A stretch of 26,936 nucleotides of DNA. Source: Candidatus Thorarchaeota archaeon (GTDB lineage Archaea; Asgardarchaeota; Thorarchaeia; Thorarchaeales; Thorarchaeaceae). How positions within the stretch are numbered: position 1 is the first letter of the stretch; each line of letters starts with the position of its first letter. The notes under the pieces are model-generated. The model did not search any database and was not told the origin of the DNA. It saw nothing but the letters and a program-made list of their open reading frames with translations. The position numbers and the translations under genes were made by a program. Of the stretch, positions 1 to 26,936 are shown piece after piece. The stretch covers positions 1 through 26,936 of the forward strand of contig DXJO01000019.1 of NCBI GenBank assembly GCA_019057475.1, read 5' to 3'.

Positions 1-227
1 GTAGAATCTGCAAAGCAGACCTCAATGAATCAGGAACCGAACATCAGTCAAGGACATTGATGTCCAGGATTGTGCAAGTTTCGGGCAACGGCTTTGCCCT
101 TGCTCCTATCCCTAGGATACCGATAGATAGGCTAATAAGCCAAACAGATGGGCGAGTGATAGAATCCCGGAACGCCATCCAAAACGCCCCAATTTGGGTC
201 GGGAAAGGGATCTAGGAGACCAAGACA

Positions 228-647
228 TTGGCAAGAACGAAAAAAGTCGGTAGTACAGGACGATATGGCGTTAGGTATGGGGCCAAACTACGGCGCAGAG
301 TTCTTGATATCGATAGGAAGCGTGCAGAGCCAGTGCGCTGTCCAGCGTGTGCCACCAAAGCTCTCAGGCGGGTGGCCGTTGGACTCTGGAGATGCAGAAA
401 GTGTGAGCTTCTCTTTGCTGGAGGAGCGTACGTTCCCTTCACAGACGCTGGGAAGGCCGCAAAGCGCGTTATAGCCCAAAGAGTTGCTGGTGACTTCCTT
501 GCTCTCAGAAGTGATGACGAGGAAGTTGTTCCGGAGTTCATGACACCTATCTCGAAAGAGATTGAGGAATCCGCAGAAGCCTCTCCAACTGAGGTGGATG
601 AAGGTCTCGAAACCGAAACTCCAGAGGTTTCTCCAGAAGAGGGCTAA
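228..647 (+). CDS. rpl37ae: 50S ribosomal protein L37Ae (eL43) with acidic C-terminal extension
   Basis: N-terminus KKVGSTGRYGVRYGAKLRRR, C4 zinc ribbon CPAC...WRCRKC and the FAGGAY motif; TTG start with GGAG upstream; position at the head of the Brix/pcc1/pfdB gene order. Confidence 0.96.
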   Translation: MARTKKVGSTGRYGVRYGAKLRRRVLDIDRKRAEPVRCPACATKALRRVAVGLWRCRKCELLFAGGAYVPFTDAGKAAKRVIAQRVAGDFLALRSDDEEVVPEFMTPISKEIEESAEASPTEVDEGLETETPEVSPEEG

Positions 648-670
648 GAGTAGACGCGAATCTCGTAATG

Positions 671-683
671 GGTTCCGTAACTG
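671..683 (+). repeat. 13-bp direct repeat, left copy (GGTTCCGTAACTG)
   Basis: Exact match to 9289-9301. Confidence 0.95.
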
Positions 684-712
684 CTTCAATGAACTTAGCC
701 AATCTTGGACAT
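684..712 (+). repeat. Left-end imperfect inverted repeat / putative TnpA-binding motif array
   Basis: CTTCAATGAA-CTTAGCCAATCTTGGACAT aligns to the reverse complement of 9259-9288 (GTTCATTGAAACTTGGACAAAGTTGGACAT) at 23 of 30 columns. CTT-initiated units fall at 684, 694 and 704 (10-bp period). Confidence 0.8.
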
Positions 713-718
713 TTATTA
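712..718 (+). promoter_or_regulatory. Possible TATA box for tnpA (leaderless)
   Basis: TTTATTA about 24 nt upstream of the ATG at 742, abutting the left-end motif array. Confidence 0.35.
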
Positions 719-741
719 GGTGACTATTGAAGTAAAGACCT

Positions 742-1330
742 ATGTTCTCAGTATCACAGGTTGCTCTCAGACTTGGTGTGTGTTCAAAGACCTTTAGACA
801 GTGGGACAAGAAAGGTCACATCAAGTGCTTGCGTACTCCAGGCGGACACCGGAGGATACCACTATCCGAGGTCAATAGACTCCTTGGTAAGTTGCACAGA
901 CAACTCATTGAAGGCCCATTTCGAAAACAGTGCGCGGTCTATGCACGAGCTTCAGACCATCGTCAGAAGACTGATGGTGCTCTTGATAGACAACTCAAGG
1001 TCCTTACTCAGGAATGCAAAAAACGCTACAGGACCAGTCCTTTAGTCTTCACTGACATTGGCTCAGGACTCAACATGCGGCGGAGGGGACTCAAGAAACT
1101 CCTTACATTGGCACAGAGAACAACTGTCAGTACTCTCATCATCACACATAAGGACAGACTAACCCGGTTCGGTCTAGAACTCATAGAACGTATACTCGAA
1201 GACTACGGTGTCAGACTTGAAGCCCCTATCAACCTGAACAGCAGAGTCCACAGGAGGAACTTGTCACTGATATGATGCACTCCTCGCATCCTTCTCTAGT
1301 AGGATCTATGGATTCCGATCGGGACAGACA
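742..1330 (+). pseudogene. tnpA: IS607-family serine transposase TnpA with two frameshifts near the 3' end (true pseudogene or sequencing error); 3' limit approximate
   Basis: N-terminal MerR-like wHTH (VALRLGVCSKTFRQWDKKGHIKCLRTPGGHRR) and serine recombinase motifs YARAS, DIGSGLN and THKDRLTRFG. The in-frame ORF stops at 1275. The canonical C-terminus continues in shifted frames: QQSPQEELVTDMM (frame from 1227), then ALLASFSSRIYGFRS (from 1277). Confidence 0.9.
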
Positions 1331-1343
1331 AAGATGACACAGG

Positions 1344-4300
1344 TCATTGCTCATAAAATCTCACTCCTCGCTCCTCTAGCTGCACCTTGATATCATCAGT
1401 GATCTCTTCTATAACGTCCTCATCAATATCGTATTGAGTGAGCATGCTATGTACTTCTTCTTCAATTATTGTGGGTTCAATTCCTCCTGATAATTTAGTC
1501 CAGTCAAGATAGTGGTGTATCCATCCTGTCACCTTCACGTCCATACGGCTTCCGTTATCTGACACAAGAATAGCTACTATTACTTGACCTCCCGACCCAT
1601 CTCTTTGTATACTCAAGCCCTCATATTGGAACCTTACAGGCCCTTGTTCCTCAATGAGCTCAATATACTCTCCTATCTCTTCTTGGACTAGACTCTGCAT
1701 CCTCTCATTTCCCTCAAGGTCTAGCTCACTGAGTAAGACTTCCATCCCCTTCCAGAGTAGCTCTTCTAGCTTCTCAGGTTGCATTTGCTCTGCCCTACTC
1801 TGTACCATCTCGTGTTTCCTCATCTCTCCAGTTACTTGCGACAACATCCTGAACTCCACCTTGTCCAGATGGAGCTTTATTTCAGGTGTCCACTCCTCAA
1901 GGATGTACGTCCCTGGGAACACTGGTTCATCTATCACTACCTGTCCTCTGCGACGTATCTGCATTAAGTGGATGCTCTCCCTGAACTCCCTTGGAAGACT
2001 CTTCGTGTCAGGAGTGTCGAACTCATGAACCACCCACTGTTGGTCGGGCGACTGATACATGAAACACCCAGTCAACAGAATGGCTGCCAGTTCTGGACCG
2101 CCCATCCGGAACTCCTCTATCATCTTATAACTCACAGGAATTGGGTTGTCATCGACCAACTCTACTCTCCAGCAGGTCCCATGTCTGTACATCGACTCGT
2201 TCAGGAGGGGATCAGGTTGACCTTTTGAACCATCAATGCGTTCCAGATACTCCTCGACATCACTCTTAGCCTTCTGACCTCTCTTCTCCAGTTCCTCAAT
2301 GGGGACACTCCTGAGCGGGCAGACAGAGGGGTCATGGTGGACACTGAGCCTGAGTCCGGTCAGTATTTCTGCCTGTAGGAATTGCTCTGCAGTTGGTGGT
2401 AGTCCCATCGTGGTGAACTTGAACGGACTCTTCCTCTCTACCCATGGTCTGAAGACCGTTGCATCACCCTTGTACTCGATGTCACTGAACCTGTTCCATG
2501 CAAACCGTCGTCCATTCACAACGACAGGTTCACACTCATAGTCAGGTCTGTGGAGCAGCTCCAGCGCATCCACAGTCCTCTTCACGAGTAGACGGACTGT
2601 TTCACCATTATCATCCAGTATCTCCTTGTCATCCTTATGAAACGTGAGCACATACATCTGTTCCTCTCTGTCAACTGATACATGACACTCCACGGACTCA
2701 CAGTTTCTGAATACTGCATTGATGAGCTCCAGTGACAGGTCGACACGTTCTCTCAGGTCAGAGGGAGGGCTACGTACATCAGTCATATCGATTGAGATGA
2801 AATTGCGTTCCTCTCTCAGAGTGTACGACCTGAGAAGTGTCACAGGCTCTCTTCGTCTTGTGAAGTACTCTAACCGTCCAACTGGTGTCCAGCTCTCACT
2901 GCCAGGTTCAAGGATCCACAGTCCAGTGAGTCCGCGTTGTTCTGCGACCATGATGGGGGTCCTGTCCGAGAGCCTAGATGCTGTGGCACACTCGCTTAGC
3001 TTTGTGAGGTCGGTTTCTCCCCAGTGAGGCCTGTCACGGAACAGCTCTTGAAGCATTTTGAGTGGTCCCTTCAGAGAGTCTTCGTGTACAGGAACAAGAG
3101 TGGCATTCATCTCATGGCTCCCAGATCGGTTCTGAAATATTAACCAAATTCCCATGGTGTCGATGGTCGGTTCCGATGTTTCGACACACTCACGTCTGAC
3201 CAAGACCATCTCTCCAAACCTGACATTACTGGCGTGTCTTGTATTTCCAGTGAGGATTCCAAGTGCTCTAGCCCTGTTGCGAAGACTCTGGAGGAGCTTT
3301 GTCCTGTGAAGGATGGACTCCCCGGTCTTGTGTGCGTCGTGGTACTTGGGAGTGAAACCGAGTCCCGTCAGCTGCCATGGAACAACATAGTCCCAGATCT
3401 CCTGTATTGCGTGTGTCATCCTCCCCACAATCTTTGCTGACCGGACCGCAGCGAGCAGAAGCAGAAACAGATGGTTCCCGGTTATCATAAGGATGTCCGG
3501 ATGACGCCGCAACAACTGTTCGACATACTGTCGTTGATGATAATTCAGACTGGGTGGTATCCATGACCGGACCTTTCGCAGTGTGTTCCAGAGACCTCTG
3601 CTCAAGGCATCAAGCTCGAGGAAACGCCGGATCGCACGCAACGAGTTCATCGCGTCCTGAGAGCTCTCACCACGCGTTCCTCTCACGCTCACAAGTATCT
3701 CTCTAAGGTCATCAAGGAATTCACTCCATTCCTTTGACTCCAATTTGTTTCTCCTGAGAAAGCTCAGTGCCTGTCCAATCTCAGCGAGCTCATTCCTTGC
3801 AATTGTAAGGTCATCACAGCCATCCACCACCATCAGCGCTTCGTGGGGCGGCCTCGTGTTGACCTTCAGATGGTCGACACCTAGACGTGTGGTCCGGTAT
3901 TCGCGTCGATGGTTGATATGGTGCATCGGTTCGAGACGCTTGACCCTGCCATCTGTCCTCAACTCTGTTCTGAACTGGTACGGAGTGAGTGTCAACCGAG
4001 AAGAGAGTGGTGATGGAGAGTCCGGAGTGTCAGGAAGAGGTGACCTGTGTGTCTTGACCTCTTTGGCATCGAGGCTGTCCAGCATTGGCGCGCAGATATG
4101 TGGTAGGAGTTCGAGCGCTGTATCGATGTCATCCTCCCCATAGGTGGTAAGGGGTCGGCCTCTGGTACCACCAGAACCTGTAGTCTTGTGGTAGATCTTC
4201 TGTCTTGGTTCATCTTGTTTCTTCTTGCCCTCATCCGACCGGAATCTCTCACCCCATTCTCGAAGGACATCGATCACTACCAACTTGGTCTCGACATCGT

Positions 4301-6812
4301 TCGGACTCTCAATCACTATCATTCGGACATCATCGTCAGCGGGGGCGTAGGCCCCGAAGCGTGGTGGTGGCATCGGTGTGTTCCACACTATCTCATCTAC
4401 ATAGTGCATCCACGGACTGCCTGTGTAGAAGGGTCCGACACAACGAGTGTCGTATCTCTGACTGGTAGCACTGAGCGGCACTGGGCGCCCGAACCACACC
4501 AATTTGGAGTCCTTTGGAACATCATCAAGGAACTGTATCAGGAACTCGTCTAGGACATCAGTCAGGTGCGCAGGTGTACTCTTTCGGACCATGTCCCATC
4601 CAGTGACAATGATGAATGGTCTGTGAGCCTGGCTCATGACGGAACGAGTTGACTTAGTCACATCACTGATTGAGTTTCTGTCATGGATGTATGCACGAAG
4701 GACGGATGACACATTAACGAACCGGACTCGTCTCTTGACGAATCGCTGTATTGACGACGAGTGTGACTTGAGTCTGAGTCGTGTTGCTCGGAGTACAGGG
4801 TCTGAGTATTCGCCGGTGAGGTCAAACCAGACAACATCCCTGTGCTTTCCTCGCACAAGTTGATGGACATACTGCAGACCATGCCACTTGGCTGCGACTC
4901 TCGCGGCTGACTCTGCTGGTGAGCCCTTTCCCGCCACAGACAGATACAAGGTGAACTTGCGGTCATCTCTCCTCTTTCTCCGGTAGCGGAACGAGTCGAA
5001 ATGTTCGAGTCGCTGTAATGGGGTTTCAACTGTGTCGTCTGCACCCTCAGAGAACACCACCAACCCCATGTGAAGCGACCGGTCCTCCGGCTGGAGCAGT
5101 TCCCTGTCAGCGATGCGTCCCTGTTGCGTCTTCCTGTATGCATCAATGACAAGTGACGGTAGATGTTCCCGTATCTCCTCCCAGTTCTCCTTTGAGTCCA
5201 CCACAAGGACTGCCTGTATCAGGTCATCAGGGGGGGAGTCGTCAGCACGTGCTATCCTCCGATAGTCTGAGATCAGAGCAGCAGTGTATGCACTGAGCTG
5301 CCTCTTCTCGTATCTCGACGGTGTTCCAGCGATGACTCTCTCCCACTCATCGTCTGTCATCTTACGTCGGTCAAGGACAGGCTCAACGACTCTGACAGTC
5401 AGGTCTGAAGACCTTGTGCCTACAGCATACAGGTCTAGGTTGAATGAGCTCCTTGTCTTGATCTCGATCACCATGCATGGTTCCCAGACCACTGTGTCCG
5501 GGGAGTCGTCAGCGTGAGGGAGGGTCTTCCTTCTGAAGAGCACGAGATCAACGCGACCTGTGCCATCTGCAACCGACACCTCGGCTATCAGAAGTAGTCC
5601 CGAAGTATCTGGTGCCATGGTGTCCCCATAGCGGATTGGACCGTACATGGTGAAGGGCGCTCGTGTTGAGTCGGCATGAGAGATGAAGTCGTGGAGAGCG
5701 ACACCCATTCTGCGGCTCTCCTCGTTAGCTAGCTGTAGTATGTGTTCCGCATCTCTATGTGTCAGAGTCCCATTCTCAACAAGGTCTTTGACAAACTCGA
5801 TATGGATCTTCCAGTCTGGGAGTAACTCTGTCTGACACTTGTCGACAATACGGAGGATGAGACCCTTGTAATCTTCAGACTCGTAACTGGGAACTGTACC
5901 CTCATCATCAGTCTTGTTCTCATCGATTGCGGGTACATCAAAGTGGATGAGTTCATCGTCGTCAACACACGCATCGCTCAAGCTTTGGGTCATCTCTGAG
6001 TCTTGCGTTGTTTCTGTATTGTCCATACTCTGCGAAATAGTCGATGTAATAGACTGGGAGCGCCCATTCCGTTTCCCGAACTGAGTACGTATCCTAAGTA
6101 CGATCTCTCTCAGTTCCTTTGCTCCATCAGGTGTGAAGTGTGCTCGGCCAGAGCGTCTATCAGTATAGACATAGTCCAAGAAGGGTGTCAGTCTGTCTAT
6201 GAGTTCGTCGATATATCTCTTAGCTGCACGTTGAGGAAGGCCATACTTCAGACACTGTCTGCATAGTTCAATCAGGTGACTTCGAATCATGTCTGCGAAG
6301 TCTAGCTCGGGCATGGAGTGTGTTGGGATGTATTCCGGGTCACGAGAGCTTCCAGGGTAACCAAAGACCATAGATCCATCCTGATTCACAATCCGTCGAA
6401 CACCAGGGAACGGGTATCGTTCCATGGCAACATCACGCAGTCTGCTTCCAGCATAGTCCCATAACTGGTTGAGATACCTCCTGTTCTCCCCTCTCCTCTT
6501 TCGCTTCACCTCAGTGTTACCATATCTTACTGAGGTCTTCAGCATGATCTTCTGAAAGTTGCGACGGATGTTGTTCTCGACATCTTGCAGTACTGTGGCT
6601 TTTGGCGACTTTTCCTGAACAGTCTTGTAGTACTCCCTTTTAGCATCATCCCAAATCCTTCGCATACCTTTCCTGCCATTGCCTCCTCCGTAGAGAGGAT
6701 AGGTTTTGTCTGTAACCCTTTCGCGTGCAAGGACCAGTGTAGCCGAGAGTCCAAGCTTAAGTCCCCTTGTCAGCACTCTTCCGGGCTTTCTCGGAGGCGT
6801 AGGAATTGGCAT
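1344..6812 (-). CDS. Large hypothetical protein (1822 aa) with a PD-(D/E)XK nuclease domain and a degenerate P-loop-like region
   Basis: 5.5-kb uninterrupted ORF with its own BRE-TATA promoter. Nuclease motifs AEVSV..GRVDLV...VIEIKT...RQLSAY. P-loop-like motifs LSVAGKGS, VVWFDLTGEY and FIIVTGWD. Confidence 0.8.
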   Translation of the reverse strand: MPIPTPPRKPGRVLTRGLKLGLSATLVLARERVTDKTYPLYGGGNGRKGMRRIWDDAKREYYKTVQEKSPKATVLQDVENNIRRNFQKIMLKTSVRYGNTEVKRKRRGENRRYLNQLWDYAGSRLRDVAMERYPFPGVRRIVNQDGSMVFGYPGSSRDPEYIPTHSMPELDFADMIRSHLIELCRQCLKYGLPQRAAKRYIDELIDRLTPFLDYVYTDRRSGRAHFTPDGAKELREIVLRIRTQFGKRNGRSQSITSTISQSMDNTETTQDSEMTQSLSDACVDDDELIHFDVPAIDENKTDDEGTVPSYESEDYKGLILRIVDKCQTELLPDWKIHIEFVKDLVENGTLTHRDAEHILQLANEESRRMGVALHDFISHADSTRAPFTMYGPIRYGDTMAPDTSGLLLIAEVSVADGTGRVDLVLFRRKTLPHADDSPDTVVWEPCMVIEIKTRSSFNLDLYAVGTRSSDLTVRVVEPVLDRRKMTDDEWERVIAGTPSRYEKRQLSAYTAALISDYRRIARADDSPPDDLIQAVLVVDSKENWEEIREHLPSLVIDAYRKTQQGRIADRELLQPEDRSLHMGLVVFSEGADDTVETPLQRLEHFDSFRYRRKRRDDRKFTLYLSVAGKGSPAESAARVAAKWHGLQYVHQLVRGKHRDVVWFDLTGEYSDPVLRATRLRLKSHSSSIQRFVKRRVRFVNVSSVLRAYIHDRNSISDVTKSTRSVMSQAHRPFIIVTGWDMVRKSTPAHLTDVLDEFLIQFLDDVPKDSKLVWFGRPVPLSATSQRYDTRCVGPFYTGSPWMHYVDEIVWNTPMPPPRFGAYAPADDDVRMIVIESPNDVETKLVVIDVLREWGERFRSDEGKKKQDEPRQKIYHKTTGSGGTRGRPLTTYGEDDIDTALELLPHICAPMLDSLDAKEVKTHRSPLPDTPDSPSPLSSRLTLTPYQFRTELRTDGRVKRLEPMHHINHRREYRTTRLGVDHLKVNTRPPHEALMVVDGCDDLTIARNELAEIGQALSFLRRNKLESKEWSEFLDDLREILVSVRGTRGESSQDAMNSLRAIRRFLELDALSRGLWNTLRKVRSWIPPSLNYHQRQYVEQLLRRHPDILMITGNHLFLLLLAAVRSAKIVGRMTHAIQEIWDYVVPWQLTGLGFTPKYHDAHKTGESILHRTKLLQSLRNRARALGILTGNTRHASNVRFGEMVLVRRECVETSEPTIDTMGIWLIFQNRSGSHEMNATLVPVHEDSLKGPLKMLQELFRDRPHWGETDLTKLSECATASRLSDRTPIMVAEQRGLTGLWILEPGSESWTPVGRLEYFTRRREPVTLLRSYTLREERNFISIDMTDVRSPPSDLRERVDLSLELINAVFRNCESVECHVSVDREEQMYVLTFHKDDKEILDDNGETVRLLVKRTVDALELLHRPDYECEPVVVNGRRFAWNRFSDIEYKGDATVFRPWVERKSPFKFTTMGLPPTAEQFLQAEILTGLRLSVHHDPSVCPLRSVPIEELEKRGQKAKSDVEEYLERIDGSKGQPDPLLNESMYRHGTCWRVELVDDNPIPVSYKMIEEFRMGGPELAAILLTGCFMYQSPDQQWVVHEFDTPDTKSLPREFRESIHLMQIRRRGQVVIDEPVFPGTYILEEWTPEIKLHLDKVEFRMLSQVTGEMRKHEMVQSRAEQMQPEKLEELLWKGMEVLLSELDLEGNERMQSLVQEEIGEYIELIEEQGPVRFQYEGLSIQRDGSGGQVIVAILVSDNGSRMDVKVTGWIHHYLDWTKLSGGIEPTIIEEEVHSMLTQYDIDEDVIEEITDDIKVQLEERGVRFYEQ

Positions 6813-6836
6813 TTCTACCAGATATATTCATAGTTA

Positions 6837-6852
6837 TTTATATACTTTTTCG
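6837..6852 (-). promoter_or_regulatory. Archaeal BRE + TATA promoter for the 1822-aa gene (leaderless)
   Basis: The minus strand reads CGAAAAAG-TATATAAA, with the TATA box ending 25 nt before the ATG at 6812. Confidence 0.75.
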
Positions 6853-6937
6853 GGTTAGGTCTGAAAGCAATTCATCCATTTAAACCCCTTCTGTCAGACA
6901 ATCACACATTTCCGACAACACTTTAATCTAATCTTGT

Positions 6938-7071
6938 TAATATTATATCGGTGTTTATAAGGATAAACCCATCATAAGACTCTGAGGAAGGACATTGACA
7001 CAAGAAATCCAGCGCCGTCCCTGGAAGCAGTACAAGCAGCATAAGACAATGGATGGTAATATTATATCGGT
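6938..7071 (+). repeat. 15-bp exact direct repeat TAATATTATATCGGT (6938-6952 and 7057-7071)
   Basis: Two identical copies 119 bp apart around the tnpB 5' region. Confidence 0.85.
6954..6960 (+). promoter_or_regulatory. Putative TATA box for tnpB
   Basis: TTTATAA in the AT-rich divergent intergenic region, 35 nt before the TTG at 6995, with an RBS-like GAGGAAGG at 6984-6991. Confidence 0.5.
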
Positions 7072-9286
7072 TGGATCTCGAAGACCCCACCAGTATCTTG
7101 TGGAGTCCTTTGCACTCAACTCCTACCACAGAAAGGTGTCAAGGAAGGGTAAAGGGAGAGTACCAGACCCCCAATTCAGAAAGAGGGCAGTGAGCCAGGT
7201 ACAGACTCTCTCAAGGACTGCTACTGGTCGGAAGTGTGGTTTCGTTGATCTCAAGACACTCACAGACCACTTTCAAAGATATTGTAAAGCAGTCAACCTT
7301 ATCCTTGAGCAAGTGTACTCCAATGACAAACACTCTGAGGAGATTGGTGAGAGACTGAGGAAGAGCAGGTCACGTGGTTATGTCGTACTGATGAAGGAAC
7401 ACGACCTCAAGTGGGCCAAGGACAACGAGTTCGGTGAGCTGGTCTTCGGAAGGATGCATAGGAATGCTCTTGAGGCTGCTGCTCGGATAATCCTCGCTGA
7501 CCACACAAGGAGGAAACTCGTTAGGACACTCGTGAATATACTTGTAGAGTCAGAGGATGACTTGAAAAGACTCATGAAGAACAAACGAGTCCCAGCTGAC
7601 CTCATCAGACGCGTCCGTGACCAGTCTGAAACAAAGCATAATGGGTCCGGTTTCTATTACGCTCTATCTGCATGCAAACAAGTCCGGCGAGTCCTTGACG
7701 AACTTGTTCTCTCGAAGATACCGAAACCCCCTGTTGAAAGGCAGGCCTCCGTTCATCATAATGGGCATGCCTCTATTTCAGAAGACAGACTTGCCTCTGT
7801 TTCTGCAGAGAGAACCGACTCACCACTGCCGAACGACCAAGCACCCAGAAAGCAACGCATTCGCGGAGGGCGCAGAGCAAGACAGAGAGCGAAAGTCAGG
7901 GAGTCATGGAAGGACAAGTCCAAGAATTCTGAGAGTATCAAAGACCTCATTCGCTCTGAGGTCACTCGTTGGAGCAAGGAGGGCTTTCCATTCACGACGC
8001 CTGTTTTTAAGGCAACCACTGAGGACTTCAGCGCGAGCACAGAGAACATGACTGGTCAAGGTTATTGGGTTAGGTCTGACCCTGAACGACCTGACGAGAT
8101 CATCCTCTACATCAAGACCCCACCCGGTCTACAGAGTGCTGAATGTGATTCAGACTCACCCTATCGGAGTCAGACACTCCGTTTCAGGTTCCTGAACTGG
8201 TTCCCTAGGAAGGCCAAGAGAGCGCAAAAAAAGGCGGAAGAGGCAAGAGCGGCTGGGAACATTTCTAGGGCAGAGCAACTGACTTTCAGGGTTGCCGTCT
8301 TCACAGACATGAGCGAGCAGTTGATGAACACCATTGCACTGCACCATGTCGCGCGAGAACTGACAAACCTCAAGGCACGGAAAGACCTAGACACAGAAAG
8401 AATTGTGGAGCTTGAGGGACAACTCAAGAAACTGCGAACATCTCGAAGGTCTGCTCCCCCACGACTCCAGCTCCGAGGGAACAGAGTCATCTTCTCAATA
8501 CCGTTCCTGTCACCAGATAAGAAACTACTTGAGAAGACACTTGAGACCCCTGAACTCACAGCCTATGCAGGGGTTGATAGGGGGATACGCTTTCCAGTGG
8601 TGTTGTCAGTCTGTGATGAATATGGCACATATCACGACAGACACATCAGTCACAAAGGGTTGTTCGCAAAGCGAGAACGACTCAGACATAGGACCAGAGA
8701 ACTCAGTTCACAGATAGACAGAAGAAAGAACAACTGGGAGAAGAAGCACCCGGGGCTGCAGGCACCAGCCTATATCCTGAAAAAGGAGATGGAGCTGGCA
8801 TCCGTGTGGCGAAAGGTCAGACGCCTCGACCGCGAGATCTCCCATCTAGTCGCATCTGCGACGGTCTGGTTCTGTGAGAAGCATAGGGTGAAGACTGTCT
8901 ACTTCGAGGACCTCCGTTCCTTCCAAGGGAAGGGCGGGATGCACTCACACAGCTGGAGATTATCGACAAACCTTTGGGGACTCATGATTGAGGGAGTCAG
9001 GTATCGAAGACAGGCCATGGGTCACAGGAGAGGTGGTGTCTGGACAGTGAACCCCGCGTGGACCTCACAGACCTGCAGTCGATGTGGAGAGAGAGGTGTC
9101 CGTGTGAAGCGCCCCGATGACACAGAGGAGATGAGAGGAGGAGAGCATTTCTTCTGTCCTCACTGTCAGATAAGCCTGCACGCCGACGTTAACGCGGCGC
9201 GTAACATTATTAAAGTAAAGCACGAGGCCAGTGCCGTTCCTGGCCGGACAGGACAGCGATGTCCAACTTTGTCCAAGTTTCAATGA
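6995..9286 (+). CDS. tnpB: Large TnpB/Cas12-like RNA-guided endonuclease (763 aa; 698 aa if the GTG at 7190 is used)
   Basis: RuvC-I AGVDRG, RuvC-II VYFEDL, VNPAWTSQTCSRCG...FFCPHC zinc finger and RuvC-III HADVNAARNI. All three acidic catalytic residues are present. Confidence 0.92.
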   Translation: MTQEIQRRPWKQYKQHKTMDGNIISVGSRRPHQYLVESFALNSYHRKVSRKGKGRVPDPQFRKRAVSQVQTLSRTATGRKCGFVDLKTLTDHFQRYCKAVNLILEQVYSNDKHSEEIGERLRKSRSRGYVVLMKEHDLKWAKDNEFGELVFGRMHRNALEAAARIILADHTRRKLVRTLVNILVESEDDLKRLMKNKRVPADLIRRVRDQSETKHNGSGFYYALSACKQVRRVLDELVLSKIPKPPVERQASVHHNGHASISEDRLASVSAERTDSPLPNDQAPRKQRIRGGRRARQRAKVRESWKDKSKNSESIKDLIRSEVTRWSKEGFPFTTPVFKATTEDFSASTENMTGQGYWVRSDPERPDEIILYIKTPPGLQSAECDSDSPYRSQTLRFRFLNWFPRKAKRAQKKAEEARAAGNISRAEQLTFRVAVFTDMSEQLMNTIALHHVARELTNLKARKDLDTERIVELEGQLKKLRTSRRSAPPRLQLRGNRVIFSIPFLSPDKKLLEKTLETPELTAYAGVDRGIRFPVVLSVCDEYGTYHDRHISHKGLFAKRERLRHRTRELSSQIDRRKNNWEKKHPGLQAPAYILKKEMELASVWRKVRRLDREISHLVASATVWFCEKHRVKTVYFEDLRSFQGKGGMHSHSWRLSTNLWGLMIEGVRYRRQAMGHRRGGVWTVNPAWTSQTCSRCGERGVRVKRPDDTEEMRGGEHFFCPHCQISLHADVNAARNIIKVKHEASAVPGRTGQRCPTLSKFQ

Positions 9287-9288
9287 AC
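9259..9288 (-). repeat. Right-end imperfect inverted repeat / TnpA-binding motif array
   Basis: TGTCCAA tandem at 9260 and 9270 (10-bp period) followed by TTCAATGAAC; inverted partner of 684-712. Confidence 0.8.
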
Positions 9289-9301
9289 GGTTCCGTAACT
9301 G
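9289..9301 (+). repeat. 13-bp direct repeat, right copy (GGTTCCGTAACTG)
   Basis: Exact match to 671-683. Confidence 0.95.
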
Positions 9302-9312
9302 AGGGAACCTTG

Positions 9313-9867
9313 ATGCCATCTATCCTAATCACAACTTCTCGACGGACATCTAACAGAGTTCGCTCTTTTGTACGCGACCTCTGGACTGTGCTCCCCGGCA
9401 CTGAGCGATTCAACCGCGGCGGAATGAGCATAGCCGAACTTTCGTCACGAATCAAGCAGTCGAGAGCAAGTGCTGCCATTATAGTGTCGCTTTTCAAGGG
9501 GAATCCGAGGAGTCTGCAGATATTATCCCCAGATGGAGGGCAACTAATGGAGGTGCAGATGGAGAGTGCCAAGCTTCGCCGCGAGGTGGCTTCCTCACGC
9601 GGTCCGAAAATGCGTGCTATCCATTCGATAGCCGTCCAGAGTGGAGCTGGTGAACAGACCAGAGCAATCGCTGAAATGCTGAGCGCGCTCTTAGATACAC
9701 CTATTGCTGAATCAACGGAAATTGTGGCTGTTGGATCAGAAGGCATGAACGAGGTTGTAGTGTGGCTTCAGGACTTCCCAACCGGCAAAACTCTCTGGAC
9801 ACATTATCATGCAAAAGATGGTCTTGAGATCGGGCCAAGGATGAGGATCACCTCGGTTACCGTGTAG
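9313..9867 (+). CDS. Brix-domain (Imp4-like) ribosome biogenesis protein
   Basis: ILITTSRRTSNRVRSFVRDL...FNRGGMS...GNP...EIGPRMRI. Start moved to the ATG at 9313 (GAGGG RBS) because the upstream in-frame part lies inside the transposon end. Confidence 0.9.
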   Translation: MPSILITTSRRTSNRVRSFVRDLWTVLPGTERFNRGGMSIAELSSRIKQSRASAAIIVSLFKGNPRSLQILSPDGGQLMEVQMESAKLRREVASSRGPKMRAIHSIAVQSGAGEQTRAIAEMLSALLDTPIAESTEIVAVGSEGMNEVVVWLQDFPTGKTLWTHYHAKDGLEIGPRMRITSVTV

Positions 9868-9988
9868 TTCTTTGTCAGCTCATTGCAGAACAGAAAGCGC
9901 CATAGCATTGGGAACAAGAGAACTCGTTTCGAAGTCCTTTTACGAGGATGGTCACCAAGAACAGCTATTAACACAGAGTGTGGAAACC

Positions 9989-10270
9989 ATGACCTCAAAG
10001 CCAATTCAGAGTGCAAGTGCAACGCTTTCCATTGATTTGGAATCGGACGAATTGGCCAAAATGATACAATCTGCTCTCTTACCAGAAATCGACGCATCTC
10101 CCACAGACAGGTGCGCAGCCAGCATTTCAGTTGAGGGGGCTACCCTAATCATCGAACTTACAGCAGGAGACCTCACCGCCTTGAGGGCTGCAATGAACTC
10201 CTATCTGGCGTGGGTGTCTGGCTGTAAGATGGCTGTGGAATCCGTGACTGATACAAGCCAAAACCCTTAA
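9989..10270 (+). CDS. pcc1: KEOPS complex subunit Pcc1
   Basis: ALLPE...LIIELTAGDLTALRAAMNSYLAWV motif and position between Brix and pfdB; likely start is the ATG at 9989. Confidence 0.9.
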   Translation: MTSKPIQSASATLSIDLESDELAKMIQSALLPEIDASPTDRCAASISVEGATLIIELTAGDLTALRAAMNSYLAWVSGCKMAVESVTDTSQNP

Positions 10271-10329
10271 GTCGTGACTCATCAGGCGCACTTTGAAACG
10301 CCCCGCACTTGTAAGGGAGTTCGACAATC

Positions 10330-10692
10330 ATGGCTCAGACATTACCCCCCGCCTTGGAACAGGACCTGCGAAAATTCGATACCATGCAGCGTAACTATGA
10401 AATGATGGCTGCGAAATTGCAGACATGGCAGATGGAATTGAATCAGATTAAAGTAACTCTTGAAGAGCTAAACAAGCAGCCTGATGATGTTGTGACCTAC
10501 AAGAGTGTCGGGCAAATCCTGTTCAAGGTTGACAAGCCCACAACAGCCAAGGAGCTTGCAGATCGAGAAGAAGTTCTCGAGAAGACACTGAAATCCATGA
10601 ATAAGAAAGTAGAATCACTCGCAGCTAGTCTGAAGGAGCTTCAGGAGAAGATACAGCTCGAGCTTAGCAAACAGAATCTCAGGCTCCAGTGA
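10330..10692 (+). CDS. pfdB: Prefoldin subunit beta
   Basis: 120 aa, coiled coil - YKSVGQILFK hairpin - coiled coil; conserved synteny. Confidence 0.93.
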   Translation: MAQTLPPALEQDLRKFDTMQRNYEMMAAKLQTWQMELNQIKVTLEELNKQPDDVVTYKSVGQILFKVDKPTTAKELADREEVLEKTLKSMNKKVESLAASLKELQEKIQLELSKQNLRLQ

Positions 10693-10997
10693 GAGACATG
10701 AATCCAGTATTCGAGATTGGATTGCCCGAGTTATCGGGACCTGACCTTGAGCAGTTGACAGAAGAGTGTGAAGCGGCTATCACGCAGCACATCTTCGATA
10801 AGATACCAAAAAAGAGCATCTCAGAGCTCACCGTGACCTGTATACTCGACCTTGATAAGACTCTTGAGTTCGAAGTACAACTGGACTTGGCGCAGGAATA
10901 CGACACCGGTCACTCACTTGACGACATACTGGAGGGAGCAAACAGATTCGGAACAGAGTGGCTTGAGAAACGGCTCGCGGAGATGAAGACCCAATGA
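10689..10997 (+). CDS. DUF3194-like small acidic protein
   Basis: IGLPELS N-terminus, ~100 aa, typical position between pfdB and DHH. Confidence 0.65.
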   Translation: MRDMNPVFEIGLPELSGPDLEQLTEECEAAITQHIFDKIPKKSISELTVTCILDLDKTLEFEVQLDLAQEYDTGHSLDDILEGANRFGTEWLEKRLAEMKTQ

Positions 10998-12001
10998 ATC
11001 TCATTTCCCTCTTGAAGTCATCTTTTCATCCCGTAATTCTAGGGCATCATAATGCAGATCCTGATGCAGTTTGCTCAATGATTGCAATCGCGGATATTTG
11101 TAGGAAACTCAACCCCAAGAGTATGCCCAAGCTTGCGTGCGATGATGTAAGCAGGCTCTCAATGCAAGTACTCGATAAATTCGCACCTACTGCCGAGATT
11201 CTTGAAACAGTTGAAGATGATCACGATCTGGTAATCCTTGTAGATACAAATAGCCTGCTACAACTCGGTCCTAATCTCAAGGATGTCGTTGTCAATCCTG
11301 AACGAACCTTGGTGATTGATCATCATGAACCTAACCCAGAGCTTGACAGCATTGCGAAGCATGCAGTTGTACGGAGCGATAGATACTCTGCTTGCGAGAT
11401 TATTGCGGGTCTATATGATGAGGTCGAATTAGATATTGGAGCGGACATCGCAAATCTACTCCTCACTGGGATGTTGTTTGACACGCGCAGATTCCTATAT
11501 GCAGACGAGGATACTCTCGTTGCTGCAACCAGGTTAGTGCGCAATGGAGCTGACTATCAAGCGTGCATGAGTTCGCTGGCCATCAAACCTAGTAGGTCGG
11601 AACGGATAGCGAGGCTCAAGGCTGCCTGTCGATTACAGGTCCACAATATTGACAACTGGATCATCGTCACATCCAGAATCAAGGCCTTTGAGGCCAGTGC
11701 ATGCCGTGGACTGATTGGGATGGGGGCCGATGTCGCTATCGTTAGTGGGAGTCCATCCAATGGAGAAGTACGTCTGAGCTCTAGGAGCACCACGGAGTTC
11801 TATGAGAAGACTGGCGTTAATCTGGGACGTGACGTGATGGAGCCGCTCGGAGAATTAATCGAGGGAAAGGGAGGCGGGCATCCCAACGCGGCTGGAGCAA
11901 ATGGCCGGATACTCGGAGATAAGGCCGCCTCTAGAGCAGTACGACTCATTAGGGACGCAATCAAGAGAGGGCCATCACCTGAGAGTGATGAGTCATCCTA
12001 A
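10994..12001 (+). CDS. DHH/DHHA1 family phosphoesterase
   Basis: GHHNADPDA, ILVDT, VIDHH, FDT, SSRS and GGGHPNAAG motifs. Confidence 0.93.
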   Translation: MNLISLLKSSFHPVILGHHNADPDAVCSMIAIADICRKLNPKSMPKLACDDVSRLSMQVLDKFAPTAEILETVEDDHDLVILVDTNSLLQLGPNLKDVVVNPERTLVIDHHEPNPELDSIAKHAVVRSDRYSACEIIAGLYDEVELDIGADIANLLLTGMLFDTRRFLYADEDTLVAATRLVRNGADYQACMSSLAIKPSRSERIARLKAACRLQVHNIDNWIIVTSRIKAFEASACRGLIGMGADVAIVSGSPSNGEVRLSSRSTTEFYEKTGVNLGRDVMEPLGELIEGKGGGHPNAAGANGRILGDKAASRAVRLIRDAIKRGPSPESDESS

Positions 12002-12015
12002 GAGGGAGAGAATCC

Positions 12016-12858
12016 ATGGCGCTGATAGAGTTCGCCGACTTCAGCTTCAAGTACCTAGGAGCGGACTCCCTCGCTTTGAAAAGAATCAAACTCACAATTG
12101 ATGAGGGCGAATATGTTGTCATCACGGGACCTTCGGGGTGTGGCAAGACTACTTTCTGCAGAGCGATAAACGCGCTTGTTCCTCAGTTCCATCGCGGATA
12201 TGTCGCTGGCAATGTTTACACGGACGGGAAGAACACCCGCGAGAATGAAGTGGCGACATTCGCCTCCGTTGCAGGCTTGGTGTTCCAGAATCCAGAGAAT
12301 CAGCTTGTAACTCTCGATGTGGAAAAAGAAATTGCATTCGGTCCTGAGAACCTTGGTGTCGCGCCTAATGAAATAAGACGCAGAGTAGAGGAACTGATAG
12401 AGCTACTCGACCTTGAAGAACTGAGAGAAAAACACCCTCACGAGATGTCGGGTGGTGAACAGCAGCGAGTCGCGATTGCTGCAACGCTCGCCCTAAAGCC
12501 AAAAGTCCTAGTGGCTGATGAACCCACCTCGAATCTTGATCCTCAGAGTGCAGAGGCTATTCTCAAGATAATCGCACATCTCAACAAGAGAGGTATGGCT
12601 GTCGTTCTTGTGGAGCATCGGCTTGACTTGGTGGCAAAAGATGCATCTCGTATCATCTTGATGAACAAGGGGCGTATCGTTGCTGATGGGAATCCGAGAG
12701 AAATCCTTGCCATGGACCTTTGTGAGGAGATTGGCGTTGGCGTACCCAAGGCGACTCAGGTGTACAAACGGTTGAGAACAAGGGGTGTTGAACTCGGAAC
12801 CGTACCTCTGACAGGGGTGGAATTGGCTGAGCTTGTCCAGGAGGCGACATCAAGGTGA
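12016..12858 (+). CDS. ecfA1: ECF transporter ATP-binding protein EcfA
   Basis: GPSGCGKT, VFQNPENQ, SGGEQQR, DEPTSNLD and VEH motifs. Confidence 0.92.
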   Translation: MALIEFADFSFKYLGADSLALKRIKLTIDEGEYVVITGPSGCGKTTFCRAINALVPQFHRGYVAGNVYTDGKNTRENEVATFASVAGLVFQNPENQLVTLDVEKEIAFGPENLGVAPNEIRRRVEELIELLDLEELREKHPHEMSGGEQQRVAIAATLALKPKVLVADEPTSNLDPQSAEAILKIIAHLNKRGMAVVLVEHRLDLVAKDASRIILMNKGRIVADGNPREILAMDLCEEIGVGVPKATQVYKRLRTRGVELGTVPLTGVELAELVQEATSR

Positions 12859-13679
12859 TCATCTTAGAAGATGTGCACTATTCCTATGATGGCGTCTACA
12901 CAGCCCTTCGGGGTATCTCTCTACAGGTTGACGATGGTGAGCGTTTTGCGGTTATCGGTGCCAACGGTGCAGGCAAGACCACAATGATCAAACACATGAA
13001 CGGCCTTCTCCGTCCGCAAAAGGGACGGGTCATTCTTGACGGGCAAGACACCAAGTTCATGTCAGTAGCAGAAATCGCCAGAGAGGTGGGACTGGTCTTC
13101 CAGAACCCTGACCATCAGTTGTTCCTAGATTCAGTGAAGAAGGAAGTGGAGTTCGGGCTCAGAAACATTGGCTTCACCGAGAGTGAGGCCGAGCAGAGAC
13201 GTCAGAAGACCCTGGCAAGTCTGGGTTTGGAGGGCTTCGCAGAGAGGTCTCCCTTTACTTTGTCCGGCGGTGAGAGGAAACGTGTTGCGCTCGCATCGGT
13301 CCTGTCAACAGAGCCACGCTTTCTGGCGCTGGATGAGCCAACAATCGGACAGGATGCGCATCAAAAGAATCAGCTTGCCCAAATGCTCGCTGAGATGAAC
13401 AAGCGGGGGCGAACAGTTGTTGTTGTGACACACGACATTGAGTTTGTCATTGAGAACTTTCCTCGCACAGTTGCCATGGCTGATGGTCAGATTATTGCGG
13501 ATGGATCTACAAGCATGGTGCTGAGCAATGATGAGGTCATTGAAAGATGTGCACTCGCACCCCCGCAGATGACATTAGCCGCTAGAGCGCTACGAAACGT
13601 TTTCCCAGAAGTTGGCCAACGATTGACATTATTGTCCGAGCTAGAGGAAACCATCATTGGGATACTTGGGGGTGCATAG
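12855..13679 (+). CDS. ecfA2: ECF transporter ATP-binding protein EcfA'
   Basis: GANGAGKT, VFQNPDHQ, LSGGERKR, LDEPT and VTHD motifs. Confidence 0.92.
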   Translation: MIILEDVHYSYDGVYTALRGISLQVDDGERFAVIGANGAGKTTMIKHMNGLLRPQKGRVILDGQDTKFMSVAEIAREVGLVFQNPDHQLFLDSVKKEVEFGLRNIGFTESEAEQRRQKTLASLGLEGFAERSPFTLSGGERKRVALASVLSTEPRFLALDEPTIGQDAHQKNQLAQMLAEMNKRGRTVVVVTHDIEFVIENFPRTVAMADGQIIADGSTSMVLSNDEVIERCALAPPQMTLAARALRNVFPEVGQRLTLLSELEETIIGILGGA

Positions 13680-14450
13680 ATGTCGTTCCTTGAAGTTTTC
13701 CAGTACACAAGACAGGACTCAGTTATGCATCGCCTAGATCCACGGTCAAAGCTTGTTCTGTCTATTGTATGTGCAGCAGTATCTATGATGTTCATGGAAA
13801 TCATCCCTCTCCTTATGGTTTTCACCTGTCTTCTTCCGATGATTGCTGCAGCAAAATCCCTGAGCAGATGGGCAAAGAGCATGAAGGGATTGGGGGCTCT
13901 CCTTGTGTTCGTGCTAGTGTTCAACACGCTGCTCTCACCTGTGGAGAACCCATTTTCATATTCCTTTTCGTTGGCAATCCGGTTGGTGGCTTTGATGACT
14001 TCATTCTCGTTGTTCTTCCTCACGGTCCAACCTGACCAGCTGTCGCAGGCATTGATACAGATGCGTGTGAAGTTCGAGTTTGCCTTCGCAATGAGTATGG
14101 CAATGAGATACGTGCCAACTCTGGGCCAAGAAGCCTATGCTATCATGGATGCCCAGAGGGCTCGGGGAGTTGAGCTTGATAAGGGGAATATTATCAAACG
14201 CATCAGGAATATCATACCCATCATTGTGCCCCTAATAATCGTGTCAATTAGGCGTGCTCTCTCGATTGCTGAAAGCATGGAGTCGAGGGGCTTCGGTGCA
14301 AGCGATAGCCGGACCTATATGGAGATGCTGCGATTCAGGAAACGGGACTGGGCAGTGGTACTATCTTCCCTCTTGATACTAATCTTGGTCATTTATGTCA
14401 GGTTCTTTGTTGGTCTGCCGGGATGGATGCTGTGGAATTTTCCATTTTAG
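13680..14450 (+). CDS. ecfT: ECF transporter transmembrane component T
   Basis: HRLDPRSKL, transmembrane helices, and AQRARG and MESRGF coupling motifs. Confidence 0.93.
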   Translation: MSFLEVFQYTRQDSVMHRLDPRSKLVLSIVCAAVSMMFMEIIPLLMVFTCLLPMIAAAKSLSRWAKSMKGLGALLVFVLVFNTLLSPVENPFSYSFSLAIRLVALMTSFSLFFLTVQPDQLSQALIQMRVKFEFAFAMSMAMRYVPTLGQEAYAIMDAQRARGVELDKGNIIKRIRNIIPIIVPLIIVSIRRALSIAESMESRGFGASDSRTYMEMLRFRKRDWAVVLSSLLILILVIYVRFFVGLPGWMLWNFPF

Positions 14451-14542
14451 ACGCATAGTATGCCACTACACTGGGTATAGGTTAATCCTCATATGGTTTT
14501 TATGAGTGCAAACCCATTGGAGAGAACGGTGGGTGAAGCAAA

Positions 14543-15130
14543 ATGGCGGGTGAAAACTCTATTCAGCTTCCAGCACGGCGCAAAAAGTACACAGTGAAAG
14601 GCCTGATGAGTGATCTGAAGAAGATTGGGGCAACACCAAGCGTGACGGACTTCATTGGTTCCCAATGCATCTACAACGAGTGGAATCTCTGTGAACGCGA
14701 TCTCGGGGAAGATCACCCTGTTACAAGCCATTTGGCAGAGCTTCTTGATTTCATGCAACATGGATATGAAGAACAGCTGGTGGGCGGTGAGTTTTGGAGG
14801 ACCAAGGATACTCCCGCGGCCGCAATCAACGCCGCTCTTCGCGGACGACCCGCAGAGTTCCTCACTCATGTCCTAGATAGGCCAGCTGACTATGTCTATG
14901 ATCTCTTGGAGCAAGCCGTAACCTCCCGCAAGAACGAAATTGACGTATATGCGAAAATCGAATCTGGAATCCGCGCAGAACTTGAATCTGACCCCGATAA
15001 CCCTCACCTATGGAACAAACTTCGATTGCTCCTATGGCTTCTGGGTCAGTACAAGAACTCAAGTGAAGCCTTTCAAAAGGCAAAGCGATTGGGTTGGGAT
15101 GCCAGTAGCGCGAAGTTCGTTGCTCTCTAG
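14543..15130 (+). CDS. Hypothetical protein with a C-terminal TPR-like repeat
   Basis: ELESDPDNPHLWNKLRLLLWLLGQYKNSSEAFQKA resembles a TPR; GGTGA RBS upstream. Confidence 0.6.
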   Translation: MAGENSIQLPARRKKYTVKGLMSDLKKIGATPSVTDFIGSQCIYNEWNLCERDLGEDHPVTSHLAELLDFMQHGYEEQLVGGEFWRTKDTPAAAINAALRGRPAEFLTHVLDRPADYVYDLLEQAVTSRKNEIDVYAKIESGIRAELESDPDNPHLWNKLRLLLWLLGQYKNSSEAFQKAKRLGWDASSAKFVAL

Positions 15131-15353
15131 GAAAAAACACCCAGCTTCTGCAGCAAAGGACGAATTCGCCCATTTTGGAATTTGATGGTCGGACCCCATC
15201 ACAGACTCTATCTTGGCCTGAGAGGCCGCAAACTTAACGAGATGATTCAATGCATGAACTCAAGTTGATCAATCTACCGTGTTTCTATTTTCATTCCCCA
15301 ACTCCTTTATGGGGCGGCATGCTATGAGTAATTAGCTAGAAGGATGTGATTCT

Positions 15354-17381
15354 GTGAAGGTTGACGTTTTCAAAGCAATGACAATCAAGCTGTCCTCCGA
15401 CCTTCCCCCTGACCCAGTCTTTGACCCCCAATACCGAAGGGCTCCGAATCGAGGTCTAGATTTGACTGAAAGGGAAATAGTTGTGGCTCTGAAGAATGCG
15501 CTCCGGTACATCCCTGAGAGTCTGCATGAAACGCTAGCCCCGGAGTTTCTTAAAGAACTGATAACTCGAGGAAGGATCTATGGATACCGCTACCGGCCTC
15601 CAGGTACAATCAAGGCGAAGCCGGTTGACGAGTACAAAGGTATTCTTGAGGCAAGAGCGCTTCAGCTTATGATTGACAACAATTTAGACTTCGATGTAGC
15701 CCTCTACCCCTACGATCTCGTGACCTACGGCGAGAATGGACAGGTCTGTCAGAACTGGATGCAATACAGGTTGATCAAGAAGTACTTGGAAGCAATGACT
15801 GAGGACCAAACATTAGTTGTCAGCTCTGGGCATCCCGTAGGCCTCTTTCCATCGCATAGGAATGCACCTCGTGTGATATCGACCAATGGCCTCATGGTTG
15901 GCATGTTCGACACTCCTCAGGGTTTTCATCGCGCAGCAGCGATGGGGAATACAAATTATGGCCAGATGACGGCTGGTGGCTGGATGTACATTGGTCCTCA
16001 AGGTATCGTTCACGGAACATACATCACACTGTTGAATGCAGGCCGACTATACCTCGACCTACCAGACGATGAGGACTTGCACGGCAAGGTTTTCCTCACA
16101 TCAGGCCTTGGGGGCATGAGTGGAGCACAGCCGAAAGCAGTTGAGCTTGCTGGGGGGATCGGAATAATCGCAGAGGTTGACAAGAGCCGCATAATTACTC
16201 GAAACGAACAGGGGTGGCTCAGCAAACGCTCTGACAACCTGCCTGAGCTCTTTGAATGGGTTGAAGAGTACCGCGCGAAGAAAGAGCCGGTTTCAATTGG
16301 CTACCACGGCAATATTGTTGATCTCTGGCAATACGTTGTGGACAATGCCATCTCCATTGAGCTAGCGTCAGATCAGACCTCTTGTCACGATGTCTATGGT
16401 GGTGGATACACGCCTCAAGGAGTCACGTTCGAGGAGGGCAGAGAGCTTCTCAAGAGTAATCGAAAACGATTCAACGAGCTGGTAGATGCATCCCTCCGCA
16501 AGCAGTTCGAACTCATCTGCACCATGACCGAGCGCGGCACGTACTTCTGGGACTATGGAAACAGCTTCATGAAAGCAGTCTTCGATGCAGGCGAAAAAAC
16601 CATTGCAAAGAATGGCGAAAACACGAATGATGGATTCATCTTCCCTTCATACGTGGAAGACATCATGGGCCCAATTTGCTTCGACTGCGGCTACGGTCCA
16701 TTTCGTTGGGTCTGTCTGAGTGGGTTACACGAGGACTTGATTGCGACCGACAAAGCTGCAATGTCGCAAATAGACCCCACGCGTAGAGGCCAGGATCGTG
16801 ACAATTACATATGGATTCGAGATGCGGAGAAGAACGCCCTAGTAGTTGGTTCTCAAGCCAGAATCCTGTATGCAGATGCGGAGGGGCGGGTCAAAGTAGC
16901 GCTCGAGTTCAACAAGATGGTGAAGGAAGGCAAAGTGGGCCCGATAATGCTAGGTCGTGATCATCACGATACTGGAGGCACCGATTCGCCATTCAGAGAA
17001 ACTGCTAATATTATGGACGGCAGCAATGTCACCAGTGATATGGCTCATCAGTGTTGGGCCGGAAATGCGGCGCGAGGGATGACGCTGTGTGTCCTATCAA
17101 ATGGCGGTGGGGTTGGCACCGGAAAGGCAATCAATGGTGGTTTTGGCTTGGTTCTCGACGGCAGTGACCGTGTAGACAATATAATCCGACTAGCGGTGGA
17201 CTGGGATGCAATGGGTGGAGTCGCGCGTCGTGCTTGGGCAAGAAACGAGAACGCTGTTGAAACAGTGATTGAGTGGAATAGGACTTTAAGCGGCAGAGGG
17301 CAAATCACTCTGCCATTTACTCCCGAAGATGGACTGGTGGAAGGATTCGTTAGAGCGGCGCTTGAAAAAAGGAAGGGATGA
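15354..17381 (+). CDS. hutU: Urocanate hydratase (long form)
   Basis: YGQMTAGGWMYIGPQGIVHGT, GLGGMSGAQ, SDQTSCH and GRDHHD...DSPFRET motifs. Confidence 0.97.
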   Translation: MKVDVFKAMTIKLSSDLPPDPVFDPQYRRAPNRGLDLTEREIVVALKNALRYIPESLHETLAPEFLKELITRGRIYGYRYRPPGTIKAKPVDEYKGILEARALQLMIDNNLDFDVALYPYDLVTYGENGQVCQNWMQYRLIKKYLEAMTEDQTLVVSSGHPVGLFPSHRNAPRVISTNGLMVGMFDTPQGFHRAAAMGNTNYGQMTAGGWMYIGPQGIVHGTYITLLNAGRLYLDLPDDEDLHGKVFLTSGLGGMSGAQPKAVELAGGIGIIAEVDKSRIITRNEQGWLSKRSDNLPELFEWVEEYRAKKEPVSIGYHGNIVDLWQYVVDNAISIELASDQTSCHDVYGGGYTPQGVTFEEGRELLKSNRKRFNELVDASLRKQFELICTMTERGTYFWDYGNSFMKAVFDAGEKTIAKNGENTNDGFIFPSYVEDIMGPICFDCGYGPFRWVCLSGLHEDLIATDKAAMSQIDPTRRGQDRDNYIWIRDAEKNALVVGSQARILYADAEGRVKVALEFNKMVKEGKVGPIMLGRDHHDTGGTDSPFRETANIMDGSNVTSDMAHQCWAGNAARGMTLCVLSNGGGVGTGKAINGGFGLVLDGSDRVDNIIRLAVDWDAMGGVARRAWARNENAVETVIEWNRTLSGRGQITLPFTPEDGLVEGFVRAALEKRKG

Positions 17382-18919
17382 ATACCATGGTTGTTGAGGT
17401 TGATGGCGAGAGCCTGACAATTGAAGACGTGATTCTAGTCGCACGTCATAATGAACAGGCTGAGCTTGCCGAGTCTGCACGCAAGAAAATCCACAAGAGT
17501 CGCAATGTTGTGGAATCCGCGATAAGCGCCGGTCGGACGGTATACGGCGTAAACACTGGCTTCGGCAGTCTTGCCAATGTTTCGATAAGCGCGGATGACG
17601 TGGCTAAGCTCCAAGTGAACATCATCAGGAGTCACAGTGCAGGAGTAGGGCCTCCATTCTCCAAGGAGGTTGTGAGGGCAATTATGCTCTTACGTGCAAA
17701 CGCTCTCGCCAAAGGATACTCGGGCGTTCGGATAGAGATCATAGAGACCCTACTTCAGATGCTCAACCGAGGAGTGATTCCAGTCGTTCCTCAGCAAGGC
17801 TCTGTCGGTGCAAGTGGCGACCTTGCTCCTCTTGCCCACATGGTCTTGGTCATGATGGGTGAAGGTACGGCCTACTATGGTGATGATATGGGCGATGGGA
17901 AGACAGCACTAATGGTGGCTGGCATTGACCCCATTACACTTCAAGCAAAGGAAGGTGTCGCTCTAATCAATGGCACTCAACCAATGACAGCAGTTGGTCT
18001 TCTTGCTATTCATGATGCGATGATGCTTGTCCATGACGCATCCGTAGCAGCTGCTATGAGCCTAGAATCTCTCAAGGGAACCCGTGTGGCCTTTGACGAG
18101 AGAGTTCACGCGGTACGAGCGCATGAGGGGCAACAGGACGTTGCAAAGGCATTGAGGGCGATTCTCAAGGACAGCGAAATCAATCAATCCCATGCGGACT
18201 GCGGCAAGGTTCAGGATGCATATTCGCTGAGGTGTATCCCTCAAATCCTGGGCGCATCACTAGACACCATCAGGTATGTTCGGAGCATTCTGGAAACGGA
18301 AATCAATTCCGCAACTGACAATCCATTGGTTTTTCCAGAGGGTGGCGATATCCTCTCAGGAGGCAATTTTCACGGGCAGCCAATAGCGCTGGCTATGGAC
18401 TTTCTTACGATAGCCCTATCTGAGATTGGCAATGTATCAGAAAGGAGAATCAATAGGCTAGTGGACCCAAAACTCAGTGGCTTGCCCCCATTCCTGACAA
18501 AGGAAAGTGGGCTCGAGTCCGGAATGATGATAGCCCAGTACACAGCGGCCGCACTAGCTTCTGAGAACAAGAGCCTATCTCATCCAGCGAGCGTTGATTC
18601 GATACCGACAAGTGCTGGGCAGGAAGATCACGTTAGTATGGGTACGATTGCAGCACGAAAAGCAATGATGGTCCTTGAGAATGTGAAAAATATCATTGCA
18701 ATCGAATACATGTGTGCAGCACAGGGACTTGATCTCTTATCACCGCTGAAGCCATCCGATTCTCTTGCTAGGGCACACGATGCCATAAGAGAAAGAGTGC
18801 CCGTTCTTGAAGATGATAGGGAGCTCAGTTCTGACATCATGCAAATCCGCGAACTCATGGACTCGGGGGACATCGTGTCTGCCGTCGAGGCGGTCGCAGG
18901 CAGCCTCTTTGATGATTAG
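17378..18919 (+). CDS. hutH: Histidine ammonia-lyase
   Basis: MIO-forming GSVGASGDL, YGVNTGFG, RSHSAG, QDAYSLRC, GGNFHG and QEDHVSMG; ATGA overlap with hutU. Confidence 0.97.
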   Translation: MNTMVVEVDGESLTIEDVILVARHNEQAELAESARKKIHKSRNVVESAISAGRTVYGVNTGFGSLANVSISADDVAKLQVNIIRSHSAGVGPPFSKEVVRAIMLLRANALAKGYSGVRIEIIETLLQMLNRGVIPVVPQQGSVGASGDLAPLAHMVLVMMGEGTAYYGDDMGDGKTALMVAGIDPITLQAKEGVALINGTQPMTAVGLLAIHDAMMLVHDASVAAAMSLESLKGTRVAFDERVHAVRAHEGQQDVAKALRAILKDSEINQSHADCGKVQDAYSLRCIPQILGASLDTIRYVRSILETEINSATDNPLVFPEGGDILSGGNFHGQPIALAMDFLTIALSEIGNVSERRINRLVDPKLSGLPPFLTKESGLESGMMIAQYTAAALASENKSLSHPASVDSIPTSAGQEDHVSMGTIAARKAMMVLENVKNIIAIEYMCAAQGLDLLSPLKPSDSLARAHDAIRERVPVLEDDRELSSDIMQIRELMDSGDIVSAVEAVAGSLFDD

Positions 18920-19018
18920 CTTCTCCGGCATCATGATGGAAATAAGTATGAAAAACACTCCAAAGAAAAGCCAGATTCTCTTCCAAGTATTTTCTGGAAG
19001 TACTTCAAACACCTGATT

Positions 19019-19662
19019 CTATATCTTTGGAAGAAACATCCCAACTTCCTGCCGATACCTGACGTATTCCTCCCCAAACTGTTCAATCAGTACTTCCTCC
19101 TCAGCTTTGGCTGTTGGGTATATCCCAAAAGCAATGCAAAGAGATGGAATGAGTATCCATCCAATGTGAAGAACACCCGCGAGGCCAATCGTAATGAGGA
19201 AGTACGACACATACAGGGGATGTCGGATTACTGCGAAAGGGCCACTTTTGACCAGCTTATGGTCCCCAGCATGCCTGACGTCGAGGGGCGCAGATAATTC
19301 CCTGCAACTATCAGGGTCATATCATATGTCAGGGCACCAACAAAAAATACACAGAACCCCGCAACTTGGATGGCTAGATTATAGGGGGTTGTAAACGCAA
19401 GCCAGCCAAACAAGGTGTCATAGGAGCCCAGAGCCAGAGATAAGATTCCTCCAACCCAAAATCCCCACATGCAAAAGTAGCCAAATACAAACACCTGATA
19501 GAATGGAAATCGGTATTTGGCCTTCTTAGTAGGTTGGCTGGTTCTTCGATTTCTCCTAAACTCAGACCAGTGTCTGATAGATGGAAACATCATAATGACA
19601 ATCGGAATAGCTAGCAAAACTGCTGAGAACGCTGGAGGTAGCATTGCACTCGTGATATTCAT
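19019..19662 (-). pseudogene. Isoprenylcysteine carboxyl methyltransferase / PEMT-family membrane protein with one frameshift
   Basis: Two ORF pieces join via a 1-nt shift in the C4 run at 19264-19267, restoring DHKLVKSGPFAVIRHPLYVSY...AEEEVLIEQFGEEYVRYRQEVGMFLP. Confidence 0.85.
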
Positions 19663-19785
19663 TACACAGCGGTCTAATAAAATCTCAGGCTAACATAACT
19701 TCAATAATCACGACTAGCTTTATTGAGCGGCTTCGGAATCGAAATAGTGCGGATGACTCTTATTGCCTACAGAGCAATAGATCTA

Positions 19786-21063
19786 CTAGGGACCCAGCTT
19801 GGTGTGCACAACTTGACCATTTGCGATGACCGTATGAACAAGATTGACGCCGAACCTCCAAGTCAGGAATTCGGGGCTGGGACACTCGAGAACCAAGATA
19901 TCTGCCCTCTTGCCGGGCTCCAAGCTACCAATCTCATGTCCATTGTCTAAGGCATGTGCCCCGTTTATGGTCGTTGCAGAGATGGCTTCTCTGGCTGTCA
20001 TCTTCATCTTGTAGGTAGCTAGGGCAATTGTGAAGAATAGCGATTCATTTGCACAGTTTGGATTGAAGTCAGTGGCCAGAGCCACGGGAAGTCCCATCTC
20101 TATCATGTGGCGAGCACGAGCATATACAGTGTTTAGACTGAATGCAGTAGCGGGAAGTAAGGTGGCAATTGTACCGGCTTTCAACATGGCTTCAAGCCCC
20201 TCATCCGAAGCCATCAAGAGATGGTCTGCGGAGACCGCGCCGACCTCAGCAGCAAGTTCCGCACCACCCAGTTGTACAATCTCGTCCGCATGCACTTTGA
20301 GTTTCATTCCGGCTTCCTTGGCAGCCAGCAGAATCCTCCGCGATTGCTCAATATCAAAGACTCCTTTCTCACAGAAGACATCACAGAACTCCGCAATCCC
20401 TAGTTCTGTTACAGCAGGTATCATTTCATCGATGACAACGTTTACGTAATCATCTGTCTTTCCCTCGTACTCTGGAGGAACTGCATGAGCCCCTAGGAAT
20501 GTTCTGATGATTCCCATGGGCAAGCGGTCACTGAGGTCTCCCGCAGCTTGAAGCATCTTCACTTCATCATCACGATTTAGCCCGTAGCCGCTCTTGGCCT
20601 CCACAGTTGTAGTTCCGCTAGCAAGCATGCTCTCTCCGTAGGTGAATGCAGCGTGGCATAGATCTTCTCTGCTAGCCTGGCGCGTTGCCTTGAGAGTATT
20701 CAGGATGCCGCCCTCAGCCTCAAGAATCTCCATGTAGGTCTTGCCTGCGAGCTTCATAGCGAAGTCATTCTCGCGAGACCCCCCAAATATCAAGTGTGTG
20801 TGACTGTCGACCAGACCGGGCATGGCGAACATGCCTGGGAATTCAATCGCGGGCAGAACTGGCTCCTCGTCAATTTGGGAGATGACATCCTTGGTGGTGC
20901 CAACAGCCAGTATCGTGCCATCCTTGATAGCAATGGCGCCGTTCTCTATTATGGCTAGGTTTCCAAGATCATCGCCCGTCTTGGGATGGTCGCTGTTTCC
21001 AGCCAATGTGGCCAGCTGACCAATGTGGGTTAGTAGCATATCCGGCTTCATTGTGTGCCACAC
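19786..21063 (-). CDS. hutI: Imidazolonepropionase
   Basis: PGLVDSHTH, EAKSGYGL, DVFCEKG, HADE, ADHL and ATDFNP motifs; the start may be the ATG 4 codons in. Confidence 0.96.
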   Translation of the reverse strand: MWHTMKPDMLLTHIGQLATLAGNSDHPKTGDDLGNLAIIENGAIAIKDGTILAVGTTKDVISQIDEEPVLPAIEFPGMFAMPGLVDSHTHLIFGGSRENDFAMKLAGKTYMEILEAEGGILNTLKATRQASREDLCHAAFTYGESMLASGTTTVEAKSGYGLNRDDEVKMLQAAGDLSDRLPMGIIRTFLGAHAVPPEYEGKTDDYVNVVIDEMIPAVTELGIAEFCDVFCEKGVFDIEQSRRILLAAKEAGMKLKVHADEIVQLGGAELAAEVGAVSADHLLMASDEGLEAMLKAGTIATLLPATAFSLNTVYARARHMIEMGLPVALATDFNPNCANESLFFTIALATYKMKMTAREAISATTINGAHALDNGHEIGSLEPGKRADILVLECPSPEFLTWRFGVNLVHTVIANGQVVHTKLGP

Positions 21064-21177
21064 ATCGGGGGAATGTACGCGGTGCAGAAGTACCTTGCGC
21101 TAGACACAAAGCTTGGTAGTGTATATATGGGAATCCCGTCACTCTCAAGCAAAGCGCATGTGAGGCATTAGTGGAAA

Positions 21178-21759
21178 ATGCAGTACCTCATTCTTTCTTG
21201 GGATGCAATATACAACCTCACGCTGCAGCTATCTGAGCGTGTTGTGAATGACGGATTCAAACCGGACACTATCGTCGGAATCGCTAGGGGTGGATGGATA
21301 CCGGCCCGCATACTGTCAGATGTACTATATGCCAATACTCTGCAGAATATCCGGATTGAGTACTACAGCGATGTAGGTGTGAAAGGAAAAGAACCGATAA
21401 TCACTCAGCCGCTGTCCGGATCTCTTGATGGCAAGACAATTCTCTTGGTTGACGAGGTTGCAGACACTGGTGATAGTCTGGTTCATGCAATTGAGCATGT
21501 GAAGGGCCTTGGTGCGAAGGAAGTTCGAACCGCTGTTCTTCACCTGAAGCCCACCTCTTGCATAACCCCTGACTATTACATGGTGAAGACTGAGAGCTGG
21601 ACAGTCTATCCATGGGAGCATCGTGAGTCTATTATCGCTCTCGTGAATGTATTCAAATCCGAAGACCCATCACTTACCATTCAACAGATTCGAAACCGGC
21701 TAGTGTTCGAAGTTGGCTTTGACCCCACCATTGCTGACTATTTCATCAAGCGTCTATGA
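21178..21759 (+). CDS. Type I (purine) phosphoribosyltransferase
   Basis: GIARGGWIPA, PRPP motif LLVDEVADTGDS and WTVYPWE. Confidence 0.9.
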   Translation: MQYLILSWDAIYNLTLQLSERVVNDGFKPDTIVGIARGGWIPARILSDVLYANTLQNIRIEYYSDVGVKGKEPIITQPLSGSLDGKTILLVDEVADTGDSLVHAIEHVKGLGAKEVRTAVLHLKPTSCITPDYYMVKTESWTVYPWEHRESIIALVNVFKSEDPSLTIQQIRNRLVFEVGFDPTIADYFIKRL

Positions 21760-21786
21760 GCAATTGAACCCCGTCGAGGTGTAACT

Positions 21787-22368
21787 GTGATACTTGAAAC
21801 TGTGGAGTATGAAGACGAAATCCATTGGACGGGCATAGCTGAAATATTCAACTCCTCTCACATGGGGGAAGATGCATTGGTTAAGCTTGCATCTGAGAGA
21901 GAAGAAGGCATCTATGCCATTCAATTCCTTGATTCCTCTCTCGTCGTGAGCGTTGGCCACCTTCTGTCAGCAGTGCAGAATGCAGTAAATGCGTGGAAGG
22001 GTGGCTACATGCTGACAAGAGGGTTAGATGTCGAAGTTCTCGTATATGCTTCTGCACAAAGGCAGATTAATCGCGCAATCGAGAACCTGGGAATACGTGA
22101 CGGTTTGCAGAATATAGCGTTGGTTGTTGTCGGTAGCGACAAAAGGGCTGTTCGTGACGTGATTACGAAGATGGTTAACAAGGTGGGAGACGAGGTCAAG
22201 ACTGCTTTTGTGCCTGATCGAGAACGTCTGGAACGAATCATGCACCATTACGGCGTTAATGAGAAAGAGATCAAGGCATTAACGGACTCGGATGAGATTG
22301 AAATTTGGGCTGAAGCCCTCTCGAAGTGTGTTGTTAGCAGGGTCTCCATAGTTGCTCTCGACACCTAA
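21787..22368 (+). CDS. cgi121: KEOPS complex subunit Cgi121
   Basis: HLLSAVQNA...LDVEVLVYASAQRQINRAIENLG motif. Confidence 0.9.
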   Translation: MILETVEYEDEIHWTGIAEIFNSSHMGEDALVKLASEREEGIYAIQFLDSSLVVSVGHLLSAVQNAVNAWKGGYMLTRGLDVEVLVYASAQRQINRAIENLGIRDGLQNIALVVVGSDKRAVRDVITKMVNKVGDEVKTAFVPDRERLERIMHHYGVNEKEIKALTDSDEIEIWAEALSKCVVSRVSIVALDT

Positions 22369-22371
22369 GTT

Positions 22372-22908
22372 CTAGTATTGATCGTCGCGCATAGTCATAA
22401 TCGATAGGATGTCCTCGTCAGGGATTAGAACAGACAAACCTGTCATCTCACTGACAATCTCAATCCACACAATCCTATCAGGATTATCAAGATTCACCTT
22501 TCTTGGGATGACAGATGCTACTGCTTCGACAACCTGCATGTTCTCAAGCTCTGTGTGTCGCCTTCTTACGGTGACTCTGAACGTTTCATCCTCACCAATC
22601 TTCTGGAGAAGGGTTTCCGCGGCCTTGACGATGCTCTCGATATCAGAAGGAACGCATAGTTCAAGCGGTGTGAATCTAATGGCAAAGCGAAACTGGTATG
22701 CGTTCTCAATTGCATACTCTCTTAGTTTATGGACGACATCAAATGGGTCAAGCCCAGTCCAACAAGTCAGGATTCCTGAAATACGAGTCATTGACACTCG
22801 CAATGCGTCATCTTCAATTAAGTCCCCAACGAAATACTGAACCTCCGACCTCGCCGCTTTCTCGCGGTTCCTAGGACATCCTACAAGTAGATTGAATTCG
22901 TGCAGCAC
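22372..22908 (-). CDS. THUMP-domain RNA-binding protein (Tan1-like)
   Basis: FNLLV...ETFRVTVRRR...KVNLDNPDRIVWIEI; likely GTG start at 22908, just after the sua5 stop. Confidence 0.85.
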   Translation of the reverse strand: MLHEFNLLVGCPRNREKAARSEVQYFVGDLIEDDALRVSMTRISGILTCWTGLDPFDVVHKLREYAIENAYQFRFAIRFTPLELCVPSDIESIVKAAETLLQKIGEDETFRVTVRRRHTELENMQVVEAVASVIPRKVNLDNPDRIVWIEIVSEMTGLSVLIPDEDILSIMTMRDDQY

Positions 22909-22915
22909 ACTCGCC

Positions 22916-23650
22916 TCACTTGTCTGCGAAGATGATTCTGGTGGTCCAGAATCGGAGGGCATCCGAATCTACTTTCAGACTCTCAACAAGTTTACCCATG
23001 GTTAATGCCCCTTCGCGGATTACCTTGATGCTTGCTCCCTCCACATCATTCTCTTCAACTCTTACAATAGTGGAGTTCGCTTCAGACTTCGATGGTCCCG
23101 CATCAATGTATAGGTCCACTTCGTCACCAAGCTGGTCCTTGGCTACTGTGAATTTAAATGGGCTTGGTTTACCACTTCGATTCGCACTTGTTCCCACAAT
23201 TGGTCCCTTAATTCCTTGAGCAATCCCTCGGGGGATGATATGATTTGGGACTCTAACAGCTATGGAGCCACGTCCTCCCGTGATAGTTTCCGGAATCGAA
23301 CCCTGTGGAGTGACGATTAGCGTAAGGGCTCCAGGCCAGAACAGTCTTGTCAGCACTCTCTCAAAATTGCTAAACTCGTGGTACGTTTCGCATTGCGCGA
23401 TGTCCGAGAACAGCAGAGGAACTCCGAGACTCCTGTTTCGTCGTTTGACGTTGATGAGCTTTTCAACAGCGGCTTGATTTCTTGAATCACAGGCCAAACC
23501 ATAGCTAGTATCTGTTGGGCAGACAATCAGTCCCCCATCCTTAATTACCTCTATGGCTCGACTTATGATGTCTTGATAGTTCTCCTCTTTGGCTACCACA
23601 GTTTCAGCTGTCAACGGAGTGACCTGATACATTCCCCTGCAAACACACAT
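22916..23650 (-). CDS. sua5: Threonylcarbamoyl-AMP synthase (Sua5/TsaC/YrdC, short form)
   Basis: PTDTSYGL, KRR, FWPGALT, AVRVP, TSANRSG, STIV and IREG motifs; the true start is probably a few codons downstream. Confidence 0.92.
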   Translation of the reverse strand: MCVCRGMYQVTPLTAETVVAKEENYQDIISRAIEVIKDGGLIVCPTDTSYGLACDSRNQAAVEKLINVKRRNRSLGVPLLFSDIAQCETYHEFSNFERVLTRLFWPGALTLIVTPQGSIPETITGGRGSIAVRVPNHIIPRGIAQGIKGPIVGTSANRSGKPSPFKFTVAKDQLGDEVDLYIDAGPSKSEANSTIVRVEENDVEGASIKVIREGALTMGKLVESLKVDSDALRFWTTRIIFADK

Positions 23651-23726
23651 ATGAATGACCCGTAATCAAATGCCCATACCAAAGAGCACACTTTGCTGAT
23701 GTAGTGGAGGGATACAAATCCGCGCG

Positions 23727-24743
23727 GTGATACTGGCTGCAGGCAAAGGGGAACGAATGTCCCCACTTACAGATGGAATGCAGAAGGCGTTGATATCGTG
23801 TGTTGGCATGACGTTGATTGATCGACTTGTGTCTGTGCTGAGGGCTGAAGGAATAGAGAACTTCAGCATTGGCGTTGGCTGGAAAGGAACCGAGATGGAG
23901 CGCCACTTCGATAATCACCCTGAAAGAGACCGGATTGACATAGTTCATGTTCCCGAATACGAACGTGGTCCATTGCAGACCCTTGTAACGGTTCTTGATG
24001 TGGTCCGCGATGAACAGTTCATTGTATGCCCTGCCGACTTATTCGTTGAAGAGGGAATAGTTTCCCTTACAATGTCAGAACATGTCACTGACAATCCCCC
24101 AAGGGCTGCTTCCCTTGCAGTGGACAAATCAGGCAGAGTCGGAGCTCCTGTCTACGTGAAGGATGCTGGTTTAGTTGCAGGTGTAGGACGCGCTATTCAG
24201 GGTTGTTCAGAATCTGGGCGTTCAGCCATGGTATTGGCAGTCAACAGGTGCTTCATCGACTACTGCAGAGAAGCACTTGGCTCTGGTGAGAGAAGAGTGG
24301 TCGATGCTCTGAATTTGGCAATTGGCAAAGGAGAGGCCATCTGTCAAGTCGATGTTGCCGGACGATGGTTCGACGTTGATGATATCGCGAGTCTTCTGGA
24401 GGTCAATGAGTACCTCCTCAGGTTTTCTATACCCGAAATCAATGGGTCTGTGTTTGTTCCCGCAGGGGATACCATGGACATTGGAGAAACTATAACTCTA
24501 CCATCTGGCATTGTTCTGGAGTCCGGCGTCCAGATTATTGGACCCTCCTTCATAGCCCCCGGATGTAAGGTCGGTTCGCACTGTGTGATTGGTCCTGTTG
24601 TGAGCTTGGAAATGAAAACAATGGTGAAATCCAACTCCAATGTGCGGGAGTCCCTACTCCTAGGGGGGTCGCAAATAAGAACGGGCACCAATCTGACGGG
24701 CTCTGTAGTACATGGCAGCGATGTGTTTCAGAAGGGAAAATGA
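23727..24743 (+). CDS. Sugar-phosphate nucleotidyltransferase with C-terminal left-handed beta-helix
   Basis: ILAAGKGERMSPLT...K motif, WFDVD and hexapeptide repeats (IIGPSFIAPGCKVGSHCVIGP). Confidence 0.85.
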   Translation: MILAAGKGERMSPLTDGMQKALISCVGMTLIDRLVSVLRAEGIENFSIGVGWKGTEMERHFDNHPERDRIDIVHVPEYERGPLQTLVTVLDVVRDEQFIVCPADLFVEEGIVSLTMSEHVTDNPPRAASLAVDKSGRVGAPVYVKDAGLVAGVGRAIQGCSESGRSAMVLAVNRCFIDYCREALGSGERRVVDALNLAIGKGEAICQVDVAGRWFDVDDIASLLEVNEYLLRFSIPEINGSVFVPAGDTMDIGETITLPSGIVLESGVQIIGPSFIAPGCKVGSHCVIGPVVSLEMKTMVKSNSNVRESLLLGGSQIRTGTNLTGSVVHGSDVFQKGK

Positions 24744-24744
24744 G

Positions 24745-25356
24745 ATGTCACCAAGCAAGTACAGGGTAAGGCGAATCTTCATGTGGCTTATGCAGCCCAT
24801 TGGCGAGCGGCTAGCTAGCGCAGGCGTTCGACCTGACACAGTGACGTACGTTTCACTTCAGCTTGCACTACTTGGCTTCGTGTTATTCTTTCTCACTCTA
24901 AACCAGTGGCTGTATGCTTTCTTTGTTTTCCTAGTGGGCCTCCTTGATGGTGTCGACGGAGTAGTGGCAAGAGCGGCCGGTCGCTCAACTCCAATGGGCG
25001 CCTTCACTGACTCCATCATCGATAAGGTGTCCGAGATCATACTCTTGTTGGCTTTGATCCTTGGTTTTCCTGACCAAGCTGTGCTGGGAGTAGATATCCC
25101 GATCTGGGGAATGCTGTGCGTGTCCGGCTGGCTACTTACGAGTTACTCACGTTCCCGGGCGGAAGCCCTAGGAGTCAAGGATTTGGATGTGGGTCTTGGA
25201 GGAAGGTCCGAGCGCCTTTTCACTCTAATTATCTTCTCATTGTTTTTCCAGGTACTCTGGGGACTAGTAGTCGTCACGTTCATGGGTGTATTGACGGCTG
25301 CGTATCGCTTCTACCATTACAAGAGAGAACTCACAGATTCGTACCATCAGATTTAA
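24745..25356 (+). CDS. CDP-alcohol phosphatidyltransferase (archaetidylinositol-phosphate synthase-like)
   Basis: DGVDGVVARAAG...GAFTDSIID signature, SYSRSRAE, GRSER and transmembrane helices. Confidence 0.9.
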   Translation: MSPSKYRVRRIFMWLMQPIGERLASAGVRPDTVTYVSLQLALLGFVLFFLTLNQWLYAFFVFLVGLLDGVDGVVARAAGRSTPMGAFTDSIIDKVSEIILLLALILGFPDQAVLGVDIPIWGMLCVSGWLLTSYSRSRAEALGVKDLDVGLGGRSERLFTLIIFSLFFQVLWGLVVVTFMGVLTAAYRFYHYKRELTDSYHQI

Positions 25357-25395
25357 GTGATGTTTGGAATAGGCCGCTAGCGGAGAGCATCACAA

Positions 25396-25812
25396 ATGGC
25401 TAAGTTCAGAGCTGATCATTATCTACTTGCAGAGTTTGAGAAACCAGACAGAACGAAGGATGGTCAGAGGATTCTAGAGGCACTCAAAGAGATATCAGAA
25501 CTCAAGGACCTCGCAATAGTGTCCAAGAGACTTGAGGGCAAAAGTTGGCAGGAGATCCTTGGTAGAATAGACATCCCCGCCGGCTCGAAAGCATTTTGGG
25601 CAATGGTGAAGAACGATGTCACTGAACGTGAGCCTTACAACCTGTTAATCCGCCTAGATGTGAATGGTGAGGGAGCAGATATCGAGGACGCCCGAGCCAA
25701 AGTGAAGTCCTGGGTGGAGAACGCATTTATTCCTCGAATCAAGTCTAAGGTCCCTGTGAAGACAATCAATGTCCTTCAAGCCAATGAGATCTATATGCCA
25801 GACTTGGCGTGA
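25396..25812 (+). CDS. Hypothetical protein
   Basis: 138-aa ORF with a GGAG RBS that fills the gap between neighbours; no motif recognised. Confidence 0.65.
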   Translation: MAKFRADHYLLAEFEKPDRTKDGQRILEALKEISELKDLAIVSKRLEGKSWQEILGRIDIPAGSKAFWAMVKNDVTEREPYNLLIRLDVNGEGADIEDARAKVKSWVENAFIPRIKSKVPVKTINVLQANEIYMPDLA

Positions 25813-25818
25813 AGCATC

Positions 25819-26832
25819 CTAATCCGGAACCATTGTCATTAGATACAGCGTGCGGCCTACCGACTGCACGATTTCCACGGTGCCATCCCCGTCCACATCT
25901 CCAAGTGCTACCAATGCCTCAGCTGCCTTTTTGACTGGCCTAATCGAAGCCTCCGGAGTTAGCATTCTCGATTCGTAAGAAAGAACCGTTATGTTCGAGT
26001 TGCCCTGGCAGGAAACTACTTGACCATCAGCTCCCGCCTTATCCAAGAGATGACCAATCCGCACAGACGTGATCGTGCTAGGCGCTCTGATGCTCGCCAG
26101 TTGCTTCATTTCTCCTTGGTCAATTCCGTGCAGTGTTAGTTGTTTGTTATCCGAAATTGTAAGAATCTCATCGCTATGCCCGCCAGTGACCGCACCTGTG
26201 GCCACGAGGCTAATCTCACCCTTAACCTTAGAGCGATGAATCTCGTGAAGCCTATCGTCTGCATATTGATAGACATAGAGGTGCCCTGTGTCATCTCCAA
26301 ACACAAATCGGGAGAATGAGAGTCCCCTGCTTTTCAGTGGTTTCATTGAGAACACAGGTCTATCAATCACCTTATGCGCAAGCTTGTCCAATGCAACGTC
26401 AAACCATCCGTAGCATCTCAGGGCATTATCGGCAGTAGCCACAATTACCTCAGCTGAGTCATCACTTACGACGTTTGTGACACAAATGGCTGTGGGAAGA
26501 GTTACAAGGGGTGTGGTAGCTCTGACCCCCAACTCGCCATCCATCAAGCTCACAACTCGGAGCATATTGTCGAGGCCCCCGAGCACGAAGTCCTTGACGC
26601 CATTTCCCATCACATCGCCAAGCCCCATTGCAGCAACGGGCGGTAGATTGCCGGTTTTCATAATCTCGGTGGCTCTAACCTTTTTGCCAACCTCAAATTC
26701 AAAGATACGAAGCTCACCATTCATTGTCGTAAGAACAAGGCTATCTTTGCCATCGCCAGTGAGGTCTGTGAGTTCTAAACCAGTGATGACCTCCTTGAAT
26801 GGAATTTCTGCGATTATCTCGAGCTTGGGCAT
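25819..26832 (-). CDS. FG-GAP/VCBS-repeat beta-propeller protein
   Basis: Repeated D-x-x-G-D-G-like blades: DLTGDGKDSLV, GDVMGNGVKDFV, NVVSDDSAEVI, GAVTGGHSDEIL and GDVDGDGTVEIV. No signal peptide. Confidence 0.8.
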   Translation of the reverse strand: MPKLEIIAEIPFKEVITGLELTDLTGDGKDSLVLTTMNGELRIFEFEVGKKVRATEIMKTGNLPPVAAMGLGDVMGNGVKDFVLGGLDNMLRVVSLMDGELGVRATTPLVTLPTAICVTNVVSDDSAEVIVATADNALRCYGWFDVALDKLAHKVIDRPVFSMKPLKSRGLSFSRFVFGDDTGHLYVYQYADDRLHEIHRSKVKGEISLVATGAVTGGHSDEILTISDNKQLTLHGIDQGEMKQLASIRAPSTITSVRIGHLLDKAGADGQVVSCQGNSNITVLSYESRMLTPEASIRPVKKAAEALVALGDVDGDGTVEIVQSVGRTLYLMTMVPD

Positions 26833-26936
26833 TCTATGGTATCCTTTTTACATTGTAGTGATTGGGCTGTTTGAACCCAGCTTGACCAATTTAAGAGTTG
26901 TTCCAGTGGACAGCTAAGAGAATATCGAACCGCTCA

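Follow-up and report, generated by a model that had tools for sequence, protein, structure and literature searches.

An 8.6-kb IS607-type element bounded by a 13-bp repeat in a Thorarchaeota genome carries a broken serine tnpA, an aCas1-like gene and TnpB

Transposons of the IS607 family make no target duplication (PMC6188088). Homing by TnpB has been described as a process of break-stimulated recombination (PMC10055086; 10.1101/2023.11.20.567912). In Asgard archaea, loci that combine a Cas1-like protein with TnpB are already known to be flanked by repeats, and the frequency of such repeats led to the proposal that this protein, aCas1, is a transposase (PMC10691335). A link of aCas1–TnpB to IS607 ends, and retention of target DNA on the left side only, were not found in the literature searched. 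Here we analyse a 26,936-nucleotide stretch of Candidatus Thorarchaeota DNA (the window), which holds an 8.6-kb IS607-type element bounded by a 13-bp repeat and carrying a broken serine transposase gene (tnpA), an aCas1-like gene and TnpB. The missing duplication that defines IS607 insertions is a rule broken by this element and at nine further loci, and kept by 65 short paired copies (MITEs) and about 20 full elements; we read the departure as a secondary change.

The element sits between the host genes rpl37ae (228–647, + strand; Pfam PF01780, E 1e-28) on the left and a Brix-like rRNA maturation gene (9313–9867, +; PRK00933/PRK03972 matches and synteny) on the right. Its left boundary begins with a putative TAM, TGGG (669–672, +), which is seen in family left flanks, includes the GG crossover core (671–672) and is assigned its role from CboIStron. 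The left repeat copy (671–683, +) is followed by the remainder of an IS607-type left end (684–714, +) with TTGGACA-like boxes at 695–701 and 705–711. Then comes a tnpA pseudogene (742–1340, +) that matches the IS607 serine transposase model NF033518 at 141.7 bits (cutoff 110) and is frameshifted near 1219 and 1276; the tnpA of other strains has one additional nucleotide at both places, and the frame is intact in sister copy L141. A gene for a 1822-aa aCas1-like protein (1344–6812, −; recognized by a predicted structure match and motifs) and a gene for a 763-aa TnpB with a zinc finger (6995–9286, +; PF07282; NF040570 at 60 bits, below the cutoff of 100) complete the set of only three genes, none of which is a family B polymerase gene. 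The two are arranged head-to-head in the loci examined.

The TnpB translation contains all three RuvC acidic motifs (GVDRG, YFEDL and HADVN), and by its sequence features, namely the RuvC D-E-D residues, the zinc finger and a predicted omegaRNA at the right end, the protein is of the RNA-guided nuclease type. The right end and predicted omegaRNA scaffold (9130–9288, +; 5′ limit uncertain) end in CAATGAAC, have a folding z of −3.8, carry inverted boxes at 9260–9266 and 9270–9276, and are conserved in more than 140 copies. Next to them lies the right repeat copy (9289–9301, +), which consists of the GG core plus the first 11 nt of the predicted guide and runs into host DNA; the 20-nt guide itself (9291–9310, +) is host flank, predicted from the known guide placement of IS607 TnpBs. 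The element has a TnpA (as a pseudogene) with an N-terminal HTH and a serine recombinase domain, a GG core at its junctions and in the empty target, and the boxes of an IS607 member. Records that share its ends are from Ca. Thorarchaeota, an Asgard host. Separately, window positions 1–91 are the right end of another IS607-type MITE family, which ends in CGGGCAAC directly before GG and occurs many times in the genome, frequently at the ends of contigs.

The 13-bp repeat and its flanks, as first described in a sequence-only reading of this DNA, are exact at both junctions: GGTTCCGTAACTG occurs at 671–683 and 9289–9301, with no third copy in the 3.3-Mb genome. That reading also held that a repeat extending beyond GG is unexpected for IS607, as is borne out by the published behaviour of the family (PMC6188088); the chance of 11 matching bases after GG at a pre-defined junction pair is about 2e-7. 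A polishing artefact is unlikely, because the Logan assembly of the probable source run, a different assembly though not independent data, has 0 differences from positions 200–10200 and contains no empty-allele joint. The core is present in single copy in the empty alleles of five congeneric genomes (L002–L006), and the 13 bp are therefore host DNA. An empty-site joint of 670 to 9289 occurs in three other runs, and empty and element-bearing DNA are found together in the same samples. When joined (671–683/9302–9309), the empty site holds a small inverted repeat (GGTTCC...GGAACC) and a GAGG that is likely a ribosome-binding sequence for the Brix-like gene.

The left repeat copy is immediately preceded by TGGG. 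The family target consensus is AG/GG (the slash marks the junction), with G at −1 in 61/65 and A at −2 in 50/65 left flanks; among long elements AGGG (n = 8) outnumbers TGGG (n = 3), which is a minority variant. Against the predicted guide, the left junction shows 11 contiguous matches and 13/20 overall, with mismatches at +12 to +15. The point that the occupied left site keeps both TGGG and an 11-nt seed match holds, and these distal mismatches plausibly prevent self-cleavage. In addition, a contig from another study (run X5, record 22) crosses the left junction over positions 635–832 with 15 differences and no gap, which suggests the same insertion in a diverged strain.

Sister copies reveal what the left repeat copy replaced. 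Six of them, 87–93% identical to the window element, have GG followed by a TTGCAAACAG-like tip, with the first box 21 nt on. The window copy has a 22-nt spacing from GG to box and 11 host bases instead of 10 tip bases. One sister (G001:C31) has a right flank unrelated to that of the window and no identity beyond GG, and the same element occupies several unrelated sites with different flanks. Sisters from which aCas1 is deleted have normal tips, and both copies of the window element with intact aCas1 have the repeat. The second of these is a sister of 93% identity that lies within the final codons of rps27ae (L155 and L156); its left junction, present in L147 as well, is seen in three assemblies. 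In this copy 9 host bases follow the GG of the left junction, where 8 tip bases are lost. Its right flank repeats those 9 bases with one mismatch, and they occur once in 14 empty alleles; tnpA is also broken in L156. The two copies share a retained-minus-lost difference of +1 and differ in repeat length (13 versus 11), and their joints lie at imperfect microhomologies (4/5 and 3/4), as judged post hoc.

Among the 65 MITEs, tip deviations that match the copy's own flank number 15 against 14.3 expected, and routine conversion of MITE left tips to their flank is rejected on this count. Normal tips in the sisters, the unrelated right flank of one of them and this null result together argue against the tip as a programmed guide and against a fixed att site. 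Other left tips with a 22-nt register occur in L187, L196, L193 and L197; L187 and L196 share one shifted tip at two loci, and shifted tips can therefore be inherited.

Retention recurs elsewhere. Repeats of at least 9 nt with G at −1 flank 9/70 long TnpB elements, the window included, versus 1.0 expected by permutation. Empty alleles confirm left-side target retention at ten loci: the window, rps27ae, L033, L035, L044, L046, L176, L173, L191 and G000:C54 (a count that leaves out L203, L192, L221, L042 and L172). The number of nucleotides retained after the dinucleotide is 6, 7, 7, 7, 9, 9, 10, 11, 11 and about 60, and the repeats are 8–13 bp or about 62 bp long, or there is none, with repeats below 6 nt being undetectable. 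At L182, L047 and L212 candidate repeats were not borne out by empty alleles and are excluded, and L104 proved to be a chance pattern match. On a quick TnpB tree, the ten loci are scattered among normal-ended relatives, requiring at least six changes.

No recognizable left end is present at 8/10 of the scarred loci, and aCas1 is kept in seven of those eight; there it is intact, with the junction 47–144 nt past its stop in 6/7. The L033 locus (3401–11692), a related element at the 3′ end of pcc1 in G005 for which window positions 10260–10270 are the empty site, keeps a tnpA remnant, which argues that copies lacking the left end derive from left-end-bearing kin. This insertion is in the same conserved operon as that of the window. 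At L191 (4088–4150 and 12336–12400), a duplication of about 60 nt rebuilds the 3′ end of a host gene, and its core and seed changes are synonymous. Retention is found in 9/20 aCas1-bearing elements versus 1/12 others (Fisher p 0.05, with kin non-independent), and one repeat, at L176, occurs without aCas1. Plain GG junctions bound the approximately 20 full elements, 11 of them with aCas1, and the 65 MITEs show no target-site duplication. Across loci, right junctions are always of the TnpA type, AAC/GN, and a perfect seed at a left junction never exceeds 11 nt.

In a mirror test, no right end, where sequence is constrained by the RNA, carried a repeat of left-flank sequence; a weak excess of matches of at least 10 nt (5 versus 1.4) was due to A/G-rich flanks that lie away from the ends. 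Right copies at L156, L173, L176, L191 and L223 frequently depart from the empty allele within the core or at the first one or two guide bases, often with T for C. The L200 right flank resembles a left-end consensus, perhaps through a tandem or nested insertion. A comparison of left tips with right flanks, proposed in the sequence-only reading to separate variable from constant sites, gave a divided outcome: ten loci do carry variable, locally matching repeats, and most copies (G001:C31, the MITEs and the full elements with plain junctions) share GG only. Variable repeats, GG-only junctions in many full elements and the lack of MITE bias thus fail to support either a fixed att site or routine guided integration by TnpA.

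The aCas1-like protein received no name from Pfam, NCBIfam, PDB-sequence or Atlas searches, and no Cas1 match from Pfam or NCBIfam. In its AF2 model (pLDDT 80), residues 1–230 are modelled as a Cas1-like helical domain, with a best Z of 11.7 among five Cas1 structures (4n06, VIA; rmsd 3.6, 179 aligned); this Z is borderline for a helical domain, and motifs and context carry the assignment. Specifically, E79, H165 and D174 are conserved as a catalytic-type E/H/D set, and a PD-(D/E)xK motif lies at about 405–510. These features fit the Asgard aCas1–TnpB loci as published (PMC10691335). Residues 613–850 have a RecA/KaiC-like fold (Z 12.9 to KaiC/RAD51 paralogues) with degenerate Walker motifs. 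For the C-terminal half no fold scored above Z 6.4, which does not imply a new fold; a weak second match to the Cas1 helical domain at about 1000–1170 (Z 5–5.7) is below the reliable range.

Some relatives are associated with tRNA or rRNA genes. At G000:C54 (L223:11062–19025), a 9-kb unit stands in place of a tRNA-Lys gene with only short homology on both sides, and the empty site in G002/G003 is the intron-bearing tRNA-Lys gene that the module replaced. The tRNA-Lys-directed modules lie among differing neighbour genes. In aCas1–TnpB modules of three TnpB clades (L223, L172, L203, L198, L190, L174 and L169), the guide resembles the 5′ end of tRNA-Lys(CTT), and an inverted tRNA-Lys that mismatches the guide lies 45–115 nt beyond the right end. 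The guides of L186, L192 and L219 resemble parts of a tRNA-His gene 130–300 nt away, with seed mismatches to their own copy and better matches to the alleles of other strains. A second class, L111 (G000:C9 15349–23015), combines a 554-aa TnpB with aCas1; its guide matches the intron-less 16S rRNA 3′ region, and the neighbouring 16S gene has an insertion there. Guides against tRNA-Lys, tRNA-His or 16S rRNA that lie next to a copy of that gene with mismatches or an intron have, as read from the sequences, the anatomy of cleave-and-rescue homing.

We consider the repeat to be, with somewhat better than even probability, a scar of TnpB homing whose length is capped by self-immunity, the cap being indicated by the absence of any perfect seed longer than 11 nt. 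In the proposed course of events, TnpA would insert the element at GG without duplication, as the canonical right junction and kin indicate. The right flank would then become the guide, and TnpB, judging from other TnpBs, would cut empty alleles on the TAM-distal side. The left broken end would keep the TAM and the start of the protospacer and could pair with the occupied allele via left-flank homology, laying its host tail over the left tip; if trimming is incomplete and the ends join where they match briefly and imperfectly, 11 host bases would remain in place of 10 tip bases. The scars that survive would be those too short or too mismatched for recutting. Host recombination would be enough for these steps, and aCas1 may assist; enrichment of retention with aCas1, and intact aCas1 in loci lacking the left end, are sequence patterns that hint that it takes part.

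This homing-scar explanation is consistent with retained DNA that is variable, host-derived and located at the TAM-proximal side of the predicted protospacer. A tail laid over the tip by flank homology also predicts a retained length near the lost length, as seen in both copies with intact boxes (11 for 10 and 9 for 8; two cases only). An archaeal TnpB cuts at +15–18/+20–28 (PMC10640517), a 10-nt guide permits binding without cutting (PMC13507860), and in Haloferax microhomology joining follows self-targeting (PMC7521656). From its seed match, TnpB may likewise bind its own left junction without cutting. In SisTnpB1, mismatches at +11–15 reduce cutting weakly, and an 11-nt match may therefore not be fully safe. 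The right end offers ACGG, without G at −3, the position at which CboTnpB discriminates most; by analogy, the missing G would protect this end from cutting. Counting against a homing scar are the 60-nt duplication at L191, longer than a cut at +15–28 could leave, the replacement at G000:C54 with only short homologies, the two patterns that hint at a part for aCas1, and the MITEs, which may also make guides yet carry no scars.

The repeat could instead be made by aCas1, which would catalyse TnpB-guided joining of the left DNA end 6–11 nt into the protospacer as a casposase-like duplication, with TnpB marking or cutting the guide-matched site and the PD-(D/E)xK domain trimming; we regard this as the main alternative, and on balance unlikely. 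The Cas1-like fold with conserved E/H/D, the published transposase proposal from repeat-flanked loci (PMC10691335), casposase duplications of 13–14 bp (PMC8464041) and the clustering of retained lengths at 6–11 nt all speak for it. So do the repeat in both intact-aCas1 copies and normal tips in aCas1-deleted sisters, the enrichment of retention among aCas1 bearers (Fisher p 0.05 among non-independent kin), the differing neighbours of the tRNA-Lys-directed modules, and the 9-kb replacement at G000:C54. However, neither duplication length nor left terminus is fixed, 11 elements with aCas1 end in plain GG junctions, the repeat at L176 comes without aCas1, the TnpA type is kept at every right junction, and copies lacking the left end come from left-end-bearing kin (the L033 remnant). 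Moreover, the tracking of lost length by retained length is not required of an integrase. In a wider and similarly doubtful form, aCas1 and the giant TnpB would constitute an RNA-guided Cas1-based integration or homing machine, its modules still spreading without TnpA and the left end; with no greater likelihood, this spread would be into essential genes (tRNA, rRNA and ribosomal proteins), at times accompanied by a recoded copy for rescue. If integration is guided, this cargo, a Cas1-like protein that the sequence-only reading had missed, is a better candidate than TnpA.

Quite improbable, in our judgement, is illegitimate recombination of empty with occupied alleles that needs no TnpB, its products being filtered by selection for TnpB escape and for gene ends made whole again. 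It would account for long duplications, and fits retained bases that restore the rps27ae stop and, at L191, the last 60 nt of a gene, as well as the presence of both kinds of DNA in the same samples; it is disfavoured by the lack of an evident rescued function in the window or L033, by MITEs without scars and by the absence of a mirror case at the right end (a weak test, given RNA-constrained right ends). Very unlikely is the attP-like excised circle of the earlier reading, in which a site-matching left tip programmes the serine recombinase to integrate, guided by TnpB or relying on homology. Repeats are variable and locally matching, as that proposal expects, and altered tips can move, some +1-register tips being inherited between loci (L187/L196). 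However, the tip here is host DNA and the normal TTGCAAACAG-type tip of the six sisters does not match flanks, tnpA is broken in the window and in L156, 8/10 repeat-bearing loci lack a recognizable left end, and serine recombinases exchange over 2 bp without duplication (PMC6188088). A fixed att site, a chance match or an assembly artefact is just as hard to credit: the genome is a metagenome assembly and about half the positions of the target agree with the left-tip consensus, but insertions of the element are found at many unrelated sites whose flanks differ, which speaks against the constant att site once suggested, and the second assembly is identical, three assemblies contain the rps27ae left junction, and ten loci are verified.

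As homing scars, the repeats would preserve in sequence a record of cut-and-copy homing by TnpB among uncultured Asgard archaea, mark a route from transposon to fixed RNA-guided homing element, and explain the published, unexplained repeats around aCas1–TnpB loci. If aCas1 makes the joint, a Cas1-family integrase would be steered by a Cas12 ancestor, which bears on the origin of CRISPR adaptation and on programmable insertion. Either way, these junctions define exact substrates (TAM, guide and retained length) with which aCas1 can be put to a first test, and the recurrent scar points to how a giant aCas1 and a guided nuclease may spread.

Compared with casposons, which carry a Cas1-solo casposase, the locus shares a Cas1-like integrase candidate, a 13-bp direct repeat, imperfect inverted ends and, in some relatives, residence in tRNA genes; it differs in that a PolB gene is missing, duplication length and terminus vary, the junctions have a GG core and TnpB is the partner. 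With TnpB cut-and-copy homing, it shares a predicted right-flank guide that would target the empty site; in the portions of the published accounts drawn on here (PMC10055086; 10.1101/2023.11.20.567912), products are exact restorations and tip-replacing scars were not found. The Asgard aCas1–TnpB loci (Cas1H-Asgard-1/-2; PMC10691335) have in common with it the Asgard host, the Cas1-like protein with TnpB and the flanking repeats, whereas in this case IS607 ends enclose the pair together with a tnpA, and empty alleles identify the repeats as left target remnants of variable length that many copies lack. Finally, the features shared with the IS607 family (IS607, IS1535, ISC1926 and CboIStron) are a MerR-HTH serine TnpA, a GG core at both junctions, a G-rich target, subterminal repeat boxes and a right-end TnpB with a flank-derived guide. 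Unlike those members, this element is 8.6 kb long, carries a giant divergent aCas1 gene and a 763-aa TnpB, and keeps an 11-nt remnant of its target at the left end.

Follow-up and report, generated by a model that had tools for sequence, protein, structure and literature searches.

A Thorarchaeotal IS607-type transposon carrying an aCas1 and large-TnpB module

An insert of 8,618 bp between rpl37ae and a Brix-domain gene in a Thorarchaeota genome (Asgard archaea) raises the question of what kind of element it is, and which of its three genes (an IS607-type tnpA, a giant gene and a large tnpB) accounts for its movement. The window analysed here is a stretch of 26,936 nucleotides that includes the insert and both host flanks, and its features are listed in Table 1.

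The insertion and its IS607-type ends

The ~8.6-kb element is bounded by an exact 13-bp repeat (671-683 and 9289-9301), of which no further copy was found in the 3.3-Mb genome. In silico excision of the 8,618 bp left a rpl37ae-Brix spacer of 47 nt, and an empty allele with a single copy of the repeat was found in four congeners (G001, G004, G005 and G006), showing the repeat to be a true target duplication in the window. G005 encodes the same 139-aa rpl37ae product and carries the Brix gene, with 92% identity, 47 nt downstream of rpl37ae. The empty-site joint (670 to 9289) was also seen in contigs of two independent metagenome runs, while for the source run, represented by contigs only, neither this joint nor a circle junction was listed among the contig joints. 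Misassembly is unlikely, because a 17.3-kb Logan contig, probably from the source sample, covers positions 44-10500 with zero differences and the window is matched over 10,794 bp at 100% identity by a JGI contig. An artefact of assembly, or three unrelated mobile genes that neighbour each other by chance, would be compatible with a metagenome-assembled genome and a frameshifted tnpA, but the two contigs, the clean empty alleles and the recurrence of the same layout in 19 loci make it very improbable. The preliminary description had put forward an IS607-like mobile element whose ends could be defined and whose removal would rejoin the two host genes across a ~45-50 bp spacer; a search of relatives for its empty site was named as a check. 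The repeats, the predicted empty site in congeners and independent metagenomes, and the type of tnpA all bear this out, and the misassembly that it had named as a possible refutation was not borne out.

The tnpA product scored 141.7 bits against the NCBIfam IS607-transposase profile NF033518 (cut-off, 110), which upholds its earlier assignment as a serine transposase. The open reading frame of the window copy, however, is frameshifted twice: relative to its relatives it has lost a single base after position 1225 and another after 1276. As a result of these losses, the product is truncated before helix E, its normal C-terminus, and a remnant of the lost region continues to about 1390. Judged by its reading frame, the window copy cannot make a full-length TnpA; a full-length tnpA ORF is present in eight related three-gene loci.

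In the window copy, the usual start of the left end (consensus TTGCAAACAG) is replaced over its first 10-11 nt by target sequence, while the near-identical copies L092, L093 and L179 read TTTCAAACAG or TTGCAAACAG at this junction. The subterminal motifs, putative TnpA binding sites by analogy with the IS607 literature (PMC6188088), lie about one helical turn farther from the core at the left end (695 and 705) than at the right end (TGTCCAA at 9260 and 9270). Across the family copies, right ends are nearly all AACGG and left ends GGG, and empty-site comparisons support GG at both ends together with a (G)GG target. About 13 MITEs of 187 bp in the same genome share both ends without duplication, so that GG crossover ends are common to them and to the aCas1/large-TnpB group. 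The element thus resembles the IS607 family (IS607, IS1535 and ISC1926, Chen et al. 2018, PMC6188088; the C. botulinum IS607 IStron, 10.1101/2023.11.20.567912) in its serine transposase with an N-terminal HTH, its target and terminal GG, its unequally spaced short subterminal motifs, its non-autonomous derivatives, and a right end that combines TnpB with an omega-RNA ending in CGG. Unlike members of that family, which are about 2 kb long with adjacent tnpA and tnpB, it spans 8.6 kb with a 5.5-kb gene between the two, and its large TnpB belongs to a family with lengths of about 700-770 aa, scoring 36 bits against the IS607_TnpB profile, far under the cut-off of 350.

Table 1 Features of the insertion and its flanks (positions in the window)
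Feature	Position	Strand	Evidence or remarks
rpl37ae (host, left flank; acidic C-terminal tail)	228..647	+	Pfam PF01780, E=1e-28
Left junction, made up of G670, the GG core (671-672) and 11 target-derived bp (673-683)	670..683	+	
Left-end region, conserved, containing subterminal motifs at 695 and 705 (TTGGACA type)	684..741	+	Common to related elements and MITEs
tnpA, IS607-family serine transposase	742..1275	+	NF033518 above cut-off; MerR-type HTH and resolvase
Giant aCas1 gene, 1,822 aa	1344..6812	-	AF2 models, fold searches, invariant residues
Alpha-helical catalytic domain resembling that of Cas1; the N-terminal beta domain present in ordinary Cas1 is missing	6108..6812	-	Fold search
AT-rich gap between the head-to-head giant and tnpB genes, 182 bp	6813..6994	.	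Sequence, GC 43-45%
Large TnpB, 763 aa from a TTG start	6995..9286	+	Intact RuvC D528/E638/D731, zinc finger
Omega-RNA scaffold, 3' part	9226..9290	+	Hairpin, two TGTCCAA motifs, right-end GG core (9289-9290)
Right copy of the 13-bp duplication; predicted guide from 9291 onward	9289..9301	+	
Brix-domain gene (host, right flank)	9313..9867	+	Weak Pfam Brix match, E=0.017

The giant protein and its TnpB partner

No useful match to the giant was obtained in Pfam, NCBIfam, PADLOC, PDB sequence searches or the ESM Atlas, and its domains were identified through structure prediction alone. The AF2 models (pLDDT 82 and 79) predicted a Cas1 catalytic domain at residues 1-235 (E79, H165 and D174), a Cas4/RecB-like nuclease at about residues 350-590 and a degenerate RecA/Rad51-paralog fold at about residues 615-850. 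The top 12 rows of the fold search with the Cas1 domain were all Cas1 or casposase entries, one of which, 2yzs, is titled just 'uncharacterized protein'; A. fulgidus Cas1 aligned with Z 12.9 in VIA-align (rmsd 3.9, 194 aligned), a Cas4/Cas1 fusion with Z 11.1 and a casposase with Z 10.9. The Cas1 triad and the nuclease motif were invariant in 50 of 50 giants. About 950 aa of folded domains in the C-terminal part have no fold assignment because the RecA-like domain took up the search matches, which is no sign of a new fold. Complex prediction for TnpB and the Cas1 domain scored 0.28 (mark, 0.32). The head-to-head geometry makes divergent promoters probable in the gap between the two genes.

The RuvC residues are invariant in the large TnpB, for which RNA-guided cleavage beside a motif is predicted. 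At the 3' side of its gene, a covarying hairpin (9226-9245; compensatory changes, 0/500 shuffles) has a loop that can pair with AACGG at 9286-9290, and a C-to-T change in the loop accompanies a change of the end from GG to GA in four elements. Conservation of the right end stops at GG(T) and is followed by variable flank; by analogy with IS607 TnpB work (10.1101/2023.11.20.567912), the guide is predicted to start at 9291. An intact RuvC triad and a structured RNA abutting a variable flank are features that the element shares with OMEGA systems (TnpB with omega-RNA).

The giant gene had been taken for cargo in a possibly undescribed element. It is instead a Cas1-like partner (aCas1) of TnpB, a pair that Makarova and colleagues reportedly described in Asgard archaea in 2020 in the CRISPR J. 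Asgard aCas1-associated TnpB loci form two groups, Cas1H-Asgard-1 and -2, in the passages on them in Altae-Tran 2023 (PMC10691335), where aCas1 is proposed as a transposase replacing Y1/serine recombinases. That published description matches the giant and its TnpB: the Cas1-like protein adjoins TnpB, the loci are restricted to Asgard archaea and there are two TnpB groups. In the small-TnpB clade found with the giant, the published GTTCACTCA motif is also present downstream of tnpB, whereas the large-TnpB right end lacks it; those passages do not assign the motif to both groups. In contrast to the proposal made there, the large-TnpB group described here possesses both a TnpA and ends of IS607 type, and its transposase is therefore not necessarily aCas1. 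We found no published account of this combination. The Cas4-like domain, the RecA-like domain and the two junction classes described below do not appear in the main-text passages of PMC10691335 on these loci, and the element goes unmentioned in passages of Valentin-Alvarado 2024 and of a 2026 archaeal IS survey. Serine-recombinase TnpB branches with extra genes are rare but known, for instance Ser-3, whose cargo is described as HTH, helicase or WhiA-like (relevant passages of PMC10691335) rather than the Cas1 fusion seen here.

Casposons and Cas4-Cas1 fusions share with this element a Cas1 fold, here in a mobile element with target duplication in some copies, but the element lacks Cas2 and a CRISPR array. 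In contrast to casposons, it has no family B polymerase among its three genes (about 950 aa of the giant being without fold assignment) and no long terminal inverted repeats at its junctions, and its Cas1 lacks the beta domain. The aCas1-TnpB loci place the fold of the CRISPR integrase beside the ancestor of Cas12, with no CRISPR array.

Distribution and modularity of the family

Of 85 genomes from the host's family, 48 encode the giant; the 115 more distant genomes searched yielded no copy, and its organism-named homologues were all from Thorarchaeota. The giant pairs with exactly two TnpB clades (large and small). A tnpA or tnpA remnant adjoins 19 of 37 giant and large-TnpB loci (sampling partly tnpA-enriched) as against 0 of 41 giant and small-TnpB loci. 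On a quick tree of the giant, the type of TnpB partner switches 11 times, with at least 8 switches forced by well-supported branches, and a single three-gene lineage was rejected on the basis of this tree. Together with the tnpA-less small-TnpB pairing, these switches indicate a modular composite. The distinct three-gene transposon family proposed at the outset therefore holds in part: the layout of tnpA, giant and tnpB is seen again in at least six genera, at sites unrelated to one another, but partners swap.

Such modularity could mean that the giant travels as a passenger, or forms a selfish or defence-like module of its own that is exchanged among TnpB elements, with no role in mobility; the duplications would then arise from host repair after TnpB cuts. 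Apart from the partner switches, the weak correlation between giant and TnpB identities (rho 0.35) and the spread to new sites of derivatives without the giant, with tnpA and tnpB or with tnpB only (L021, L027, L046 and C42b), speak for this explanation. It is nevertheless unlikely, given that nearly throughout the family the giant lies head-to-head with a TnpB, and that all three of its recognisable domains are DNA-recombination folds with fully conserved catalytic residues.

Two kinds of junction and the routes of movement

Most other copies and the MITEs show no duplication, as IS607 expects, and L021, L022 and L030 have GG-only junctions with matching empty sites; a regular fixed 13-bp target-site duplication for the family was thereby ruled out. 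In contrast to IS607 transposition, duplications of 8-13 bp were found in the window and in total in about 8 of 27 giant-bearing elements, with none among the 23 MITEs and giant-less derivatives compared (p=0.005, with post hoc grouping and kin that are not independent). Exact matches of at least 9 nt from the core occurred in 5/24 elements compared with 2/552 cross-locus controls. Five duplications were backed by single-copy empty alleles (window, L036, L048, L040 and L024), and in all five the duplication starts at a GG or GA core that follows a G and equals the terminal dinucleotide of the element itself, which is what a choice of site by TnpA, or through the TnpB motif, would predict. Duplication lengths were 8, 9, 11 and 13, plus about 35 and 157 bp, with a narrow mode of core + 6-7 nt; the left end is hypervariable over its first 6-7 nt. 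Both TnpB clades were represented, small-TnpB elements without tnpA or IS607 ends having 8-10-bp duplications in 6/28 cases versus about 4.5% of controls, and no copy with a duplication had an intact tnpA. Once the clear cases were removed, general resemblance between left end and target did not differ from chance (p=0.63). The right flanks of near-identical elements are unrelated, which rules out that new sites are picked by a common guide. No site was found in both intact-left-end and scarred forms. Overall, the insertion scars suggest two different routes of entry or repair into DNA.

We lean towards a model in which the element is moved by TnpA, the duplication is left behind by repair during TnpB homing, and aCas1 probably assists in homing rather than in excision. 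As part of this model, the best explanation of the element's origin is that an IS607-type transposon of Thorarchaeota took up an aCas1/large-TnpB module, on the basis of the IS607-type ends and tnpA, the intact TnpB and Cas1/Cas4 catalytic residues, the structured right-end RNA and the two kinds of junction. TnpA, in cis or in trans, would excise and insert the element without duplication through a 2-bp crossover at (G)GG, and would also mobilise tnpA-less copies and the MITEs; the (G)GG target, which agrees with IS607 and ISCbo behaviour, counts for this route. TnpB and its omega-RNA, with the right flank as guide, would cleave the empty site beside a GGG-like motif, and the cut site would be repaired by copy-back from the occupied chromosome. 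In some repairs, the motif-proximal broken end may retain 6-11 nt of target and be joined either to the left end, in register (window, L048 and L180), or to a copy that is incomplete (L024, L036 and L040). Such joining after retained target nucleotides would explain both the 8-13-bp duplications and the hypervariable start of the left end. The window copy combines a broken tnpA with a duplication scar. The giant, with its Cas1, Cas4 and pseudo-RecA domains, would most likely process or join DNA ends during homing and not during excision, a role suggested by its domains.

Besides the lack of a site in both intact and scarred forms, two observations weigh against this homing-scar model. Other TnpBs cut at a distance of 15-21 nt, which is longer than the duplication mode, and a fixed-stagger integrase fits that mode equally well. 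Moreover, the duplications of small-TnpB elements are not explained by prior TnpA insertion. A less probable alternative is that there are two transposases: besides TnpA, an aCas1 integrase, perhaps positioned through the motif binding of TnpB, would insert at new GG sites with a stagger of about 9 bp, the right end being precise and the left end variable; the window copy would have come in this way. The invariant Cas1 triad and nuclease motif, the restriction of 8-13-bp duplications to giant-bearing elements, their presence with both TnpB clades and in copies without intact tnpA, and the transposase role proposed in the passages on aCas1 in PMC10691335 favour an integrase. However, the duplication sites retain the (G)GG/GA signature matching the terminal dinucleotide, the lengths vary, L022, L030 and L033 are tnpA-less and giant-bearing yet have ordinary GG junctions, and the domain lacks the N-terminal dimerisation region of Cas1.

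Because one TnpB group has an ordinary IS607 transposase and ends, aCas1 would be conserved for another task or for a second route. Only tentatively do we suggest that the giant is a dedicated integration/homing machine working with the RNA-guided TnpB, providing a second, TnpA-independent route in which the right end is precise, the left end is free and a target duplication of ~9 bp arises. If true, this would be a natural CRISPR-free system of Cas1 and a Cas12 ancestor, housed within an IS607 transposon. Now that the ends, the target motif and the omega-RNA boundary are mapped, the catalytic residues are located, and intact tnpA copies and two junction signatures are available, the role of aCas1 is directly testable, and under the favoured homing model the target-derived hypervariable left end may be a genome-readable record of TnpB homing. 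Among individual copies, the left end of L036 lies within sequence reading as the tnpA C-terminus, and a 10-nt match in L044 was rejected as a duplication, being ordinary tnpA coding sequence also present in L177 and L178 (one difference).

Boundaries of the window element and family ends

In the window, which is contig C53 of a Thorarchaeota genome, the preliminary description proposed a cargo-carrying IS607-like element with defined ends, whose removal would rejoin rpl37ae to Brix. Both proposals were borne out by an empty allele in four congeners, which contained a single copy of the 13-bp terminal repeat (a sequence with no further occurrence in the genome) and a 47-nt spacer. Contigs from two independent studies skipped exactly 8,618 bases (670 to 9289) at this junction. 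The misassembly that it had named as a possible refutation was argued against by a single contig, of the probable source run, covering the element region without differences and by an identical second assembly. The window element is real, and is a variant of a known aCas1-TnpB kind.

Features of the window
Feature	Position	Strand	Remark
Right end of a second family	1-91		contig start
rpl37ae	228-647		left flank host gene
Acidic C-terminal tail of rpl37ae	480-647		roughly 50 aa, kept in congeners
13-bp repeat, left copy	671-683
tnpA	742-1275	+	between rpl37ae and Brix
giant	1344-6812	-	1,822-aa ORF
tnpB	6995-9286	+	763 aa
13-bp repeat, right copy	9289-9301
Brix gene	9313-9867		right flank host gene
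Empty site of the L036 element	10260-10268
Histidine-utilisation-like cluster	15354-21063		urocanase, aromatic amino-acid lyase, amidohydrolase; ordinary in appearance
337-aa beta-propeller	25819-26832		weak FG-GAP, BBS2, BBS7 and Itfg2 matches, mostly at or near cut-offs; by sequence, possibly a eukaryote-like protein

The window tnpA scored over the IS607-transposase cut-off in a profile search. Because it is without two single bases present in relatives (after 1225 and after 1276), its helix-E region is gone, a region needed for efficient end pairing in IS1535 TnpA (PMC6188088).

Elements with a large TnpB shared the left end G|GG-T-nnnn-AACAG-CT...TTGGACA and a right end of two TGTCCAA copies followed by CAATGAAC|GG. 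Comparison of three related loci (L021, L022 and L030) with their empty sites placed the crossover at GG(T) with zero duplication, in agreement with the literature on IS607 and on the IS607 element of C. botulinum. The same ends were common to derivatives without the giant gene, without tnpA, or shrunk to 187-bp MITEs. In the host genome, about 13 MITEs of 185-188 bp (contigs C7, C21, C23, C26, C27, C40, C42, C45, C51 and C54) combined the left end, omega-RNA hairpin and right end of this family; TnpB could receive a different guide in trans from each of them. A second family, of IS607-type MITEs and conventional TnpB, was represented at the contig start by its right end (…TTTCGGGCAACGG); its left-end consensus is that of the large-TnpB family, and the right-end pattern occurred 37 times in the genome, some by chance. 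A tnpA-less large-TnpB subgroup with degenerate right ends (L059, L081, L072, L068, L023, L074, L086 and host position C54:173900) had right flanks resembling tRNA 5' ends and a tRNA gene nearby, and duplicated tRNA ends were seen at several small-TnpB elements (L117, L122, L160).

The giant protein and its changing partners

Sequence searches with the giant protein gave no match. In an AlphaFold model of residues 1-630 (pLDDT 82), residues 1-235 resembled the Cas1 catalytic domain (Z 12.9, rmsd 3.9, 194 aligned), and the best 12 structure matches of the N-terminus were Cas1 or casposase entries, one titled merely uncharacterised. The models further predicted a Cas4/RecB-type nuclease after the Cas1 domain (Z about 7 to MGME1 and Cas4) and, at residues of about 615-850, a RecA/Rad51-paralog/KaiC fold (Z about 12) with a degenerate P-loop; Foldseek agreed weakly with the Cas1 and Cas4/RecB-type assignments. 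Among the 50 true family members aligned, E79, R83, N115, H165, D171, D174 and R177 were invariant and the nuclease motif H374/E411/D422/[ED]450/K452/Q505/Y509 was kept in all. The D-x-x-D-x-x-R spacing agrees with that of the Cas1 catalytic helix. Of 85 genomes from the host's family, 48 encoded members of this protein family, frequently in several copies; a search of 115 more distant genomes found none.

As far as PMC10691335 describes them, the giant protein is the aCas1 of aCas1-TnpB loci, a published TnpB partner and not the unknown cargo first supposed; the same paper reports rare cargo in serine-recombinase TnpB elements. The suggestion of an undescribed element is thus not supported for the aCas1-TnpB pair. 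Neither the IS607-borne form nor its ends, MITEs and two junction classes were described in the portions of the literature searched (Makarova 2020 and the PNAS supplement excepted).

Across relatives, the gene placed head-to-head with the giant encoded one of two TnpB types, large as in the window (about 700-770 aa) or small (about 545-625 aa, with the published GTTCACTCA motif in the region downstream). A tnpA or remnant adjoined 19 of 37 large-TnpB loci versus 0 of 41 small-TnpB loci, in a locus set partly collected via tnpA matches, and the tnpA ORF was full-length in eight three-gene loci. The predicted co-occurrence of the three genes elsewhere was found in genera g1, g3, g4, g5, g8, g10 and g11. 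They do not form one distinct family as had been thought: on a quick tree built from the first 600 aa of the giant protein, TnpB type changed 11 times, at least 8 of these forced by starred branches, so modules were exchanged. One three-gene element (L078, 1822-6102) had the giant gene inverted into the orientation of tnpA. At L025, L038, L037, L185 and further loci, a separate Rad51/RadA-like ATPase gene followed a giant-family gene; the two shared the orientation of tnpB, and host-like genes lay between them. This suggests composite elements of larger size and a connection with homologous recombination.

A candidate omega-RNA

The 65 nt that precede the right GG form a hairpin with compensatory changes (0 of 500 shuffles). 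Base pairing is possible between its loop and the terminal AACGG, and the compensating loop base was present in four elements ending in AACGA. Given this covarying hairpin, the loop pairing and the retained TnpB residues D528, E638 and D731, the element likely encodes an omega-RNA that takes its guide from the right flank; TnpB/omega-RNA activity we infer. At four small-TnpB right ends (L119, L135, L157, L168), the published 'hypervariable region' before GTTCACTCA apparently pairs, by eye, with post-motif sequence. This region may be a scaffold stem of the omega-RNA and not the guide, and the true right end apparently lies about 20 nt beyond, after a GGTYA motif.

Target duplications and their origin

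A second junction class carried duplicated target. In the window, target sequence occupied the 11 nt directly after the left GG, where near-identical copies carry TTGCAAACAG or TTTCAAACAG. In 5 of 24 elements with the giant gene and a large TnpB, the sequence left of the giant gene held an exact copy of at least 9 nt of right flank, counted from the core, compared with 2 of 552 cross-locus controls; further duplications occurred at L048 (11 nt with one mismatch), L031 and L180 (8 nt). Single-copy empty alleles confirmed duplication in the window, L036, L048, L040 and L024. The left end was replaced in register in the window, L048 and L180 and cut off at variable positions in the other copies; that of L036 fell within the apparent tnpA C-terminus, and L030, 94% identical at another site, had a normal left end. 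L036 itself (3397-11690, congener G005) is a family member on the opposite strand 1 kb downstream, at the pcc1 end, with a 9-bp duplication.

On balance, we lean slightly towards a reading in which TnpA moves the element and TnpB homing repair leaves the duplication as a scar. Movement by TnpA at GG is well supported by the ends, the MITEs and the literature. TnpB would then recut the empty site and prompt copy-back, an analogy drawn from tested elements of the IS605 and IS607 families. Two observations favour a repair scar: the duplication invariably begins at a core that follows a G and matches the element's own terminal dinucleotide, and the flanks of near-identical elements are unrelated. 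Such scars would travel with the element when TnpA later excises it, accounting for the hypervariability of the left end over its first 6-7 nt. Judged from its domains, the giant protein would most plausibly resect, pair and join ends in the repair step; that it is an inert passenger strikes us as improbable.

The main rival, to which we give a real but clearly smaller chance, is that aCas1 itself acts as an integrase whose stagger is about 9 bp. It draws on the length mode of the duplications, on their restriction to giant-bearing copies (0 of 18 MITEs and 0 of 5 giant-less tnpA-tnpB derivatives; post hoc p=0.005) and on cases in tnpA-free small-TnpB elements. The latter, as judged from flank sequence, had apparent 8-10-bp matches in 6 of 28 versus about 4.5% in controls. 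Longer imperfect duplications were found at L039 (about 35 bp) and L047 (157 bp), the latter enclosing a tnpB-only copy (860-3410).

What the first reader, a model, noticed from the sequence alone, without database searches (positions are those of the whole stretch)
9221..9306. Very compact pseudoknotted omegaRNA inside the tnpB 3' end; predicts guide and TAM
Seen: a 6-bp stem whose loop CCGTTC pairs with the terminal GAACGG, plus a 10-bp bulged stem capped by a GCGA tetraloop, all within ~65 nt. The same bases encode the TnpB tail and form the TGTCCAA end motifs, so the DNA has a triple use. Known: TnpB/Fanzor omegaRNAs end in a pseudoknot just before the guide. Inference: the scaffold ends at 9290, the guide is TTCCGTAACTGAGGGA..., and the TAM is approximately (A)TGGG (668-672). 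From memory this resembles the G-rich TAM of a clostridial IS607 TnpB; that needs verifying. A big protein with a small RNA would parallel the Fanzor/Cas12 trend of protein replacing RNA scaffold.
Basis: partly seen in the sequence, partly recalled or inferred. Interest (0 to 1): 0.78.

Follow-up and report, generated by a model that had tools for sequence, protein, structure and literature searches.

The report
Guide-RNA scaffold of an Asgard transposon
The stretch is the conserved 3' core of the guide RNA (omegaRNA) of an RNA-guided TnpB nuclease carried by an IS607-type jumping element in a Thorarchaeota (Asgard archaeon) genome.

Summary
Window 9226-9290 holds a 6-bp hairpin whose loop CCGTTC is complementary to the terminal GAACGG. 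It also holds a bulged hairpin capped by GCGA. Related right ends give about 875 matches in 57 of 86 genomes of the same family. They show compensatory changes in stem 1, in the outer stem 2, and at one pseudoknot pair (C-G, U-A, G-C, U.G).

The guide and TAM predictions hold. Five congeneric genomes carry the empty site, which reads TGGG directly followed by TTCCGTAACTGAGGG. Published IS607 TnpBs use a TGGG or GGG TAM and a scaffold ending in CGG.

"Very compact" is not supported. Gene-less miniature copies carry a TATA-like box, a covarying 5' hairpin and a further helix, giving a scaffold of about 108 nt. tnpB-linked copies show a hairpin with covariation at synonymous codon positions (9181-9199). 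The 65 nt are therefore the conserved core of a scaffold of about 110 nt.

This scan had already found the same RNA in miniature elements of other Thorarchaeota genomes. It is a new member of a known kind.

New here is a second pseudoknotted module at the tnpB 5' end (6983-7056). The 13-17 nt that follow it are repeated just upstream of the TATA box in 11 of 12 loci.

The parts
669..672 (+). Predicted TAM, 5'-TGGG. The last two G (671-672) are the left core dinucleotide.
   Evidence: The empty site in 5 congeners reads ...aatGGG|TTCCGTAACTGAGGG. Family left junctions have A/T at -2 (13 of 14), G at -1 (12 of 14), then GG, then T (13 of 14). Published IS607 TAMs are TGGG and GGG.
673..683 (+). 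First 11 nt of the left end, TTCCGTAACTG. They are identical to the first 11 nt of the predicted guide.
   Evidence: A 13-bp direct repeat lies at 671-683 and 9289-9301. It is present once in the empty sites. No such repeat is seen at the miniature copies or at the G001:C31 copy.
684..741 (+). Left-end body: CTTCAATGAAC, then TTAGCCA and TTGGACA (inverted TGTCCAA motifs), then a TATA-like TTTATTAG before tnpA.
   Evidence: Sequence. The same left end is found at 88-93% identity in congeners.
742..1275 (+). tnpA, an IS607-family serine transposase.
   Evidence: NCBIfam NF033518 transpos_IS607 scores 141.7 bits, above the cut-off of 110. Pfam finds a MerR-type HTH plus Resolvase.
1344..6812 (-). 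1822-aa gene, divergent from tnpB. This pairing is conserved.
   Evidence: The same divergent pair occurs at C54 and C9 of this genome and upstream of tnpB in L087, L085, L081 and L080. There is no Pfam hit.
6935..6961 (+). Upstream copy of the 15-nt repeat (6938-6952), followed by the TATA-like box TTTATAAG (6954-6961).
6983..7071 (+). Second omegaRNA-like module in the tnpB leader. It comprises UGAGG...GACAC; hairpin UCCAG/CUGGA (7008-7012 with 7021-7025); loop CCGUCC (7015-7020) pairing with GGAUGG (7051-7056); the likely start codon at 7049-7051; and the repeat copy at 7057-7071.
   Evidence: R1 hits in the window and in L079. Over 11 loci, 98.3% of cells are paired and 4 of 6 pseudoknot pairs covary. 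The repeat is present in 11 of 12 loci.
6995..9286 (+). tnpB, 763 aa from TTG or 745 aa from ATG 7049. The RuvC D-E-D triad and the zinc ribbon are intact.
   Evidence: Pfam PF07282. Alignment to Cas12f chains 7l48 and 8hr5. NCBIfam guided_TnpB scores 60 bits, below the cut-off of 100.
9181..9199 (+). Probable upstream hairpin H0 of the scaffold: CGCCG-a-CG uuaa CG-CGGCG, lying inside the RuvC-III codons.
   Evidence: Pair 25-37 sits at synonymous codon positions and reads UA 7, AU 3, CG 2, GC 1, other 4. RNAalifold predicts the hairpin independently. It also appears in the RNAfold of 9130-9290.
9226..9245 (+). Stem 1, 6 bp, with the loop UGCCGUUC.
   Evidence: 96-99% of cells are paired, and the two basal pairs covary (GC, UA, CG, AU).
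9246..9274 (+). Stem 2: an outer GGACA/UGUCC helix, a 5-nt 3' bulge, an inner GGACA/UGUCC helix and a GCGA cap.
   Evidence: The outer helix is 89-96% paired, with GC to UA and GC to CG changes and an ACA/UGU to ACG/CGU change. The inner helix varies by lineage.
9285..9290 (+). 3' strand of the pseudoknot, GAACGG, pairing with 9234-9239. It is also the end of the scaffold, and GG at 9289-9290 is the right core dinucleotide.
9291..9310 (+). Predicted guide template, TTCCGTAACTGAGGGAACCT. The guide length is not known.
   Evidence: This is host DNA, continuous with the left flank in the empty sites. The only other near match in this genome is the 11 nt at the left junction.

Best explanation
Window 9226-9290 is the conserved 3' core of the omegaRNA (right-end RNA) of the TnpB nuclease encoded at 6995-9286. 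This TnpB belongs to an 8.6-kb IS607-type element of a Thorarchaeote.

Proposed mechanism (inferred steps are marked below). The RNA is read through from tnpB into the flank. Its scaffold folds into stem 1, a bulged stem 2 and a pseudoknot. The pseudoknot joins the stem-1 loop to the last six scaffold bases (GAACGG). The scaffold most likely also includes an upstream hairpin at 9181-9199, so it is about 110 nt long, not 65 nt.

The guide is the host DNA that follows (TTCCGTAACTGAGGGA...). Together with a 5'-TGGG TAM, it matches exactly the empty insertion site. After excision by the serine transposase, or on meeting an empty allele, TnpB would cut that site, and repair from an occupied copy would restore the element. 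The occupied right end is spared because it reads ACGG instead of TGGG.

Shown here: the anatomy, the conservation and covariation, the element boundaries, the empty site, the target-site consensus and the intact RuvC triad. Inferred: transcription, binding by TnpB and cleavage.
For: 1. The structure is present and is recovered by RNAfold.
2. Covariation holds on three independent alignments. A2 has 39 right ends: 91.8% paired, 0 of 500 shuffles reach the covariation score. A5 has 17 tnpB-linked ends: pseudoknot pair 6 reads CG 13, UA 3, GC 1, and H0 covaries at synonymous sites. A6 has 28 miniature elements: 9 pairs have changes on both sides, reached by 2 of 500 shuffles. RNAalifold finds stem 1, the outer stem 2 and H0 on its own.
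3. All copies end in ...ACGG and then diverge.
4. Empty sites in 5 congeners join TGGG to the predicted guide.
5. The family target consensus is (A/T)GGG|T.
6. Literature: IS607 TnpA_S uses a GG core. CboTnpB has a TGGG TAM, a scaffold ending UCGG and discrimination at position -3. The ISXfa1 reRNA is about 150 nt with three stem-loops and a pseudoknot between an apical loop and the 5 nt next to the guide, proven there by compensatory mutants.
7. tnpA passes the IS607 equivalog cut-off, and TnpB keeps the D-E-D triad.
8. Gene-less copies conserve the same fold without any ORF, behind a TATA-like box.
Against: There are no expression or binding data. Pseudoknot pairs 1-3 never vary, and pairs 4-5 are mismatched in several lineages (CCGCUC and CCGUCC loops). 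G.U and A.C mismatches are about equally common (48 against 42), so wobble pairs do not show which strand folds. The fold energy of the 70-nt core is only marginally better than shuffles. H0 is only 4-7 bp and is broken in the closest relative, L079. TnpB scores below every curated TnpB cut-off. Part of the sequence conservation must also serve transposase binding (the TGTCCAA motifs).
Confidence: 0.78

Rival explanations
1. The conserved inverted repeats are DNA-level recognition sites for the serine transposase at the right end (subterminal TGTCCAA arrays), not an RNA structure.
For: TGTCCAA occurs twice at the right end and inverted (TTGGACA) at the left end, here and in the miniature copies. 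The terminal ...AACGG is needed for GG-core recombination. The G.U against A.C counts are not strand-specific.
Against: Pairing is kept while the sequence changes: GGAC/GUCC becomes GUAC/GUAC or GCAC/GUGC, and CUUG/CAAG becomes CUUA/UAAG or CCUG/CAGG. In tnpA-less lineages the first TGTCCAA decays but the helix stays. The pseudoknot links positions 50 nt apart and covaries. Miniature copies place a TATA-like box in front of the fold. The two roles can coexist, so this fails only as the sole explanation.
Confidence: 0.08
2. The omegaRNA is truly minimal, about 65 nt. On this view the upstream hairpin in the coding region is incidental.
For: In tnpB-linked copies, full nucleotide conservation (all codon positions) begins only at stem 1 (conservation line of A5). 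H0 is short and is broken in L079, L090, L087 and C54.
Against: Miniature relatives keep a covarying 5' hairpin and the helix GGAGU:ACUCC upstream of stem 1, behind their own promoter. H0 shows all four Watson-Crick combinations at synonymous sites in 13 of 17 loci. Known IS607 reRNAs are about 150 nt.
Confidence: 0.2
3. The RNA that TnpB mainly binds lies elsewhere, in the omegaRNA-like module in the tnpB leader (6983-7056). On this view the right-end fold serves only transposition.
For: The leader module has the best covariation of all: 98.3% paired, with 4 of 6 pseudoknot pairs changing on both sides. It is followed by a lineage-specific 13-17-nt segment.
Against: The right-end fold is the one multiplied in hundreds of gene-less copies. 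It sits where all characterised TnpB guide RNAs sit. Its guide matches a real empty site next to a canonical TGGG. The leader's putative target is preceded by TTGT, TTGG or CTGG, not GGG. Both modules may be bound.
Confidence: 0.05
4. The structure is a relic. This copy is no longer active, and the fold is conserved only by recent descent.
For: This genome holds a single tnpA-bearing copy, and no other full target for the guide exists in it.
Against: tnpA, tnpB (with its RuvC triad) and both ends are intact. Five congeners have the site empty, so the insertion is recent. Near-identical copies sit at other sites in congeners.
Confidence: 0.1

Closest known systems
omegaRNA/reRNA of IS607-family TnpB (CboIStron of Clostridium botulinum; ISXfa1 of Xylella fastidiosa)
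   Same: It overlaps the 3' end of tnpB. The scaffold ends in ...CGG at a GG core dinucleotide. The TAM is TGGG or GGG and equals the transposase's target motif. The guide is the flanking DNA that matches the donor joint. A pseudoknot joins an apical loop to the 5-6 nt next to the guide.
   Different: The host is an archaeon (Thorarchaeota). TnpB is 745-763 aa instead of about 400 aa and falls below the curated TnpB cut-offs. A 5.5-kb gene lies between tnpA and tnpB. There is no group I intron. The first 11 nt of the guide also occur at the left junction. There is no sequence similarity to any Rfam family.
Stand-alone omegaRNA miniature elements of Thorarchaeota
   Same: They share the same right-end fold, the same ...AAUGAACGG terminus, the same pseudoknot and the same GGG|T target. 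In this genome there are a family of about 207 nt and one of about 283 nt.
   Different: Those are gene-less and have their own TATA-like box, a 5' hairpin and the helix GGAGU:ACUCC. The window copy is the protein-coding parent type. Its RNA overlaps the tnpB reading frame, and a GNRA-capped inner hairpin replaces that helix.
aCas1-associated TnpB loci of Asgard archaea (Cas1H-Asgard-1/-2; PMC10691335)
   Same: The host is an Asgard archaeon. A giant gene is conserved next to tnpB. A single conserved T precedes the variable sequence downstream of tnpB (T at +1 in 65 of 72 copies), which that paper proposed as the guide.
   Different: The downstream GTTCACTCA motif reported there is not found after these right ends. 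A Cas1 fold in the giant protein could not be confirmed here. This copy also carries a bona fide IS607 tnpA.
Guide-length-dependent binding without cleavage, as in the ISDge10 TnpB 10-nt guide (PMC13507860)
   Same: It is a precedent that a nuclease-active TnpB engages DNA without cutting it when only about 10 nt pair. The 11-nt match at the left junction and the 13-17-nt leader repeats are in this range.
   Different: That is an engineered system in human cells. Nothing of the kind has been shown for a natural element.

Membership tests
IS607-family insertion sequence | Serine recombinase TnpA with an N-terminal MerR-type HTH | tested here: met
   NF033518 transpos_IS607 scores 141.7 bits against a cut-off of 110. 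Pfam finds HTH_17/MerR plus Resolvase.
IS607-family insertion sequence | Matching GG core dinucleotides at both ends, and insertion at GG in the target | tested here: met
   GG lies at 671-672 and 9289-9290. The empty site has a single GG(G). The family junction consensus is given.
IS607-family insertion sequence | No target-site duplication | tested here: inconclusive
   Here 11 nt beyond the GG are identical at both junctions. The miniature copies and the G001:C31 copy show none. The origin of the repeat is unresolved.
IS607-family insertion sequence | Compact tnpA-tnpB unit of about 2 kb | tested here: not met
   The element is 8618 bp, with a 5.5-kb gene between tnpA and tnpB. A 3.44-kb relative without that gene exists at G001:C31.
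TnpB omegaRNA (IS607 type) | Encoded at the right end, overlapping the tnpB 3' end, with the scaffold ending at the element boundary in ...CGG | tested here: met
.
TnpB omegaRNA (IS607 type) | Pseudoknot between an apical loop and the bases next to the guide | tested here: met
   There are 6 complementary bases, and pair 6 covaries. The same architecture has 4 covarying pairs in the leader module. Function was not tested.
TnpB omegaRNA (IS607 type) | Guide plus TAM match the empty (donor-joint) site | tested here: met
   Empty sites in 5 congeneric genomes.
TnpB omegaRNA (IS607 type) | The RNA is made, bound by TnpB and directs TAM-dependent cleavage | not testable with these tools
   This needs RNA sequencing, RIP and interference assays.
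TnpB omegaRNA (IS607 type) | Scaffold of about 100-150 nt with several stem-loops | tested here: inconclusive
   The core is 65 nt. H0 at -110 is supported by synonymous-site covariation. Miniature relatives have a scaffold of about 108 nt.
Any Rfam family | Match to a curated covariance model | tested here: not met
   There is no hit at gathering score in the window. Only two chance-level hits (E of 0.9 or more) appear in 6850-9400.
aCas1-associated TnpB (Cas1H-Asgard) | Neighbouring giant protein with a Cas1 fold | tested here: inconclusive
   The conserved divergent gene pair is confirmed. There is no Pfam hit and no PDB sequence hit. The N-terminal model reached only pLDDT 55.7 and matched only helical bundles.
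aCas1-associated TnpB (Cas1H-Asgard) | Variable region downstream of tnpB bounded by a conserved T and a GTTCACTCA motif | tested here: inconclusive
   The conserved T is present. The motif is absent from 13 of 15 right flanks and from the window flank. The paper's supplementary alignment was not available.

The most novel reading that the evidence does not exclude
The TnpB of this family may use partial guide matches to regulate its own element.

The tnpB mRNA leader is an omegaRNA mimic: a hairpin plus a pseudoknot whose 3' strand holds the start codon. The 13-17-nt 'guide' that follows is kept identical to a sequence abutting the TATA box of the same promoter. That sequence differs between lineages but co-changes in both copies.

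Likewise, the first 11 nt of the right-end guide match the left junction next to a proper TGGG, upstream of the tnpA promoter.

Matches this short would let a nuclease-active TnpB bind without cutting. That would give RNA-guided autorepression of tnpB, and perhaps control of tnpA and excision. It would be a natural counterpart of the engineered short-guide mode of TnpB.
Probability: 0.25. Interest if true: 0.8.

Novelty: new member of a known kind. Interest (0 to 1): 0.5.

Why it matters
The finding gives a concrete, testable omegaRNA, TAM (TGGG) and 20-nt target for an unusually large, uncharacterised archaeal TnpB. The target is validated by natural empty sites, which is rare for metagenome-derived systems. 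The finding also ties the hundreds of gene-less miniature elements of Thorarchaeota to their protein-coding parent. It corrects the idea that this large TnpB has a minimal RNA.

The leader module is the part that could change thinking. If it works as proposed, it would show a transposon nuclease reading a second, self-directed guide.

Tried and rejected
- Rfam gave no match at gathering scores or at relaxed E-values.
- I tried to infer the strand from wobble pairs. G.U against A.C was 48 against 42, which is not decisive, so I make no claim from it.
- I looked for an identity between flank and left end, like the 13-bp repeat, at all other right ends of this genome. None of 10 nt or more was found, and the G001:C31 copy has none. 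The repeat is therefore not a general product of insertion. I could not decide between target mimicry of the left end and a repair scar.
- I tested the giant protein for a Cas1 fold. Pfam, phmmer against the PDB, and a 7-sequence AlphaFold model (pLDDT 55.7) searched with VIA-align gave only generic helical-bundle matches. This is inconclusive.
- The GTTCACTCA motif of PMC10691335 was not found after these right ends.
- The small hairpin GUUU/GAAC that RNAfold draws at 9277-9288 is not conserved in relatives, and it competes with the pseudoknot. I rejected it.
- A helix GGAGU:ACUCC enclosing stem 1, strongly covarying in the miniature copies, has no counterpart in the window copy.
- PMC7307682 (Makarova 2020) is not held in the library.
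Full report
**What is there.** The window is contig C53 of a 3.34-Mb archaeal genome. Relatives found with the TnpB protein are all labelled Candidatus Thorarchaeota.

Between 671 and 9301 lies an insertion of 8618 bp. It carries four things:
- an IS607-family serine transposase gene at 742-1275 (NF033518, 141.7 bits, cut-off 110);
- a 1822-aa gene on the other strand at 1344-6812;
- a 763-aa TnpB-like gene at 6995-9286, whose last 240 residues align with Cas12f/TnpB RuvC and zinc-ribbon domains with the D-E-D triad intact;
- the stretch in question at its very end.

**The observation.** GGCCAG (9226-9231) pairs with CTGGCC (9240-9245) around the loop TG-CCGTTC. Then come GGACAGGACA, GCGA, TGTCC, AACTT and TGTCC (9246-9274). 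GAACGG lies at 9285-9290, and the tnpB stop is at 9284-9286.

RNAfold draws both hairpins. The energy is only marginally better than shuffles: z = -1.89 for 70 nt and -2.84 for 161 nt. Chance is excluded by comparison, not by energy.

**Relatives.** BLAST of the right end against the window's own genome finds about 48 related ends. A few follow tnpB paralogues. Most belong to gene-less miniature elements: a family of about 207 nt, a family of about 283 nt that breaks many contigs, and smaller families.

A covariance model built from 18 own copies finds about 875 matches in 57 of 86 genomes of the same family. A protein-based scan added 13 tnpB-linked loci from other Thorarchaeota. Every copy ends in ...A(A/U)GAACGG and diverges immediately after it. 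This fixes the scaffold end at 9290.

**Covariation in the core.**
- On 39 right ends, stem 1 is 98% paired and its two basal pairs take GC, UA, CG and AU forms. The outer helix of stem 2 is 94% paired, with GC to UA and GC to CG exchanges.
- Individual sequences show GGAC/GUCC replaced by GUAC/GUAC or GCAC/GUGC, and ACA/UGU replaced by ACG/CGU.
- The inner part of stem 2 is plastic. It is GGACA-GNRA-UGUCC in the window's lineage. It is CUUG(A)/(U)CAAG in most tnpB-linked lineages, with compensatory CUUA/UAAG and CCUG/CAGG. It is other short helices in the miniature copies.
- This plasticity argues that a helix is selected at that place, not the TGTCCAA word.

**The pseudoknot.** Pairs 1-3 (CCG:CGG) never vary. 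Pairs 4-5 are mismatched in some lineages. Pair 6 is C-G in 13, U-A in 3 and G-C in 1 of 17 tnpB-linked ends, never unpaired. It is U.G or C-G in the miniature copies.

The pseudoknot is therefore supported, though by one covarying position. It matches the published architecture: in ISXfa1 the five bases next to the guide pair with an apical loop, proven there by compensatory mutants.

**How long is the RNA?** The miniature elements carry a TATA-like box (consensus GCTTAWATA) about 22-25 nt upstream of a further hairpin (yUGAGG...GACAC...CCUCA). That hairpin has four pairs changing on both sides. RNAalifold adds a strongly covarying helix GGAGU:ACUCC that encloses stem 1. Read as an archaeal promoter (my inference from the known TTTAWATA box at about -26), this gives a scaffold of about 108 nt.

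In tnpB-linked copies, full nucleotide conservation starts only at stem 1. However, the codons for the RuvC-III motif H-A-D-x-N-A-A form a hairpin (window 9181-9199). In it, the third base of the first Ala codon pairs with the third base of the next-but-four Ala codon. The combinations are U-A 7, A-U 3, C-G 2, G-C 1 and mismatched 4. RNAalifold predicts this hairpin unaided.

So the 65 nt are the conserved core, and the scaffold most likely spans about 110 nt. I put about 0.2 on the truly compact alternative. The idea that a large protein has taken over RNA functions has no support here.

**Guide and TAM.** Five congeneric genomes have the site empty. Their sequence runs ...CGTAATGGG directly into TTCCGTAACTGAGGGAACC, with small variations. 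Two of them have a changed GGG, and two have a mismatch in the first seven guide positions.

Left junctions across the family read (A/T)-G-GG followed by T, and right flanks start with T in 65 of 72 copies.

The recalled clostridial parallel checks out. CboIStron TnpA_S needs a GG core and prefers TGGG. CboTnpB needs a TGGG TAM, its scaffold ends UCGG, and the G at -3 distinguishes target from self. ISXfa1 depletes GGG. Here the self site reads ACGG.

**A complication.** The first 11 nt of the guide are also the first 11 nt of the left end (13-bp repeat including GG). The RNA therefore has a TGGG-flanked 11-nt match to the occupied left junction, which is the only other match in the genome.

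Other copies do not show such a repeat. Close copies of the left end in other genomes read GGG, T, 4-5 variable bases, AACAG, CTTCAATGAAC. I could not decide whether the target mimics the left end or the repeat is a repair scar.

**A second module.** The covariance model also hit 7001-7056, at the start of tnpB, and the same place in L079. Alignment of 11 loci shows a hairpin (UCCAG/CUGGA, CGCGG/CCGCG, AGCGG/CCGCU, CCCGG/CCGGG). Its loop (C/U)CGU(C/U)C pairs with the six bases GGA(C/U)G(G/A), which start at the G of the likely start codon. Overall 98.3% of cells are paired, 7 of 11 pairs change on both sides, and 4 of those are in the pseudoknot.

The compensatory changes alter amino acids (R to Q together with R to W). 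This suggests the RNA, not the peptide, is what selection keeps.

The 13-17 nt after this module are repeated 116-151 nt upstream, directly before a TATA-like box, in 11 of 12 loci. The repeated sequence differs between lineages but is the same in both copies. For example, the window has TAATATTATATCGGT twice and L079 has TAAGATTATATCGGT twice. Control segments match 6-7 bases on average.

This looks like a guide and its target, or a self-renewing duplication. The bases before the upstream copy are TTGT, TTGG or CTGG, not GGG, which speaks against ordinary TnpB targeting. A published engineered TnpB binds without cutting when given a 10-nt guide, so autoregulation is conceivable. I rate it at about 0.25.

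**Comparison and novelty.** The stretch works like, and passes the testable defining features of, an IS607-type TnpB omegaRNA. It has no Rfam family.

This scan has already described the same fold in miniature elements of other Thorarchaeota (e1-5383733, e1-5560841, e1-5560634). PMC10691335 noted a conserved T followed by a variable, possibly guide-encoding, region downstream of Asgard tnpB genes.

It is therefore a new member of a known kind. Its value lies in the natural validation of guide and TAM, in the link between the parent element and its miniature offspring, and in the unexplained leader module.

Noticed in passing
window 6935-7071; also L079 2880-3030 and ten other tnpB loci: An omegaRNA-like hairpin plus pseudoknot overlaps the tnpB start codon. 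It is followed by a lineage-specific 13-17-nt segment that is repeated just upstream of the TATA-like box of the same promoter. Both copies co-change between lineages.
   Followed up: partly
window 671-683 and 9289-9301: A 13-bp direct repeat flanks the 8.6-kb element and is present once in the empty sites. As a result, the predicted guide has a TGGG-flanked 11-nt match to the element's own left junction, about 30 nt upstream of a TATA-like box before tnpA.
   Followed up: partly
L093-L106 (left ends in other genomes); window 673-683: Near-identical tnpA-bearing left ends differ only in the 4-6 bases right after GGG(T). The following AACAG and CTTCAATGAAC are conserved. In some miniature copies these variable bases resemble the right flank, for example C45 with TAACAAA on both sides.
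   Followed up: no
G001:C31:9494-12947 (L096, L112); L079: A 3.44-kb relative has the same tnpA, tnpB (95% identical at the 3' end) and ends, but lacks the giant gene. Only the first codons of that gene remain. The 5.5-kb gene has therefore been lost or gained within one genus.
   Followed up: partly
window 1344-6812 (-); G000 C54:166144-171513, C9:16552-20991, C42:28784-34195, C18:41721-46181: The 1822-aa protein has four paralogues (27-44% identity). In three of the five loci it lies divergently next to a tnpB-like gene. No family was recognised.
   Followed up: partly
window 1-92: The contig starts inside a copy of the ~283-nt miniature element. About 45 copies, many at contig ends, fragment this assembly.
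   Followed up: partly
L020, L021, L023-L025 (empty sites): Two of the five empty sites have a changed TAM (TTGG, TGGT). Two have a mismatch within the first seven guide positions. These may be neutral changes or escape from cutting.
   Followed up: no
G000 C54:173903-174030: The right end of the C54 paralogue lies about 45 nt from the 3' end of a tRNA gene on the opposite strand. L087 has a homologous flank.
   Followed up: no
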